This document shows positions 1 to 64,000 of a stretch of DNA of 64,000 nucleotides, one piece after another. The notes below the pieces were generated by a model, which was given only the letters and a program-made list of their open reading frames with translations, ran no database searches and was not told the origin of the DNA. Numbering within the stretch: position 1 is the stretch's first letter; each line of letters starts with the position of its first letter. The position numbers and the translations under genes were made by a program. The stretch covers positions 360 to 64,359 of the forward strand of contig JAKALB010000003.1 in the NCBI GenBank assembly GCA_021813365.1, in the 5' to 3' direction. This DNA is from Pseudomonadota bacterium (GTDB taxonomy: Bacteria > Pseudomonadota > Alphaproteobacteria > Rhodobacterales > Rhodobacteraceae).

Positions 1-2
1 TC

Positions 3-641
3 GAACACAAGATGTATGAACCGGCCTTCTATTCCACGGTCATCAGCGACTGGGGCAGCAGCCTGATCGCCGCGCAGACCCTGGGGCCGCAGGCCAAATG
101 CCTGGTCGACCTGGGCCACCACGCCCCCAACACCAACATCGAGCAGATCGTGGCGCGGCTGATCCATGTCGGCAAGCTGGCCGGGTTCCACTTCAACGAC
201 AGCAAGTATGGCGACGATGATCTGGACGCCGCCAGCATCGCTCCGTTCCGGCTGTTTCTGGTGTTCAACGAACTGGTCGATGCCGAACTGCGCGGCGCCA
301 CGGGGTTCGGCCCGGCCTACATGATCGACCAGAGCCACAACGTGACCGATCCGATCGAAAGCCTGATGGCCTCGGCCGTGGAAATCGCCCGGGCCCATAT
401 CCAGGCGAGCCTGGTGGACCGCAAGGCTCTGGCCGAAGCGCAGGCGGCCAATGACACTCTGGCCGCGCACCGGATGCTGAAGGCCGCCTTTCTGACCGAT
501 GTGTCGCCCATCCTGGCCGAAGCGCGGATGCGGCAGGGCGGCGCGCATGACCCGGTGGCGACCTATCGTGCCTCGGGCTATCGGGCGCTGAAGGCCAAGG
601 AACGGCCCGAGGTGAAGGGGGCGGCGTCGGGAATCGTCTGA
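3..641 (+). CDS. rhaI: L-rhamnose isomerase-type sugar isomerase, C-terminal part (5' truncated by window edge)
   Basis: Frame open from base 3 (EHKMYEPAFYSTVISDWG...); xylose-isomerase-like motifs LVDLGHH and GFHFNDSKYGDDDL; lies upstream of a GH78 gene. Confidence 0.8.
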   Translation, partial: EHKMYEPAFYSTVISDWGSSLIAAQTLGPQAKCLVDLGHHAPNTNIEQIVARLIHVGKLAGFHFNDSKYGDDDLDAASIAPFRLFLVFNELVDAELRGATGFGPAYMIDQSHNVTDPIESLMASAVEIARAHIQASLVDRKALAEAQAANDTLAAHRMLKAAFLTDVSPILAEARMRQGGAHDPVATYRASGYRALKAKERPEVKGAASGIV

Positions 642-725
642 CCGCTGGGTGCCGGGCCCGAACCTTCGCAGGCAGATCGCAGGCCCGACCCAGAAGCCAG
701 GAAACCGGAGGGGAGGCCGGAACGC

Positions 726-1778
726 ATGGCAGAACGCGGGATCATCGAGGAAAGCCACGACTTCTGGTCGGAAGTCGTCCTGCCCCTGCTGGGCGAAACC
801 CATCCCGACGAAACCGCCCTCATGGCGGCCGGATTCTTCGGCTATGGCTCGGAGGTGCTGCGGCTGGATGACCAGTATTCCACCGATCACCATTTCGGGC
901 TGCGGGTGAACGTGCTGCTGCCCGGGGCAGTGATGCAGGCGCGCGGCGCCGCGATCGAGGACACATTGGCGACCCGCCTGCCCCATTCCTGGCGCGGCCG
1001 CGAACTGCGCGAAGGCTACACCCGCACCAACGGCGTGGCGCTGACCAGCCTGGAGCAGCATCTGCAATCCACCATCGGCCTGTCGCATCCGCCTGCCACG
1101 CTGACCGAATGGCTGTCGATCCCGGAAGAGGACATCACCCATGTCGTCGCGGGCGAGGTCTGGCACGACCCTTCGGGCCGGTTCAGCGCGATCCGCAGCG
1201 CGCTGGCGGCCTATTATCCCGAACCGGTCCGCCTGCGCCGCCTGGCGCATTGGTGCCGGTATTTCAGCGGCATGGGGGTCTATGCGCTGAAGCGCGCGCT
1301 TCTGCGCGACAACATGCTCTACGCCTCGACCAGCTTTGCGCGATCCCTGCGCTGGGGCGTGCAGATCGCCTTCATGCTGGACCGCACCTATTATCCCTAT
1401 GACAAGTGGATGACCGACATGTTCTTCCGCCTGCCCCGGATGAGCAACCGTCTGGCCCATATCGTCGAAGGCGCGCCGCTGGTGTCGACCGACTGGGACG
1501 AGAAGCTGGAGATGCTGCACGAAATGTCCGACATCCTGGACCAGACCATGGTGGAGGACGGGCTGATCGCGCCGCATCCGAGATACAGGGTCTCGCCCAG
1601 TTCGGGCTATCGCCTGCTGGAATCGGCCTATGCCGAGCTGATCCGGAAATGTCCGGCCGAGATCAAGACGGTCGTCCCGCAATGGGAACAGGTGCATTGG
1701 GAAAGTTTTCATTCGGGCTTCGTGGATGGCATCGACCTGCCCACCTGGCGCCGCATGCTGGTGTTGGAGGAAGAATGA
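726..1778 (+). CDS. DUF4037-domain protein (nucleotidyltransferase-like fold)
   Basis: N-terminal GYGSEVLRLDDQYSTDHHFG, then IPE...GEVWHDPSG and YYPEPVR...YPYDKW, typical of DUF4037; stop overlaps next ATG (ATGA). Confidence 0.75.
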   Translation: MAERGIIEESHDFWSEVVLPLLGETHPDETALMAAGFFGYGSEVLRLDDQYSTDHHFGLRVNVLLPGAVMQARGAAIEDTLATRLPHSWRGRELREGYTRTNGVALTSLEQHLQSTIGLSHPPATLTEWLSIPEEDITHVVAGEVWHDPSGRFSAIRSALAAYYPEPVRLRRLAHWCRYFSGMGVYALKRALLRDNMLYASTSFARSLRWGVQIAFMLDRTYYPYDKWMTDMFFRLPRMSNRLAHIVEGAPLVSTDWDEKLEMLHEMSDILDQTMVEDGLIAPHPRYRVSPSSGYRLLESAYAELIRKCPAEIKTVVPQWEQVHWESFHSGFVDGIDLPTWRRMLVLEEE

Positions 1779-2761
1779 ACTCGCCGGAACGCGTGATGGC
1801 CACGCTGAACCGCCAGCCCGTGGATCGCACGCCGATCGACTGCTGGCTCTACCAGAAGCAATTCCTGGAACGGCTGGAGGCCGACTACGGCCCGCGCGAA
1901 AAGTTTCTCGAGGAATTCGGCGTCGATGTCTTTGTCGGCCTGATGCCGTTTCCCAACCAGTATGGCCGCCGGTTCGACATCAGGGAGCTGGCCGACCTGC
2001 AACTGGAAGATCCCAAAGACCCGAAATGGTTGAACTACACCGCCTGGAACTACGATTTCGGTGGCACCAACATCGCCACGGCGGTGGCGCAGCAGAAGGG
2101 CAGGCGCGCGGTCCTGGCGCATTGCTGGGGCATGGTCGAGGGCACCTCGTCCTTTCTCGGCATCGAGAATTGCTGGATGTATCTGGGCGGCGAACCCGAC
2201 CGGATGGCCGCCTGGTTCGACCGATACGCCGACTGGATGTGTTGCCAGGTCGACAACCTGGTCGAGGCCGGTGTCGACATGATGACCCTGTCCGACGACT
2301 GGGGCAGCAACGGCACGATGCTGTTCAACCCCAAGGCCTGGCGCAAGCTGATCAAGCCCTATGCGATGCGCGTGGTGCAGCACGCCCGTTCGCGCGGCCT
2401 GCCGGTGAATCTGCATTCCGATGGCTACATCTTGCAGATCGTAGATGACATCATCGAGATGGGCTATGCATCCTGGCATCCGGTGCAGGAAAGCGCCGGC
2501 ATGGACCCGCGCGAGGTCAAGGCACGATGGGGTGACAGGATCACCATCTACGGCTCGCTGGACGTGATCGACGGGCTGTTGAAATACGAAGGCGACGCGC
2601 TGGAGGAGTATATCACCACCCGCTTTGCGATCTATGCGCCGGGCGGCGGGTTCATCTTCAACGGCGGACATTTCATCCAGCCCGACATTCCCCCCGCCCG
2701 CCTGGTGCATGCCTATCGCATCGTGCAGAAACTGGCGCCGCTCTACGGAACATTGGCCTGA
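1775..2761 (+). CDS. Uroporphyrinogen decarboxylase/MtaA-CmuA superfamily protein (not HemE)
   Basis: Start MNSPERVMATLNRQPVDRTPID at ATGA overlap (ORF-track start 1406 is an over-extension); SDDWGSN, LHSDG and APGGGFIF motifs; no HemE WxMRQAGR signature. Confidence 0.8.
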   Translation: MNSPERVMATLNRQPVDRTPIDCWLYQKQFLERLEADYGPREKFLEEFGVDVFVGLMPFPNQYGRRFDIRELADLQLEDPKDPKWLNYTAWNYDFGGTNIATAVAQQKGRRAVLAHCWGMVEGTSSFLGIENCWMYLGGEPDRMAAWFDRYADWMCCQVDNLVEAGVDMMTLSDDWGSNGTMLFNPKAWRKLIKPYAMRVVQHARSRGLPVNLHSDGYILQIVDDIIEMGYASWHPVQESAGMDPREVKARWGDRITIYGSLDVIDGLLKYEGDALEEYITTRFAIYAPGGGFIFNGGHFIQPDIPPARLVHAYRIVQKLAPLYGTLA

Positions 2762-4812
2762 TGGCCGACACGATCCTGGCGCCGGATGGCTGTTACTGGA
2801 TCGGATCGGACCATCCGTTCGACCTGACCGAGGCCTATGTCAACCTGCGCGCCGATCTCGAGCTTGCCTCGGTTCCGCAGAAGGCCGTGCTGCACCTGAC
2901 CGCCGACAGTCGGTATCGGCTGTGGGTCAACGGGGTCTTCACCGGGCGCGGGCCGGAACGGTCCTGGCCCGCGTCGATGGCGATCGACAGTCGCGACATC
3001 ACCCACCCGCTGCGGGCCGGCCGCAACCGTCTGGCGGTGCAGGTCTATTGCCCCGGCTATTCGCATTTCGCCTATGTCCACCGCGCCGCCGCCGGAGTGC
3101 TGGGCTGGCTGGAACTGGACGGCCGGGTCGTGCTGACGACCGATGGCGACTGGCGGGTCAGTCGCGATGCGTCCTGGTCCTCGCTCGTCCGCCGGGTGTC
3201 GATCTATGGCAGCGGGGTCGAGGACCGCGACATGGCGCGCGTCAGCGACTGGCAGGAGGCCGATTGCAGCGCCTGGGCCCGGGCCCGCATCCTGCAACCT
3301 GCCCGGGGGCCGATCTGGGCAGAGCTGCGCCCCCGCGTGACTGCGCTGCCAAGCGAAAGCGTCACGCCGCTGACCACCCCCTGGCAGACGCGGCTCGGCC
3401 CCGCCGTCCCGACCAGCACCGACCCGCATGTCGACCTGCGCGCGGCGCTTGCGGCCTCGTCCCCCGGCCCGCTGCCCGAAACCCTGGCAGCCGGGCAGGA
3501 GGCGATCTGGATCTTCGACCTGGGCCACAGCCAGAGCTGCCTCGGCCTGGCTGATGTTTCTGCCCTGGGCGGCGAGACGCTCAGCGTCTCCTATGCCGAG
3601 AAACAGCACGACGGAAAGCTGGTGCTGTCCGACCCGGCCAGCTACTGCCGGATGCGTCCGACCGACCGGTTCACCCTGCGACCGGGACGCCAGCGGGTCG
3701 AAGGTTTCAGCTTCCGCGGCGCGCGCTATCTGGTGTTCCGCCTGCAGACCCGCGCGACCCTGACCCCAGCTCCGCTCTTTTGGCTGCGGACCCAGGCCTA
3801 TCCTCTGGCGGAACGCTCCCTGCCAGACCTTAGTGCCCCGTTCGATGCGATCGCCCGGATGTGCCGCCGCACCCTTCTGTCCTGCCTGCTCGACGGCATC
3901 GTCGACGGGGTCTGGCGCGAGGCGAGCCAGTGGCTGGGCGATGTGGTGCCCGCGGCCTTTGCCTTGCGGGCCATCTCGAACGACCCCCGCCCCCTGCGTC
4001 TTGCCCTGCAGATGGCCGCGGAAGGGGCCGAACCTTCGGGTTTCCTGCCCTCGGTCCTGCCGGGCGATGTGCCGGCCTATGCGGTCACGGACTACAACTT
4101 TTCCTGGGTCGAGCTGCTGGTGGCCTATGCCGATCACCCCGGCGCCGCCGACGCGCCCGAGGTGCTGGCGCGCCACTGGCCGGCGCTGTGCCGGATGCTG
4201 GACCACATGGACCGCCTGCGCGATGACGCGGGCCTGATCCGCAATGGCGCCGGGCGGCGGCTGTTCCTCGACTGGTCGCCGATCGACCGGGGCGAGCCGA
4301 ACCTGACGCTGAACCTGCGCCTCCTGCACGCCCTGCACCTGGCCACGGGACTGGCCCGGCGGCTGCACCGACCCGACCCCTGGTCGGCCCGGGCCGCCGC
4401 CCTGAGCCAGGCAATCCGCGCCACCCACGCCACCGCGCGCGGCTGGCAGGAAAGCCCCGGCGGCAAGCCCGCCAGCCAGCTGGCCCTGGCCTTCCTGCTG
4501 CTGACTGGTCTGGTCCAGGGCGCCGAGGCCGAAACCCTGGCCGACCGGGTCGCCGCCCGGTCGCTCGATCCCGAGGACGGCCCCGGACCGGACCGGCTGG
4601 TGCTCGCCAGTCCCTTCATGCACCATTACGTCTTCCAGGCCCTGGATCGCCTGGGTCGGCGTGACGCGATCAGACAGATCATCGCCCTGCGCTGGGGTCG
4701 CTGGGCCCTGTCCGGCCAGCCCACCACCTGGGAAAACTGGGACATCGGCTTTCCCGACGGATCGGCCTGCCACGCCTTTTCCGCCCACCCGCTCGGCTGG
4801 CTGCATCGCTGA
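2761..4812 (+). CDS. GH78 alpha-L-rhamnosidase-like glycoside hydrolase
   Basis: ADSRYRLWVNG...GRGP N-terminal domain, DGVWREASQWLGD acid motif, TTWENW base motif, SACHAFSAHP; TGATG coupling to upstream gene. Confidence 0.8.
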   Translation: MADTILAPDGCYWIGSDHPFDLTEAYVNLRADLELASVPQKAVLHLTADSRYRLWVNGVFTGRGPERSWPASMAIDSRDITHPLRAGRNRLAVQVYCPGYSHFAYVHRAAAGVLGWLELDGRVVLTTDGDWRVSRDASWSSLVRRVSIYGSGVEDRDMARVSDWQEADCSAWARARILQPARGPIWAELRPRVTALPSESVTPLTTPWQTRLGPAVPTSTDPHVDLRAALAASSPGPLPETLAAGQEAIWIFDLGHSQSCLGLADVSALGGETLSVSYAEKQHDGKLVLSDPASYCRMRPTDRFTLRPGRQRVEGFSFRGARYLVFRLQTRATLTPAPLFWLRTQAYPLAERSLPDLSAPFDAIARMCRRTLLSCLLDGIVDGVWREASQWLGDVVPAAFALRAISNDPRPLRLALQMAAEGAEPSGFLPSVLPGDVPAYAVTDYNFSWVELLVAYADHPGAADAPEVLARHWPALCRMLDHMDRLRDDAGLIRNGAGRRLFLDWSPIDRGEPNLTLNLRLLHALHLATGLARRLHRPDPWSARAAALSQAIRATHATARGWQESPGGKPASQLALAFLLLTGLVQGAEAETLADRVAARSLDPEDGPGPDRLVLASPFMHHYVFQALDRLGRRDAIRQIIALRWGRWALSGQPTTWENWDIGFPDGSACHAFSAHPLGWLHR

Positions 4813-4873
4813 TCGAAAGGCCGCTGCGCGACGGTCTGGGCCGCGTCGCGGCCTTCGCTCCGCCTCGGGGGCG

Positions 4874-4987
4874 TGGGGGCTTCCCGCCCCCAGACCCCCG
4901 GGGATATTTGCGCCAAGTTGAAGCGCAATCCGCGCCGACCCCATTCAACTTGGGTCAAATATCCCGGGGTCTGGGGCAGAGCCCCAG
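4874..4987. repeat. Inverted pair of REP/MITE-like elements (core GGGATATTTnnnCCAAGTTGAA) with 21-bp spacer
   Basis: cagacccccggggatatttgcgccaagttgaa (4891-4922) is near-exact reverse complement of ttcaacttgggtcaaatatcccggggtctg (4944-4972); each copy has an outer GGGGC-n-GCCCC hairpin; between convergent genes. Confidence 0.85.
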
Positions 4988-5005
4988 GGGCCGGGGGCTG
5001 GGGTT

Positions 5006-5968
5006 TCAGGCCGGGCAGACGCCATCCAGCCACTCCCGCTGTCGCTCGAGCTGGAACGGGCCGCCGCCTTCGTGATCGTTGAACATGTAGCGCACCATCT
5101 CCTTCGGGCCGGCATAGGCGTTGTAGGCGGCATAGACGGTCGAGGCCGGGCAGATCGTGTCCATGATCCCCACCGAAAACAGCGCCGGCGCCGTTGCGCG
5201 GGCCGCGAAATGCACACCGTCGAAGTAGTTCAGCGTGGCAAAGACCTGATCCTCGGCGGCGCGGTGCACGGCCAGATAGCGCGCGATCTCCAGGTAGGGA
5301 TCGCGCGTCGCCACCGTCACGCCGCGCCAGAAGTCGCAAAGATAGGGCACATCGGGCATCACCGCGGCCAGGCCCGGCACCAGACCGGCGGCCGCCAGCG
5401 AGATGCCGCCGCCCTGGCTGCCGCCGGTGACGGCGATGCGCCGGGGATCGATGCCGGGCAGTCCACCCGCCACTTCGACCGCGCGAGCGGCATCGGCATA
5501 GACCCTTCGGTAGAAATAATCCTCGCGCCGCTGGATGCCGCGGGTCATGAAGCCGGCATGGGCCGGGTCGGAGCCCACCGGGTCGGGCGTGTGGCCCGGC
5601 GCCCAGCCCGAGCCCTGGCCGCGGGTGTCCATCACCAGGACGGCGCGGCCTGTTGCGGCCCAGAACAGATGCTCGTGCGCAAAGCTGCGGCCGCCGTTGT
5701 AGCCGATGAACTTCACCACGCAGGACCGCGCGCCGCCTTTCGGCTGGATCAGCCAGCCGCGCACCGGATGGCCGCCGTAACCGCGATAGGTGAGGTCAAA
5801 GACCTCGACCAGGGGCAGGCCCGCGGCCACCGGGACCAGCCTTGTGTCCAGCGGATGCGCCCGGGTTTCGGACAGCGTATGTTCCCAGAACGGGGCGAAA
5901 TCGGCGGGCATCCGGGCGGTGGTGCGGTAATCGACCACCAGGTCGGGGGCAAGATCGGGAAAGGGCAT
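5006..5968 (-). CDS. CE7 acetyl xylan esterase / cephalosporin-C deacetylase
   Basis: RGQ and GGSQGG nucleophile motifs, D..CP and HEGG catalytic motifs; starts MPFPDL. Confidence 0.9.
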   Translation of the reverse strand: MPFPDLAPDLVVDYRTTARMPADFAPFWEHTLSETRAHPLDTRLVPVAAGLPLVEVFDLTYRGYGGHPVRGWLIQPKGGARSCVVKFIGYNGGRSFAHEHLFWAATGRAVLVMDTRGQGSGWAPGHTPDPVGSDPAHAGFMTRGIQRREDYFYRRVYADAARAVEVAGGLPGIDPRRIAVTGGSQGGGISLAAAGLVPGLAAVMPDVPYLCDFWRGVTVATRDPYLEIARYLAVHRAAEDQVFATLNYFDGVHFAARATAPALFSVGIMDTICPASTVYAAYNAYAGPKEMVRYMFNDHEGGGPFQLERQREWLDGVCPA

Positions 5969-6080
5969 GCGTCGTCACCTCCTGCTCTGGCCCCACTGAA
6001 CCCCGGCGTGGCGCGAAAATCCAGACTTTCCCAAAGCCCCCCCCTTGCCTATAAGGCGCCAAGCCCAAGGAGAGCTGCCA

Positions 6081-6668
6081 ATGCGCGAAGCCCGGATCGC
6101 TCGCAAGACTGCTGAAACCCAGATTTCCGTCCGGATCGATCTGGATGGCACGGGCAAGGCCCGGATTTCGACCGGGGTCGGGTTTTTCGACCACATGCTG
6201 GACCAGCTGGCACGCCACAGTCTGATCGACATCACGCTCGAGGCGACGGGTGATCTGCATGTCGACGACCACCACACGGTGGAGGACTGCGGCATCGCCC
6301 TGGGTCAGGCGCTGGCCAGGGCCTTGGGCGACAAGCGCGGCATCCGACGCTATGGTCACTTTGCGCTGGCGATGGACGATGCCCAGGTCAGCTGCGCGCT
6401 GGACCTTTCGGCCAGACCCTGGCTGATCTGCAACCTCGATTTTCCGACGCCCAAGATCGGCAGCTTCGACACCGAACTGGTGCGCGAATTCTTCCAGGCT
6501 TTCGCCACGCATGGCGGCATCACCCTGCACATCGACCGCCAGCACGGCTTCAACAGCCACCACATTGCGGAAGCCGCGTTCAAGGCGGTCGCCAGGGCCC
6601 TGCGCATGGCGGTCGAGGTGGACGCGCGGGCCGCCGACATCATGCCCTCGACCAAGGGCACGCTTTGA
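6081..6668 (+). CDS. hisB: Imidazoleglycerol-phosphate dehydratase
   Basis: [37 protein letters not shown] motifs; RBS GGAG upstream of 6081. Confidence 0.97.
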
Positions 6669-7306
6669 TGACCACGGTTCTCGTCGATTATGGCGCGGGC
6701 AACCTGCATTCGGCGGAAAAGGCGTTTCAGCGCATGGCGGCCGAGACCGGTTGCAGCGCGGCGATCGTGACCTCGGACCCCGAGGCCGTGCGCAGCGCCA
6801 GCCGGATCGTGCTGCCGGGAGACGGCGCCTTTCCGGCCTGTCGTCACGCCCTGCAGGCGATGCCCGGCCTTGAGGAAGCGATCACCGAGGCGGTGACCCG
6901 CCGCGCCGTGCCGTTCCTCGGCATCTGCGTCGGCATGCAGATGCTGGCGACATGCGGCCGGGAATTCCAGGATGTGGCCGGCTTTGACTGGATCGGGGGC
7001 GAAGTCGTAAGGATCGTTCCCGCCGATCCCGCGCTGAAAGTGCCGCATATGGGCTGGAACGATCTGATCATCGACCGGCCCCACCCGGTACTGGAGGGAC
7101 TCAAGACCGGCGACCACGCCTATTTCGTGCACTCCTACCACTTTCGCGTCGCCGATCCGGCGCAGCGGCTGGCGCATGTGGATTATGCCGGCGATGTCAC
7201 CGCGATCGTCGGGCGCGACAACATCATCGGCACCCAGTTCCACCCGGAAAAGAGCCAGGCGACGGGCCTGCGGCTGATTGCAAACTTCCTCACCTGGACA
7301 CCCTGA
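6668..7306 (+). CDS. hisH: Imidazole glycerol phosphate synthase glutaminase subunit
   Basis: DYGAGNL, LGICVGMQ, PHMGWN, YFVHSY, QFHPEKS; TGATG overlap with hisB. Confidence 0.97.
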   Translation: MTTVLVDYGAGNLHSAEKAFQRMAAETGCSAAIVTSDPEAVRSASRIVLPGDGAFPACRHALQAMPGLEEAITEAVTRRAVPFLGICVGMQMLATCGREFQDVAGFDWIGGEVVRIVPADPALKVPHMGWNDLIIDRPHPVLEGLKTGDHAYFVHSYHFRVADPAQRLAHVDYAGDVTAIVGRDNIIGTQFHPEKSQATGLRLIANFLTWTP

Positions 7307-7314
7307 GCCGCCAG

Positions 7315-7360
7315 TCCGCTTGCGGCCACCGGGTGCGTTCCGCTTGCGGCCACCGGGTGC
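7315..7360. repeat. Direct duplication of 22 bp (period 24) in hisH-hisA spacer
   Basis: tccgcttgcggccaccgggtgc at 7315-7336 and 7339-7360. Confidence 0.9.
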
Positions 7361-7527
7361 ATGATGGCCGATCTGGCCCCGCCCGCGCCGGTGGGGATGA
7401 TCCGATCCCGACCGGCGATCTGGCGGGCTGATGGGTCGGCGGTCTGGCGACGGGGGCCGGCCTGCGGCTCGGGCTTCCCTTCGGGGCGCGGCCCGCGTAT
7501 CACCCGGCCAGACCGACGGAGCCTGCC

Positions 7528-8247
7528 ATGATCCTTTATCCTGCCATCGACCTGAAAGACGGCCAATGCGTGCGCCTCCTGCGCGGCGAGATGGCGGCGG
7601 CCACGGTCTTTGGCGACGATCCGGCGGCCCAGGCGGCCAGATTCCAGGACGCCGGCTGCGACTGGCTGCACCTGGTCGACCTGAACGGCGCCTTCGCCGG
7701 CCATCCGGTGAATGCCGCGGCGGTCGAGGCGATCCTGGCCCGTGTCCGCGTGCCGGCCCAGCTGGGCGGTGGCATCCGCGATCTGGCCACGATCGAGATG
7801 TGGCTGAAGAAGGGGCTGGCCCGGGTGATCCTGGGCACCGTCGCGGTGGAAAACCCCGATCTGGTGCGCCAGGCGGCCCGGGCCTTCCCCGGCCAGGTGG
7901 CGGTGGGCATCGACGCCCGCAAGGGCCTTGTGGCCACCCAGGGCTGGGCAACCGAGACGACGGTCCAGGCCAGCGACCTGGCGCGCAGCTTCGAGGATGC
8001 GGGCGTGGCCGCGATCATCTACACCGACATCGACCGCGACGGCGCGATGCAGGGCCCCAACATCGCCGCGACCGAAGCTCTGGCCCGGGCCGTTTCGATC
8101 CCGGTCATCGCCAGTGGCGGGGTCAGCCGGATGGAAGACCTGCTGGCCCTGCGCGACACCGGCATCATCGCCGGCGCCATTTCGGGCCGGGCGCTCTATG
8201 ACGGGGCGATCGACCTGCGCGCGGCGCTGGCGGCACTGAAAGGTTGA
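7528..8247 (+). CDS. hisA: ProFAR isomerase
   Basis: [46 protein letters not shown]. Confidence 0.97.
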
Positions 8248-8406
8248 GGCGAAAGCCCGCCTGAGCGGAGCCCTCCCGCCCTGTGGTCGACGGGCGGCCT
8301 CCGGATTCGGCCCAGCGACGGACCGCACGATCCGCGGCGGAGCCAACCCGCCCGACCCTGCCCGCGCCCCCTTCCCCCCGCGGCCCGCAGCCGCTACATC
8401 GGACGC

Positions 8407-9168
8407 ATGCTGAAGATCCGTGTCATTCCCTGCCTGGATGTCGCCGATGGCCGCGTGGTCAAGGGCGTCAACTTCGTCAACCTGGTGGATGCGGGCGACC
8501 CGGTCGAGGCGGCGAGGGCCTATGACGCGGCCGGCGCGGATGAGCTGTGTTTCCTGGACATCCATGCCACGCACGAAAACCGCGGCACGATGTTCGATCT
8601 GGTGACGCGCACGGCCGAGCAATGTTTCATGCCGCTGACCGTGGGCGGCGGCGTCCGCACCTCCGAAGACGTGCGCGCCCTGCTACTGGCGGGGGCGGAC
8701 AAGGTCAGTTTCAACTCGGCGGCGGTGGCCAATCCCGATGTGGTCGCCCAGGCGGCAGACCGGTTCGGCAGCCAGTGCATCGTGGTGGCGATCGACGCCA
8801 AGACCGTGGCCCCCGGACGATGGGAGATCTTCACCCATGGCGGACGCAAGCCGACCGGCATCGACGCGGTCGAGTTCGCCCGCACCGTGGCCGCGAAGGG
8901 CGCGGGCGAGATCCTGCTGACCTCGATGGACCGCGACGGCACGAAGGGCGGCTATAACCTGGCCCTGACCCGCGCCATCGTCGACGCCGTGCCGATCCCG
9001 GTCATCGCCAGCGGCGGGGTGGGCAAGCTGGACCACCTGGTCGAGGGCGTCACGCAGGGCGGCGCTTCCGCCGTGCTGGCGGCCTCGGTCTTCCACTTCG
9101 GCACCTTTACCATCGGCCAGGCCAAGGCGCATATGGCGGCGGCCGGCATTCCCGTGAGATTGACATGA
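8407..9168 (+). CDS. hisF: Imidazole glycerol phosphate synthase cyclase subunit
   Basis: [38 protein letters not shown]. Confidence 0.97.
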
Positions 9169-9473
9169 CCCTTTCCCGTCTGGCCCAGACCATCGCAGCG
9201 CGCCAGGGGGCAGACCCCGAATCGTCCTGGACCGCAAGACTGCTGGCCATGGGCCCCGAGAAATGTGCCGAGAAGTTCGGTGAAGAGGCCGTGGAAGCCA
9301 TCATCGAGGCGGTGAAGGGCGACCGCGACCGGCTGGTCAGCGAAGCGGCCGATGTGCTTTACCACCTTCTGGTCATGCTGACCTCGCGCGGGATCAGCCT
9401 GGCCCGGGTCGAGGCGGAACTGGACCGGCGCGCGGGCCAGTCGGGCCTGGCCGAAAAGGCATCGCGCGGCTGA
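9165..9473 (+). CDS. hisE: Phosphoribosyl-ATP pyrophosphatase
   Basis: [27 protein letters not shown]; ATGA overlap with hisF. Confidence 0.95.
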
Positions 9474-9546
9474 GGCCGGGGCACGCCGGCGGCGCCTTCG
9501 GCACGATCTCCCCTCGCCTCTGCGCTGACGCGCAACCGGCTCGGGC

Positions 9547-9761
9547 ATGGGGGGCTTGCGCGCCCCCCATACCCCTGCGGGATATTTTTCCCAAGTTGAA
9601 GATCACGCGACCTCAATCCGCATCTTGCCTCGCAGCGCCGAGGTTCGGGAGGTCTTCATGATTTCATTCCGGGTCAGCCATTCTCGCTTTCGCCGGATGA
9701 CCGCGGCCCATTCAACTTGGCGCAAATATCCCACGGGGGTCTGGGGGTGTGAAACCCCCAG
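9547..9761. repeat. Second inverted pair of the same REP/MITE-like element with 110-bp spacer
   Basis: gggatatttttcccaagttgaa (9579-9600) and ttcaacttggcgcaaatatccc (9711-9732), each with an outer GGGGG-n-CCCCC hairpin; between convergent hisE and CoA-binding gene. Confidence 0.85.
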
Positions 9762-9848
9762 CCACCGGGCCGGTCGCGCGCCAGCGCAGGGGCGCGGGGA
9801 GCGGTTGCCGCAGGCGCTGGCGGTTCGCGGACAGGTTGATGAGGCTCA

Positions 9849-10268
9849 TCAAAGGCCGAGGCGCGGGATCTCGATGGCGGGGCAGCGGTTCATCACCACC
9901 TGAAGGCCGGCGGCCTCGGCGCGGGCGGCGGCTGCTTCATTGACGACGCCCAGTTGCATCCAGATCACCTTCAGGCCGCGCAGGTGGGACAGGGCCTCAT
10001 CCACCACGGGGCCCACCTCGGCGCTGCGGCGGAAGATGTCGACCATGTCGACCTCGTCGCTGATCTCGGACAGGCTGGCCCGCACCACCTCACCCCAGGG
10101 CGTGGTCACGCCGGCCTGGCCCGGATTGACCGGTATCACCCGATAGCCCCGCCCTGAAAGGTAGGCGGCGACACCATGGCTGGGCCGGTCAGCCCTGGGC
10201 GACCAGCCGACCAGGGCGATGGTCTTCACCGATTTCAGGATATCGCGGATCGCGGGGTCACTGGGCAT
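9849..10268 (-). CDS. CoA-binding protein (YccU-like)
   Basis: Start MPSDPAIRDIL; IALVGWS, GYRVIPVNPG, VDMVDIFR, IWMQLG, VMNRCP motifs. Confidence 0.9.
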   Translation of the reverse strand: MPSDPAIRDILKSVKTIALVGWSPRADRPSHGVAAYLSGRGYRVIPVNPGQAGVTTPWGEVVRASLSEISDEVDMVDIFRRSAEVGPVVDEALSHLRGLKVIWMQLGVVNEAAAARAEAAGLQVVMNRCPAIEIPRLGL

Positions 10269-10281
10269 GATCTCACCCAAG

Positions 10282-10314
10282 AAAAAGGCGCCCGCGGCCT
10301 TGGCCCGGGCGCCC
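10282..10314 (-). terminator. Intrinsic terminator downstream of rlmB, ending 14 nt before the CoA-binding gene start
   Basis: Minus strand GGCGCCCG-GGCC-AA-GGCC-G-CGGGCGCC followed by TTTTT. Confidence 0.75.
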
Positions 10315-10429
10315 AGTGCGGAACGAGGGACAGTGAACGGAAGGAGCGGGAGTTCCAGGCCCACCCTTCCCGTCAGAGATGGGTCGCGCGCGACGGATTT
10401 CCAGTCCTGCACGCACAAACGTGAACACT

Positions 10430-11218
10430 CTAGCGTTGCGAAGCGGCATAAAGTCCCACTGCCGCCGCATTGGAGACGTTCAGCGAGCCGAATTCGCCGG
10501 CAGAGGCAATGCGGGCGATCACGTCGCAAGTCTCGCGGGTTTTCTCGCGCAGGCCCGGACCCTCGGCACCCAGCACCAGCGCTACCGCGCGGCCGGGGCC
10601 GATCTCGGACAGCGCCTGACGCAGGTCCACCGTGCCGGTGCCGTCCAGCCCCACCAGGGTAAAGCCCATGGCGCGCAGGTCGACCATCGCCTCGCTGAGG
10701 TTCGTGACCCTCAGATAGGGCTGGCGTTCCAGCGCGCCCGAAGCCGCCTTGGCCAGCGCACCGGTTTCGGGCGCCGAATGGTGCCTGGGCGCCACCACGG
10801 CCCGGGCCCCGAACACTTCGGCCGAACGCAGGATGGCGCCCACGTTGTGCGGATCGGTCACGCGGTCGAGGCAGACGACGAGCGGCAGGCCCGGGCCCGC
10901 GGCGCAGATATCCCTGAAATGGCCCCAGTTCAGCGGCTTTGCCTCGAGCGCGGCACCCTGGTGGACCGAGCCTTCGTCGATCGGCACCTGGAACCGGCGG
11001 GGATCAACGATTTCGGGCGTGATGCCTGCCACGGCGATCGCCTCTTCCAGCTTGTCGGCGGCGTTCCTGGTCAGCACCAGGCGCAGCTTTTCGCGCGCCG
11101 GATTCATCAGCGCATCGCGCACCGCATGCAGGCCGAACAGCCAGACCGTCTCACGCGCCTCGGCACGTCTGGCCCGTTCCTTTTCGACCACCCAGTCCGG
11201 CTTGGTATTGCCTGCCAC
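10430..11218 (-). CDS. rlmB: 23S rRNA (guanosine-2'-O)-methyltransferase RlmB (TrmH family)
   Basis: GTG start (MAGNTKPDWV); LFGLHAV, HQG, LDRVTDPHNVGAILRS, LGAEGPG, SLNVSNAAA SPOUT motifs. Confidence 0.93.
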   Translation of the reverse strand: MAGNTKPDWVVEKERARRAEARETVWLFGLHAVRDALMNPAREKLRLVLTRNAADKLEEAIAVAGITPEIVDPRRFQVPIDEGSVHQGAALEAKPLNWGHFRDICAAGPGLPLVVCLDRVTDPHNVGAILRSAEVFGARAVVAPRHHSAPETGALAKAASGALERQPYLRVTNLSEAMVDLRAMGFTLVGLDGTGTVDLRQALSEIGPGRAVALVLGAEGPGLREKTRETCDVIARIASAGEFGSLNVSNAAAVGLYAASQR

Positions 11219-11408
11219 TTCGGCCCCCGTTTTGACCTGATGTGCAGAAATCCCCCGGCGCTTGCAAGCGCGAAAGCCGCAGCGACCTGCCATTTTCATC
11301 CCGGTTTGCACCGCGAATTGCGCCCTGCGGATGTGCCGCCGGGGGAAAGCTGCCGGTGATGTGCCCCCCTTGACGCCCCCGCGGGGCTTGGCTATTCCCC
11401 GCCGCAGT

Positions 11409-11492
11409 GGGCGACATGCTACAAGGTGTGGCAGCGGACTGTAACTCCGCCGAGGCGACTCATGCCTGGTTCGATTCCAGGGTCGCCCACCA
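11409..11492 (+). tRNA. tRNA-Tyr(GTA)
   Basis: Acceptor GGGCGAC/GTCGCCC, anticodon arm GCGGA-CTGTAAC-TCCGC, long variable arm, GGTTCGATTCC T-loop, encoded CCA end. Confidence 0.95.
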
Positions 11493-11735
11493 TTCTGTGA
11501 AATGCGACGCAACCCGATGTCGCCGTGGCGAGGCCCGCGGCGGATCTGCGCGGCCCCGCCTGGGCGGGCCCTGCCCCACCCCTCTGACGCAACGTTTCCG
11601 CGGGCGCGGCGGACGATGCACCGGACCGCAAGGCCCGGTCCGATCCGATCGGCAGGGTCGGCGCCAGCGAGCCGCTTCCGCGTTGCGCCTTGTCGCAGGG
11701 CATGGCATGCACGATTGGCGCAAGAGGATCGGGCC

Positions 11736-12749
11736 ATGGTCACGCTGAAACAGATCGCCAATGCCGTCGGCGTCAGCCAGGCCACGGTCAGCCGTGTGCT
11801 GAACTTTGACGCGACGCTGTCGGTGTCACCCCAGACCCGGCAGGCGATCATCGAAACCGCCGAGGCGATGAACTATGCCACGCCGCGCGCAAGGCAGAGG
11901 GCGCGGGCGGCAACGCCTGCCAAGATCGCCCTGGTGCATTTCCTGCGCCCCGAATCCGAACTGGCCGACCCCTACTATGTCGGCCTGCGCCTGGGCATCG
12001 AACGCCGATGCGCCGCCCTGCAGGTCGAAACGGTAAAGGTCTACCACTCGGAAACCGGCCCCGACCCGAAACTGCTGGGCCAGTGTTCGGGCACGATCGT
12101 CATCGGCGTGCACGAGGAATCCGAGATTGCCCAGTTGAAGGGTCTGTCGCGCCACCTGGTCTGTGCCGATTTCACCCCCGGCGATGACGAGATCGATGCG
12201 GTGGAAAGCGACCTGCGCTCGGCCATGCGCAAGCTGCTGACATCGCTGACCGCGGCCGGCTACCGGCGCATCGGCTTTGTCGGCTGGTGGGACCATGATC
12301 GCCAGGGCCGGGTCAAGAACCGCGAGAAGCGTTGTCAGGCCTATATCGACTGGATGCAGGACCGTGGCCTTCATGACCCGGAAATCTGTCTGGCGGACTG
12401 GAACACCGAAGAATCGGGCTATCGGTTGACCCAGGCGGTGCTGTCGCGGCCTGACCGACCCGACGCGCTGATCTGCGGCAATGACAACATGGCCGTCGGC
12501 GCCTATCGCGCGATCCACGAACTGGGGCTGAAGATTCCCGACGATATTGCGGTGGCCAGTTTCAACGACATCTCGGTGGCGCAATTCCTGAGCCCGCCCC
12601 TTTCGACCGTGCATCTGCCCTCCGAGGAGATCGGCGAGACCGCGGTCGATCTGCTGATGGAGCGCATTTCCGGCCGGCAGGTGGCAAAGCGTTCGATCCT
12701 GACGGCCCGGATGATCTGGCGCGGATCGACCCGCCCGATCCCGGCCTGA
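11736..12749 (+). CDS. LacI-family transcriptional regulator (EbgR/LacR-like)
   Basis: MVTLKQIANAVGVSQATVSRVLN HTH; periplasmic-binding-type C-terminus (PPLSTV). Confidence 0.93.
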   Translation: MVTLKQIANAVGVSQATVSRVLNFDATLSVSPQTRQAIIETAEAMNYATPRARQRARAATPAKIALVHFLRPESELADPYYVGLRLGIERRCAALQVETVKVYHSETGPDPKLLGQCSGTIVIGVHEESEIAQLKGLSRHLVCADFTPGDDEIDAVESDLRSAMRKLLTSLTAAGYRRIGFVGWWDHDRQGRVKNREKRCQAYIDWMQDRGLHDPEICLADWNTEESGYRLTQAVLSRPDRPDALICGNDNMAVGAYRAIHELGLKIPDDIAVASFNDISVAQFLSPPLSTVHLPSEEIGETAVDLLMERISGRQVAKRSILTARMIWRGSTRPIPA

Positions 12750-12822
12750 TCCCGGCCCGCGCCATCCTTCGCCATCATGCCGCCCCGGCGCCATGCTGCG
12801 CCCGCCTTGCTGCGTCGCGGCG

Positions 12823-12860
12823 AATAAAATTTTACTAAAATCTTGCGCGGCAATTTTACT
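12823..12860. promoter_or_regulatory. Probable LacI-type operator(s) upstream of the sugar ABC operon
   Basis: AT-rich near-palindrome AATAAAATTTTACT(AAAA) at 12823-12840 plus second half-site CAATTTTACT at 12851-12860, in an otherwise very GC-rich region. Confidence 0.6.
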
Positions 12861-12915
12861 TGGCTTACCCTTGCCGGATCGGGGCCGGGGAGAGGCCCCG
12901 CAACGGGAGGATTAC

Positions 12916-14187
12916 ATGAAGCACTTCACCTTCAGCTGGCGCAAAGGCCTGTTGGCCGCCGCCGGAATTCAGCTCTTGACCGCGACCATGGCTCTGGCCA
13001 CGGAAGTGACCGTCTGGTGCTGGGCGCCCGAATTCAACGGGGCCGCCATGAACGAGGCCATCGCGCGCTACACCGCCAGCCATCCGGACGTGAAGATCAC
13101 GGTCGTCGATTTTGCCAAGGGCGACCTGGAACAGAAATTGCAGACCCAGCTGGCCTCGGGCCAGACGGAGGGTCTGCCGGACATCGTTCTGATCGAGGAT
13201 TACGGCGCCCAGAAATACCTCTTGTCCTTCCCCGGCGCGTTCGAGCCGCTGACCGACAAGATCGACTACTCGCAGTTCGCCGATTACAAGGTGGCGCTGG
13301 CCACGGTGGACGGCCAGACCTATTCGCTGCCGTTCGACTCGGGCGCTTCGGGTCTGTTCTATCGCTCGGACCTGCTGGCCGAGGCCGGCTATGACGCCGC
13401 CGCGCTGCAGGACGTGACCTGGGATCAGATCATCGAGATCGGCAAGGCCGTGAAGGCCAAGACCGGCAAGCCGCTGTTCTCGATCGACCAGAATGACGCG
13501 GGTGCGATCCGCATCATGATGCAGTCGGCCGGGTCCTGGTATTTCAACCCCGACGGCAGCGTGCACATCAAGGACAACCCGGTGTTCAAGGCCGCGCTGA
13601 CCACCTGGGTGAAGATGCTGCAAACCCCGGACCTCTACAAGCAGGTCTCGGGCTGGGGCGATTACACCGGTGCCTTCAACAACGGCGATGTGGCGGCCGT
13701 GTTCACCGGTGTCTGGATGACCGGCGGCATCAAGAACAACAACATGCCCGGCAAGTGGGCCGTGGCGCCCACGCCCAAGCTGGATGGCGTGGACGGGGCG
13801 ACGCATTATTCCAACCTGGGCGGATCGTCCTGGTATGTGCTGTCCTCGGCCCCGTCCAAGGATGCGGCCATCGACTTCCTGAAGACAATCTGGGCAGGTG
13901 ACGTGGATTTCTACCAGAAGATCCTGGTCGGCCAGGGGGCGTTCTCGTCCTACCTGCCGGCGCGCAATGGCCCGGCCTATTCCGCCACCGATGATTACTT
14001 TGGCGGTCAGGCGGTCTGGGCCAACTTCTCGGACTGGCAGGCGAAGATTCCGGGCGTGAACTACGGGATCTTCACGAACGAGGCCGATGCGGCCGTCGTG
14101 ACCCAGCTGCCGGGCCTGGTGGCCGGCGGCGACATCGATGCGGCGATCGAGGCGATCGACGCGCAGGTGGCCGCGCAAATCCAGTAA
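12916..14187 (+). CDS. Sugar ABC transporter substrate-binding protein (lactose/beta-galactoside, LacE-like)
   Basis: GGGAGG RBS, signal peptide, VWCW, LPDIV, YSLPFDSG, YRSDLL, NLGGSSW motifs. Confidence 0.9.
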   Translation: MKHFTFSWRKGLLAAAGIQLLTATMALATEVTVWCWAPEFNGAAMNEAIARYTASHPDVKITVVDFAKGDLEQKLQTQLASGQTEGLPDIVLIEDYGAQKYLLSFPGAFEPLTDKIDYSQFADYKVALATVDGQTYSLPFDSGASGLFYRSDLLAEAGYDAAALQDVTWDQIIEIGKAVKAKTGKPLFSIDQNDAGAIRIMMQSAGSWYFNPDGSVHIKDNPVFKAALTTWVKMLQTPDLYKQVSGWGDYTGAFNNGDVAAVFTGVWMTGGIKNNNMPGKWAVAPTPKLDGVDGATHYSNLGGSSWYVLSSAPSKDAAIDFLKTIWAGDVDFYQKILVGQGAFSSYLPARNGPAYSATDDYFGGQAVWANFSDWQAKIPGVNYGIFTNEADAAVVTQLPGLVAGGDIDAAIEAIDAQVAAQIQ

Positions 14188-14213
14188 GGCGCGCCTCGCG
14201 GCTTGCGAAACCT

Positions 14214-14244
14214 GTCCCATCCCGGTCACTTGCCGGGATGGGAC
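14214..14244. other. Perfect 12-bp stem-loop after the binding-protein gene (probable mRNA stabiliser/attenuator)
   Basis: gtcccatcccgg-tcacttg-ccgggatgggac. Confidence 0.6.
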
Positions 14245-14331
14245 GCGCCGGAGGGCGCAGGGGCAACCCGGGCCGAGCGGGCCGGGGCCGCGGCGTTGCT
14301 TGTCAGATGATCCGGAACGAGGAGATTGCGC

Positions 14332-15225
14332 ATGGCCATGACCAGCGTCACCAGACAGGAAAACCGGGCAGGCTGGGCCTTCATCATGCCGGCTCTGGTG
14401 CTTCTGGGCCTGTTCATGGTCTATCCGATCCTGTGGTCGCTGTGGATGAGTTTGCAGACCGGCAAGGGGATGAACCTCCACTTCGGCGGCTTCGCCAACA
14501 TCATCCGCCTGACCAAGGATCCTGTGTTCCAGCACGCGCTGTCGAACACGCTGATCTTCCTGGTGGTTCAGGTGCCGATCATGATCGTGCTGGCGCTGCT
14601 GTTCGCCGTGGCGCTGAACAATCCGCGCCTGAAAGGCCGCGCCATCCTGCGCACCGCGATCTTCCTGCCCTGCGTCACCTCGCTGGTGGCCTATTCGGTG
14701 CTGTTCAAGTCGATGTTCGCCGTGGATGGCGTGGTCAACGACACGCTGATGTTCCTGCACATCATCCGGCAGCCGATCGGCTGGATGATCGACCCGTTCT
14801 GGGCCAAGGTGCTGATCATCCTGGCGATCACCTGGCGCTGGACCGGCTACAACATGGTCTTCTACCTGGCCGCGCTGCAGAACATCGACCCCTCGATCTA
14901 CGAGGCCGCACGGATCGATGGCGTGCCGCCTCGCGCCCGGTTCTTCCGGCTGACGATACCGATGCTGAAGCCGGTGATCCTGTTCACCACGGTGCTTTCG
15001 ACCATCGGCACGCTGCAACTGTTCGACGAGGTGAACACCATCACCGCCAGCGCCGGCGTGGGCGGCGCGCCCGCTGACGCCACGCTGACCTTGTCGCTCT
15101 ACATCTACAACCTGACCTTCCGCTTCATGCCGACCTATGGCTATGCCGCCACCGTGTCGTGGCTGATCGTGATCATGGTCGGCATCCTGTCATGGATCCA
15201 GTTTCAGGTGGCCAAGGAGCGCTAG
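14332..15225 (+). CDS. Sugar ABC permease (LacF-like)
   Basis: Hydrophobic segments, WRWTGYNM, EAARIDG loop. Confidence 0.92.
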   Translation: MAMTSVTRQENRAGWAFIMPALVLLGLFMVYPILWSLWMSLQTGKGMNLHFGGFANIIRLTKDPVFQHALSNTLIFLVVQVPIMIVLALLFAVALNNPRLKGRAILRTAIFLPCVTSLVAYSVLFKSMFAVDGVVNDTLMFLHIIRQPIGWMIDPFWAKVLIILAITWRWTGYNMVFYLAALQNIDPSIYEAARIDGVPPRARFFRLTIPMLKPVILFTTVLSTIGTLQLFDEVNTITASAGVGGAPADATLTLSLYIYNLTFRFMPTYGYAATVSWLIVIMVGILSWIQFQVAKER

Positions 15226-15226
15226 G

Positions 15227-16045
15227 ATGAGCAAGACCCTCGCCTGGCTGTCCAGCCTGCTGATCCAGGGCGCGCTGTGGCTGGCCGCCTTCATCTCGGT
15301 CTTTCCGTTCTACTGGATGATCGCCGGCGCCACCAACACCGCCAATGACATCACCGGCGGCAAGATCAGCTTCGGCAGCCACCTGATCGAGAACATCACC
15401 AAGTTCTTCACCCTGGTCGACGCCCCGCGCGTCTTTGCCAATTCGTTCTTCGTGGCAATCACCGGCACGGTGCTGACGCTGATCGTCACCTCGCTTGCGG
15501 GATACGGGTTCGAGATCTTCCGTTCCCGCACCCGCGACCGGATCTTCGGCGGGCTGCTGTTCCTGCTGTCCGTGCCCTTCGCCGCGCTGATGATCCCGCT
15601 CTTCGTGATGTTTTCCAAGGCCGGGCTGGCCAACACCTTTGCCGCCGTCCTGCTGCCCGGGATCGCCGCGATCTTCATGATCTTCTACTTCCGCCAGTCG
15701 ACCCGCGCCTTTCCGCACGAGTTGCGCGATGCGGCCCGGATCGACGGGCTGAAGGAATGGCAGATCTTCGCCTATATCTACGTTCCGGTCATGCGCTCGA
15801 CCTATGCCGCCGCGATGATCATCGTCTTCATGACGAACTGGAACGCCTATCTCTGGCCGCTGATCGTGTTGCAGACCAACGAGATGAAGACGATCACCCT
15901 GGTCGTCGCGTCTCTCGCCAGTGCCTACACGCCCGATTACGGGCTGATCATGGTGGCCAATGTGCTGGCCACCCTTCCGACCATCCTGGTCTTCTTCCTT
16001 CTCCAGCGCCGGTTTGTCGAAGGCATGCTCGGCGGCGTCAAGTAA
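15227..16045 (+). CDS. Sugar ABC permease (LacG-like)
   Basis: FPFYWM, DAARIDG, WNAYLWPL motifs. Confidence 0.92.
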   Translation: MSKTLAWLSSLLIQGALWLAAFISVFPFYWMIAGATNTANDITGGKISFGSHLIENITKFFTLVDAPRVFANSFFVAITGTVLTLIVTSLAGYGFEIFRSRTRDRIFGGLLFLLSVPFAALMIPLFVMFSKAGLANTFAAVLLPGIAAIFMIFYFRQSTRAFPHELRDAARIDGLKEWQIFAYIYVPVMRSTYAAAMIIVFMTNWNAYLWPLIVLQTNEMKTITLVVASLASAYTPDYGLIMVANVLATLPTILVFFLLQRRFVEGMLGGVK

Positions 16046-16054
16046 GGCTTACAC

Positions 16055-18250
16055 ATGCGCATTCGATCCGATTTCAACGATGACTGGCTGTTCGAAGGCC
16101 GCGACCGGGTGCGCCTGCCGCACACGGCTGTGGAATTGCCCTTCAGCTATTTCGACGAGGGCAGCTATCAGCGCCGGTTCACCTATGAACGGTCGATCAC
16201 GCCCGAACCTGCCTGGGCCGGGCGCGAAGTCTGCCTGGTCTTCGATGGCGCGATGGCCAATGCCGTGGTGCGGCTGAACGGAGAGGTCGTGGCCACACAT
16301 CCCGATGGCTATACCCCCTTCATCGCCCGCCTGACCGACGGGCTGAAGCCTGGCGTGAACCATCTGACCGTTGTGGTCGACGGCACGGAAAACCCCGCCA
16401 TCCCGCCCTTCGGCCATGTGATCGATTACCTGACCTATGCCGGGCTCTACCGCGAATGCTGGCTGGAAGTGCGGGCGCCCATCTCGATCGAGAGGGTGAA
16501 GATCGAAACGCCCGAAGTCCTGTCTCCGACCAGGCGTCTGCTGGCGCGGGTGATGCTGGACAATCCCCAGGGGCGGACGCTGACCGGCAAGGTCACGGCC
16601 CGGCTGAGGGATCCCGGGGGTCATGTGATCGCGCAGGCCGAAGCCGCCGTCACCCGGGCCGAGGTGCGCATCGAGATGACCGGGCTGGACGTGCGGCTGT
16701 GGTCGCCGGAAAGCCCGGCGCTCTACACTCTGGACCTGGTGCTGGAGGCGCCCGGCGGCCGGGACAATCTGAGCCAGAGCTTCGGCTTCCGCGAGGTCAG
16801 CTTCACCGCCGCCGGCTTTGCACTGAACGGCAAGCCGATCAAGCTGCGCGGACTGAACCGGCACCAGAGCTTTCCCTATGCCGGCTATGCCCTGGGCCGC
16901 GCCGCCCAGATCCGCGATGCGGAAATCCTGAAACACGAGCTGCGGGTCAACATGGTCCGCACCAGCCATTATCCGCAGTCGACCGATTTTCTTGACGCCT
17001 GCGACCGGCTGGGCCTGCTGGTGTTCGAGGAAATTCCCGGCTGGCAGCACATCGGCGACAGGGCCTGGCAGGATGCCAGCGTGGAAAACCTGCGTGCCAT
17101 GATCACGCGGGACTGGAACCACCCCAGCATCGTCATCTGGGGTGTGCGGATCAACGAAAGCCAGGACAATCACGACTTCTACGCCCGCACCAATGCCCTG
17201 GCGCACGAACTGGACAGCACCCGACCCACCGGCGGCGTGCGTTACATCACCGACAGCGAACTGCTGGAAGACGTCTATACGATGAACGATTTCATCCTGG
17301 GCAACGAGGAGCAGGGCGGCAACCGCCCCCGCACTCCGCTGCGCCCGCAGATGGAAGTCACCGGACTGGATCATGCCGTGCCCTACATGATCACCGAATT
17401 CGGCGGGCACATGTACCCCACGAAAAGCTGGGACCAGGAACAGCGCCAGGCCGAACATGTCACGCGGCACCTCGAAGTGCTGAACGCGATGTACGGCGAT
17501 CCGCAGATCGCGGGCGCCATCGGCTGGTGCGCCTTCGACTACAACACCCACAAGGATTTCGGTTCGGGCGACCGCATCTGCCACCATGGCGTGATGGACA
17601 TGTTCCGCGAACCGAAATTCGCGGCTTATGTCTATGCCAGCCAGTCCGACCCGGCCGAGGGAGTCATCCTGAAACCGGTGACGTTCTGGGCGCGCGGCGA
17701 GCGCAACATCGGCGGCGTTTTGCCGCTGATCATCCTGACCAACTGTGACGAGGTCGAACTGCGCTATGGCTCGCATCCGCCCAAGCGCGTCGGGCCGGAT
17801 CGTGAACGTTATCCGCATCTGCCGCATCCGCCGGTGATCCTGGACCAGCGCCATTTCAGCAAGGACGAGCTGGGCCTGTGGGGGATGACCTGGGAACATG
17901 CCGAGGTGACGGGCTATGTGAATGGCCAGGCCGTCGCCCGGCTGCGTTTTGCCGCCGACCCGGTGGCAACCACGCTGCAGGTCACGCCGGACGCCACCGA
18001 GATCGGCGCCCATGACGCGGTGCGCATCATGGTCCGCGCACTGGACCAGGTGGGCAACAAGCTGCCGTTCTTCCCCGAACCGGTCTCGATCACCGTCACC
18101 GGCGCCGGGCGCCGGATCGGACCGGGCTTTGTGCCCCTGCGGGCGGGGTCCACCGGCTTCTGGGTGCAGGCCCAGGGCCGTGGCGACATCACGGTCACCG
18201 TCACCTCGGACCGTCTTGGCGCCCAGGTGCTGCAACTGAAGGCGGAGTGA
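16055..18250 (+). CDS. lacZ: GH2 beta-galactosidase
   Basis: GLNRHQ, VRTSHYPQ, WGVRINES acid/base motif, ITEFGGH nucleophile motif, GWCAFDYNT. Confidence 0.9.
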   Translation: MRIRSDFNDDWLFEGRDRVRLPHTAVELPFSYFDEGSYQRRFTYERSITPEPAWAGREVCLVFDGAMANAVVRLNGEVVATHPDGYTPFIARLTDGLKPGVNHLTVVVDGTENPAIPPFGHVIDYLTYAGLYRECWLEVRAPISIERVKIETPEVLSPTRRLLARVMLDNPQGRTLTGKVTARLRDPGGHVIAQAEAAVTRAEVRIEMTGLDVRLWSPESPALYTLDLVLEAPGGRDNLSQSFGFREVSFTAAGFALNGKPIKLRGLNRHQSFPYAGYALGRAAQIRDAEILKHELRVNMVRTSHYPQSTDFLDACDRLGLLVFEEIPGWQHIGDRAWQDASVENLRAMITRDWNHPSIVIWGVRINESQDNHDFYARTNALAHELDSTRPTGGVRYITDSELLEDVYTMNDFILGNEEQGGNRPRTPLRPQMEVTGLDHAVPYMITEFGGHMYPTKSWDQEQRQAEHVTRHLEVLNAMYGDPQIAGAIGWCAFDYNTHKDFGSGDRICHHGVMDMFREPKFAAYVYASQSDPAEGVILKPVTFWARGERNIGGVLPLIILTNCDEVELRYGSHPPKRVGPDRERYPHLPHPPVILDQRHFSKDELGLWGMTWEHAEVTGYVNGQAVARLRFAADPVATTLQVTPDATEIGAHDAVRIMVRALDQVGNKLPFFPEPVSITVTGAGRRIGPGFVPLRAGSTGFWVQAQGRGDITVTVTSDRLGAQVLQLKAE

Positions 18251-18253
18251 GCG

Positions 18254-19324
18254 ATGGGCGGTCTGACACTGAAGGATATCCGCAAGACCTATGGCGCGGT
18301 CGAAGTGATCAAGGGCGTGAACCTGGAGATCGCGCCGCAGGAATTCGTGGTCTTCGTCGGTCCGTCGGGCTGTGGCAAGTCCACGCTGCTGCGCATGATC
18401 GCCGGGCTGGAGGAAATCAGCGGCGGCGACCTGACGATCGGCGGCCGGCGGATGAACGAGGTCGACGCCAGCCAGCGCGGCATCGCGATGGTCTTCCAGT
18501 CCTATGCGCTTTACCCGCACATGACGGTGCGGGAGAACATGGGCCTTGCGCTGAAATTCGCCGGCCTGCCGGCGTCCGAGATCGCCCGGCGGGTCGACAC
18601 CGCCGCCGCGATCCTGGGCCTGCAGGCCTTGATGGATCGCCGCCCGCGCGATCTGTCGGGCGGCCAGCGGCAGCGGGTGGCGATCGGCCGCGCCATCGTG
18701 CGCAATCCGCAGGTATTCCTGTTCGACGAGCCGCTGTCGAACCTGGATGCCGAGTTGCGCGTGCACATGCGGATCGAAATCGCCCGCCTGCACAAGGAGT
18801 TGAAGGCCACGATCATCTATGTCACCCACGACCAGGTCGAGGCGATGACCCTGGCCGACAAGATCGTCGTGCTGCGCGAAGGCCGGGTGGAACAGGTCGG
18901 CAGGCCGCTGGATCTCTATGACGACCCCGACAACCTGTTTGTTGCGGGATTCATCGGCAGCCCGAAGATGAACTTCCTGAAAGCCCAGGTTTCGGGCGGC
19001 CGGCTGGTGCTGCCGGAATTCGCGGGCCAGACCCTGCCCCTGCCGCCGCTGCGCTCGGCGCCCGACGACGGCGCCGAGTTGACCCTGGGCCTGCGTCCCG
19101 AACTGTTCCGTCGGGGCGGCGAGGCCGGGCTGGAGTTGATGATCGAGATCGTCGAGCACCTGGGCGACGAGACCTTTGCCTATGCCACGCCCGGCCGGGG
19201 CGGTCCGGTGCTGACGCTGGCCATGGGCGAGGGGCGCGACCTGTCGCCCGGCCAGCGGCTGACCGCCCGGTTCGATGCGACCCGTGCCATGCTGTTCGAC
19301 ACCCGGGGCCAGCGGCTGCGGTAG
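18254..19324 (+). CDS. Sugar ABC ATP-binding protein (LacK/MalK-like)
   Basis: GPSGCGKST, LSGGQRQRV, FLFDEPLSNLD, YVTHDQVEAM. Confidence 0.95.
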   Translation: MGGLTLKDIRKTYGAVEVIKGVNLEIAPQEFVVFVGPSGCGKSTLLRMIAGLEEISGGDLTIGGRRMNEVDASQRGIAMVFQSYALYPHMTVRENMGLALKFAGLPASEIARRVDTAAAILGLQALMDRRPRDLSGGQRQRVAIGRAIVRNPQVFLFDEPLSNLDAELRVHMRIEIARLHKELKATIIYVTHDQVEAMTLADKIVVLREGRVEQVGRPLDLYDDPDNLFVAGFIGSPKMNFLKAQVSGGRLVLPEFAGQTLPLPPLRSAPDDGAELTLGLRPELFRRGGEAGLELMIEIVEHLGDETFAYATPGRGGPVLTLAMGEGRDLSPGQRLTARFDATRAMLFDTRGQRLR

Positions 19325-19343
19325 GGCTGCGGTAGGGCTGCGG
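19314..19343. repeat. 11-bp tandem repeat (ggctgcggtag x2.7) spanning the ABC ATPase stop codon
   Basis: ggctgcggtag at 19314-19324 and 19325-19335, partial copy 19336-19343. Confidence 0.85.
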
Positions 19344-19356
19344 CGGGCGCCGCGAC

Positions 19357-19411
19357 TGGGGGCTCTGCCCCCCGGCTTCGCCGTCCCCCGGGATGTTTGG
19401 CGCAAGGCGAA
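19357..19411. repeat. Solo degenerate copy of the REP/MITE-like element
   Basis: ctgggggctctgcccc hairpin, then cccccgggatgtttggcgcaaggcgaa (variant of gggatatttgcgccaagttgaa). Confidence 0.65.
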
Positions 19412-19567
19412 AGGCCGCAAGCGCCCGCCACATGGCGGGACGCGAGCCTGTGCGTGCCGGTCGGGGATCCGGCGCCAGCCTGTGGCTGCGGCCTGCGCCG
19501 GACGGGCGGCTTGCGCGGCGGCGCGGGGCGTGGTTTGGTCCGACCGTTCCGCAAACAAGGTGCCGTC

Positions 19568-20383
19568 ATGACCCGCCCCGCCGATGCCAGTTTCCGCTTT
19601 ACCCATGCGATCTGCCGCGCGCCGGCGGCCTCGATCACCCGGGGATTGCGGGCGGTGGACACCGGCGATCCCGACCTGGAACCGATGCGCCGGCACCATG
19701 CCGATTATGTGGCGGCGCTGCGCTCGACCGGTGCCGAGGTGACGGTGCTGCCGGCGCTGGACGCCTATCCCGACAGCGTCTTTGTCGAGGACACCGCGCT
19801 GTGCCTGCCCGAAGGTGCGGTGATCATGCGGCCTGGCGCGGCATCGCGGCTGGGCGAGGCCGGCGAGATGGCGCCGGTGCTGGAGACGTTTTACGCCCGC
19901 GTCGCCCGGATCAGCGACGAAGAGGCCTTCATCGAGGGCGGCGATATCCTGGTGACGGGGCGCGAGATTCTCGTGGGCCGTTCGGCGCGGACCAACGCCC
20001 GGGGCATCGCCGCGCTGGAACGGATCACGAGCGCCTGGGGCCATGCCGTGCGCGAGGTCCGCACGCCGCCCGGCGTCTTGCATTTCAAGACCGACTGCTC
20101 GCTGCTGGATGCCGAAACGATTCTGGCGACGCCGCGACTGGACGCATCGGGCTGTCTTGCGGGCTATCGGGTGATCCACACCGCGCCGGGCGAGGAAGCG
20201 GCGGCGAATGCCATTCGGTTCAACGATCTGGTCATCATGGCGGCCGGTTTTCCCCGGACCGAGGCGGCGGTCAGGGCGGCGGGTTTCCGCGTGAAGACCA
20301 TCGGCAACAGCGAATGCGCCAAGCTGGATGGCGGCATGTCGTGCCTGTCGCTGCGTTTTTCACCAAAGGGACCGCGCGGTTGA
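19568..20383 (+). CDS. Dimethylarginine dimethylaminohydrolase / amidinotransferase-family protein
   Basis: YPDSVFVEDTA, RPGAASRLGE, IEGGD, RTN, LHFKT, KLDGGMSCLS (catalytic Cys) motifs. Confidence 0.88.
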   Translation: MTRPADASFRFTHAICRAPAASITRGLRAVDTGDPDLEPMRRHHADYVAALRSTGAEVTVLPALDAYPDSVFVEDTALCLPEGAVIMRPGAASRLGEAGEMAPVLETFYARVARISDEEAFIEGGDILVTGREILVGRSARTNARGIAALERITSAWGHAVREVRTPPGVLHFKTDCSLLDAETILATPRLDASGCLAGYRVIHTAPGEEAAANAIRFNDLVIMAAGFPRTEAAVRAAGFRVKTIGNSECAKLDGGMSCLSLRFSPKGPRG

Positions 20384-20447
20384 CTTTCGCCGCGGCCTGG
20401 GCCCGATAGTCTGGCGCGGGCAGAGCGGGGAGGCGCAGGCGGGCGTG

Positions 20448-21428
20448 ATGGGCAGGTTCAACATCGTCGCGGTCGGACAGGCGGGGCGGTTGTCCTACGA
20501 GGCCGTCTTGCTGGTGGCCAGCCTGCGGGCTCGGGCGCCGGGCTTCACCGGGCGGCTCATCATCGCCGAGCCGCAACCGGGGCCGCTGTGGCGCGAAGAC
20601 CCGCGCATCGCCGACCGCGACCTCCGCGCCTGGCTGGCCGATCAGGGTGCCGAAATCCTGCCATTCGAGAGCCGGCATTTCGGCCAGACCTATCCCTACG
20701 GCAACAAGATCGAGGCGCTTTCCGCCCTGCCGCCCGAGCCCTTTCTGTTCCTGGATACCGACACGCTGATCCTGGGCGATCTGGGCAAGGTGCCATTCGA
20801 TTTCACCCGACCGGCTGCCTCGATGCGGCGCGAGGGAACCTGGCCGGTGATCGAGCCCTATGGGCCGGGTTATGCAGCCATCTGGAAGGCCCTGTATGAC
20901 CGGTTCGGGCTGGATTTCGCCGCGACGCTGGATCTGACCCAGCCCGACGAGTATTGGCAGCGTTACCTGTATTTCAACGCCGGCTGGTTCTTTGGTGCGG
21001 ATGCGCGCGCCTTCGGCGCCCGCTTTGCCGATTATGCCGTGGCGGTATGGCAGGATAGGCCGAAGGAGCTGGTGCTGCAGGAATTGAACCCCTGGCTTGA
21101 CCAGGTGGTGCTGCCCCTTGTGATTGCGTCGTTCGGCGGCGGGCGGCCCGGGCCAGAGCTGGCGGGGATGGACGGCGATGTGACCTGCCATTACCGGGCG
21201 CTGCCGCTGCTCTATGCGCGGGAAAGCGACCTGGCGGTGCAGGTGCTGGAGGAAGTGACCGCGCCCAACGCGGTGAAGAAGCTGCTGAAGGCGCATGAGC
21301 CGTTCCGGCGGATGATCTGGCAGGGCAAGGGCGCAAAGGCGCGGGCGCTGTTCGACCGGGGCGATCTGCCGGTGCGCGAGCAGACCATCCGCAACCGGCT
21401 GAAGGCCGAGGGGCTGTGGCTGCGCTAG
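20448..21428 (+). CDS. Conserved hypothetical protein with GT-A/GT8-like glycosyltransferase motifs
   Basis: YGNKIEAL, FLFLDTDT (DxD), YFNAGW, WLDQVVL. Confidence 0.65.
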   Translation: MGRFNIVAVGQAGRLSYEAVLLVASLRARAPGFTGRLIIAEPQPGPLWREDPRIADRDLRAWLADQGAEILPFESRHFGQTYPYGNKIEALSALPPEPFLFLDTDTLILGDLGKVPFDFTRPAASMRREGTWPVIEPYGPGYAAIWKALYDRFGLDFAATLDLTQPDEYWQRYLYFNAGWFFGADARAFGARFADYAVAVWQDRPKELVLQELNPWLDQVVLPLVIASFGGGRPGPELAGMDGDVTCHYRALPLLYARESDLAVQVLEEVTAPNAVKKLLKAHEPFRRMIWQGKGAKARALFDRGDLPVREQTIRNRLKAEGLWLR

Positions 21429-21429
21429 G

Positions 21430-22023
21430 CTACAGCCGCAACACGGGCAGGAGCGACAGGATCAGCAGGGCAGCCATGCCCCAGTTGAACAGCCGCAACC
21501 TTGATGGATCGCCCAGCCAGCGGCGCAGGCGCGTGCCGGCATAGGTCCAGACCGAGATCGAGGGCCAGTTGACCGCGGCGAAAACGGCTGCAACCAGGGC
21601 CACATCGGCCAGGCCGCCTTCGGCGGCATAGGCGGCGATCGCGCCCAGCGCCATGGCCCAGGCCTTGGGGTTGACCCATTGGAAGGCGGCGGCCTGGACA
21701 AAGGTCATCGGCCGTGCGCCGACGGCGCCCTGGCCCGGGGCATCGGCATGGGCGATCTTCCAGGCCAGCCACAGCATATAGGCCAGCGCCGCCAGTTTGA
21801 GCACGGTCCCGGCCCAGGGGAAGGCCAGCAACAGGCTCGACAGGCCAAGCCCCGTCATCACGACCATCACCATATGGCCAAGGCTGATCCCGGCCATGTG
21901 CGGCAGGCTGCGGCGGAAGCCGAAGTTCACCCCCGATGCCAGCAGCATCATGTTGTTCGGCCCCGGCGTGATCGAGGTCACGAAGGCAAAGGACACGAGA
22001 GCCAGGAACAGATCGGGCGTCAT
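21430..22023 (-). CDS. LysE/RhtB family amino-acid exporter
   Basis: TPGPNNMM, SGVNFG, YMLWLAW, FQWVNPKAW motifs. Confidence 0.92.
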   Translation of the reverse strand: MTPDLFLALVSFAFVTSITPGPNNMMLLASGVNFGFRRSLPHMAGISLGHMVMVVMTGLGLSSLLLAFPWAGTVLKLAALAYMLWLAWKIAHADAPGQGAVGARPMTFVQAAAFQWVNPKAWAMALGAIAAYAAEGGLADVALVAAVFAAVNWPSISVWTYAGTRLRRWLGDPSRLRLFNWGMAALLILSLLPVLRL

Positions 22024-22184
22024 GGCCCTGCTTGGCCCGGGATCGGGCGGCGGTGCAATGGTGAAGTTGTAACGGGCACAAGTTCGCCGCCCCCCGGCTG
22101 CCCCCCGATCGCCCACTGGCGCGGCTGTTGCGGCGACGGCCCCCTGCGCCTAGCCTTGCCGCTCGAATCGTCAGGGAGGATGTG

Positions 22185-23468
22185 ATGAGTAAGCAGGGAT
22201 TTGAAACACTGGCCATTCACGCAGGCACGGCGCCGGATCCGGCCACCGGGGCGCGGCAAGTGCCGATCTATCAGACGACGGCCTATGTGTTCCGCGACAG
22301 CGAACACGCGGCCAGGCTGTTCAATCTGCAGGAGGTGGGCTACATCTATTCCCGCCTGACCAACCCTACCGTCAGCGCGCTGGCAAACCGGGTCGCGGCG
22401 CTCGAGGGCGGTGCGGGGGCGGTGTGCTGCTCCTCCGGCCACGCGGCGCAGATCCTGGCGCTGTTTCCGCTGATGCAGCCGGGGTGCAACATCGTCGCAT
22501 CGACCCGGCTCTACGGCGGCACGGTGCAGCAATTCTCCAACACGATCCGCAAGTTCGGCTGGTCATGCCGGTTCGTGGATACCGAGGATCTGGCGGCGGT
22601 CGAGGCGGCAATCGACGCCGGCACGCGGGCGATCTTTTGCGAATCCATCGCCAATCCGGGCGGTTATGTCACCGATCTGGATGCCCTGGCCAGAATTGCC
22701 GACCGGGCCGGCCTGCCGCTGATCGTGGACAATACCTCGGCCACCCCCTATCTGATCCGGCCCATCGAACATGGCGCGACGCTGGTGGTGCATTCGGCCA
22801 CCAAATACCTGACCGGCAACGGCACGGTGACGGGCGGCGTGATTGTGGACAGCGGCAGGTTCGACTGGGCGAAGTCTGGAAAGTTCCCCTCGCTGAGCGA
22901 ACCCGAGCCCGCCTATCACGGGCTGGTCTTCTACCCGACCCTGGGGGCCATGGCCTTTACCTTCCATTCCATTGCCGTCGGGCTGCGCGACCTGGGCATG
23001 ACGATGAACCCGCAGGGGGCGCATTACACGCTGATGGGTATCGAGACGCTGCCCCTGCGGATGGAAAAGCATGTGGCCAATGCCCAGAAGGTCGCGGAAT
23101 GGCTGGAGAAGGATCCGCGAATCGAGGCGGTGACCTATCCGGGCCTGAAAAGTTCGCCCTGGTATGAGCGGGCCCGACGGATCAGCCCGAAGGGCGCCGG
23201 GGCGCTGTTCACCTTTGCGGTGAGGGGCGGCTACGAGGCCTGCGTCAAGGTCGTCGACCATGTGAAACTGTTCAGTCATGTCGCCAACCTGGGCGATGCG
23301 CGCAGTCTGATCATCCACCCGGCCTCCACCACGCACCGCCAGCTGACGCCGGAAAAGCAGCTGGCAGCGGGGGCGGCGCCGAATGTGCTGCGGGTGTCGA
23401 TCGGGATCGAGGATCCGGCCGACATCATCGCCGATCTGGATCAGGCGCTGGCCCTGGCCAGCACCTGA
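22185..23468 (+). CDS. metY: O-acetylhomoserine sulfhydrylase (PLP, Cys/Met metabolism)
   Basis: PIYQTTAY, YSRLTNPT, HSATKY (PLP Lys), HVANLGDARSL, HPASTTH. Confidence 0.9.
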   Translation: MSKQGFETLAIHAGTAPDPATGARQVPIYQTTAYVFRDSEHAARLFNLQEVGYIYSRLTNPTVSALANRVAALEGGAGAVCCSSGHAAQILALFPLMQPGCNIVASTRLYGGTVQQFSNTIRKFGWSCRFVDTEDLAAVEAAIDAGTRAIFCESIANPGGYVTDLDALARIADRAGLPLIVDNTSATPYLIRPIEHGATLVVHSATKYLTGNGTVTGGVIVDSGRFDWAKSGKFPSLSEPEPAYHGLVFYPTLGAMAFTFHSIAVGLRDLGMTMNPQGAHYTLMGIETLPLRMEKHVANAQKVAEWLEKDPRIEAVTYPGLKSSPWYERARRISPKGAGALFTFAVRGGYEACVKVVDHVKLFSHVANLGDARSLIIHPASTTHRQLTPEKQLAAGAAPNVLRVSIGIEDPADIIADLDQALALAST

Positions 23469-23478
23469 TCCGCGATCC

Positions 23479-23634
23479 TCAGCCAAAGGCGGCAAAGAAC
23501 CTGGAATAGGCGGGCTTCAGCCCGCCCATTGCCGTTTGCACGGCTGCGGCATCGCCGGCCCGCACGGCATCGACATAGGCCTGGACCGACGCCTGGAAGG
23601 CATCAGCCAGCAGCCCATGGTGGCCACAGGCCGC
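23479..23634 (-). pseudogene. Probable 3' gene remnant (about 50 codons) lacking a start
   Basis: Minus frame reads AACGHHGLLADAFQASVQAYVDAVRAGDAAAVQTAMGGLKPAYSRFFAAFG*, helical and with GC3-rich codons, bounded upstream by an in-frame TGA at 23635-23637; absent from ORF track. Confidence 0.45.
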
Positions 23635-23821
23635 TCACAGCGCGGTTTCGGCGCCTACATGGGGCCGGCCCTGGCCCAGCCCGGGGCCAGAGCCCCAGGA
23701 CGTGCAAGGGAAATGAATGATTGACACACCGTCTGCTCCTGCATCCGTGCCGCAGGCAATGGCACGCAGCCAGGTGCCACGGGTTGATCCGGAGTCAAAG
23801 ACCGATCCGGGGGAGGGGCGA

Positions 23822-24571
23822 TCAGGGTTGCAGCGCCCAGGTGATCGTGACGCTGGCGGAAATGTCCAAAGTGCCGCCCGCGACCGGAACGGGCGTCGCA
23901 GCCGCATCCATGCGATACATCGGCATCGGTGGTTCGGCCGCGCCGCCTTCGCTGATCGAAATGATGTTCCCCAGATGCACGCCGGCCGCCTCGGCCAGCA
24001 GGGTGGCGCGCGCCCTGGCGTCGGCAACGGCGGCCAGACGTGCCTGATCCTGCACCGGACGCGGCTGAGCCAGGCCGAAGGTCAGCCCGTTCAACGTGTT
24101 GGCGCCGTCCTGAACCACCGCATCCAGAACCGCGCCGGTCTGATCCAGCCGGCGCAACGTGATCGTGACCATGTTGTAGGCCGTATAGTTCTGGATCTGC
24201 GGCACCTGGTTGCTGTCATAGGCGGTGTAGTTCGGGGTCAGGGACAGGTTCGAGGTCTGGATATCCCCGGCTTCGATGCCCGCACCGGTCAGCCGATCCA
24301 TCACCGCCTGCACGGCGGCGGAATTGGCGCTCAACGCCTCGGATGCGGTGGCGCCGTTGGTCGTGACACCCAGCGACACGCTGGCCAGATCGGGAACGAC
24401 ATTCACGCTGGCCTCGCCGGTGACGGTGATCTGTCCGGCCACGTCAGCCTGCTGGGCCGCGGCAGGAACCGACAGGCCCAGCACCAGCATCAGGGCCAGC
24501 GTCAGGGCCAGAACGGGGGCCGGAACGGGGGCCGGAATGGGGGTCAGATCGAAAAGGGAAAACTTGCGCAT
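23822..24571 (-). CDS. SIMPL/DUF541 periplasmic protein (BP26-like)
   Basis: Signal peptide; ITVTGEASV..PD.A...LGV, IQTSNLSL.P.Y, AVADARARA..LAEAAGV motifs. Confidence 0.9.
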   Translation of the reverse strand: MRKFSLFDLTPIPAPVPAPVLALTLALMLVLGLSVPAAAQQADVAGQITVTGEASVNVVPDLASVSLGVTTNGATASEALSANSAAVQAVMDRLTGAGIEAGDIQTSNLSLTPNYTAYDSNQVPQIQNYTAYNMVTITLRRLDQTGAVLDAVVQDGANTLNGLTFGLAQPRPVQDQARLAAVADARARATLLAEAAGVHLGNIISISEGGAAEPPMPMYRMDAAATPVPVAGGTLDISASVTITWALQP

Positions 24572-24803
24572 GGGAACCTCCTGAAAACTGCGCCGAATGG
24601 TAGCCGCTGGAAACGGTGCCGTCCCTGGCCCGCGCCGAAAGGACTCGCACCTGGGCGGAAGCCTGCCGCTCTTGCCCCCGGGCGAACCTGCGGAAAGGCG
24701 CTTAATCACCTTGGTTTTCTTTTCAAGCCGCGCAAAGCCATGTAGGAAGGGCGCGATCGTGCGGACAGGGGCCTCCGCCCGCGAAAACGGACCAAATCCT
24801 CAG

Positions 24804-27692
24804 ATGAAACCATCCTTTGCACTCGATTTGCGCGATGAGCAGGTGGCGCTTCTGCACCGCACCTCGCGCGGCTGGCTGCAGATCGGCGTCACCCGGTTTG
24901 ACGCGCCCGATCTGGCCGAGGCGCTGGCCTACATGCGGTCGACCGCACTGGGGCTTTCGCCCCGGGGGATTTCGACCAAGCTGATCATCCCGAACGACCA
25001 GATCCTGTATACGACCGTGGCCGCGCCGGGGCCCGATGCCGCAAAGCGCAAGCGCCAGGTGCGGGCCGCTCTGGAGGGGATGACGCCCTATGCCGTCGAC
25101 GAACTGGCCTATGACACCTATGGCAGCGGCGCCGAGGTGCAGGTGGCCGTCGTGGCCAAGGAAACGCTGGAGCAGGCCGAGGCCTTTGCCGCCGAGCACC
25201 GGTTCAACCCGGTCAGCTTTGTCGCGGTGCCCGAGAATGGCCTGTTCGCCAGCGAGCCGTTCTTCGGCCCGTCCAGGATGTCGCCGGCGCTGCTGTCCGA
25301 GGGCGAAAAGGTCGAACGCGACCATGAGCCGGTGAGCGTGGTGATCCGCGACCTTCCGCGCGCGGCCCCCGAACCCGAGCCCCAACCCGAACCGGCGCCC
25401 GAGGCTCAGGCCGCGCCAGCACCGAGCCCGCAGCCCGTGGTGGACGAAGCGCCGCAGACGACCCTGGCCGAGTCTGCCCGGGCCGAGTCTGATCAGGCTG
25501 CGCCTGTCGGGACCGGACCTGGCGAGACCGAGTCTGCCGAAGCCGCGGCACCCGTGGCCGCGGTCTCGGCAGGCGAGGCCGCCGGGCCGCCGGCCGCGAT
25601 CGTCTCGGCGCCGGGGTTCGAGGCCGCGACACCCCAGCCACCGCAATCGGTACCGGAGCCGGAACCGGTGGTCGAAGACGCGCCGATCGCGCTGGATGTG
25701 CAACCGGACGACCTGCCCGAACCGTTGACCCCGGCGGCGCTGAAGAAATCCCTGGCCCCGGTGCCCGAAGCCGAAGACGACCTGCCCCAGGCCCCGGCCG
25801 ATGCGGTGCGCGCGGCGCTGGCGGCGCGGCGGGCGCAGTCCGGCACGGGCGCGGGCGCCCCCAGTCTGGGGGCCGCCAGCGCGACACGGCCGGCGACGGT
25901 GCGCCCGGTGGGCGCCATCGACGCCGGAGCGGCGCCGCCTGCGAGCCAGGCCAAGGCCGCGCCAAAGCCTGATGCCAGGGCCGGTGCGCCAGGCAGGGCG
26001 CTGAAAGGCATGAGGACCATGGTCACGGCGCCCGGCATTGCCGGTGCCGGGATCGGTCGGCGCAAGGTCGCGGCAACCGCGACCGCCGCCGCCACTCCGG
26101 GCGCGGCCCCGGCCGGTCGTGCCGCGGCCGGCGCGCAGGCCGCCACACCCAAGCCGATGACAGGGCTCGGCGGCAGGCCGGTGCCGGTGCGCGGCAAGCC
26201 GCGCTATCTGGGCCTGATCCTGACCGGTATCCTGCTGGTGTTTCTGGCGCTGATCGCTGCCTGGTCCAGCTTCTTCCTGGCCGGGCTCGGCGGGGATCAG
26301 GCCGCACCGGCGACCACGGCAATCTCGCAGGCGGAGACGCCCGCCGCAGAACCGCTTGCCGAAACGCCTGCCGTGCCGACGCCCGACCCAGCCACCGCAG
26401 CCGACGCCCGACAAGCGGCGGAGGCCACTCCGTCGGCGGCGGACGAGGCGGCGGCAGATGGTCAGGATGCCGCGGCAGCGGCCCTGACCGACACGGCGAC
26501 GACGACCGGCCAGGTTGCCGATGCAGCCCCGCCGGCCGACGCCGGCGCCGCGGCGGCGGCCTCCGTCGAGACGACAGCAGCGGCAGGAACCGCGACCCGG
26601 AACCCGGCCGCCGAGCCGGCCCCCGGCACTGTCGTTTCGACCGAGGCCGCCGTCGGCCAGACCGCTGGCGATGCCGCGGGCGACGAAATCTTCCTGGCCG
26701 CAATGGAACCGCAGACCCATCTGGCCGATCCCGTCAGCCTGCCCGATGCCGCCACGGCGGGCGATACGCTGCCCGCCGCGGCGCCCGAACCGCCGCCGTT
26801 CGGCACGGTCTACAAATTCGATGCCGAGGGCCGGATCATTCCCTCTCCGGAAGGCATCCTGACGCCAGACGGTGTGATGCTGGTGGCCGGCAAGCCGGCC
26901 CGGGTGCCACCGCCCCGCCCGGCGGCCATTGCGGCGCTGGCACCCCCTGCCCCCGCGGCGGTCGCAGAGCCGGCCGCCATCACCCCCGAGGCCGGTGCGA
27001 CGGCGACACCAGGGGCCATCGCCCTGCCGGGGACGGGGGTGGGCCCCGCCGATACGCCATTGCAACCCAACCCCGAGCTGAAGGGCTTCAAGCCACGGGC
27101 CCGACCAGACGGCCTGGTCCCCGCCGTGCAAACCACAGCCCCCCCGCCTGCCGCAAACCCGCAACTCGCGGGTTTTCGTCCGCGCGCGCGGGCCACATCG
27201 GCGGGGGTGACGGCGGCGGCGGCCTCGACCGCGGGGCTGGGAGATGCGCCCACCACCGCGGATGAGAGCGCGGCCGACCTGGCCGTCGATGTCTCGCGCC
27301 TGCCGCCGCCGCGGCCTGCCGTCCTGTCGCAGGCGGTCGATGCCGCCGTCGCCGCCGCGCTGGCCCAGCCCGAACCGCAGGCCGATGCGGCCCCCGAAGC
27401 CCAGGCCGAACCCGAAGTCGATACCCCGGCGCCCAGGATTCCGACCTCGGCCTCGGTCGCCAAGACCGCGACCGAGAAGGATGCCCTGAACCTGTCGAAG
27501 ATCGCGCTGATCGGGGTTTTCGGGACAGAAAGCGCGCGCTATGCCTATGTGCGGCTGGGCAATGGCACGCTGAAGAAGGTAAAGGTCGGCGACAGTCTCG
27601 ACGGCGGCCAGGTGGTCGCCATTTCGGCGACCGACCTGCGCTATCAGAAGAACGGCAAGTTGATCGTTCTGGCCCTGCCCAAGGAAGGCTGA
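24804..27692 (+). CDS. Large bitopic membrane protein: GspL/PilM-like N-terminus, Pro/Ala-rich linkers, one TM helix, PilP-like C-terminal beta domain
   Basis: MKPSFALDL...ALEGMTPYAVDELAYD...VAVVAKETL; TM YLGLILTGILLVFLALIAAW; C-terminal LNLSKIALIGVFG...VKVGDSLDGGQVVAI. Confidence 0.7.
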   Translation: MKPSFALDLRDEQVALLHRTSRGWLQIGVTRFDAPDLAEALAYMRSTALGLSPRGISTKLIIPNDQILYTTVAAPGPDAAKRKRQVRAALEGMTPYAVDELAYDTYGSGAEVQVAVVAKETLEQAEAFAAEHRFNPVSFVAVPENGLFASEPFFGPSRMSPALLSEGEKVERDHEPVSVVIRDLPRAAPEPEPQPEPAPEAQAAPAPSPQPVVDEAPQTTLAESARAESDQAAPVGTGPGETESAEAAAPVAAVSAGEAAGPPAAIVSAPGFEAATPQPPQSVPEPEPVVEDAPIALDVQPDDLPEPLTPAALKKSLAPVPEAEDDLPQAPADAVRAALAARRAQSGTGAGAPSLGAASATRPATVRPVGAIDAGAAPPASQAKAAPKPDARAGAPGRALKGMRTMVTAPGIAGAGIGRRKVAATATAAATPGAAPAGRAAAGAQAATPKPMTGLGGRPVPVRGKPRYLGLILTGILLVFLALIAAWSSFFLAGLGGDQAAPATTAISQAETPAAEPLAETPAVPTPDPATAADARQAAEATPSAADEAAADGQDAAAAALTDTATTTGQVADAAPPADAGAAAAASVETTAAAGTATRNPAAEPAPGTVVSTEAAVGQTAGDAAGDEIFLAAMEPQTHLADPVSLPDAATAGDTLPAAAPEPPPFGTVYKFDAEGRIIPSPEGILTPDGVMLVAGKPARVPPPRPAAIAALAPPAPAAVAEPAAITPEAGATATPGAIALPGTGVGPADTPLQPNPELKGFKPRARPDGLVPAVQTTAPPPAANPQLAGFRPRARATSAGVTAAAASTAGLGDAPTTADESAADLAVDVSRLPPPRPAVLSQAVDAAVAAALAQPEPQADAAPEAQAEPEVDTPAPRIPTSASVAKTATEKDALNLSKIALIGVFGTESARYAYVRLGNGTLKKVKVGDSLDGGQVVAISATDLRYQKNGKLIVLALPKEG

Positions 27693-28703
27693 TCAGCCCT
27701 CCGACACGCCCGCCTCGGCAAAGGTCGCCATGCCGGAATGACATTCCGCCGCTGCCCGCACCAGCGGGATGGCAAGGGCCGCGCCCGAACCCTCGCCCAG
27801 TCGCAGCCCGAGCTGCAACAGAGGTTCCAGACCCAATCCCGCCAGAAGCTTGCCATGCGCGGCTTCGGCGCTGGCATGGGCCGCAAGCACATGATCCAGC
27901 GCACCGGGCGCGGCCTTGGCCAGCACCGCCGCCGCTGCCGTGGCGATGAAGCCATCCAGCAGCACCGGCACGCGCACCATCCGGGCGGCCAGCATCGCGC
28001 CCGTCATCGCCGCCACTTCGCGACCGCCCAGGCGGCGCAGCACCTCGATCGGATCGGCGAAGGCTGGGGCGTGCAGGTCCAGCGCCTGCTGCACGACCGC
28101 GGCCTTGCGAGCCAGGCCTTCGGCATCCACACCGGTGCCGCGACCGACCCAGTCCACCCCGCGGCCCCCCAGAAGCGCCGCGGCCATCGCGGCGGCCGAA
28201 GTGGTATTGCCGATGCCCATTTCACCCGGGATCAACAGATCGGTGCCCTTTTCCAGCGCGTGCCAGCCGGTGGAAAGGGCCGCCGCCAGTTCGGCCTCGG
28301 TCATCGCCGGGGCTTCGCTGAAATCCGCGGTGGGTTGGTCCAGTTGCAGCGCCTGCACCGTCAGCCTGGCCCCGGCGTTGCGCGCCAACTGGTTGATCGC
28401 CGCGCCGCCATGGGCAAAGTTGGCGACCATCTGCACCGTCACCTCGGCAGGAAAGGCTGAGACGCCCTTGGCCACGACCCCATGATTTCCAGCGAAAATC
28501 GCGATCTGCGGCGCGGTGATCCGCGGCCTGTCCGTGCCCTGCCAGCCGGCCAGCCAGATGGCGATCGTCTCAAGTCGGCCCAGCGCGCCCGGGGGCTTGG
28601 TCAACTGGCCATTGCGCGCCGTGGCCCCGGCGATCGCGGCGGCGTCCGGGGCGGGAAGGCGGGTCAGACAATCGCGAAAGAACGACAGGGGCAGATCAGG
28701 CAT
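27693..28703 (-). CDS. cobT: Nicotinate-nucleotide--dimethylbenzimidazole phosphoribosyltransferase
   Basis: [44 protein letters not shown]. Confidence 0.95.
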
Positions 28704-28932
28704 GGGAATCTCCGGCAGATTGCGACCGAGCCTTAGCCCGGCCCGGGCGCAAGGGAAATGGCGAATGCGACTTGTTGCAGGACGGCGCCGACCGGGGCTT
28801 TCGCGGCTGGTCGACCTGCCGTCGGCGGACCAACGTCTGCTGCGGGCCCAGGACCGCGCGGGCGCGGGCCGGGCCTTGCAAGGCCGCCGGATGGGCCATG
28901 GCATCCCGCGCGGTGCCTGAGATGCGGAGCCC

Positions 28933-28969
28933 GAAAATGCCGAACGGCGGCCCCGAAGGACCGCCGTTC
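28933..28969 (-). terminator. Intrinsic terminator downstream of carD
   Basis: Minus strand GAACGGCGG-TCC-TTCG-GGG-CCGCCGTTC then GGCATTTT; C(UUCG)G tetraloop. Confidence 0.65.
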
Positions 28970-28986
28970 CACTGTTTCCCGCAGGA

Positions 28987-29496
28987 TCAGGCGGCGCGGC
29001 TGACCAGGACGGCGTCCACGGTCTTTTGCGCGCCGGCCTCGTCCACGCCCGAGACGGCAGCCACTTCCCTGGTCAGACGCTCCAGCGCGGCTTCGTAAAG
29101 CTGGCGTTCGGAATAGGACTGTTCGCGCTGATCATCGGCGCGGTGCAGGTCGCGCACCACCTCGGCAATCGCCATAAGATCGCCCGAGTTGATCTTCTGT
29201 TCATATTCCTGCGCCCGGCGCGACCACATGGCGCGCTTGACCCGGGCCTTGCCCTTCAGGGTATCCAGCGCCTTCGACACGACATCGGGCGCCGAGAGGG
29301 CGCGCATGCCCACTTCGGTCGCCTTGTGCGTCGGAACGCGCAGCGTCATCTTGTCCTTCTCGAACGAGATCACGAACAGTTCGAGATGGATGCCCGCGAT
29401 CTCCTGCTCTTCGATCGAGACGATTCTGCCCACGCCATGTGCGGGATAGACAACGAACTCGTTCGGACGGAAATCGGGCTTCTTGGATTTGGTCAT
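28987..29496 (-). CDS. carD: CarD family transcription factor
   Basis: [45 protein letters not shown]. Confidence 0.96.
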
Positions 29497-29647
29497 GCGG
29501 TCACTTCCTCGATAGGCCCCGTTTCACACGAAAACCCCCCGCCGCGCGCCGAAGCCGCGCCGATCCGAGGTGGTTTTTCGTCAAAAACCCGGTCCCAGGC
29601 AAACAGCACTGGGGTCGGGGGTGCAGGACCGAATGGATTGTGACGGG

Positions 29648-29676
29648 TGTATAACACAGAATCAGGCCGATTCCAA
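29648..29676 (-). promoter_or_regulatory. Putative sigma70 promoter of carD (TTGGAA-N17-TATACA, extended -10 TG)
   Basis: Minus strand ttggaa tcggcctgattctgtgt tataca, about 150 nt upstream of the carD start. Confidence 0.5.
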
Positions 29677-29789
29677 CCTGCCCGGGGGGCGGGAATCAGG
29701 CTGGTTGGCCGGATTTGATCATCAATTGCAGCCCATCGCGCGCAAATGCCGCATCGGGACGAATCAGCGCCGGCAAGCAACCGCGCCGA

Positions 29790-30128
29790 TCAACCGCCGG
29801 GGCCGGCCGCTTCCGAGAAATACTTCTTCAGCTTGTCCTTTTCGCCATCCCGGGCCTCGGCATCGGGCAGCATGTCCTTCTTGGTCACGATGACCGGCCA
29901 CAGCTCGGCATATTTGCGGTTGAACGTGACCCAGCTTTCCATGTCGGGCTCGGTGTCCGGACGGATCGCATCGGCCGGGCATTCCGGTTCGCAGACGCCG
30001 CAATCGATGCATTCATCCGGATGGATGACCAGCATGTTTTCGCCTTCGTAGAAACAGTCCACCGGACAGACTTCGACGCAGTCGGTGTATTTGCAGGCGA
30101 TGCAGTTTTCGGTGACCACATAGGTCAT
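29790..30128 (-). CDS. fdxA: 7Fe ferredoxin FdxA
   Basis: [19 protein letters not shown] and [12 protein letters not shown] cluster motifs. Confidence 0.96.
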
Positions 30129-30179
30129 GGCGGGACCCGTTCGTTTACTTGCGCCGCCTGCCTAATTCAGCGGGGCGCA

Positions 30180-30536
30180 TCATTCAAGGGCAGAGCCGCC
30201 CCTGTCGGCAGATGTTGGATCGCTGACAGCGGCATCAAGGTCCAGATAAAGCGCCCGCGCCTCTTCGACCGGGCCGCGGCGCCTGCCCAGTGCCAGGATG
30301 CGGATCACCCGCACCCGGCCTGCCTGCACGAAGGTTAGCACATCGCCCGCCCCCACGCCATGGCCGGGCTTCAGGCAGTGCTGGCCGTTCAGCCGCAGGT
30401 GGCCTGCGATCACGACCTCGGCTGCCGCATCACGGCTGCGGAAGAACCGGGCCTGGAACAGCCACTTGTCCAGCCGCAGCCTGGCCGCAGCGGGCTGGCC
30501 CGGTCTTGTCGATGACCTTGCCCCGTGGCCAGCCAA
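30180..30536 (-). CDS. S4-domain RNA-binding protein (Hsp15-like); start uncertain
   Basis: RLDKWLFQARFFRSR, G.L.LNG, KPGH.V..GDVL, RRGPVEEARALY. Confidence 0.88.
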   Translation of the reverse strand: MAGHGARSSTRPGQPAAARLRLDKWLFQARFFRSRDAAAEVVIAGHLRLNGQHCLKPGHGVGAGDVLTFVQAGRVRVIRILALGRRRGPVEEARALYLDLDAAVSDPTSADRGGSALE

Positions 30537-33521
30537 TCAGAGCTTGGACTTCAACGCCGCCAGCACCGCGAAGGGGCTGTCCGGGTCGATCGGCTTTTCC
30601 GGGCGCGGCGGGCGGGCCTCGAACGGCTTCTGCGGCCTGGCGCCCTCGTCCTTGCGGTCGAACTTGCCGCCAGACTTTCCGCCGGGCTTGCCACCGTGCT
30701 TGCCGCCGTGCTTGCCACCGCCTTTCGCGGCGTGGCCACGATCGCGCTTGCCATCGGGGCCGCGGTCGGCGCGCGCCTCCCTGTCGGGCTGCGCGACCTC
30801 GGCCGGTGCGGCGCCATCGGCGGCAGGCGCGGCATCGGCCCTGGGGCGGTTGTCCTGCGGTTCGCGACGGCGGCCTTCGCCCTGACCGGCGGGCCGGCCT
30901 TCTGGCCGGCGGTTCTGCGGGCGTTCCGCCCGGGCCGGGCGAGGACGGGGTCTGGGCATCCAGGTGAAGGTGTAGAACACTTCCATTTCAGGGGCTTCGC
31001 CCTGCGAAGAGGTCTCGCTCGCCGGCGCGGCGGCCTCCGGCGCGGGCGCGATCAGCGAGACTTCTTCCGGGATCGGATTCTGGCTGGCGGTCGGATCCGC
31101 CGCCGGGGCAGGAACCGGCTCTGGCGCGGCCTTGACCTTGGGCCGCTCGCCCTTTTCGCCATGATAGCCCAGACCGGCCATCAGATCGACGAACTGGTCC
31201 AGTGTCATGCCGGTGATCGACAGCATTTCGGGCGTAGCCTCGAATCCGGCGCGGCTGTCCTTGGTGCGCACGATGTCGGCCAGACGTTCCAGCATGTCGA
31301 TGCGGATCGCGCGGGCCCCGGCCGGGTGATAGCCTCCCAGCGTATAGTGCAGGCGCGGCACTTCCGGCAGATTCGGAATCGTCACCAGGCCGGGCGGCGG
31401 CGCTTCGGGGAAATCCTGCTGATCGTTCCACAGCGACCACAGCACCAGCCGCAGCCGGGTGGGCGCGGGCTTCAGTAGCATCGGCATGAAGACGGTGAAC
31501 TGGCCGAAGCGCACGCCATGCCGGCGCAGCGCACTGCGGGCCTCCTGGTCCAGTTCCTTCACCTCGTTTGCAACACTGTCGCGCGGAATCACGCCCAGGT
31601 TTTCCACCAGGCGGAAGGCAAAGCCGCGCGCGAGGCCGGTCAGCGTTTCATCCCGGCTCATCGCGGCCAGGGGCTCGAATTGGGCAGCCACCTTGCGGTC
31701 GATGAAATGCTGCAGGCGCCGGCGCACCTTGTCCAGCACCTCGGGCCCGGCCTCGTCGTCGACGAAGGGCTCGACACCGGGACGCAGCGGCTCGGCGCCC
31801 TTGACCAGCTTGCCCACGGCCGCGCTGCCCCACATCAGGCCGCCCTGAGTGGTGAAATCCATCTCGGTGTCGGGCGCATTGTAGAACCGGTCCGCCCGCA
31901 GATGGAATTCCGGCTTCAGCGCCGCGACGGCCGCCTGGGCAAGGGTGCGTGCCTCATCCGCGGACCCGGATGCGTCCTGCCGGAAACGGAAGCCTTCCAG
32001 CCTGCCCACGAATTCGCCTTCGACCGTCACTTCGCCCTTGTCATTCACCTCGGCCACGAGGGTCTCCTTCTGCTTCAACCGCCGCAGCAGCACAGAGGTG
32101 CGGCGGTCGACAAACCGTTGAGTCAGCGCAGCATGCAGCGCATCCGACAGGCGGTCTTCTACAGCGCGTGTTTCCTCGCGCCAATGGGTTTCGTCCTCGA
32201 CCCAGCCCTTGCGCTGCGCCACATAGGTCCAGGTGCGAATATAGGCCAGACGTTTCGAGAGCGTGTCAATGTCGCCGCCGGGCCGATCCAGCCGCTCGAT
32301 GACGGTTTTCATCCAGTCCGATGGCACTTTTCCGCCGCCCAGACCGCGCCCGACCAGGAAATCGAAGATCCGCGCCAGAAGCGTGACATGGTCGGCCTGC
32401 GAGGTGCCGCGGAAATCGGGGATGCGCGCCACATCCCACAACAGCTGCACACGCCTGGGGCCGTTGACCTTGTCGCGCACATCGGCCAGTTCCAGCAGGG
32501 CCTTCAGCGACAGAAGGTCGTCGGCCTCTCGCGCCCGGGTCAGCCATTCGTGGGTCGTCGGAGCCTCGAGTCTGCGGATCAGCAGGTCGGCGCTGGTGAA
32601 ATCCAGGTCGTGGTTGCGCCATTGCAGCTTGCGGACCGGGGGAAAGCGGTGGCCTTCGATCGCCTCGACGGTTTCCTTGTCGAAAGGCCGCGCCTCGCCG
32701 GTGACGCCGAAGGTGCCGTTTTCGGTATGCCGACCGGCGCGGCCCGCGATCTGGGCCAGTTCCTGCGGCAGAAGCCCACGCATCCGGCGGCCGTCGAACT
32801 TGGCCGTGGCCGAAAAGGCAACATGGGTGATGTCCAGATTCAGCCCCATGCCGATGGCGTCGGTCGCCACCAGGTAATCGACATCGCCATTCTGATACAT
32901 CGCCACCTGGGCATTGCGGGTCCGCGGGCTGAGCGCCCCCATGACCACGGCGCAGCCACCCTTCGTCCGCCGGATCAACTCGGCGATGGCATAGACATTT
33001 TCAACACTGAACCCGACGATGGCACTTCGCGCGGGCATCCGGCTTATCTTTTTCGAACCAGTGTAGGTCAGAGTCGAAAACCGCTCGCGCTTCAGGAAGG
33101 TCACGCCGGGCACCAGGTGGGCGATGACCTGGCGCATGGTTTCGGCGCCGAGGAACATCGTCTCAAGCAAGCCCCGCGCCCGCAGCAGGCGGTCGGTGAA
33201 GACATGGCCGCGGTCGGGATCGGCACAGAGCTGGATCTCGTCCACCGCCACGAAATCGGCGGCGATGTCCAGCGGCATGGCCTCGGTCGTGCAGACCCAG
33301 TACTGGGTGCGCTCTGGCACGATCCGCTCTTCCCCGGTGATCAGCGCCACGCGCGAGGGGCCGATCCGGGCCACGATCCGGTCATAGACCTCGCGCGCCA
33401 GCAGACGCAGCGGCAGGCCGATCACCCCGGTGCGATGGGTCAGCATCCGCTCGGTGGCGAAATGGGTCTTGCCGGTGTTCGTCGGCCCCAGGACCGCCGT
33501 CACCCTTGCCTCAACCAACAT
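30537..33521 (-). CDS. SUV3-like superfamily 2 helicase with disordered C-terminal tail
   Basis: GPTNTGKT (motif I), PLRLLAREVY, DEIQ (motif II), ATDAIGMGLN, QIAGRAGR (motif VI). Confidence 0.92.
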   Translation of the reverse strand: MLVEARVTAVLGPTNTGKTHFATERMLTHRTGVIGLPLRLLAREVYDRIVARIGPSRVALITGEERIVPERTQYWVCTTEAMPLDIAADFVAVDEIQLCADPDRGHVFTDRLLRARGLLETMFLGAETMRQVIAHLVPGVTFLKRERFSTLTYTGSKKISRMPARSAIVGFSVENVYAIAELIRRTKGGCAVVMGALSPRTRNAQVAMYQNGDVDYLVATDAIGMGLNLDITHVAFSATAKFDGRRMRGLLPQELAQIAGRAGRHTENGTFGVTGEARPFDKETVEAIEGHRFPPVRKLQWRNHDLDFTSADLLIRRLEAPTTHEWLTRAREADDLLSLKALLELADVRDKVNGPRRVQLLWDVARIPDFRGTSQADHVTLLARIFDFLVGRGLGGGKVPSDWMKTVIERLDRPGGDIDTLSKRLAYIRTWTYVAQRKGWVEDETHWREETRAVEDRLSDALHAALTQRFVDRRTSVLLRRLKQKETLVAEVNDKGEVTVEGEFVGRLEGFRFRQDASGSADEARTLAQAAVAALKPEFHLRADRFYNAPDTEMDFTTQGGLMWGSAAVGKLVKGAEPLRPGVEPFVDDEAGPEVLDKVRRRLQHFIDRKVAAQFEPLAAMSRDETLTGLARGFAFRLVENLGVIPRDSVANEVKELDQEARSALRRHGVRFGQFTVFMPMLLKPAPTRLRLVLWSLWNDQQDFPEAPPPGLVTIPNLPEVPRLHYTLGGYHPAGARAIRIDMLERLADIVRTKDSRAGFEATPEMLSITGMTLDQFVDLMAGLGYHGEKGERPKVKAAPEPVPAPAADPTASQNPIPEEVSLIAPAPEAAAPASETSSQGEAPEMEVFYTFTWMPRPRPRPARAERPQNRRPEGRPAGQGEGRRREPQDNRPRADAAPAADGAAPAEVAQPDREARADRGPDGKRDRGHAAKGGGKHGGKHGGKPGGKSGGKFDRKDEGARPQKPFEARPPRPEKPIDPDSPFAVLAALKSKL

Positions 33522-33524
33522 CGA

Positions 33525-34076
33525 TTACAGATCCTGCCCCCTGGCCGCGCCAAGCCGTTTCACGGCCTGCCTTACATCGGCCATGTGCGGATTGATAGCC
33601 AGCGCTGCCTGATAGACTTCCAGCGCCTTGTCGGGCTCGTCGAGTTCTTCAAAGATCATGCCCAGGCCCGCCAGCGCACCGAAGTGTCGCGGGTTCAGCG
33701 CCAGCACATGCTGGATGTCGTTGATCGAGGGGCCCAGATCGCCGGTGTTGAAATAGGCGGTCGCGCGGGCGTTCCAGGCCTCGGCGAAATCCGGCGCATG
33801 GTCGATGACCGCGGTGAAATGGCCGATGGCGGTCTGGTAATCGCCGGCGGCCATCGCCTCTTCACCCCGTTGCAGCAGCAGGTCCATCGCGGGCGAACCC
33901 GATTTCGCCCATTCCTGCCAGATCTGTTGCGTCACGGCCTCGGCCCCGGCATCGTCGGTGGCCTGCAACTGGGCAAAAAGATCGTCCAGTCTTGCGTCAT
34001 CGGCCAGGGCGGGCGCGGCCAGCAGCAACAGAAATGCCGCAACGACGGGATTGAGAAGGGCGCGCAGGGCTTTCAT
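33525..34076 (-). CDS. Exported tetratricopeptide-repeat protein
   Basis: Signal peptide; PDFAEAWNARAT, LNPRHFGALAGLG TPR motifs. Confidence 0.88.
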   Translation of the reverse strand: MKALRALLNPVVAAFLLLLAAPALADDARLDDLFAQLQATDDAGAEAVTQQIWQEWAKSGSPAMDLLLQRGEEAMAAGDYQTAIGHFTAVIDHAPDFAEAWNARATAYFNTGDLGPSINDIQHVLALNPRHFGALAGLGMIFEELDEPDKALEVYQAALAINPHMADVRQAVKRLGAARGQDL

Positions 34077-34138
34077 AAGGGAAAGGTAATGAAACGGCGA
34101 GGCAAGTCCAGCGCCGGATGATCACGAAGGAGAGACGT

Positions 34139-34444
34139 GTGGCATCGGTGATCGAGGAGGCCGTGGCGCGGCTGGCGGCCAGGGTCGTGGATGCGGGCGC
34201 GCTGCCGGGGGTGGTGAAGTTCGTGCTGCCGGGCGAAGGCGCGATCATGCTGGACGCGCAGGGCGTGCGCTTGGCCGACGAGGCGGCAGATGAGGCGGCG
34301 GATGTGACGCTGACCGCCGAGACCCATGTGTTCCAGGCGATGCTGGAAGGCGGCCTGTCGCCGATGTCGGCCTTCATGTCGGGCAAGCTGAAAGTGGAGG
34401 GCCAGGTCGGGCTGGCGATGAAGCTGGGACAGATCCTGGGATGA
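34139..34444 (+). CDS. SCP2 sterol/lipid-binding domain protein
   Basis: ADVTLTA...PMSAFMSGKLKVEG.V.LAMKL; GTG start after GGAG. Confidence 0.88.
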   Translation: MASVIEEAVARLAARVVDAGALPGVVKFVLPGEGAIMLDAQGVRLADEAADEAADVTLTAETHVFQAMLEGGLSPMSAFMSGKLKVEGQVGLAMKLGQILG

Positions 34445-35367
34445 CGGCGCCGCTGTTCCAGGCACTGGCCCGGGGGCCCGGGGACGGCTTTGCCGAATGG
34501 GTCAAGGCCGAGGATGGCCGGCGTCTGCGGGTGGCGGCATTCGGTCTGGACGCCCCGCTTGGGACGGTGGTGCTGCTGCCCGGCCGGACGGAATATGTCG
34601 AGAAATACGGGCGCACCGCCGTCGATCTACTGACGCGCGGTTTTGCTACAGCGACCCTCGATTTCCGCGGCCAGGGCCTGGCGGAACGGGCGCTTGCCGA
34701 TCCCCTGCCCGGCCATGTGGACGATTTCGCCGAATTCCAGCGCGATGTGAGGGCCTTGGTGGGCTTTGCCAGGGCGCGGGGATTGCCCGAACCGTTCTAT
34801 CTGCTGGCGCATTCGATGGGCGGCTGCATCGGGCTGCGAACGCTGCTGGGGCCGCATCCGTTCCGGGCCGTGGCGTTTTCGGCACCGATGTGGGGCATCA
34901 AACTCCCCGCCTGGCAGCGGCCGCTGATCCTGCCCGGCGCGCGTCTGGCCTGTGCCCTGGGGCTGGGGCTGCGTTATGCGCCGGGGACCGGGCCGGCCAG
35001 CTATGTCCTGGAGGCGGCTTTCGAGGACAACACGCTGACCCGGGACCGAGAGATGTGGGACACCATGGGCGATCACCTGCGGGCCCAGCCCGGCCTGGCC
35101 CTGGGCGGGCCGACGATCGGCTGGCTGCGGGCGGCGCTGATCGAATGCGCCGACCTGAGGCGGCTGCCCTCGCCCGATCTGGCTGCGCTGGTGGGGCTGG
35201 GCAGCCATGAGCGGATCGTCGATCCGCGGCCGATCCATGCCCGGATGAAAACCTGGGTGCGCGGACGGCTGGACCTTTACCCTGGCGGAGAACACGAAGT
35301 CCTGATGGATCGGGAGCGGGGCCAGTTCCTGGACGAGACCTGCCGGCTGTTCACCGCAAACCGCTGA
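34441..35367 (+). CDS. Alpha/beta hydrolase, lysophospholipase L2 (PldB)-like
   Basis: PGRTEYVEKY, DFRGQG, AHSMGG nucleophile, APMWG, HEVLM. Confidence 0.88.
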   Translation: MTAPLFQALARGPGDGFAEWVKAEDGRRLRVAAFGLDAPLGTVVLLPGRTEYVEKYGRTAVDLLTRGFATATLDFRGQGLAERALADPLPGHVDDFAEFQRDVRALVGFARARGLPEPFYLLAHSMGGCIGLRTLLGPHPFRAVAFSAPMWGIKLPAWQRPLILPGARLACALGLGLRYAPGTGPASYVLEAAFEDNTLTRDREMWDTMGDHLRAQPGLALGGPTIGWLRAALIECADLRRLPSPDLAALVGLGSHERIVDPRPIHARMKTWVRGRLDLYPGGEHEVLMDRERGQFLDETCRLFTANR

Positions 35368-35544
35368 CCCGCCGCATCCTGGCCGAATTGCTCCGGCGGG
35401 CCGACGGCCGAGGGCCGGGGGCGATCAGCCCGCGGCCCGGCACCCCGACCGTCGCTGCGTTGCCCGGCAGGCTTCCGGCCCGGTATCGGGCAGCCCGAGC
35501 AGAACCGGATTCCCGTTTCCGTGCGCAGCGGATAGGATCGCGGG

Positions 35545-36498
35545 ATGGCTGACCCGGTCCTGATCCAGACCCGCGAGGGGCTTTACTGCCCGGCTGGGGA
35601 TTTCCACATCGATCCGACGCGCCGCGTGCCGCGCGCGCTGATCACGCACGGCCATTCCGACCATGCCGCACCGGGAATGGGTGCCTACCTCGCCACACCC
35701 CAGGCGCTGCCGGTGCTACGTCACCGGCTGGGCCGCATCCAGGCCGAGGGGCTCGCCTATGGCGCGACGCGGCGGATCGGCGGGGTGACGGTCAGCTTTC
35801 ACCCGGCGGGCCATGTTCCGGGTTCAGCGCAGATCCGGGTCGAACGGGCGGGCGAGGTCTGGGTGGTTTCGGGCGACTACAAGCTGGCCAGAGACGGGCT
35901 GTGCGAAGCCTTCGAGCCAGTGCCCTGCCACACCTTCATCAGCGAATGCACCTTTGGCCTGCCGATCTTCCGGTGGCAGAGCGAAGATCAGGTGCTGGAA
36001 GACATGGCCGCCTGGTGGAGGGCCAATGCCGATGAGGGCCACGCCTCGGTCATCCTGGCCTATTCCTTCGGCAAGGCCCAAAGGCTGATGGCCGGGCTCG
36101 GCCAGCAGGGGCCGATCTGCTGCCACCCGGTGGTCGACCAGGTGACGGCGATCCTGCGTGGCCAGGGCTATCCGCTGCCAGCCACCCAAAGGCTGGAGGC
36201 CGGGCAATCCCCGCCGCAGGGTGCGCTGATCATCGCCCCGCCGAATGCGCCGGCCACGGCCTGGGGGCTGGGGCTGGGGCCGCACCGGATTGCCACCGCA
36301 TCGGGATGGATGGCGCTGGCGGCGCGACGCAGGGGCGCAGGGCGCGCCTTCGTCCTTTCGGACCATGCCGACTGGCCCGGGCTGAACCTCGCGGTCCGGG
36401 CCACCGGGGCCGAACATGTGATCGCCACCCACGGCCATACCCAGGCCTTCGCCGCCCATTGGGCCGCCCAGGGCCTGCGGGCCGGTGAACTGGCATGA
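35545..36498 (+). CDS. Ligase-associated DNA damage response exonuclease (metallo-beta-lactamase fold)
   Basis: THGHSDHA, AGHVPGS, SGDYK, SECTFGLP, AYSFGKAQR, LSDHADW. Confidence 0.88.
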   Translation: MADPVLIQTREGLYCPAGDFHIDPTRRVPRALITHGHSDHAAPGMGAYLATPQALPVLRHRLGRIQAEGLAYGATRRIGGVTVSFHPAGHVPGSAQIRVERAGEVWVVSGDYKLARDGLCEAFEPVPCHTFISECTFGLPIFRWQSEDQVLEDMAAWWRANADEGHASVILAYSFGKAQRLMAGLGQQGPICCHPVVDQVTAILRGQGYPLPATQRLEAGQSPPQGALIIAPPNAPATAWGLGLGPHRIATASGWMALAARRRGAGRAFVLSDHADWPGLNLAVRATGAEHVIATHGHTQAFAAHWAAQGLRAGELA

Positions 36499-37289
36499 TC
36501 CGCTTTGCGGCACTGATCGCCCAGGGTGCGCCCGATGCCCGTTTGCTGGACCGGCACCCCCAGGCCGAACTCGCCCGGCGCCTGCTCACAGGCTCGCGCC
36601 CGAAACGGCTGGCGTCCGCGGATGTGCTGATGTCCTGGGCCGCCGCGGCGACCGGCACCCCGGCCCCCCTGCTCGCCGCCTGCCTGCAGGCCAGCGGCGA
36701 CAGGGCCGAAGTCGCAGCCCTGCTGCTGCCGGCGCCTCATGGCCCGCCGCCCGGTCTGGACGAGGTGCTGACGGCGCTGGAGCGCGCCGCCGCCCTGCCC
36801 GAGGCCGAACGTCGCGCCCTGTGGCTGAACCTGGCCCTTCGCCTGCCGCCCCAGGCGCGGCTGGTGCTGAACCGCCTGGCCGCCGGCACGTTCCGCCTGA
36901 TGCTGAAACCCGATGCCGCAGCGCAAGGCGGCCCCCGCACCTGCCGCGCCATTCTGGTGATGATCGCACCACAGGGGCCCGAAGCCAGCCTCGCCCTGCG
37001 CCACGGCAACGGCCTGGTGCCGATCGCGAAATGCCCGCTGACCCTGGCCGAGACTCCCGAAATCCTTACCTGGGCGCGGGCCCATGTCACCGATCGCTTC
37101 GGCCCCAACCTGGCGGTCCGGCCCGATCTGGTCTTCACCCTGGCCTGCGACGGCACCAGACCCAACGCCCGCCGCAAATCCGGCCTCGACCTGGCCAACC
37201 CCCGGCTTCTGCACTGGGACCGCGCCGCCAGCCCCGATCAGGCAACGACCCTCGAAGGCTTCCGCTCTGCCGGTTTCATCTGTTCCTAA
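36495..37289 (+). CDS. Internally deleted ATP-dependent DNA ligase homologue (N-terminal + OB domains, no adenylation domain)
   Basis: TGSRPKR, GD.AE, NRLAAGTFR (ligase N-domain) joined directly to RAILV, LVPIAK, DRFGP..VRPDLVF, RRKSG..L.NPR (OB domain); no KxDG; ATGA overlap with exonuclease. Confidence 0.7.
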   Translation: MIRFAALIAQGAPDARLLDRHPQAELARRLLTGSRPKRLASADVLMSWAAAATGTPAPLLAACLQASGDRAEVAALLLPAPHGPPPGLDEVLTALERAAALPEAERRALWLNLALRLPPQARLVLNRLAAGTFRLMLKPDAAAQGGPRTCRAILVMIAPQGPEASLALRHGNGLVPIAKCPLTLAETPEILTWARAHVTDRFGPNLAVRPDLVFTLACDGTRPNARRKSGLDLANPRLLHWDRAASPDQATTLEGFRSAGFICS

Positions 37290-37318
37290 ATATCCCGGGG
37301 TCCGGGGCAGAGCCCCGG
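37275..37318. repeat. Solo REP/MITE-like copy overlapping the ligase-homologue stop codon
   Basis: ttcatctgttccTAAatatcccggggtccggggcagagcccc; right arm nearly identical to 4958-4985. Confidence 0.75.
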
Positions 37319-37389
37319 CTCTATCCACCCCGCCTTCCGGTCGGCCGCTTTTCCCCCTACATAGGGCCAAACACCAAAGGATTCCGCCC

Positions 37390-39204
37390 ATGCGCCTGTC
37401 TGATGTCTCGCCCTCGCACGGTTCCCTCCAGTTCGGCGACCTTCCCGAATGGGATCTGACCGACCTCTATGCCAGCCCCGACGCGCCCGAGCTAGAGCGC
37501 GACATGGGCGATGTGCAGCGCGCGGTCCTGGCCTTCGAGGCGGCCTACAAGGGCAAGCTGGCCGGACTGACGGCAGATCAGATGCTGGCCTGCGTGCGGG
37601 AATATGAACGCATCGACACGGTGGCCGGGCGCATCATGTCCTACGCCGGTCTGCGCTATTACCAGAACACGATGGACAGCGAGCGGGCAAAGTTCATTGC
37701 CGACTGCCAGGATCGGATCACCTCGGCCACGACGCCGCTGGTGTTCTTCACGCTCGAGTTCAACCGGCTGGAGGATGCCCATCTGGCCGGGCTGCTGGCG
37801 CAGAATGCCGATCTGGCACGCTACAGGCCGGTGTTCGACCGGATGCGCGCGATGCGGCCCTATCAGCTCTCGGACGAGTTGGAGACCTGGCTGCATGATG
37901 CAAGCGTCGTGGGGGCCAGTGCCTGGAACAAGCTGTTCGACGAGACGATGGCCGGCCTGACCTTCCAGGTGCAAGGCGAGGATGAGCCGCTGAACCTGGA
38001 AGCCACGCTGAATCTGCTGACCGATGGGGTCCGTGACCGGCGCGAAGCCGGAGCGCGGGCTCTGGCCGAGGTGTTCGACAAGAACATCAAGCTGTTCGCC
38101 CGGATCACCAACACGCTGGCCAAGAGCAAGGAAATCGAGGACCGCTGGCGCAAGATGCCGACGCCGCAGACGGCGCGGCACCTGTCGAACCATGTGGAAC
38201 CCGAAGTGGTCGAGGCGCTGCGCAATGCCGTGGTCGCAGCCTATCCCAAGCTGTCGCACCGCTATTACCGGCTGAAGGCCAGATGGATGGGGTTGGACAA
38301 GTTGCAGATCTGGGACCGGAACGCGCCCCTGCCCATCGAACAGCCGCGACTGGTGAACTGGGACGAGGCCCGGGCAACGGTGACGAAGGCCTATGCCGCC
38401 TTCGATCCGCGCATGGCAGAACTGGCCGAGCCGTTCTTCACCCGCGGCTGGATCGATGCCGGGGTCAAGCCGGGCAAGGCGCCTGGCGCCTTCGCCCATC
38501 CCACCGTCACCACCGTGCACCCTTACGTGATGCTGAACTATCTGGGCAAACCGCGCGACGTGATGACGCTGGCGCACGAACTCGGCCACGGCGTTCACCA
38601 GAGGCTCGCGGCGGCGCAGGGGGAACTGCTGTCCTCCACCCCGCTGACGCTGGCCGAAACCGCCTCGGTCTTTGGCGAGATGCTGACCTTCCGCGCGCTG
38701 CTCGATCAGGCCCGGACCACGGCCGAACGCAAGACGCTGCTGGCCGGCAAGGTCGAGGACATGATCAACACGGTCGTCCGCCAGATCGCCTTCTACGATT
38801 TCGAATGCAAGCTGCACGCCGCACGCGCCGATGGCGAGTTGACGCCCGACGCGATCAACGCGCTGTGGATGAGCGTCCAGTCCGAAAGCCTGGGCGACGC
38901 CTTCGATTTCATGGACGGGTATGAAACCTTCTGGACCTACATCCCCCACTTCATCCACTCGCCCTTCTATGTCTATGCCTATGCCTTCGGCGACGGGCTG
39001 GTGAACGCGCTCTATGCCGCCTATGCCGGCGGGCTGCCGGGATTTCAGGACAAGTATTTCGAGATGCTGAAGGCTGGCGGCTCCAAGCACCACAAGGAGC
39101 TTCTGGCGCCATTCGGCCTCGATCTGACCGACCCGGCCTTCTGGGACAAGGGCCTGTCGATGATCGCGGGCTTCATCGACGAACTGGAGGCGATGGAGGC
39201 GTGA
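37390..39204 (+). CDS. pepF: M3 family oligoendopeptidase F
   Basis: LPEWDLTDLY, WIDA...GKAPGAF, AHELGHGVH (HExxH), LAETASVFGE, HSPFYVYAY. Confidence 0.93.
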   Translation: MRLSDVSPSHGSLQFGDLPEWDLTDLYASPDAPELERDMGDVQRAVLAFEAAYKGKLAGLTADQMLACVREYERIDTVAGRIMSYAGLRYYQNTMDSERAKFIADCQDRITSATTPLVFFTLEFNRLEDAHLAGLLAQNADLARYRPVFDRMRAMRPYQLSDELETWLHDASVVGASAWNKLFDETMAGLTFQVQGEDEPLNLEATLNLLTDGVRDRREAGARALAEVFDKNIKLFARITNTLAKSKEIEDRWRKMPTPQTARHLSNHVEPEVVEALRNAVVAAYPKLSHRYYRLKARWMGLDKLQIWDRNAPLPIEQPRLVNWDEARATVTKAYAAFDPRMAELAEPFFTRGWIDAGVKPGKAPGAFAHPTVTTVHPYVMLNYLGKPRDVMTLAHELGHGVHQRLAAAQGELLSSTPLTLAETASVFGEMLTFRALLDQARTTAERKTLLAGKVEDMINTVVRQIAFYDFECKLHAARADGELTPDAINALWMSVQSESLGDAFDFMDGYETFWTYIPHFIHSPFYVYAYAFGDGLVNALYAAYAGGLPGFQDKYFEMLKAGGSKHHKELLAPFGLDLTDPAFWDKGLSMIAGFIDELEAMEA

Positions 39205-39230
39205 CGCCCGACCGCGCGGCTTTCAACAAC

Positions 39231-39262
39231 CAGGCGGCGGCCATGTCACGGGCCGCCGCCTG
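39231..39262. terminator. 12-bp GC-rich stem-loop downstream of pepF (possible terminator/stabiliser)
   Basis: caggcggcggcc-atgtcacg-ggccgccgcctg; no clear U-tract. Confidence 0.45.
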
Positions 39263-39400
39263 CCATCGCCCGCATCCGGCACGGCAGATCTGAACGGCGC
39301 CGCACCGGCCATGCCCGCGGAATCGGGCCAGGATGAATCGCGGGATGAAGGATGGGGCAAACCCATCCCCCACCTTTAGCGCACTGTCCGCCCCTAGCGA

Positions 39401-39452
39401 GGCCCGTGACCTTGGCCCGTGACCTTGGCCCGTGACCTTGGCCCGTGACCTT
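39401..39452. repeat. 13-bp tandem repeat (ggcccgtgacctt) x4
   Basis: Four perfect adjacent copies, no spacers, intergenic between convergent genes. Confidence 0.95.
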
Positions 39453-39583
39453 GGCCCCCGATCGAGGCACTCGCCGCCGCCGATCGACATGGCGCTGCCC
39501 TGCCCGAGCGTCATGGCGCAGCGGAAACGCCCGCCCAGGATGCCGGCCGCACTGGCGGCTGATCCGCCCGCCGGCGCCGCGCG

Positions 39584-40030
39584 TCAGACCCCCGATACCC
39601 CGGCCAGGTGACGCGGCAACTCGGCCTCGGGGGTTTTCATCAGATCCTTGGGCAGTTCGGCCGCGACATGGGCGGCCAATTGCTTCGGCAGCGCATCGCG
39701 GAGCGCGCCCAGCAGCTTCGGACCGGCGGCGATCACGATCCGGTCGGCGCGCGCCGCGGTCCAGGCCTGGTCGAGCGCCGCGACGGCATGACGTGCGAGG
39801 CTGGCGCGTTCCAGATCCTCGCCGGCCCCGGGGTCGGCGCCCACGGTGAACGAGGCGCCCCCCGGCCCGGTGTGCCCGTGGACCTTTTCGGAACGAAAGC
39901 CATGCACGACCTGGCCAAGCTGGTCAGCCTTCTGGTGGGCGATCCGGGTCAGACCCCTGGTGCCCTCGCCCCGGTAGATCGAGAAAGCTGCTTCGGATGC
40001 GATGAGATAGATCGTGATCGGGCTGCGCAT
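39584..40030 (-). CDS. Host attachment protein AtsE / baeRF12-like protein
   Basis: IYLIASEAAFSIY, ARHAVAAL, IVIAAGPKLLGALRDALP, AELPKDLMK. Confidence 0.75.
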   Translation of the reverse strand: MRSPITIYLIASEAAFSIYRGEGTRGLTRIAHQKADQLGQVVHGFRSEKVHGHTGPGGASFTVGADPGAGEDLERASLARHAVAALDQAWTAARADRIVIAAGPKLLGALRDALPKQLAAHVAAELPKDLMKTPEAELPRHLAGVSGV

Positions 40031-40114
40031 GGCCATCCTCCTGAAGGTTCACCCCGCATGAGACCGCCGAAAGCCCGGCCGCGCCATGATCTGGCGCAAA
40101 CCGGGCCGGCCGCT

Positions 40115-40411
40115 TCAGTCCAGCGCCGACCAGGGCCAGGGCTTGTCCTCCGAGGCGGCGGTCTGGAATCTGGCCGCCTTGGCTTGCCACTTGCCCAGGG
40201 CGGTGCCGAAGGCCGCAATCTGGGCGTTGGGCTGCCCCTTGTCGGCCAGCATGACGATGAACTGCACGATGGTCATCACATGCAGCACCGCCGTCGCCGC
40301 GCCGATCAGGATGCCCACCAGGATGACATGCAAGAGCCGCCAGGCCATCCGGCTGCGGTCAAGGCTCGGCACGGGTTTGGAATCCTTGGGGATTTCGGTA
40401 GACTCGGTCAT
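40115..40411 (-). CDS. DUF4389-domain small membrane protein
   Basis: RLLHVIL...TIVQFIVML...PNAQIAAFG..LGKW...ARFQT..SEDKPWPW. Confidence 0.75.
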   Translation of the reverse strand: MTESTEIPKDSKPVPSLDRSRMAWRLLHVILVGILIGAATAVLHVMTIVQFIVMLADKGQPNAQIAAFGTALGKWQAKAARFQTAASEDKPWPWSALD

Positions 40412-40513
40412 GAAAGCCTCCTGCTTCCGGTGTGTTCCGGATATGGGAAGGCTGCGGGCGGTTGTCACCCTCTCTGCCCCGGCGCAATGCCGATTTTGTT
40501 GGGCCGATTCGCC

Positions 40514-41518
40514 CTAGATCGCGATTTCGATCCCGACGTTGAACACCCGGTCGATCATCGCCTGGGTGCCGCGCACGAATTCCAGCGGGCAGGGATAGGG
40601 CGTGCCATCGCGAACCGCGGCATTGAACGCCTCGACCTGCAGCACGTATTGGTTGGAGCGGGGGAAACGCTCTTCCCGCATGGCCTGTCCGGGCATGTGC
40701 AACTCGATTTTCGCCATGTCGTGCACATTGGCGTTGAACGGCGCGTTCGCCACCCGGATCATGCCCTTGTCGCCCTGAAAGGTCACTTCCTGCCGGGGGA
40801 ACAACCGCATCGAAGTCATGGCCGAATAGGTGAAGCGCGGGCAATACCCGCTGGCCGCCCCGGCCATCGTGCCGGTCACCTGCGCCCAGGTGTCCACGCC
40901 GTTTTCGCGCATCAGCCTGGCCTGCAGATCCTGCGGCTCGGCACCAGTGACGAAGCGGACCGAGCCATAGGTATAGACGCCGATGTCGCGGATGCCGCCG
41001 CCGCCGGTATCGGCCCGGTTGCGGATGTTCTGCGCGTCGTCCCGGTTGTCGTAGCTGAAGGCGGCATCGACATGGCTCACCCGGCCGATGGCGCCCGACT
41101 GCACCAGTTCGCGGGCGCGCTGCCACTGGGGATGAAACACGATCATGTAGGCTTCGGCGGCTAGCCGCCTGGCGTTGTCGCGGGCGATGATGATCTGGTC
41201 GATCTCGCGCGCATGCATGGCGATGGGCTTTTCGGTCAGCACATGCTTGCCCGCCGCCAGGGCCTTCAGCGTCCACATCACATGCAGATGGTTGGGCAGC
41301 GGGATGTAGACCGCGTCGATCTCCGGATCGGCCAGCAGGGCATCATAGGTCGGATGGACCTTCAGATCGGGGCAGAAATCGCGGAATTCGCTGGCCTTGT
41401 CGGCCCAGGCGCTGGCCAGCGCCGCAAACTTGCCGCCGCGCGCCATGTGGATCGCCGGCGCCATATGCTCGCGCGCGAATCTCGAAGCCCCAAGCACACC
41501 CCAACGAACCGGTTCCAT
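40514..41518 (-). CDS. Gfo/Idh/MocA family oxidoreductase
   Basis: VRWGVLGAS, IDAVYIPLPNHLH, HVLTEKP, GGGGIRDIGVY. Confidence 0.92.
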   Translation of the reverse strand: MEPVRWGVLGASRFAREHMAPAIHMARGGKFAALASAWADKASEFRDFCPDLKVHPTYDALLADPEIDAVYIPLPNHLHVMWTLKALAAGKHVLTEKPIAMHAREIDQIIIARDNARRLAAEAYMIVFHPQWQRARELVQSGAIGRVSHVDAAFSYDNRDDAQNIRNRADTGGGGIRDIGVYTYGSVRFVTGAEPQDLQARLMRENGVDTWAQVTGTMAGAASGYCPRFTYSAMTSMRLFPRQEVTFQGDKGMIRVANAPFNANVHDMAKIELHMPGQAMREERFPRSNQYVLQVEAFNAAVRDGTPYPCPLEFVRGTQAMIDRVFNVGIEIAI

Positions 41519-41573
41519 CCTGTCCCTCCCCTGTTGCGAGACAGGTTAGAAAGATCGCCGGCCAGGGGCAAGG

Positions 41574-42380
41574 TCACTCGTCCGGATGGTCCGGGCCGGA
41601 AAGGTCGGGCTCGGGATCGGCAAGGTCGGTGTCGCCCAGGGGCTCGCGGGCCCTGCGCCGCCGCCAGGTGGCCAGGAACCATCCGATGGCCACGGCATAG
41701 GCCGCATCGATCACCATCATCGTGGCCCAGAGATGGCTGGCCAGCGCCGCCAGCACCAGCACGGCGGCCAGCACGACATAGCGGACATTCTCGGCATAGA
41801 AAGTGACCGACTTGAACGACGGTGTCGGCAGGCGCGAGATCATCAGCCCGCCCACGCCCATGATATACAGCGCCAGGATGGCCGGCGGCACCTGGGGCAG
41901 GTCGGGCCAGGTGAACGAGATATACATGGGCAGCAGGGCCAGCATCGCACCGCCCGGGGCCGGCACCCCGGTGAAGGGCATGCCCTTGGGCCTTTCCACA
42001 TCCGCGCGGTTGCCGATGTTGAACCGTGCCAGTCGCAGCAGGCAGCAGACCGCATAGAAGATGGCCGCCGCCCAGCCTTCGGTCCCCATGGCTTGCAGGT
42101 TCCACAGGTACAGGACCAGCGCGGGCGCCACGCCGAAATTCACGAAATCGCCCAGCGAATCCAGCTCGGCACCCATTTCGCTGACCGACTTCAGCAGCCG
42201 CGCCAGGCGGCCATCCAGCCCGTCCAGCACGGCGGCCAGCAGGATCAGCGTCACCGCGATCTGGAAATTGCCCGCCACCGCATAGCGGATCCCGGTCAGC
42301 CCCGAGCACAGCGCCCCCACGGTCATCATGTTGGGCAAGAGCTGGGCGAGATCCAGTTCGCGACGCTTGCGCTCTGCCAT
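41574..42380 (-). CDS. pssA: CDP-diacylglycerol--serine O-phosphatidyltransferase
   Basis: DGLDGRLAR...GAELDSLGD CDP-alcohol motif, RLARFN, FTGVPAP; coupled to psd. Confidence 0.92.
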   Translation of the reverse strand: MAERKRRELDLAQLLPNMMTVGALCSGLTGIRYAVAGNFQIAVTLILLAAVLDGLDGRLARLLKSVSEMGAELDSLGDFVNFGVAPALVLYLWNLQAMGTEGWAAAIFYAVCCLLRLARFNIGNRADVERPKGMPFTGVPAPGGAMLALLPMYISFTWPDLPQVPPAILALYIMGVGGLMISRLPTPSFKSVTFYAENVRYVVLAAVLVLAALASHLWATMMVIDAAYAVAIGWFLATWRRRRAREPLGDTDLADPEPDLSGPDHPDE

Positions 42381-43073
42381 CTACGCGCTCCGCGCCAGCC
42401 GCGCCGGGCCGGTGGCGTTCAGGTCGGCCAGCACGGTCTCGCCCGCGATCATGGTCTGGCCCAGCGCCACCATCGGCGCCACCCCCGGCGGCAGATAGAC
42501 ATCCAGACGCGAGCCAAAGCGGATCAGGCCAAAACGGTCGCCGGCGCGCAGCCCCTGCCCCACCCTGGCCCAGCAGACGATGCGCCGCGCCACCAGCCCG
42601 GCGATCTGCACGACCACCAGCTTGCGGCCATCGGCCATCTCGATCGTCAACGCATTGCGTTCATTGTCGGAACTGGCCTTGTCCAGCGCTGCGTTGAAGA
42701 ACTTGCCCGGCCGATAGGCCACGGTGGCGATCTTGCCATCAACCGGCATCCGGTTCACATGGCAATTGAACACCGACATGAAAACCGATACGCGCAGCAG
42801 GCTTGCCTCACCCAGGCCCAGCTCCGCCGGCGGCACGGCGGGCTCGATCAGCGACACCACGCCATCGGCCGGCGACAGCACCAGCCCCTCGCCCAGCGGC
42901 ACCGAGCGCACCGGGTCGCGAAAGAAGTAATAGCACCAGATGGTCAGCCCCAGGCCCACCCAGCCCAGCGGCTCCCACAGCCAGAACAGGGCCAGTGTCA
43001 CCGCGGCGAAGATCGCGACAAAGCGCCAGCCTTCCGGGTGCATGGGCTTGAGAAAGGTGCCTAGCATGGTCAT
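42381..43073 (-). CDS. psd: Phosphatidylserine decarboxylase proenzyme
   Basis: [34 protein letters not shown] self-cleavage motif. Confidence 0.95.
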
Positions 43074-43264
43074 GGGCGATCTCCCTGCGCGTCAGGCCGG
43101 GTGATACCGGGACCGGCCCCCCAATTCAAACGGAAACCGGCACGGCAAACCGGACGCCAGGCTCATGCCATCCCTGCCCGCATCAGGCGCGCATGCCCCG
43201 TCGCGCCCGCGGCAGCCACCCGCGCGCAAGCCCGCCCTGGCTGCCACGCGCGCGCGCCGATGCA

Positions 43265-43313
43265 TTCTCCTTGCCCCAAATATCCCGGGGGGCGCAGCGG
43301 GGGCGGAGCCCCC
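43265..43313. repeat. Solo REP/MITE-like copy downstream of rpoH
   Basis: ttctccttgccccaaatatcccgggggg...gggggcggagccccc. Confidence 0.7.
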
Positions 43314-43394
43314 ACCACCCGAGGTCACGGCGGCAGCCGCGGCCGAGAGGGCAGGCCCGGCGCAGCCACCGCCGGATCCCGCCGGCTCCGGCGC

Positions 43395-44291
43395 TCAGGC
43401 CGGGATGATCATGCCCTTTTCGCGGGCCAGTTCGCGCATCTTCTGCTGCAGCTTTTCGAAGGCGCGCACTTCGATCTGGCGAATGCGTTCGCGGCTGACG
43501 CCATAGCTTTCCGACAGTTCCTCCAGCGTCACCGGCTCGTCCGCCAGGCGGCGCTTGATCAGCACATCCTTCTCGCGCTCGTTCAGCACGGCCATGGCCC
43601 GGGCCAGCAGCGCATGGCGGGCGTCGAACTCGTCCTTCTCGGCGTAATCGCTGGCCTGGTCGGAATTCTCGTCCTCCAGCCAGTCCTGCCATTGCGTTGT
43701 CGAATCGCCATCGGACCCCACGATCGCGTTCAGCGATGCATCGCCCCCGGACAACCGACGGTTCATGTCGATCACCTCGGTTTCAGAGACGGACAGATCC
43801 TTGGCGATCTGCTTCAGCGCCTCGGGGCGCAGATCGCCGTCCTCCAGCGCACCGACCTTGGCCTTGGCCTTGCGCAGGTTGAAGAAAAGCTTCTTCTGGG
43901 CCGAAGTGGTGCCAAGCTTGACCAGCGACCACGACCGCAGGATATATTCCTGGATCGAGGCCCGGATCCACCACATCGCATAGGTGGCCAGCCGAAAGCC
44001 CTTGTCCGGGTCGAACCGCTTGACCGCCTGCATCAGGCCGACGTTCGCCTCGGAAATCACCTCGGCCTGGGGCAGGCCATAGCCGCGGTAGCCCATGGCG
44101 ATCTTGGCGGCCAGCCGCAGATGCGATGTCACCAGTTGATGGGCGGCCTGCGCGTCCTGATGATCGGCCCAGCGCTTGGCCAGCATGTATTCCTGTTCCG
44201 GTTCCAGCAGCGGGAACTTGCGGATTTCCTGGAGATACCGGTTCAACCCCTGTTCGGGGCTGGGGGCCGGCAGGTTGGCATAGGTGCTCAC
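43395..44291 (-). CDS. rpoH: RNA polymerase sigma-32 factor
   Basis: SHLRLAAKIA, RpoH box KLGTTSAQKKLFFNLR, GVSRERIRQIE. Confidence 0.96.
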   Translation of the reverse strand: MSTYANLPAPSPEQGLNRYLQEIRKFPLLEPEQEYMLAKRWADHQDAQAAHQLVTSHLRLAAKIAMGYRGYGLPQAEVISEANVGLMQAVKRFDPDKGFRLATYAMWWIRASIQEYILRSWSLVKLGTTSAQKKLFFNLRKAKAKVGALEDGDLRPEALKQIAKDLSVSETEVIDMNRRLSGGDASLNAIVGSDGDSTTQWQDWLEDENSDQASDYAEKDEFDARHALLARAMAVLNEREKDVLIKRRLADEPVTLEELSESYGVSRERIRQIEVRAFEKLQQKMRELAREKGMIIPA

Positions 44292-44346
44292 TGTTTGACG
44301 CTCCCTTTCGCCCGGGTCTTGCCTTGAAGCCCCCGGGAATGCGCAA

Positions 44347-44375
44347 ATCTAGGAATCACGGGGCCGGGTTGCAAG
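44347..44375 (-). promoter_or_regulatory. Putative sigma32-type promoter of rpoH (CTTGCA-N16-CCTAGAT)
   Basis: Close to the alphaproteobacterial RpoH consensus CTTGAA-N15/16-CCTATAT; about 55 nt upstream of rpoH ATG. Confidence 0.6.
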
Positions 44376-44600
44376 CCTGCTTCATCCGGCCATCGAAAGA
44401 TGAACGTGGCATGACCGGATTTCCGCCGGCCGGAATCTTGCCGCGGAATTCGTGGTGAACCCGGTGGAAGAGCTCGCAGCCGGCGCCGCACCGACAGGGG
44501 CGATGCCCGACCGCCCGGTGGGCGCGCAGCGGGGCGGTCGGGCATGGCCGCGCGGGGCTGCGGGCCTTCGGTCGGGGTTTGAGGCGCGGGCCACCCCGCC

Positions 44601-45659
44601 TCAGACCCCGGCGCGCAGGGCCGCGAGCAGGGCCCGCATGTCCGGCGGCAGGGGCGCGGCGAATTCCAGACGCTCGCCGGTCAGCGGGTGGTCAAAGCCC
44701 AGCGTCGCGGCGTGCAGGGCCTGCCGGGGAAAGGCGTTGGCCAGGGCCGCGGCCTGGGCGCCCAGCGCCCTGGCGGTCTGCCGCCTCGCGCCGCCATAGG
44801 TGGCGTCACCGATCAGCCCATGACCCGCATAAGCCATGTGGACCCGGATCTGATGCGTGCGGCCGGTTTCCAGCCGGCATTCGGCCAGACAGGCGGCTCC
44901 CTGGCCGAAGCTTTCCAGCACCCGCACCCGGGTCACCGCATGGCGCCCCTGATCCCAGACCACGGCCTGACGCTGGCGGTCGGTGCGGTGGCGGTCCAGA
45001 TGGGTGGCGATCTTCAGGATGCCACCGGCCTCGAAACTGACACCGCGCAGGCCGCGCAGGCGGGGGTCGGCCGCCGAGGGCGTGCCATGCAGCACGGCCA
45101 GATAATGGCGAGTGACGCTATGCGCCTCGAACTGGGCGGCGAGATCATGGTGGGCGCGGTCGGATTTCGCCACGACCAGCAGGCCCGAAGTGTCCTTGTC
45201 GATCCGGTGCACGATGCCGGGGCGCTTCACTCCGCCAATGCCCGAAAGCGTTTCGCCGCAGTGGGCCAGCAGCGCGTTGACCAGGGTGCCGTCGGGCGTT
45301 CCCGGCGCGGGATGGACCACCATGCCCACCGGCTTGTCGATGACGATCAGATCGGCATCTTCCCAGACGACCGACAGGGGTATCGCCTGGGGCAGCACCT
45401 CCAGCACCTGGGGCGGGTCCAGGCGCAGGGTGTAGATCTGGCCTTGCGCCACCCTGGCCTTGGGGTCGATGACCGGCACGCCGTCCAGCGATACCGCGCC
45501 TTCGGTGATCATCTTCATGATCCTTGTGCGCGACAGGGCCACATCCTCTGGCACCAGGGCGGCCAAGGCCTTATCAAGGCGGTCGGGCGCTTGCGGGCCG
45601 ATGGTCAGGGCAAGCGTCCGCTCGCTGTAATCGCCGTCATCCCCGCTGGAAAAACCCAT
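44601..45659 (-). CDS. rluD: RluA/RluD family 23S rRNA pseudouridine synthase
   Basis: S4 domain (RLDKAL), IDKPVGMVVHPAPG, GIVHRIDKDTSG (catalytic Asp), LETGRTHQIRVH, RQALHA. Confidence 0.93.
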   Translation of the reverse strand: MGFSSGDDGDYSERTLALTIGPQAPDRLDKALAALVPEDVALSRTRIMKMITEGAVSLDGVPVIDPKARVAQGQIYTLRLDPPQVLEVLPQAIPLSVVWEDADLIVIDKPVGMVVHPAPGTPDGTLVNALLAHCGETLSGIGGVKRPGIVHRIDKDTSGLLVVAKSDRAHHDLAAQFEAHSVTRHYLAVLHGTPSAADPRLRGLRGVSFEAGGILKIATHLDRHRTDRQRQAVVWDQGRHAVTRVRVLESFGQGAACLAECRLETGRTHQIRVHMAYAGHGLIGDATYGGARRQTARALGAQAAALANAFPRQALHAATLGFDHPLTGERLEFAAPLPPDMRALLAALRAGV

Positions 45660-45975
45660 GTCCGATCCCGCCGAAGGCCCCGAGCGTCTGCCGCCGTCGG
45701 TGACGCTGCTGAAATGGCTGGTGATCGGCCTGACCGCCAGCATGATTGGCGGTGTCATAACCGTGGTCTGGCTGCTTGTCACCCGCCTGCCGATCCCGGC
45801 CTCTGCCCCTGCCCTGCCCGAGGCGCTGGCCCTGCCCGCCGGCGCCAGCGCCGAAGCCGTGACGATGGGGCGCAACTGGATCGGGGTGGTCACCGCCGAC
45901 GGGCGCATCCTGATCTTCAACCGAGACGGAACACTGCGGCAGGAAATCCGCATTCAGCCGGCAACCGGTGGCTGA
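45658..45975 (+). CDS. Small membrane-anchored protein (DUF6476-like)
   Basis: LKWLVIGLTASMIGGVITVVWLLVTRL TM; LALPAGA.AEAVT.G..WI.VVT. Confidence 0.75.
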   Translation: MSDPAEGPERLPPSVTLLKWLVIGLTASMIGGVITVVWLLVTRLPIPASAPALPEALALPAGASAEAVTMGRNWIGVVTADGRILIFNRDGTLRQEIRIQPATGG

Positions 45976-46052
45976 GCCTTCCGGATGGGTTGACGGACGG
46001 GTGCCCGGGCTGTCGGATGCGGCGTCATTCCCGGCGGCGGACCCCTGGCCCC

Positions 46053-47768
46053 ATGCATGCGCCCCTCTACCGATTTGTCGCGGCCCAGTCGCCCGAGGAA
46101 ATCGCGCGACAGGCACGGGTGTTGGGCAATGTCGAGATCACGCGAACCTGCCTGACGATCTTTGCCTATCTGGTGATGGCGATCTACCTGCCGCTGAGCC
46201 TGTGCCTGATCCTGGCGGCGCTGGATACCGCGGTGGAATGGCTGGGCGCGCGCGCCTTGCAGGATCTCGAGCCCGCGCGGCAGCCCTGGCGCTATCTGGC
46301 TGCGCATGGGGCGGTGGTGGTGGCCGAACTGGCATTCACCCTGCCGGCCGCGCTGCTGTGGCAACTGGACGACACCTTTGCCCGCGCCCTTTCCATCGGG
46401 GTCATCGCCGTCACGCTGCTGCAACTGATGTCGGTGCGCTGCATCCACCTTCCCTTCGCACTGACCGGCTGGAGCACGGTGCTGTCGATCAGCCTGGTGG
46501 GCAATGCGGCGGTCTGGCTGCGGCTTGGCGACATGGGAGGGCTGGCCCTGTCGACGCTGATCACGCTGGCCACGGCGCTTTTCGCGCTGCGCATCCTGAT
46601 GGCCAACCATGACATCCATGATGAGATCGCCCGCGAACGTGCCGCAGCCCAGGCGGCCGATCAGGCGAAATCGCTGTTCCTGGCGCAGATGAGCCATGAA
46701 CTCCGCACACCGCTGAATGCGATCATCGGCATGGGATTCATCGAGCTGACCATGTCCAGGGCGCCAGACACCCGCTCGCGGATGGCGACGCTGGTGCAGT
46801 CGGCCCGCGGCCTTGGCACCATCCTGGACGACATTCTTGACCTGGCCGCGGCGCGCGAGGGGCGGCTGACGCTGCGGCCCGCCGACCTGGACCTGGCCGA
46901 GGAGGTGCGGCTGACGGTGGCGCTGTTTCGCCCGCTGGCCGAGGCCCAGGGCATCCGGATCGAGCTGGCCCTGCCCGAAGACCTGCCCGCCCTGGCCCGG
47001 TTTGACGGGCACCGGATGCGGCAATGCCTGTCCAACATCCTGTCCAATGCGCTGAAGCACACCACGCAGGGCACGATCACCGTGCGGGTGCAGGCGGCGC
47101 CGGGACTGGCCGCAATCACGGTCAGCGACACCGGACCGGGCATCGCCCCCGCAGTCGCGGCCCACCTGTTCGAGCCCTTCCTGCAGGGGCCGGGCGCCGC
47201 GCGGGGCACGGGGCTGGGCCTGGCGATCTCGCGCCAGATCGCACGGGCCATGGGGGGCGATCTGGTGCTGATGCCGCAGACGCATGGGGCGCGGTTTCGG
47301 CTGACCTTCCACCTGCAGCCGATGGATGCGCCGCTGTCGCAGATGCCGGCGGATGCGGCGCAGACGGCACGGCCGGCGGTCCTGGACGGGGCGCGGGTGC
47401 TGGTGGTCGATGACATCGCCACCAACCGGCTGGTCGCGGCCAGTTACCTGCGCCTGCTGAACGCCAGACCGGTCGAGGCCGCCAATGCCGAAGAGGCGCT
47501 GGCGCTGATTGCGGCGGAAACGCCGGCGGCGGTGCTGCTGGACATGAACATGCCCGGCACCAACGGGATCGAAACCTTCCGGCTGATCTGCCTTGATGCC
47601 GCGCGGCGCGGGATCGCCCGGCCGCCCGTCGTCGCCATGACCGCCGATGCGACAGAGACGCATCGGCAGGCCTATCTGGCCGCGGGGCTGGATGGCTATG
47701 TCGCCAAGCCGCTGGACCTTGCAATCTTGCAGACCTCGCTGGAAGCGGTGCTGCCCCGCCCCGCCTGA
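46053..47768 (+). CDS. Membrane-bound hybrid sensor histidine kinase/response regulator
   Basis: Multi-TM N-terminus, H-box MSHELRTPLNAI, N/G boxes (DTGPGI, GTGLGLAI), receiver LVVDD...LLDMNMP. Confidence 0.9.
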   Translation: MHAPLYRFVAAQSPEEIARQARVLGNVEITRTCLTIFAYLVMAIYLPLSLCLILAALDTAVEWLGARALQDLEPARQPWRYLAAHGAVVVAELAFTLPAALLWQLDDTFARALSIGVIAVTLLQLMSVRCIHLPFALTGWSTVLSISLVGNAAVWLRLGDMGGLALSTLITLATALFALRILMANHDIHDEIARERAAAQAADQAKSLFLAQMSHELRTPLNAIIGMGFIELTMSRAPDTRSRMATLVQSARGLGTILDDILDLAAAREGRLTLRPADLDLAEEVRLTVALFRPLAEAQGIRIELALPEDLPALARFDGHRMRQCLSNILSNALKHTTQGTITVRVQAAPGLAAITVSDTGPGIAPAVAAHLFEPFLQGPGAARGTGLGLAISRQIARAMGGDLVLMPQTHGARFRLTFHLQPMDAPLSQMPADAAQTARPAVLDGARVLVVDDIATNRLVAASYLRLLNARPVEAANAEEALALIAAETPAAVLLDMNMPGTNGIETFRLICLDAARRGIARPPVVAMTADATETHRQAYLAAGLDGYVAKPLDLAILQTSLEAVLPRPA

Positions 47769-47892
47769 CCCCGCGGGCCAGGTGTCGCGGACGAACCAGT
47801 CCAAGTCGGATTCGCCAAGCGACCCGTCCGGCGCCGCGCCATGCTGGGCCGGATGGCACGGCCCGGAATCCGGAGCCGGATTGCGGAGACGG

Positions 47893-49329
47893 ATGATGCG
47901 GGACGTGGCGGCACTGGATGCGACGGCACAGGCCGAACTGGTGGCCAGGGGCGCGGTCAGCCCCGACGAGCTGCTGGATGCGGCCCTGAACGCGGTGGCG
48001 GCGCTGAACCCGCAGCTGAACGCGGTGGTGCTGATCCAGGAAGCGGTTGCGCGCCGGATGATCGCGGCGGGCCTGCCGCGCGGGCCGTTCCGGGGCGTGC
48101 CCTTCCTGCTGAAGGATCTGGGCTGCGAGGCGGTGGACTTTCCCAGCCACAACGGATCGCGCCTCTTGGCCAACACCACCTATTCCGCGGACAGCGCGAT
48201 CTACCAGCGCATCCGGGCCACGGGCGTGGTGACCTTCGGGCGCACCACCAGTCCCGAAGGCGGGATCGGCGCAGCAACGGAAAGTGCGGTCTATGGCGGG
48301 CCGACGCGGAACCCCTGGAACCTCGACCGCACATCGGGCGGATCTTCGGGTGGCGCCGGGGCCGCGGTGGCGGCGGGGATCGTGGCCTTTGCCCACGGCT
48401 CGGACGGAGGCGGGTCGGTGCGGATCCCGGCGTCAAGCTGCGGCCTGTTCGGGTTCAAGCCGACGCGCGCCCGGTTGCCGGACGGGCCATTTGCCGGCGA
48501 AGGCTGGGCGGGCATGTCAATCGACGGCTTCCTGACGAAGTCGGTGCGCGACACGGCGCGGATGCTGGATGCCTGCGAGGGGCCGGATCTGGGCGCGCCC
48601 TATGTGGCCCCTCCGCTCGGGCGGGGCCATGCGGCGGCGATCAGCCGCCCGCCGCGACGGCTGCGTGTGGCCTTGTGCGACACCACCTTTACCGGCGAGG
48701 CGATCCACCCGGAGGTGGCCACCGCAGTGCGCGCGGCCGCGCAGCTGCTGGAAGGCCTGGGCCACAGGGTCGAGGTGGCGCGGCCGCGCGCGGATGTGCC
48801 CATGATGATGCGGGCCTGGACCGATATCGTGGCGGTGGGCACTGCCCTGGGGATTCGCGGTGCGCTGAAGGGCCGGGCCTTGACCGGCGATCTGGTGGAG
48901 GGCGTGGGGCGTGGCGCAGTGGCACATGCCGAGAGCCTGTCGCCCTTGCGCTATCTGCAGGCGGTGGGTGAAATCCATGCCTTCGGCCGGCAGATGGCGG
49001 GCTGGTTCGACACGGGCTGGGATATCCTGCTGTCGGCCACATTGGCCGAACCTCCGGCGCGGGTGGGCCGCTTTGCCCATGACACCACCGACTATGTGGC
49101 CTACCGCACCGGACCGCAGGGCATCTTCGCCTATTCGCCGTTCTGCGCGATCTTCAATGCCAGCGGCCAGCCGGCGGCCTCGATTCCCCTCGGTCAGTCG
49201 ACCGAGGGCCTGCCGATCGGAATCCACCTGGCCGCGCCTTACGGGGCTGATGAAGAGTTGATCGCGCTGTGCGCCGAACTTGAGCAGGCGCAACCCTGGG
49301 CTGCGCGTCGGCCGCCTCTGCACGCGTGA
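47893..49329 (+). CDS. Amidase signature family protein
   Basis: GVPFLLKDL, GGSSGGAGAAVAAG, GSDGGGSVRIPAS. Confidence 0.92.
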   Translation: MMRDVAALDATAQAELVARGAVSPDELLDAALNAVAALNPQLNAVVLIQEAVARRMIAAGLPRGPFRGVPFLLKDLGCEAVDFPSHNGSRLLANTTYSADSAIYQRIRATGVVTFGRTTSPEGGIGAATESAVYGGPTRNPWNLDRTSGGSSGGAGAAVAAGIVAFAHGSDGGGSVRIPASSCGLFGFKPTRARLPDGPFAGEGWAGMSIDGFLTKSVRDTARMLDACEGPDLGAPYVAPPLGRGHAAAISRPPRRLRVALCDTTFTGEAIHPEVATAVRAAAQLLEGLGHRVEVARPRADVPMMMRAWTDIVAVGTALGIRGALKGRALTGDLVEGVGRGAVAHAESLSPLRYLQAVGEIHAFGRQMAGWFDTGWDILLSATLAEPPARVGRFAHDTTDYVAYRTGPQGIFAYSPFCAIFNASGQPAASIPLGQSTEGLPIGIHLAAPYGADEELIALCAELEQAQPWAARRPPLHA

Positions 49330-49407
49330 TGCCGATTTTCATTGCACGGGCGTCCGACTGCCGTCCAAAGTGGTGAAAGTGATCAAAACCCCCGGAGTCA
49401 GAGTCCC

Positions 49408-50493
49408 TTGACCACAGCCCGTCCTGCCGCCGCCGGAACCGCCATCGAAGCCGCCCGAGTCGTGAAGGAGTTCGGTCAGGGCGCCACCACATTTCGCGCG
49501 CTGGACGATGTGTCGATCGCGGTCCGCGAGGGCGAATTCTTCACCCTTCTGGGGCCATCGGGCTGCGGCAAGACCACCCTCTTGCGGCTTTTCGCAGGGT
49601 TCGAGATGCCGTCGTCGGGCGCGATCCTGCTGAAGGGCGAGGACATCACCGAATTGCCGCCCAACAAGCGGCCGGTGAATACGGTCTTTCAGAGCTACGC
49701 GCTGTTCCCGCATCTGAGCGTGGCGCAGAACATCGCCTTTGGCCTGGTGATGCAGGGGCGCCCGGCGGGCGAGGTGGCGGCGCAGGTCGAAAAGATGCTG
49801 GCGCTGGTCAAGCTTGAGTCGTTGGCCGGCCGCAGACCGGCGCAACTCTCGGGCGGCCAGCAGCAGCGCGTGGCGCTGGCCCGCGCCCTGGCGCCCGCGC
49901 CCAGGGTGCTGTTGCTGGACGAACCGCTGTCGGCACTGGACCTGAAGCTGCGCAAGGAAATGCAGATCGAGTTGAAGCGCCTGCAGACGGAAACCGGGAT
50001 CACCTTCATCTTCGTCACGCATGACCAGGAAGAAGCCCTGACCATGTCCGACCGGATAGGCGTGATGAGCGCAGGCAAGCTGCAACAGGTGGGCACGCCG
50101 CGCGACATCTACACAAGGCCGGTGAACCGCTTTGTCGCCAGCTTCATCGGCGAGACGAATTTCCTGCCCGCCACCGCGGTGCCGGGCGGCGTGCGGCTGG
50201 CCACGGGCGATGTCGTGGCGCTGCCGGGCGCGCCCGCGAGCGGGGCGGTGACGCTGACGGTGCGGCCCGAACAGGTGCGCCTGGTGGCAGCAGGCGAGGC
50301 CGGATCGATCGCAGCCACGGTCAGGGCCCTGGTCTATTTCGGCACCGACACGCATTGCCACCTGGCGCTTGCGGATGGCAGCGAACTGGTCGCGCGGTTG
50401 CAGAGCCCGGCCACGGGCGATGCGGGGCTGGCGCAGGGCCAGGCCGTGGGAGTGACCTTCGTGCCCGGCGCGGCGCAGATCGTGGGGGATTGA
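49408..50493 (+). CDS. potA: Polyamine ABC transporter ATP-binding protein; start uncertain (TTG 49408)
   Basis: [48 protein letters not shown]. Confidence 0.9.
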
Positions 50494-50497
50494 CGCC

Positions 50498-51409
50498 ATG
50501 AGCCCCGCCGAACAGGCCCAGATTCGCCGGGCGGCCCGCAACGGCTGGCTGCTGTCGGCGCCGGCGCTGGTGATCCTGGCCCTGGCCGCGGTGGGGCCGC
50601 TGATCATCGTGGTGGTCTATTCCTTTCTGTTGCCCGGCAAATACGGCAATGTGGTATGGGGCTTCTCGCTGGATGCCTGGCGCGGAATCCTGTTCACCCG
50701 CGACATCTTCGACGGCACGCTGGCCTGGGCCGATGCCAATCTGACGATCTTCTGGCGGTCGGTGAAACTGTCGATCCTGACCACGGTCTTCACCTTTGTC
50801 GTGGGGTTCCCGACCGCCTGGTTCATCGCCACCCGCCCGCCGCGCGGCCGGGCACTGTGGCTGTTCCTGATCACGATTCCCTTCTGGACCAATCTGCTGA
50901 TCCGGACCTTTGCCATCAACGAGATCATCCGAAACGAGGGCCTGCTGAACACCACGCTGATGCGGCTGGGCCTGATCAGCAAGCCGATCGAGATGATCTA
51001 TACCGACGGGGCGGTGTTCGTGGGCATGACCTATGTCTATCTGCCGCTGATGGTGCTGCCGCTGTTCGCCGCGATCGACCGGTTCGACATGCGGCTGCTC
51101 GAGGCGGGCTATGACCTCTATGCCAGCCGCTGGCAGGTGCTGCGCCGGGTGATCCTGCCCATCGTGAAGCCGGGAATCGTGGCCGGATCGATCCTGGTCT
51201 TCGTGCCGGCGCTGGGCGCCTATGTGACGCCGCGCATCCTGGGCGGCGGCAAGAACATGATGATCGGGAATTTCATCGAGCTGCAGTTTGGCCAGGGCCG
51301 CAACTGGCCGTTGGGCGCCTCTCTGTCGGTGACGCTGCTGGTCATCGTGACCGCCGCCCTGCTGGTCTATGTCCGCTATGCCAACGGGGACGACCGCAAT
51401 GGCCGCTAG
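50498..51409 (+). CDS. potB: Polyamine ABC permease
   Basis: PFWTNLLIR, YVYLPLMVLP, EAGYDL, GQGRNWPLG. Confidence 0.9.
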   Translation: MSPAEQAQIRRAARNGWLLSAPALVILALAAVGPLIIVVVYSFLLPGKYGNVVWGFSLDAWRGILFTRDIFDGTLAWADANLTIFWRSVKLSILTTVFTFVVGFPTAWFIATRPPRGRALWLFLITIPFWTNLLIRTFAINEIIRNEGLLNTTLMRLGLISKPIEMIYTDGAVFVGMTYVYLPLMVLPLFAAIDRFDMRLLEAGYDLYASRWQVLRRVILPIVKPGIVAGSILVFVPALGAYVTPRILGGGKNMMIGNFIELQFGQGRNWPLGASLSVTLLVIVTAALLVYVRYANGDDRNGR

Positions 51410-52202
51410 GAGCTTTTCGATCAGCCGGTTGCCGGGGTTCAATGCGATCGCCGTCCTGGTGTTCGTGGTGCTGTACCTGCCGATCATCGTGCTGGTGATC
51501 TATTCCTTCAACGCCGGCAGGTCGATCTCGGACTGGGAGGGGCTGTCGCTGCACTGGTATGCGGTGGCCTGGGACAACGACGATGTGAAGGATGCCACGA
51601 TCCGGTCGCTGTATCTGGCGGTGACGGCTGCGGTGATCTCGACCGCGGTGGCCACGATGGCGGCGCTGGGCACCACAAGGCGCCGGGCCTTCCGGGGGCA
51701 GACCTTCATCTATGTGATGATCAACCAGCCGCTGATGGTGCCGGAAATCGTGACGGCCGTGGCGCTCTTGATCTTTTTCGCCGCGATCCGGCAGGCCACG
51801 GGATATCAGGGCATGGGCTATCTTGTGGCGGCCCACGCCGCCTTCTGCATCCCCTTTGCCTATCTGCCGATCCGCGCCCGGCTGGAAGGCATGGACCTGA
51901 CGCTGGAAACCGCCGCATCCGACCTATATGCCAGCGACTGGCAGGTGTTTCGCCATGTCACCTTTCCCATCCTGCTGCCCGGCATCCTGGCCGGGCTGAT
52001 GCTGGCCTTCGTGACCTCGCTCGACGATGTGGTGATCACCGTCTTCATCAAGTCTGCCGGGCAGGACACGCTGCCCACCTACATGCTGGGCCAGATCCGG
52101 CGGCAGGTGACGGGCGAGATCAATGCGATATCCTCGGCCCTGCTGGCGCTGACCGTGGCGCTGCTGACCCTGTTTTTCCTGCTGACCCGCAAGAGGGATT
52201 GA
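51399..52202 (+). CDS. potC: Polyamine ABC permease
   Basis: YLPIIVLVIYSFN, PEIVTAVALL, SLDDVVIT, TLP motifs. Confidence 0.9.
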   Translation: MAARSFSISRLPGFNAIAVLVFVVLYLPIIVLVIYSFNAGRSISDWEGLSLHWYAVAWDNDDVKDATIRSLYLAVTAAVISTAVATMAALGTTRRRAFRGQTFIYVMINQPLMVPEIVTAVALLIFFAAIRQATGYQGMGYLVAAHAAFCIPFAYLPIRARLEGMDLTLETAASDLYASDWQVFRHVTFPILLPGILAGLMLAFVTSLDDVVITVFIKSAGQDTLPTYMLGQIRRQVTGEINAISSALLALTVALLTLFFLLTRKRD

Positions 52203-52253
52203 GCCGGGAGCCGCGACAAGACCAAGAGCGAAACCAACAACTGGGAGACTGCA

Positions 52254-53279
52254 ATGAAAAGACTTCTGTCCAGCATCGCGTTGCTGATGGTGACCACCGG
52301 CCTGGCCCAGGCCGAAGGCGAACTGCAACTGTACAACTGGGGCGACTACACCAACCCCGAACTGATCAAGAAATTCGAGGCCGAGACCGGCATCAAGGTC
52401 ACGATCACCGATTACGACAGCAACGACACCGCCCTGGCCAAGATCGAGGCGGGCGGGTCGGGCTTTGACCTGGTCGTGCCCTCGGCCAACTACGTGCCGA
52501 TCTACATCGAGAAGGGCCTGATCCAGGAGCTGGACCTGTCCAAGATCCCGCATCATTCCAACATCGCGCCGGAATGGATGAATGTGGCCTATGATCCGGG
52601 CCGCAAGTACACGATCCCGTGGCAGTGGGGCTCCACCGGCATGGCAGTGAACCAGAAGGCCTATTCGGGCGACATCAACACATCCGCCATCTTCCTCGAC
52701 CCGCCGCCGGAACTGGTGGGCAAGGTCAACGTCACGCCGGAAATGAACGATGTCCTGGCCCTGGCCACGATGTACATGGGCGGCGAGCCGTGCTCGGAAG
52801 ACGCCGAACTGATGAAGAAGGTCCGCGACAAGCTGCTGGAGGCCAAGCCCAAGTGGCTGTCGATGGACTATGGCATGACCGAGAAGATGTCGAACAACGA
52901 TGTCGTGGCCAGCCTGTACTGGAACGGCGCGATCTTCCGCGCGCGCCTGGCCAACCCGGATGTCAAATACGGCTATCCGAAGGAAGGCTTCCCGCTGTGG
53001 ATGGATCAGGTTGCCCTGCTGAAGGACGCCAAGAACGTCGAGGAAGCCTACAAGTTCCTGGACTTCATCACCCTGCCGGAAAACGCCGCCCTGATCTCGG
53101 CCTTTGCGCGTTACGCCAATGGCATCACCGGTTCCGAAGAATTCATGCCGGCCGACATGAAGGACGCGCCCGAGATCGTCATCCCGGACGAGTTCAAGGA
53201 CAAGGGCCATTTCCTGATGACCTGCACCGGCAAGGCGCAGGATTACATCACCGCGATCTGGACCGAGTTGCAGAAGTGA
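52254..53279 (+). CDS. Polyamine ABC substrate-binding protein (PotD/PotF-like)
   Basis: Signal peptide, LYNWGDY, YDSND, DLVVPS, PKEG..LWMD. Confidence 0.92.
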   Translation: MKRLLSSIALLMVTTGLAQAEGELQLYNWGDYTNPELIKKFEAETGIKVTITDYDSNDTALAKIEAGGSGFDLVVPSANYVPIYIEKGLIQELDLSKIPHHSNIAPEWMNVAYDPGRKYTIPWQWGSTGMAVNQKAYSGDINTSAIFLDPPPELVGKVNVTPEMNDVLALATMYMGGEPCSEDAELMKKVRDKLLEAKPKWLSMDYGMTEKMSNNDVVASLYWNGAIFRARLANPDVKYGYPKEGFPLWMDQVALLKDAKNVEEAYKFLDFITLPENAALISAFARYANGITGSEEFMPADMKDAPEIVIPDEFKDKGHFLMTCTGKAQDYITAIWTELQK

Positions 53280-53294
53280 TCAACACCTGAGACC

Positions 53295-53321
53295 CCGGAG
53301 AGGGCCCCATGCCCTCTCCGG
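53295..53321. other. Perfect 11-bp stem-loop between binding-protein gene and amidase
   Basis: ccggagagggc-cccat-gccctctccgg. Confidence 0.55.
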
Positions 53322-53357
53322 ACCTCTCCTGTCGCGCGACATTTTGGCAAGGTGGAA

Positions 53358-54797
53358 ATGGACCTCTGGGACTGGTCTGCATCGGATCTGTCACGGGCGA
53401 TTGCGGCGCGGCAGGTGGCCCCATCCGAGGTGATGGCCACGGTTCTGGCGCGGATCGCGGCGCTCAATCCTTCGATCAACGCGATCGTGTCGCTGCGCGA
53501 CCCCGATGGCCTGATGGCCGAGGCCCGCCGGGCGGACGATGCGCCGCGCAAGGGTTGGCTGCACGGGCTGCCGCTGGCGGTGAAGGATCTCTGCGCGACC
53601 AGGGGGCTGCGCACCACCTGGGGCTCGCCCCTGTTTGCCGATTGCGTGCCGACCCGGGATGACCTGCTGGCCGCGCGGATGCGGGGCGCCGGGGCGATCT
53701 TCATCGCAAAGACCAACACGCCCGAATGGGGGCACGGCAGCCATACGTTCAACCCGGTGTTCGGGGCGACGCGCAATCCCTATGACCTGACGCGCACACC
53801 CGGCGGCTCCAGCGGCGGGGCGGCGGCAGCGCTGGCGGCGCGGATGGTGCCGGTGGCCGATGGCAGCGACATGATGGGCAGCCTGCGCAACCCGGCCGGG
53901 TTCTGCAATGTCTACGGGTTCCGGCCCAGTTGGGGGCTGGTGCCGACGGATGCCGAAGGCGACACGTTTCTGGCCACGCTGGCCACCGAAGGCCCGATGG
54001 GCCGCACGATCGAGGATGTGGCACGGTTGCTGTCGGTTCAGGCCGGGCGCAACCCCGAAGTGCCGTTCGACCGGCCGGGCGCCGATTTCGCGGCCGGGCT
54101 GGAAGGAGCCAGCCTGAAGGGCAAGCGCATCGCCTGGGCGCGGGACTGGGGCGGCGCCTATGCGATGGAGCCGGGAATCCTGGAGATCTGCGAGGCGGGT
54201 CTGCGGCAGATGCAGGATCTGGGTGCGGTGGTCGAAGAGATCGCCCCGCCCTTCCCGGCCGAGGAGTTGTGGCATGCCTGGATCACCCTGCGCGCCATGC
54301 TGAACGCCAACGGATTCCGCGAAACCCACGCCGACCCGGAAAAACGGGCTCGGGTGAAGCCTGAAACGCTCTGGGAAATCGAGCAGGGGCTGAATCTGTC
54401 GGCTGCCGAGGTCTATGCCGCCAGCGTGATCCGCAGCCGCTGGTATGCAAGGGCGGCGCGGCTGTTCGCCCGGTTCGACGCGCTGGCCCTGCCGGTGGCT
54501 CAGGTCTGGCCGTTTCCGGTCGAGTGGCGCTGGCCGGCCGAGGTGGCGGGGCGGCGGATGGACACCTATCACCGCTGGATGGAGGTGGTGATCCCGGTCA
54601 GCCTGGCAGGCCTGCCCTGCCTGTCGCTGCCCATGGGCCTTGGGCCACCGGGCCCGTCACAGGGCTTGCCGATGGGGCTGCAACTGGCCGGGCCGGTCGG
54701 CGCGGATGCGGCGGTTCTGGCGATGGGCCAGGCCTGGCACCTGGCCACGGACTGGCCAGGACGAAGGCCGCCCGCTCTGCCGCCCGCCCGGAGCTGA
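53358..54797 (+). CDS. Amidase signature family protein
   Basis: GLPLAVKDL, KTNTPEWG, GGSSGGAAAALA, GSDMMGSLRNPA. Confidence 0.92.
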   Translation: MDLWDWSASDLSRAIAARQVAPSEVMATVLARIAALNPSINAIVSLRDPDGLMAEARRADDAPRKGWLHGLPLAVKDLCATRGLRTTWGSPLFADCVPTRDDLLAARMRGAGAIFIAKTNTPEWGHGSHTFNPVFGATRNPYDLTRTPGGSSGGAAAALAARMVPVADGSDMMGSLRNPAGFCNVYGFRPSWGLVPTDAEGDTFLATLATEGPMGRTIEDVARLLSVQAGRNPEVPFDRPGADFAAGLEGASLKGKRIAWARDWGGAYAMEPGILEICEAGLRQMQDLGAVVEEIAPPFPAEELWHAWITLRAMLNANGFRETHADPEKRARVKPETLWEIEQGLNLSAAEVYAASVIRSRWYARAARLFARFDALALPVAQVWPFPVEWRWPAEVAGRRMDTYHRWMEVVIPVSLAGLPCLSLPMGLGPPGPSQGLPMGLQLAGPVGADAAVLAMGQAWHLATDWPGRRPPALPPARS

Positions 54798-54828
54798 GGT
54801 CGCGCCGGGTGCTGGCACGCCGGTCCGT

Positions 54829-55503
54829 CTAGCGCGACGAAGCCATCAGCGCCTCGCGCACATATTCGGTGCGGACCCAGTCCTCGAAGGAGATCGGGCC
54901 CTGAGACAGGCGCTGTTCGTAGGCGTCGAGGAACCGGTCGAGGACTCCGGTCTTCGACCAGCGGAAATGCAGGAACCTGGGCGACAGCTGGCGGCGGGCT
55001 TCGGCCGCGGGGCGGCCCTCGATCACCATCTTCCAGATCGCCCCGGCCAGACCGGTGCGGTCGGCGCCGGACTTGCAATGCACCAGGATCGGCCGCGGCA
55101 GGGTGCGATAGGCCTCGATCAGGGCCAGGATGGCGGCGGCATGGGGCGCCTGGCGCGCCGACATCGGCACCACCACCAGCGGCAGGCCCAGGCGGGCGCA
55201 GGCCTCGGCCTCGAACTTGTAGGGGGACTGGTGCTTTGCCCCCCGCAGGTTCAACACCGACCGGATTCCGCGCCTGGCATAGTCTTCCAGACGCGCGGCA
55301 TCGGGATGGTTCGAGCGGTAGAGACCCGGACCGACCAGCGCGAAATTGTGCCAGGGTCGGCGCAGGATGCCATGATCGAACCAGTCGACGAACTGCTGGC
55401 TGCGGCGGCGGTGGTGCGGGTCCGAGATGTCATGGGTGAACCGCGCCTCCAGCCGGCGCTGGATCGAGACCAGCCAGTGATGAATGCCCTTGCCCTTGGC
55501 CAA
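54829..55503 (-). CDS. Cys-based (CX5R) dual-specificity/tyrosine phosphatase family protein; start uncertain
   Basis: LYRSNHP, VLNLRG, P-loop HCKSGADRTG. Confidence 0.85.
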   Translation of the reverse strand: MAKGKGIHHWLVSIQRRLEARFTHDISDPHHRRRSQQFVDWFDHGILRRPWHNFALVGPGLYRSNHPDAARLEDYARRGIRSVLNLRGAKHQSPYKFEAEACARLGLPLVVVPMSARQAPHAAAILALIEAYRTLPRPILVHCKSGADRTGLAGAIWKMVIEGRPAAEARRQLSPRFLHFRWSKTGVLDRFLDAYEQRLSQGPISFEDWVRTEYVREALMASSR

Positions 55504-55632
55504 TCGCGCGCCCCTCCGCTCGGGGCCTATGTGGCGCGGAACCGCGCGCGGCGCAACCCGGACGGCGCGCATTTCCCTTTTGCGCGCGCGCACGGGTCAA
55601 GCTATCTGGGGGCAAGCCACAAGGAGAGCCAC

Positions 55633-56661
55633 ATGCAGATCGCAGGCCGCAAGATCGGACCGGACCATCCCCCGCTGGTGATTGCAGAAATCGGCATCAA
55701 CCACGGAGGCGATCTGGGCGTGGCCAAGGAAATGGTTCGCCTGGCCGCCGGCGCGGGCTGCGAGATGATCAAGCACCAGACCCATATCATCGAAGACGAG
55801 ATGACCGACGAGGCGAAGTCGATCTTCCCGCCGAATGCCGATCAGTCGATCTGGCATGTGATGGAACGCTGCGCATTGAGCCTGGACGAGGAGGCCGAGC
55901 TGAAGCGCTACACCGAAAGCCTGGGAATGATCTGGATTTCCACGCCCTTCTCGCGGGCAGCGGCGGATTTCCTGGAAACGCTGGATGTGCCGGCCTACAA
56001 GATCGGCAGCGGCGAGGCCGACCACCTGCCGCTGATCCGGCACATCGCCCGCAAGGGCAAGCCGGTGATCCTTTCCACCGGCATGCAGACGATCTCGACG
56101 ATCCGGGCCAGCGTGCAGATCCTGGAAGATGCCGGCCTGCCCTATGCCTTGCTGGAATGCACCAACCTGTATCCCAGCCCGCCGGAGATCGTCTCGCTGC
56201 GGGGCGTGACCGAGTTGCGGCAGGCTTTCCCCAAGGCGGTCGTCGGGTTTTCCGACCATTCGATCGGGCCGGAAATGGCCCTGGCCTCGGTGGCGCTGGG
56301 GGCCTCGATCCTCGAGCGGCATTACACCGATACGCGCTATCGCAAGGGGCCGGACATCATCAATTCGATGGACCCGGCCGAGCTGCGCTTCCTGATCGAC
56401 CGGTCGAAGGAAATCTGGACCGCGCTGAACAATCCCAAGACGCGGACCGCGCCCGAGGAGGACGTGTATCGCTTTGCCCGCGGCTCGGTGGTGGCCGACC
56501 GCGACCTGCCAGCGGGCCATGTCATCGGCGAGGCGGATATCTGGGCACGGCGGCCGGGTTCGGGCGAGATCGCGGCCTATGACTTCGACAAGGTGGTCGG
56601 ACGGCGGCTGACCCGGATGGTCACGCGGAACACGCAGCTCAAGTGGGCGGATCTGGCATAA
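55633..56661 (+). CDS. neuB: N-acetylneuraminate synthase
   Basis: AEIGINHGG, KHQTHIIEDEM, STPFSRAAA, KIGSGE, SDHS, LERHYTD, C-terminal AFL/SAF domain; AAGGAG RBS. Confidence 0.93.
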   Translation: MQIAGRKIGPDHPPLVIAEIGINHGGDLGVAKEMVRLAAGAGCEMIKHQTHIIEDEMTDEAKSIFPPNADQSIWHVMERCALSLDEEAELKRYTESLGMIWISTPFSRAAADFLETLDVPAYKIGSGEADHLPLIRHIARKGKPVILSTGMQTISTIRASVQILEDAGLPYALLECTNLYPSPPEIVSLRGVTELRQAFPKAVVGFSDHSIGPEMALASVALGASILERHYTDTRYRKGPDIINSMDPAELRFLIDRSKEIWTALNNPKTRTAPEEDVYRFARGSVVADRDLPAGHVIGEADIWARRPGSGEIAAYDFDKVVGRRLTRMVTRNTQLKWADLA

Positions 56662-56671
56662 GGATCCCGGG

Positions 56672-57349
56672 ATGATCCTGTCCACCTCGCACAACTTCCT
56701 GTTCGTGCACGTTCCCAAGACGGCCGGCACCGCAATGACGGCCGCGCTCGAGCCTTTCGCCGTTTCCGGCACGCGGACCATCTGGCGGCGCGCGCTCCGG
56801 CGCTTGCCGCTGCGCGAGGCGCCGGACAGGGCCTATTTCCGCAAGCATGAGACCGCGGCCGACATGCAGCGCAAGATGGGGTCCGAGGCCTTCGCCGGCT
56901 TTCTGAAGTTTGCCGCGGTGCGCAATCCCTTCGACCACGCCGTGTCGCATTACGAATACCTGAAGGAGTTTCGCAATCCCGGGCTGGCCGCCAGGTTCGC
57001 CGAAATGAGCTTTGCGCAATACCTGGATTGGCGGATGACGCGGCACGGGCCCTTCGTGCCATTCTTCACCGTGCTGCCCGACCAGACGCATTGGCTGGTG
57101 GATCATTCCGGGCGCATGCTGGTGGACCGGGTGCTGAGGTTCGAGACGCTGGCCGAGGATTTCGCGGCGTTGACAGCGGAGCTGGGGCTGGGCGCGGTAG
57201 CCATGGCCCGTATCAACCCCACGCGGGCAAAGGCCGCGGGGCGCCGGCTGGACAGTTACTATGACGCGGGCACGCTGGAGCGCGTGCGACGGCTTTATGA
57301 CCGGGATTTCGACCTGCTCGGCTATGCCCGCGACTTGCCGCGGGATTAG
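56672..57349 (+). CDS. Sulfotransferase family 2 protein
   Basis: FVHVPKTAGT (5'-PSB), FAAVRNPFDHAVSHY (3'-PB), LRFETL, YDRDFDLLGY. Confidence 0.85.
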   Translation: MILSTSHNFLFVHVPKTAGTAMTAALEPFAVSGTRTIWRRALRRLPLREAPDRAYFRKHETAADMQRKMGSEAFAGFLKFAAVRNPFDHAVSHYEYLKEFRNPGLAARFAEMSFAQYLDWRMTRHGPFVPFFTVLPDQTHWLVDHSGRMLVDRVLRFETLAEDFAALTAELGLGAVAMARINPTRAKAAGRRLDSYYDAGTLERVRRLYDRDFDLLGYARDLPRD

Positions 57350-58086
57350 GTTTCGTAACCGAAGGTATCGAAGATCGCCCGATCGCGAACCAGGAGGGCA
57401 GCTTTCTGGGCAGGGTTCAGCGCCTGGGCCGCGGCCGTGCGGTCGCTGCGGTGGCTGCCCTTGGCGTCGGTCATATGCGCCAACAGGTCCACACCGGCCC
57501 GTTCCGACAGGCGGGCCAGATCCTGGGCCAGGTTTTCATAGCGGATCACGAAATCCGGGCGGCGGCGATCGAACAGATAGGGCAGGTTCGGGGACGGCAG
57601 CGCCAGGCCACGATCGATCATGCTGGACAGCGACACATCGCCGCCCGCAAGACGCTTGTGATGCCAGGCCCAGGAGACCAGCTGTTCATAGGGATGGCGC
57701 ACCATGGTCACCAGATAGGCGCGGGCCAGCATGGCGCCGCCGCCGCGGCGGCGGATGTCCTGTGGCGTCATGTGGTTGAAGTAGCGCGCCGAAATCTTCG
57801 AGTAGAGCTTGCCATGCCCGCCGGGCAGCCAGCGTCCCGGCACACGGCCCGTAGCGCGGTAGATGGCAAGGTCGGCAAGATAGCGCCGCTCGACCAGGCC
57901 AAGCCAGGCCCAGTTTTCCGGCGGGCGGCCGCCAGCCTCGGCCCGTTTCCGTTCGTCTTCGGGAAGCAGGGGGGTGATGATGTCGGACTCGCTACCCGGC
58001 GCACAGGACAACGCGATTTCGACCGAAGTCGAGGCCGTCTTGTGCGGCTTGATGAACAGAAGATTCTGGGCGGCCAGATAGATCAT
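57346..58086 (-). CDS. Sulfotransferase family 2-like protein
   Basis: FIKPHKTASTS, VRHPYEQLVSW, IRYENL, DRAIFDTFGY. Confidence 0.8.
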   Translation of the reverse strand: MIYLAAQNLLFIKPHKTASTSVEIALSCAPGSESDIITPLLPEDERKRAEAGGRPPENWAWLGLVERRYLADLAIYRATGRVPGRWLPGGHGKLYSKISARYFNHMTPQDIRRRGGGAMLARAYLVTMVRHPYEQLVSWAWHHKRLAGGDVSLSSMIDRGLALPSPNLPYLFDRRRPDFVIRYENLAQDLARLSERAGVDLLAHMTDAKGSHRSDRTAAAQALNPAQKAALLVRDRAIFDTFGYET

Positions 58087-58165
58087 TCGGGGCACCGGGC
58101 GGGCAACTTGTGCTTTCCCTAGACAGACCCTATCCAGCTTGGCAAGCGGTCAATCGGATGGGTGC

Positions 58166-60211
58166 ATGGCGCAGTCACGCAGCGGCGGAGCATATCGCCC
58201 CGAAATCGACGGGCTGCGCGCCATCGCGGTCCTGTCGGTCATCGCCTATCATCTGGGCTTGCCTGGCGTCCGGTCGGGCTATGCCGGCGTGGATGTGTTC
58301 TTCGTCATCTCCGGTTTTCTGATCGGGGGGATCGTGCTGCGCGAACGGGCCGAGGGCACGTTCACCTATCGCCGGTTCTATGCCCGGCGGGTGCGCCGCA
58401 TCCTGCCGGCCCTGTGCGCGACGATGCTGGTGATCCTGCCCTTTGCCTGGGCGGTGATGACCCCGCATCAACTGCGCTATTACGGCGGGGCGGTGGTGTC
58501 GACCCTGGCCTTCCTGTCAAATGTCTGGTTTTACAACCTCATCGACTACTTCAACCCTGATGCCCTGCTGGATCCGCTGCTGCACACCTGGAGCCTGGGG
58601 GTCGAAGAGCAATTCTATCTGCTGTTTCCGCCGCTTGTCGCGCTGGTGGCCAGGCTGGGCCGGCGGGCGATGGGTCCGGTGCTGGCGGGGCTGGCGCTGG
58701 CAAGCCTGGCGGTGACGCTGGCCACATCCGGGATGCGGCCGACGCTGTCGTTCTACATGCTGCACAGCCGGATGTGGGAATTGCTGGGAGGCGTTCTGGC
58801 GGCCATGGCGCTGCCCCGCGCCGCGCGGCTGCCACGCGCCTGGGCGGGGATTCTGGCCGCATCGGGCCTCATCCTGACCCTGGCCGGCGTACTGGCCCTG
58901 CCCGCGCCGCGCGGCTGGCCGGGCCCGCTTACGCTGATCCCGGTGATCGGCGCGGTGCTGATCGTCCTGTTTGCATCGTCCGGCCCGGCCCGCTGGATCC
59001 TGGCCAGCCCACCGTTCCGCTCCGTAGGGCTGATTTCCTATTCGGCCTACCTGATCCATCACCCCCTGATCGTCCTGCTGGCGATTTCCGGACATGAGGT
59101 CACCACCATCCCGGGCAAACTGGCGATTCTGGTCATCACCCTGGCCCTGGCCGGACTGAGCTGGGCGATGATCGAGCAGCCCTTCCGCCGCCATGGCCCA
59201 CTGCCCCTGGCGTTGCGGCGCAGCCTGGTCGCGGCCGTCGCGGGACTGGCCGTCTTTGCCCTGGGCGGCCATCTGACCAAGGGCTACCCATTCCGCCTGC
59301 CCCAGGCCGCGCGCGCGGTTCTGGCCTATGCCGACAGCCGCTCGCCCACCCATGCCAGATGCGCCCTGGGTCGGGCCGAGGCCCTGCAGATCGACCCCGA
59401 CCGGGCCTGCCTGCACAATCCGGACGCCAGGGGCCCCGCCGTCGTCATCTGGGGCGACAGCCATGTCTCGGTGCTGACCGATCAACTGGCCCGGGCGCTA
59501 CCCGAGCTGCCGATCCGCGAATTCTCGCTGGGAGGTTGTCCGCCGATTCCGGATGCGCTGAACATCCTGCAGCAGACCAATGCGCCGGTGCGGATGTCGG
59601 AGGCCTGCGCCTGGTACAACAAGACCCTGCGCGACTGGATCCTGGCGCACGACGAGGTGAAAATCGTGGTCCTTTATGCCTACTGGACGAACTACACCGA
59701 GCGCCGCGCCTTTGACACCCGGGCAGGCCTTGTGCTGGCCGACAAGCTTTATGCCGTTCCGACGGATGCGCCGCCGGATCAGGACGACGCGGCGCGTCTG
59801 GCCGGGCTGACGGCGCATCTCGCCCGGCTGGTGAATGACCTGCGTGCCGCGGGAAAACAGGTTCTGGTGGTCGACCCCTTGCCGATCGGCGCCTGGGATG
59901 TGCCGCAGGATGTGGCCCGGATCATCTGGTCTACCGGCACGGTCCCCCAGCACCTGTCCTATCCCAGGTCCGCCTTCGACGATTACGCGGCCACGGCCCG
60001 GGCCATGCTGGCGGCCGCAGTGACCGGGCCGGGAACCCAGAGGCTGGACCTGTCGGACCGCCTGTGCAGCCAGGCCGAGGGCTGTCTGGTGTTCGACGGG
60101 GCGGCGCCCCTGTTTTTCGACACCAACCACCTGTCGCAGCCCGGCGTGGCGCGGATCGTGCCGGGGCTCGCGCTTGCCATCCGCGCCATCGCCGGCCGCC
60201 TGTCCCCGTGA
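58166..60211 (+). CDS. AT3-SGNH fused O-acyltransferase (OafA-like)
   Basis: YRPEIDGLRAIAV, GVDVFFVISGFLI, FYARRVRRILP, HTWSLGVEEQFY, WGDSH (SGNH), DTNHLS. Confidence 0.9.
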   Translation: MAQSRSGGAYRPEIDGLRAIAVLSVIAYHLGLPGVRSGYAGVDVFFVISGFLIGGIVLRERAEGTFTYRRFYARRVRRILPALCATMLVILPFAWAVMTPHQLRYYGGAVVSTLAFLSNVWFYNLIDYFNPDALLDPLLHTWSLGVEEQFYLLFPPLVALVARLGRRAMGPVLAGLALASLAVTLATSGMRPTLSFYMLHSRMWELLGGVLAAMALPRAARLPRAWAGILAASGLILTLAGVLALPAPRGWPGPLTLIPVIGAVLIVLFASSGPARWILASPPFRSVGLISYSAYLIHHPLIVLLAISGHEVTTIPGKLAILVITLALAGLSWAMIEQPFRRHGPLPLALRRSLVAAVAGLAVFALGGHLTKGYPFRLPQAARAVLAYADSRSPTHARCALGRAEALQIDPDRACLHNPDARGPAVVIWGDSHVSVLTDQLARALPELPIREFSLGGCPPIPDALNILQQTNAPVRMSEACAWYNKTLRDWILAHDEVKIVVLYAYWTNYTERRAFDTRAGLVLADKLYAVPTDAPPDQDDAARLAGLTAHLARLVNDLRAAGKQVLVVDPLPIGAWDVPQDVARIIWSTGTVPQHLSYPRSAFDDYAATARAMLAAAVTGPGTQRLDLSDRLCSQAEGCLVFDGAAPLFFDTNHLSQPGVARIVPGLALAIRAIAGRLSP

Positions 60212-60242
60212 CATTGCCGCGTTTCGTGCTATGGGCTTGCTG

Positions 60243-61364
60243 ATGAACCGTTCACTGCTTTTCGTCACCGGAACCCGCGCCGATTTCGGCAAGCTGGAGC
60301 CTTTGGCCGTGGCCGCGCGCGATGCGGGAATGGCGGTCAGCTTCTTTGTGACCGGCATGCACATGCTGGAACGCTATGGCCTGACCAAGGTCGAGGTGCA
60401 CCGGATGCCGGGTGTCACGGTGCACGAATTCCTGAACCAGCGGCCCGGCGATCCGCAGGACATGATCCTGGCCAAGACGGTTGTCGGCTTTTCCGACTTC
60501 CTGCAGGAACATCGGCCCGATCTGGTGGTGATCCACGGCGACCGGATCGAGGCCCTGGCATGCAGCCTGGTCACCGCGACCAACTATGTCAGGTCCGCCC
60601 ATATAGAGGGCGGCGAAGTCTCCGGCACGATCGACGAGGTGTTCCGGCACTGCAACACCAAGCTGGCGGGGCACCACTTCGTCTCGTCCGAGGCCGCCGC
60701 CCGGCGGGTGATGCGGCTGGGCGAACCGGCCGCATCCGTGCATGTGATCGGCTCGCCCGAACTGGATTTTCACGCCAGACCCAGCGGGGTCAGCCTGGAT
60801 CAGGTGCGAGCGCGTTATGCCATTCCCTTTGCCGATTACGGGATCGCGGTGTTCCATCCGGTGACCTCCGAGGCTGCGACGATCGGCGCACAGGCCGAAG
60901 GGCTGTTTGGCGCACTTGCGGCATCGGGGCGGAATTTCGTGGTGATCGCGCCCAACAACGATCCCGGATCCGAGGCGATCTTTCAGGTGCAAGAGCGGCT
61001 GCCCGCCGAACGGTTCCGGCTGATTCCCTCGATGCGCTTTGCCTATTTCTCGGAACTGATGCGCAATGCGCGGGTGATGGTGGGCAATTCCAGCGCCGGG
61101 GTGCGCGAAGCGCCGTTCCTGGGGGTGCCAAGCCTGGACATCGGCACAAGGCAGACCAACCGCGCCGAGGCGCCATCCCTTTTCAGCGCGGCGGCAGATG
61201 ACCGGGCGGCCATCGCCGGATTCCTGGACCGGGAATGGGGCAAGACCTATCCGCGGCACACCGCATTCGGCGTAGGCAGGGCGGCGGACCGCTTCGTGGA
61301 GGTGCTGCGCGATCCCGGCTTCTGGACCGCGCCGTTGCAGAAAGAGTTCAGCGAGATTGGCTGA
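60243..61364 (+). CDS. neuC: UDP-N-acetylglucosamine 2-epimerase (hydrolysing)
   Basis: VTGTRADFGK, TGMH, HGDRIE, HIEGGEVSGTID, FHPVT, GNSSAG. Confidence 0.93.
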   Translation: MNRSLLFVTGTRADFGKLEPLAVAARDAGMAVSFFVTGMHMLERYGLTKVEVHRMPGVTVHEFLNQRPGDPQDMILAKTVVGFSDFLQEHRPDLVVIHGDRIEALACSLVTATNYVRSAHIEGGEVSGTIDEVFRHCNTKLAGHHFVSSEAAARRVMRLGEPAASVHVIGSPELDFHARPSGVSLDQVRARYAIPFADYGIAVFHPVTSEAATIGAQAEGLFGALAASGRNFVVIAPNNDPGSEAIFQVQERLPAERFRLIPSMRFAYFSELMRNARVMVGNSSAGVREAPFLGVPSLDIGTRQTNRAEAPSLFSAAADDRAAIAGFLDREWGKTYPRHTAFGVGRAADRFVEVLRDPGFWTAPLQKEFSEIG

Positions 61365-62622
61365 GGCCCTGCCCACGGTGTTGCGTGCCTATCTTGGGGC
61401 CACGACCCTGCTGGAACCGGTCGCGCCATGGGTGCTGCGCTGGCGGTTGCGGCGGGGCAAGGAAGATCCGGTGCGCTGGCGGGAAAAACTGGGGGCGCCC
61501 AGTGCGCCGCGTCCGGAGGGCCAACTGGTCTGGATGCATGCGGTGGGGCTGGGCGAGGTTATGGCGCTGCGCGGGCTGATCGCGCGGATGGCCGGCGCAA
61601 GACCCGACCTGTCCTTCCTGGTGACATCAACCGCGCGATCCAGCGGTGAAGTCTTTGCCCGCAACCTTCCGGCGCACACGCAGCACCAGTATCTGCCGCT
61701 GGACCTGCCCGGCGCTGCGGCGCGCTTTCTGGCGCATTGGCGTCCGGACCTGTCGGTCTGGGCCGAACAGGATCTCTGGCCGGGGCTGGTGGCCCGCGCC
61801 CTGTTGCGGGATGTGCCGGTGGCGCTGGTGAATGCACGGATGGATGCGACGAGCTTTGCCGCACGCAACCGCTGGCGTGGTGTCTATGCGCCGTTGCTGG
61901 CGCGCATGTCCTGCCTGTCGGCGCAGGACGCGGTCAGCGCGCGGCATCTGGAACGGCTCGGCGGGCGGAATGTGGCGGTGACGGGCACGCTGAAGGCCGC
62001 AGCGCCGCCTCTCGGCCATGATGCCGGGCGGCTGGCGGCGATGCGGGTGGCCACGGCGGGGCGGACGCTCTGGCTGCTGGCGTCCTCGCACCCCGAAGAC
62101 GAGGCGGTGGCGCTGGCCGCGCATCGCCTGCGGTTGGCGTCCGACCCGGGCAGCCTGCTGCTGATCGTGCCGCGTGACGTGCGACGGGGAGAGAACTTGG
62201 TTCGCGCGGCGGGGGCGGCAGGGCTGCGGGCGGCGCGGCTCGGTCAGGTGACGGCGCCGGAAGCCGGGGTGCAGGTCTTTGTCGCCGACAGCTATGGCGA
62301 GATGGGCCTGTGGCTGCGACTGTGCCCGGTGGCTCTGATCGGCGGCACCTATGGGCCGGTCGAGGGGCATAACCCGTGGGAGGCGGTGCGGCTTGGCGCG
62401 GCCGTGCTGCACGGGCCGCGGGTCGCCAATTTTCAGGGCGATTACCGGGCTTTGGGTCCACAGGGCGCGCTGATGTGCCCCGATCCGCAGGCGGTGGCCT
62501 CGGCCCTTGCCCGCGACTTCACGGCCCAGCGTGCCCATGCGACGCGGGTGGCCGAAGCCGCCGCCAGGGGGGCCGATCAGCTGGCGGCCAACCTGCTTGC
62601 TCTGATCGGGAGGCGAGGATGA
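61357..62622 (+). CDS. GT30 Kdo-transferase (WaaA)-like glycosyltransferase, paralogue 1
   Basis: WMHAVGLGE, HQYLPLD, LWP, ASSHPEDE, VPRD, DSYGEM, GHNPWEA; TTG start overlapping neuC. Confidence 0.85.
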   Translation: MAEALPTVLRAYLGATTLLEPVAPWVLRWRLRRGKEDPVRWREKLGAPSAPRPEGQLVWMHAVGLGEVMALRGLIARMAGARPDLSFLVTSTARSSGEVFARNLPAHTQHQYLPLDLPGAAARFLAHWRPDLSVWAEQDLWPGLVARALLRDVPVALVNARMDATSFAARNRWRGVYAPLLARMSCLSAQDAVSARHLERLGGRNVAVTGTLKAAAPPLGHDAGRLAAMRVATAGRTLWLLASSHPEDEAVALAAHRLRLASDPGSLLLIVPRDVRRGENLVRAAGAAGLRAARLGQVTAPEAGVQVFVADSYGEMGLWLRLCPVALIGGTYGPVEGHNPWEAVRLGAAVLHGPRVANFQGDYRALGPQGALMCPDPQAVASALARDFTAQRAHATRVAEAAARGADQLAANLLALIGRRG

Positions 62623-63935
62623 GCCGCTTCCCCTCGCCGCGGTTGCGGCGGATGCTGTGGCTTTACAAGGCGGCCTGGGTGCTGCTGTTTCCCGCGATCC
62701 TGGCCTATCTGGCCTGGCGCGGGCGCAAGGATGCGGAATACATGGCGCATCTGGGCGAACGTTTCGGCGGGCATGCGCCAATGCCGGGGGCGGTCTGGGT
62801 CCATGCGGTGTCGCTGGGTGAACTGCGCTCGGCCGTTCCCCTGATCCGGGCGCTGCTGGCGCGGGGCGAGACCGTGGTGACCAGCCATTTCACCCCGGCC
62901 GGGCGACGCGAATGCCAGCGCATCTTTGCGGCCGAGATTGCCGCGCGCCGGCTACGCCCGGTCTGGGTGCCCTTCGAATTCCACTGGTGCCATGCCCGCT
63001 TCCTGCGCGCCTTTGCTCCGAAATTCGGCCTGGTGATGGAGATCGAGGTCTGGCCGCAGATGATCCTGTCGTGCCGCAGGGCCGGGGTGGCGCTGTATCT
63101 GTGCAACGCGCAGTATCCCGCGAAAAGCTTTGCCCGGGATCAGGGCCGCGCCCGAGCCGATCTGATGGCGGGCTTTGCCGGCGGTCTGGTGAAATCGGAC
63201 CTGCAGCGCCAGCGCTTTGCGGCGACCGGGCTGGCGCCCATCGCCGTCACCGGAGAACTGCGGTTCGACCAGCCGATTCCGGCGGCGCAGACGGCACCGG
63301 GCCAGGCCCTGCGCGCGCGCCTGCAGGCGCAGGGAAGGGCCGCCTTCACCATCGCCTCGGCCATCGAGGGCGAAGATGCGTTGTATATCGAGACGATCCG
63401 AAAGGTCCGGGCCGCCTGGCGCGCGCAGGGTCTGCCCGCGCCGCTGTTCGTCTATGTCCCGCGCGCACCCGAGCGGTTCGATGCGGTGGCCGGATTGCTC
63501 ACCCGGGCCGGACTGAGATTGCTGCGACGATCGGCGGACATCGCGGCAGATCTGTGGACTGCCGATGATCTGTCGGGGGTCGATGTGCTGTTGGGCGACA
63601 GCCTGGGCGAGATGTATTTCTACCTGTCGATCGGCGATCTGGCCATCGTGGGCGGCGGCTACATGCCCAAGGGTGCGCACAACATCAGCGAGCCCCTGGC
63701 GCTGGGCAAACCGGTGATCGTGGGCCCCTGCACCTGGACCATCGAATATCCGGCGGTCGAGGCCTGCGCCGCCGGTGTCTGCACGGTCGTGCCACCCGAA
63801 GACCTGGCCGATGCCCTGGCTCCCCGCGCACCGCGCCCGTCGCCCCAGGCCATTGCGGCCTTTCTCGCCGCCCATTCCGGCGCCGTGGCCAGAACCCTTG
63901 CCGCGCTGGATCAGTTCACTGCCGCAAAGGCATAG
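62619..63935 (+). CDS. GT30 Kdo-transferase (WaaA)-like glycosyltransferase, paralogue 2
   Basis: WVHAVSLGE, EIEVWP, GELRFD, VPRAPERF, DSLGEM, AHNISEP; ATGA overlap with paralogue 1. Confidence 0.85.
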   Translation: MSRFPSPRLRRMLWLYKAAWVLLFPAILAYLAWRGRKDAEYMAHLGERFGGHAPMPGAVWVHAVSLGELRSAVPLIRALLARGETVVTSHFTPAGRRECQRIFAAEIAARRLRPVWVPFEFHWCHARFLRAFAPKFGLVMEIEVWPQMILSCRRAGVALYLCNAQYPAKSFARDQGRARADLMAGFAGGLVKSDLQRQRFAATGLAPIAVTGELRFDQPIPAAQTAPGQALRARLQAQGRAAFTIASAIEGEDALYIETIRKVRAAWRAQGLPAPLFVYVPRAPERFDAVAGLLTRAGLRLLRRSADIAADLWTADDLSGVDVLLGDSLGEMYFYLSIGDLAIVGGGYMPKGAHNISEPLALGKPVIVGPCTWTIEYPAVEACAAGVCTVVPPEDLADALAPRAPRPSPQAIAAFLAAHSGAVARTLAALDQFTAAKA

Positions 63936-64000
63936 CCGAAACGCAGGTAATCGCTGCGATAGAAGGTCTCGACCTTGACCCGCAACGCGGCCTGATCGCC
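63911..64000 (-). CDS. C-terminus of a probable third sulfotransferase family 2 protein (truncated by window edge)
   Basis: Minus frame GDQAALRVKVETFYRSDYLRFGYAFAAVN*; Y..D..xFGY ending matches the other two sulfotransferase-like ORFs. Confidence 0.55.
   Translation of the reverse strand, partial: GDQAALRVKVETFYRSDYLRFGYAFAAVN

What the first reader, a model, noticed from the sequence alone, without database searches (positions are those of the whole stretch)
60243..63935. Two tandem, divergent WaaA/GT30 paralogues coupled to neuC: candidate new sialyltransferase type
Seen: neuC overlaps GT30 no.1 (8 bp), which overlaps GT30 no.2 (ATGA). Both keep the HAV.xGE base motif but depart from canonical WaaA motifs (PRHPER becomes PRDVRR / PRAPER; GNLKFD becomes GTLKAA / GELRFD; ASTH becomes ASSH / ASAI). 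No lpxK or kdsA/B is adjacent, and no recognisable GT29/38/42/52/80 sialyltransferase is in the window. Known: GT30 enzymes transfer Kdo from CMP-Kdo; CMP-Neu5Ac is a chemically analogous CMP-ulosonate donor; I know of no characterised GT30 sialyltransferase. Inference: these enzymes add Neu5Ac (perhaps sequentially) to the LPS core, which would explain sialylated Rhodobacter LPS.
Basis: partly seen in the sequence, partly recalled or inferred. Interest (0 to 1): 0.82.

Follow-up and report, generated by a model that had tools for sequence, protein, structure and literature searches.

The report
Sialic-acid-linked Kdo-transferase-like enzyme pair
Two different relatives of the Kdo transferase WaaA sit in one operon with sialic-acid synthesis genes; comparison across about 150 genomes and metagenome contigs points to the second as an undescribed kind of sialic-acid transferase for the innermost sugars of the bacterial outer-membrane lipopolysaccharide.

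Summary
neuC (60243-61364), GT30a (61357-62622) and GT30b (62619-63935) are translationally coupled by 8-bp and ATGA overlaps. Both GT30 proteins match the WaaA domain but score far below every curated WaaA cut-off.

They are not tandem duplicates. GT30a branches from the alphaproteobacterial waaA-lpxK lineage. GT30b belongs to a separate clade, which I call N-type, rooted among Burkholderiales-like WaaAs.

The neuC-GT30a-GT30b cassette recurs in about 60 species-level genomes, mostly Rhodobacterales, with a neuA-like cytidylyltransferase just downstream.

In an unbiased metagenome sample, 24 of 26 N-type GT30 genes had nonulosonic-acid genes next door, against 0 of 33 canonical WaaAs (p = 1.5e-14). 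Some N-type genes are the only glycosyltransferase in a neuB | GT30-neuA island.

Yoonia (Loktanella) rosea, from a genus whose other genomes carry the cassette, has a published LOS core of only Neu-(2->8)[Kdo-(2->4)]Kdo.

Best reading: GT30b is a CMP-sialic-acid:Kdo transferase, and GT30a is a WaaA-derived Kdo transferase that builds its acceptor. I could not determine whether these genomes also keep a canonical waaA. Nothing has been tested biochemically. I found no published GT30 sialyltransferase.

The parts
55651..56661 (+). neuB, a NeuB-family nonulosonate synthase. The gene call on the identical contig L002 starts 18 bp upstream, at 55633.
   Evidence: PF03102 plus SAF domain. TIGR03569 scores 336 bits, below the 399.65 cut-off. 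74-92% identical in related cassettes.
56672..57349 (+). Sulfotransferase-family gene in the variable slot of the cassette.
   Evidence: PF03567, E = 5e-12.
57346..58095 (-). Sulfotransferase-like gene in the variable slot. It has no Pfam hit but carries an HKTASTS motif.
   Evidence: The assignment is an inference from the motif only.
58139..60211 (+). AT3 plus SGNH O-acyltransferase in the variable slot.
   Evidence: PF01757 and PF19040.
60243..61364 (+). neuC, hydrolysing UDP-GlcNAc 2-epimerase.
   Evidence: TIGR03568 scores 336 bits against a 235.9 cut-off. It directly precedes GT30a in 60 of 65 related loci.
61357..62622 (+). GT30a, the 'G-type': a WaaA-lineage glycosyltransferase with S57G, ExE changed to EQD, and H270D (E. 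coli WaaA numbering). Proposed Kdo transferase.
   Evidence: PF04413. Best NCBIfam WaaA score is 270 against a 617 cut-off. It forms a 94%-bootstrap clade nested within canonical alphaproteobacterial waaA-lpxK genes. Motifs.
62619..63935 (+). GT30b, the 'N-type': a WaaA-fold glycosyltransferase that has lost R154, H241, H270 and the FNF motif. Proposed CMP-Neu5Ac:Kdo sialyltransferase.
   Evidence: PF04413. NCBIfam score 338 against a 524 cut-off. AlphaFold2 model has pLDDT 92, and its best PDB match is WaaA 2xci. Clade has 88% bootstrap support. Nonulosonate genes lie next to 24 of 26 clade members against 0 of 33 canonical WaaAs.
63911..64000 (-). 3' end of a third sulfotransferase-like gene. 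The neuA-like CMP-nonulosonate synthetase follows it just outside the window.
   Evidence: L002 genes at 12555-13256(-) and 13260-13970(-). The cytidylyltransferase matches PseF/NeuA-type models better than KdsB, 94.6 against 41 bits.

Best explanation
**What the operon is.** It is an LPS inner-core module that makes and installs sialic acid.

**Donor synthesis.** NeuC, NeuB and the neuA-like enzyme just beyond the window make CMP-Neu5Ac. This step is well supported.

**GT30b.** It belongs to a GT30 subfamily I call N-type. That subfamily evolved from Kdo transferases and is an inverting GT-B enzyme. I propose it takes a CMP-nonulosonate instead of CMP-Kdo and attaches the sugar alpha-glycosidically to an inner-core Kdo. 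The 2->8 position on Kdo I is the model, as in the Yoonia rosea LOS. This is inferred from gene context and clade-specific residue changes.

**GT30a.** It is an offshoot of the alphaproteobacterial WaaA lineage. It keeps the residues that canonical WaaAs have (R154, K208, H241, NF). It most likely transfers Kdo to lipid IVA or to Kdo-lipid IVA and so creates GT30b's acceptor. This is inferred. Whether GT30a is the cell's only WaaA or an extra copy is unknown.

**Coupling and decoration.** The overlapping stops and starts of neuC, GT30a and GT30b would keep the three proteins co-expressed. The O-acyltransferase and sulfotransferase-like genes in the variable slot probably decorate the product.
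For: 1. **Conserved cassette.** The cassette recurs in 71 related genome loci. GT30b follows GT30a in 61 of 67 assessable loci and neuC precedes GT30a in 60 of 65. The same holds in six contigs found by protein look-up.
2. **N-type clade.** GT30b's clade has 88% bootstrap support and sits inside Burkholderiales-type canonical WaaAs.
3. **Association with nonulosonate genes.** In a metagenome sample chosen only by GT30 motifs, NeuB/NeuC/NeuA genes flank 24 of 26 N-type genes and 0 of 33 canonical genes (Fisher p = 1.5e-14). Heptosyltransferase genes flank 20 of 43 canonical and 0 of 37 N-type genes.
4. **N-type alone with nonulosonate genes.**
   - L129 is a minimal island, neuB | GT30-neuA, with the GT30 as the only glycosyltransferase.
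   - L115 has neuC-GT30-neuA.
   - L096 has the GT30 between neuC and neuB.
   - L094 and L134 place the GT30 beside pseudaminic/legionaminic-type clusters.
5. **Pair kept in both orders.** The G-type and N-type genes occur as a-b and as b-a (L101, L103-L105, L107).
6. **Catalytic residues retained.** Both proteins keep the CMP-binding and catalytic residues (GE, E98, K/R162, R212, N273, E276 in Aquifex numbering). See; residue roles are from PMC6286764. The GT30b model matches WaaA structures best.
7. **Published chemistry.** The Loktanella (Yoonia) rosea LOS core is alpha-Neu-(2->8)[alpha-Kdo-(2->4)]-alpha-Kdo, three ulosonic acids and nothing else (PMC3210612 section 4.2; PMC5811610). Yoonia and Loktanella genomes carry the cassette (L044, L065, L066, L070-L072, L075).
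8. **No other candidate in this window.** No other glycosyltransferase or known sialyltransferase family lies in the window's cassette or just beyond it.
9. **Donors can be interchangeable.** The GT52 sialyltransferase Lst can use CMP-Kdo (PMC8092323).
Against: - **No biochemical or genetic test.** Everything rests on context and phylogeny.
- **Residue losses may reflect the acceptor.** The kdsB-linked GT30c clade has also lost R154, H241 and H270. So these losses may mark a change of acceptor (no longer lipid IVA) rather than a change of donor.
- **Exceptions among N-type loci.** Two long N-type loci show no nonulosonate gene within 10 kb (L113, L125). L099 and L100 have DegT, a cytidylyltransferase and a GMC oxidoreductase but no NeuB.
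- **G-type alone after neuC.** G-type GT30 occurs without an N-type partner in L076 and L068. GT30a could therefore itself be a sialyltransferase.
- **Alternative transferase in some cassettes.** Five cassettes carry a KpsS/KpsC-like PF05159 gene next to neuB, which could be the transferase there.
- **Non-independent loci.** The loci in the Fisher test are related to one another, so the p-value overstates independence.
- **Genus-level link only.** The Yoonia rosea strain whose LOS was solved was not itself shown to carry the cassette.
Confidence: 0.55

Rival explanations
1. Both enzymes are Kdo transferases, a split WaaA. GT30a adds the first Kdo and GT30b adds a second or third. Neu5Ac is added by an unlinked or unrecognised enzyme, for example a PF05159 protein or an unannotated ORF.
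For: - Every characterised GT30 enzyme uses CMP-Kdo (CAZy knowledge; PMC5811610).
- Both proteins keep the WaaA catalytic set.
- GT30c shows that R154, H241 and H270 can be lost in a kdsB-linked enzyme that presumably uses Kdo.
- Split Kdo pathways exist, such as A. baumannii KdoT (PMC12856342).
- Some cassettes contain PF05159 genes.
Against: - N-type GT30 is embedded in nonulosonate operons of different chemistry, both Neu-type and Pse/Leg-type. In L129 and L115 it is the only glycosyltransferase.
- 0 of 33 canonical WaaAs have such neighbours.
- The window's cassette has no other glycosyltransferase.
- The Y. rosea core needs only three ulosonate transfers (PMC3210612).
Confidence: 0.18
2. 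Both GT30a and GT30b are sialyltransferases acting in sequence, and a canonical waaA-lpxK elsewhere supplies Kdo2-lipid A.
For: - GT30a is fused to neuC by an 8-bp overlap in most genomes.
- Cassette GT30a proteins have lost S57 and H270, which canonical WaaAs keep. The two clade members without neu genes (L047, L061) retain both.
- G-type occurs alone after neuC in L076 and L068.
- Canonical TldD-CysQ-DUF4170-waaA-lpxK loci exist in Rhodobacterales such as Jannaschia.
Against: - GT30a keeps R154, K208, H241 and NF, all of which the nonulosonate-linked N-type clade has lost.
- GT30a is nested in the canonical alphaproteobacterial WaaA lineage.
- The Y. rosea core has a single Neu (PMC3210612).
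- S28 in Aquifex (S57 in E. coli) is assigned to lipid A 1-phosphate binding, not donor binding (PMC6286764).
- No cassette genome was shown to hold a third, canonical waaA (one search was uninformative).
- In the hit lists, genera with named canonical WaaAs and genera with G-type GT30 did not overlap.
Confidence: 0.15
3. The roles are reversed. GT30a is the sialyltransferase, and GT30b is a Kdo transferase acquired by horizontal transfer.
For: GT30a is the gene physically coupled to neuC. G-type alone with neuB and neuC occurs in L076.
Against: N-type, not G-type, is the constant partner of nonulosonate genes across clades and gene orders. It occurs without G-type in at least 10 loci.
Confidence: 0.07

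Closest known systems
WaaA/KdtA, CAZy GT30 (E. coli bifunctional, Aquifex aeolicus monofunctional with PDB 2XCI/2XCU, Chlamydia multifunctional)
   Same: - PF04413 domain and GT-B fold. 2xci is the best structural match to the GT30b model.
- N-terminal membrane-association helix.
- Conserved GE, ExE-WP, PR and GxHNxxE motifs.
- Inverting transfer from a CMP-beta-ulosonate to give alpha linkages.
- Chlamydial enzymes already make 2->8 linkages to Kdo (my own knowledge; the review PMC6286764 notes that WaaA variants transfer 1-4 Kdo).
   Different: - Both proteins score far below all five NCBIfam WaaA equivalog cut-offs.
- Neither sits next to lpxK, DUF4170 or a heptosyltransferase gene.
- GT30b lacks R154, H241, H270 and FNF. 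GT30a lacks S57 and H270.
- Both are embedded in a sialic-acid operon.
Bacterial GT-B inverting sialyltransferases (GT52 Lst/NST, GT80 PmST1, GT38 polysialyltransferase)
   Same: The proposed chemistry is the same: CMP-Neu5Ac donor, inversion, GT-B fold. They are genetically linked to neuABC in many bacteria. Lst also accepts CMP-Kdo (PMC8092323).
   Different: No detectable sequence relationship: Pfam finds only PF04413. None appears among the top 50 structural matches. The proposed acceptor is lipid-A-proximal Kdo, not a distal galactose.
KdoT of Acinetobacter baumannii (PMC12856342)
   Same: A separate enzyme adds the third ulosonic acid of the inner core after WaaA. This sets a precedent for a split inner-core pathway.
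   Different: KdoT is not a GT30 protein, uses CMP-Kdo, and is not linked to nonulosonate genes.
LOS of Loktanella (Yoonia) rosea: alpha-Neu-(2->8)[alpha-Kdo-(2->4)]-alpha-Kdo-lipid A (Ierano 2010, cited in PMC3210612)
   Same: A chemical product that fits a module whose only glycosyltransferases are GT30 enzymes. The genus carries the cassette.
   Different: No genes were assigned in that work. The window comes from a different organism, a freshwater or mine-water Rhodobacter-group MAG, whose LPS is unknown.
KpsS/KpsC (PF05159) and WbbB-type retaining beta-Kdo transferases
   Same: These are other ulosonate transferases found in polysaccharide loci. PF05159 genes occur in some versions of this cassette.
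   Different: Different fold family and a retaining mechanism. None is present in the window's cassette.

Membership tests
GT30 (WaaA/KdtA superfamily) | Glycos_transf_N domain (PF04413) | tested here: met
   GT30a E = 3.9e-49; GT30b E = 7.1e-39.
GT30 (WaaA/KdtA superfamily) | GT-B fold with WaaA as the nearest solved structure | tested here: met
   GT30b model has pLDDT 92 and pTM 0.90. Top PDB matches are 2xci (E = 1.9e-20) and 4bfc. By sequence, both proteins hit 2xci and 4bfc. GT30a was not modelled.
GT30 (WaaA/KdtA superfamily) | Catalytic and CMP-binding residues (Aquifex G30/E31, E98, K162, R212, N273, E276; roles from PMC6286764) | tested here: met
   All align in both proteins. GT30b has R in place of K162.
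Canonical lipid IVA Kdo transferase (WaaA equivalog) | Score above an NCBIfam equivalog cut-off (NF004385-NF004389) | tested here: not met
   GT30a best score 269.6 against 617. GT30b best score 337.7 against 524.
Canonical lipid IVA Kdo transferase (WaaA equivalog) | Residues invariant in canonical WaaAs from E. coli to Alphaproteobacteria: S57, R154, H/R241, H270, F353-N354 | tested here: not met
   GT30a has S57G and H270D. GT30b has R154Q, H241I, H270A and FNF changed to WTI.
Canonical lipid IVA Kdo transferase (WaaA equivalog) | Typical neighbourhood: DUF4170-waaA-lpxK in Alphaproteobacteria, a heptosyltransferase gene in Beta/Gammaproteobacteria | tested here: not met
   None of these is in the window or in 70 of 71 cassette loci. 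In L045, lpxK follows the cassette. The canonical synteny is seen in L007 and L090.
Canonical lipid IVA Kdo transferase (WaaA equivalog) | [quoted passage not shown] | not testable with these tools
   Whole genomes could not be searched. The profile search for canonical WaaA returned only Jannaschia-like proteins.
Known bacterial sialyltransferase families (GT29/38/42/52/80) | Sequence or fold membership | tested here: not met
   No Pfam hit other than PF04413. No sialyltransferase in the top 50 fold matches.
Known bacterial sialyltransferase families (GT29/38/42/52/80) | Use of CMP-Neu5Ac as donor | not testable with these tools
   Inferred only from linkage to neuB, neuC and neuA.
Proposed N-type GT30 subfamily (nonulosonate-linked) | Monophyly, the derived motif set (N[AGS][QN], GE.[RK]F[DE], S..-no-H, W[TG]I), and adjacency to nonulosonate synthesis genes | tested here: met
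   88% bootstrap support. GT30b motifs are NAQYP, GELRFD, SAIEGED and GPCTWTI. Adjacency is 24 of 26 against 0 of 33.
Neu5Ac biosynthesis (NeuC/NeuB/NeuA) | Equivalog-level matches for all three enzymes | tested here: inconclusive
   NeuC is above its cut-off. NeuB scores 336 against 399.65. The cytidylyltransferase matches PseF best, at 94.6 against 205.7. The exact nonulosonate is therefore probable Neu5Ac, not proven.

The most novel reading that the evidence does not exclude
N-type GT30 enzymes, with GT30b as a member, form a widespread and so far unrecognised family of CMP-nonulosonate transferases. They would handle sialic, pseudaminic or legionaminic acids. The family evolved from Kdo transferases and builds LPS inner cores made only of ulosonic acids. 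This would be the first sialyltransferase activity in CAZy family GT30. A more extreme variant, not excluded for lineages other than Yoonia, is that the G-type partner places a nonulosonate directly on lipid A in place of Kdo. I put that variant at about 5%.
Probability: 0.55. Interest if true: 0.82.

Novelty: new variant of a known kind. Interest (0 to 1): 0.72.

Why it matters
**An unassigned enzyme.** The transferases that put sialic acid and related nonulosonic acids on the LPS inner core of environmental Proteobacteria are unknown. The Loktanella rosea authors noted only that the structure 'implies a very different biosynthesis'.

**A new donor specificity.** A GT30 subfamily using CMP-nonulosonates would add a donor specificity to a family thought to be Kdo-only. 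It would explain sialylated cores in the Rhodobacter and Roseobacter groups. [quoted passage not shown]

**Practical use.** It would offer new enzymes for making alpha-2,8-Neu-Kdo-type glycoconjugates.

**Testability.** The motif set (loss of R154, H241, H270 and FNF) and the 24-of-26 against 0-of-33 context split make the hypothesis directly testable with two donors and three lipid acceptors.

Tried and rejected
1. **Is the kdsB-linked third GT30 (GT30c) the general housekeeping WaaA of cassette genomes?** Rejected. The clade has only about 21 protein clusters.
2. **Finding a canonical waaA in a cassette genome by matching contig lengths in hit lists.** I looked for QY30 (3426699), OZ252048.1 (3928576) and others. 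There was no match. The top-120 cap makes this uninformative, not negative.
3. **An lpxK-based look-up of the canonical locus.** Not possible once look-up of encoding contigs was exhausted.
4. **Plasmid database searches with both proteins.** These returned only canonical WaaAs on mislabelled chromosomes, plus GT30c.
5. **Sequencing-run search.** The window organism occurs only in mine-drainage, tailings and groundwater metagenomes, so there is no isolate genome to interrogate.
6. **Literature on the R. capsulatus 37b4 sialyl-trisaccharide (Krauss 1992).** The paper is not held. I did not rely on my memory of its structure.
7. **Promoter and terminator scan.** It found nothing beyond chance and no terminator between neuC, GT30a and GT30b.
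8. **Tandem duplication.** Rejected by the tree.
9. **Three-dimensional placement of the changed residues.** Not possible because model coordinates are not exposed.

Full report
**1. Observation**

ORF listing and sequence reads confirm three consecutive plus-strand genes:
- neuC, 60243-61364.
- GT30a, 61357-62622, with a TTG start 8 bp inside the end of neuC.
- GT30b, 62619-63935, with an ATGA overlap on the GT30a stop.

Both GT30 proteins match PF04413 strongly. They share only 29% identity. They fall far below the cut-offs of all five NCBIfam WaaA equivalogs: 270 against 617 for GT30a, and 338 against 524 for GT30b.

Upstream lie neuB (55651-56661), two sulfotransferase-like genes and an AT3-SGNH acyltransferase. 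NeuC passes its equivalog cut-off and NeuB falls just below its own.

A public contig with identical proteins (L002) extends past the window end. It shows a third sulfotransferase-like gene, a 236-aa cytidylyltransferase and LigT. The cytidylyltransferase resembles NeuA/PseF-type enzymes (94.6 bits) more than KdsB (41 bits).

The window contains no lpxK, kdsB, canonical WaaA synteny or further GT30 gene. Pfam scans of about 38 window ORFs found no known sialyltransferase family. No terminator-like site separates the three genes.

**2. The cassette is conserved**

Look-ups of GT30a homologues returned the same architecture in six contigs. The order is neuB, variable genes, neuC-GT30a-GT30b, then on the other strand a neuA-like gene, usually flanked by an SDR and a GFO/IDH/MocA oxidoreductase.

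A scan of one genome per species returned 71 loci of the GT30a clade. The genera include Tabrizicola, Rhodobacter, Pseudorhodobacter, Gemmobacter, Albirhodobacter, Fuscovulum, Yoonia, Loktanella, Palleronia, Shimia and Roseivivax, plus two gammaproteobacterial MAGs.
- GT30b lies immediately downstream in 61 of 67 assessable loci.
- neuC lies immediately upstream in 60 of 65.
- Both hold in 54 loci.

The variable slot holds Capsule_synth (PF05159), GT92, pyruvyl-transferase, RgpF or methyltransferase genes in other genomes. In the window it holds the sulfotransferase-like and acyltransferase genes.

**3. Two different lineages, not a tandem duplication**

I built an NJ tree of 218 GT30 sequences and a bootstrapped subset of 107 sequences with 200 replicates.

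*GT30a.*
- It falls in a 94%-supported clade nested among canonical alphaproteobacterial WaaAs.
- The next-best relatives in the genome scan, at 41-46% identity, are waaA-lpxK pairs in the TldD-CysQ-DUF4170-waaA-lpxK synteny.
- Sinorhizobium and Jannaschia sp. CCS1 show that synteny too.

*GT30b.*
- It falls in an 88%-supported clade in the other half of the tree.
- Its outgroups are Burkholderiales WaaAs: Polynucleobacter and Pusillimonas by name, and L095 with a heptosyltransferase gene next door.

**4. Residue signatures (E. coli WaaA numbering)**

| Position or motif | Canonical WaaA | GT30b clade (N-type) | Cassette GT30a (G-type) |
|---|---|---|---|
| S57 in HxxSxGE | kept | kept | Gly in all cassette members examined |
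| ExE | kept | kept | E[QR]D |
| R154 in NAR | kept | lost (NAQ, NGQ, NGN) | kept |
| GxLKFD | kept | GE.[RK]F[DE] | K208 kept |
| H/R241 in ST[HR] | kept | lost | kept (STH) |
| H270 in PRH | kept | mostly lost | lost |
| F353-N354 in FNF | kept | W[TG]I | NF kept |

Both types keep the residues shown to bind CMP or to be catalytic in Aquifex WaaA: G30/E31, E98, K162 (Arg in N-type), R212, N273 and E276 (PMC6286764).

S57 corresponds to Aquifex S28, which is assigned to lipid A 1-phosphate binding (PMC6286764).

The only GT30a-clade members without neu genes or a GT30b partner (L047, L061) keep S57 and H270.

An AlphaFold2 model of GT30b is confident, with pLDDT 92. It matches WaaA structures first, 2xci at E = 1.9e-20. 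No sialyltransferase appears in the top 50.

**5. The N-type clade tracks nonulosonate genes**

Contexts of distant GT30b relatives:
- P0127 and P0288, at about 45% identity, again show neuC-GT30-GT30-neuA. One sits beside WaaL, LptFG, LpxL and an MsbA-like gene.
- P0137 lies between neuC and neuB with no G-type partner.
- P0304 lies next to a pseudaminic/legionaminic-type cluster with NeuB, DegT, a dehydratase, a cytidylyltransferase and HisH/F-like genes.
- P0177, just outside the clade, has no such neighbours.

A metagenome scan seeded only with GT30 motifs returned 37 N-type and 43 canonical genes. Restricting to loci with at least 2.5 kb of flank:
- NeuB/NeuC/NeuA homologues lie next to 24 of 26 N-type genes and 0 of 33 canonical genes (Fisher p = 1.5e-14).
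- Heptosyltransferase genes lie next to 20 of 43 canonical and 0 of 37 N-type genes.

Of the N-type loci, 21 have a G-type partner, in both gene orders. At least ten have none.

L129 is a minimal island: neuB on one strand, then an N-type GT30 overlapping neuA on the other, between housekeeping genes. The GT30 is the only glycosyltransferase there.

The loci are not phylogenetically independent, so the p-value is an upper bound on the strength of the evidence. Even so, the pattern spans several subclades, nonulosonate chemistries and gene orders.

**6. Chemistry from the literature**

The LOS of Loktanella (now Yoonia) rosea has a core 'exclusively composed of ulosonic sugars'. Its structure is alpha-Neu-(2->8)[alpha-Kdo-(2->4)]-alpha-Kdo-(2-> lipid A (PMC3210612 section 4.2, citing Ierano et al. 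2010; also PMC5811610). Yoonia and Loktanella genomes carry the cassette. Three ulosonate transfers and a module whose only glycosyltransferases are GT30 enzymes fit each other closely.

Rhodobacter capsulatus LPS is also reported to contain Neu5Ac (PMC9631793).

Full-text searches found no GT30 sialyltransferase in the literature.

Two precedents bear on the proposal. The GT52 sialyltransferase Lst can use CMP-Kdo (PMC8092323). A. baumannii uses a separate enzyme, KdoT, for the third inner-core Kdo (PMC12856342).

**7. Interpretation**

*Shown:*
- The operon structure and its conservation.
- The two lineages and their residue signatures.
- The link between the N-type clade and nonulosonate genes.
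- The WaaA-like fold.

*Inferred:*
- GT30b transfers Neu5Ac from CMP-Neu5Ac to an inner-core Kdo.
- GT30a transfers Kdo and provides the acceptor.

*Main caveats:*
- The kdsB-linked GT30c clade has also lost R154, H241 and H270. The N-type signature may therefore report the acceptor (no longer lipid IVA) rather than the donor. The donor assignment rests on gene context.
- G-type GT30 occurs alone after neuC in L076 and L068, so a sialyltransferase role for GT30a is not excluded.
- I could not establish whether cassette genomes keep a canonical waaA. The profile search was saturated by Jannaschia-like proteins, look-ups were exhausted, and the window organism is known only from metagenomes.
- Genera with named canonical WaaAs and genera with G-type GT30 did not overlap in my limited lists. 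This weakly favours GT30a being the resident Kdo transferase.

**8. Verdict**

The finding is real and more than an annotation curiosity. The most likely reading is a division of labour between a WaaA-derived Kdo transferase and a member of a new nonulosonate-dedicated GT30 subfamily.

- Confidence in the whole model: about 0.55.
- Confidence that at least GT30b uses a CMP-nonulosonate: about 0.65-0.7.
- Novelty: a new variant (a new donor specificity) of a known enzyme family.
- Interest: 0.72.

Noticed in passing
window 56672-57349 (+), 57346-58095 (-), 58139-60211 (+), and 63911 onward (-): The cassette's variable slot in this organism holds up to three sulfotransferase-like genes and an AT3-SGNH O-acyltransferase. 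This suggests O-acylated and possibly sulfated sialic acid or core. Other genomes carry PF05159, GT92, pyruvyl-transferase, RgpF or methyltransferase genes in the same slot.
   Followed up: partly
L003 10635-13068; L001, L004-L006 and 29 of 71 genome loci: An SDR and a GFO/IDH/MocA oxidoreductase flank the neuA-like gene in many cassettes but are absent from the window's version (L002). They may modify the nonulosonate, for example by epimerisation through a keto intermediate.
   Followed up: no
L048 1115-2455 (-); L009 8914-10263; L008 8941-10278: A third, rare GT30 clade (GT30c) is divergently paired with kdsB and a HAD hydrolase. In it the catalytic GE is GD, and R154, H241 and H270 are lost. 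It lies on Marivivens and Aestuarium plasmids near lptC, lptD and an O-antigen ligase gene. In Rhodobacter sp. YIM 73028 it lies 4 kb upstream of the cassette.
   Followed up: partly
P0155 (866 aa, metagenomic protein): A natural fusion of a variant GT30 module with a canonical-looking WaaA module. This sets a precedent for two GT30 activities working together.
   Followed up: no
L045 10001-17202: The cassette is followed directly by lpxK-lpxB-msbA. The contig is binned as a Prochlorococcaceae cyanobacterium, and its LpxK is only 39% identical to Jannaschia LpxK. Either the contig is mis-binned or the cassette was transferred horizontally beside lipid A genes.
   Followed up: partly
L099 6668-11320; L100: An N-type GT30 of the P0143 subclade lies next to a DegT aminotransferase, a CTP_transf_3 cytidylyltransferase and a GMC oxidoreductase, with no NeuB within 10 kb. 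This may be a pathway for an amino-modified ulosonic acid.
   Followed up: partly
window 54829-55593 (-): A dual-specificity/PTP-like phosphatase gene sits between the amidase gene and neuB, and is conserved at that position in L002. Any relation to the cassette is unknown.
   Followed up: no
L004 and window 52254-54797: The cassette occupies the same chromosomal site in the window and in Rhodobacter sp. SGA-6-6, between the amidase/ABC-transporter genes and LigT. It sits at other sites in QY30 and other genomes, often with IS elements nearby (L001, L005, L006). This is consistent with a mobile island.
   Followed up: no
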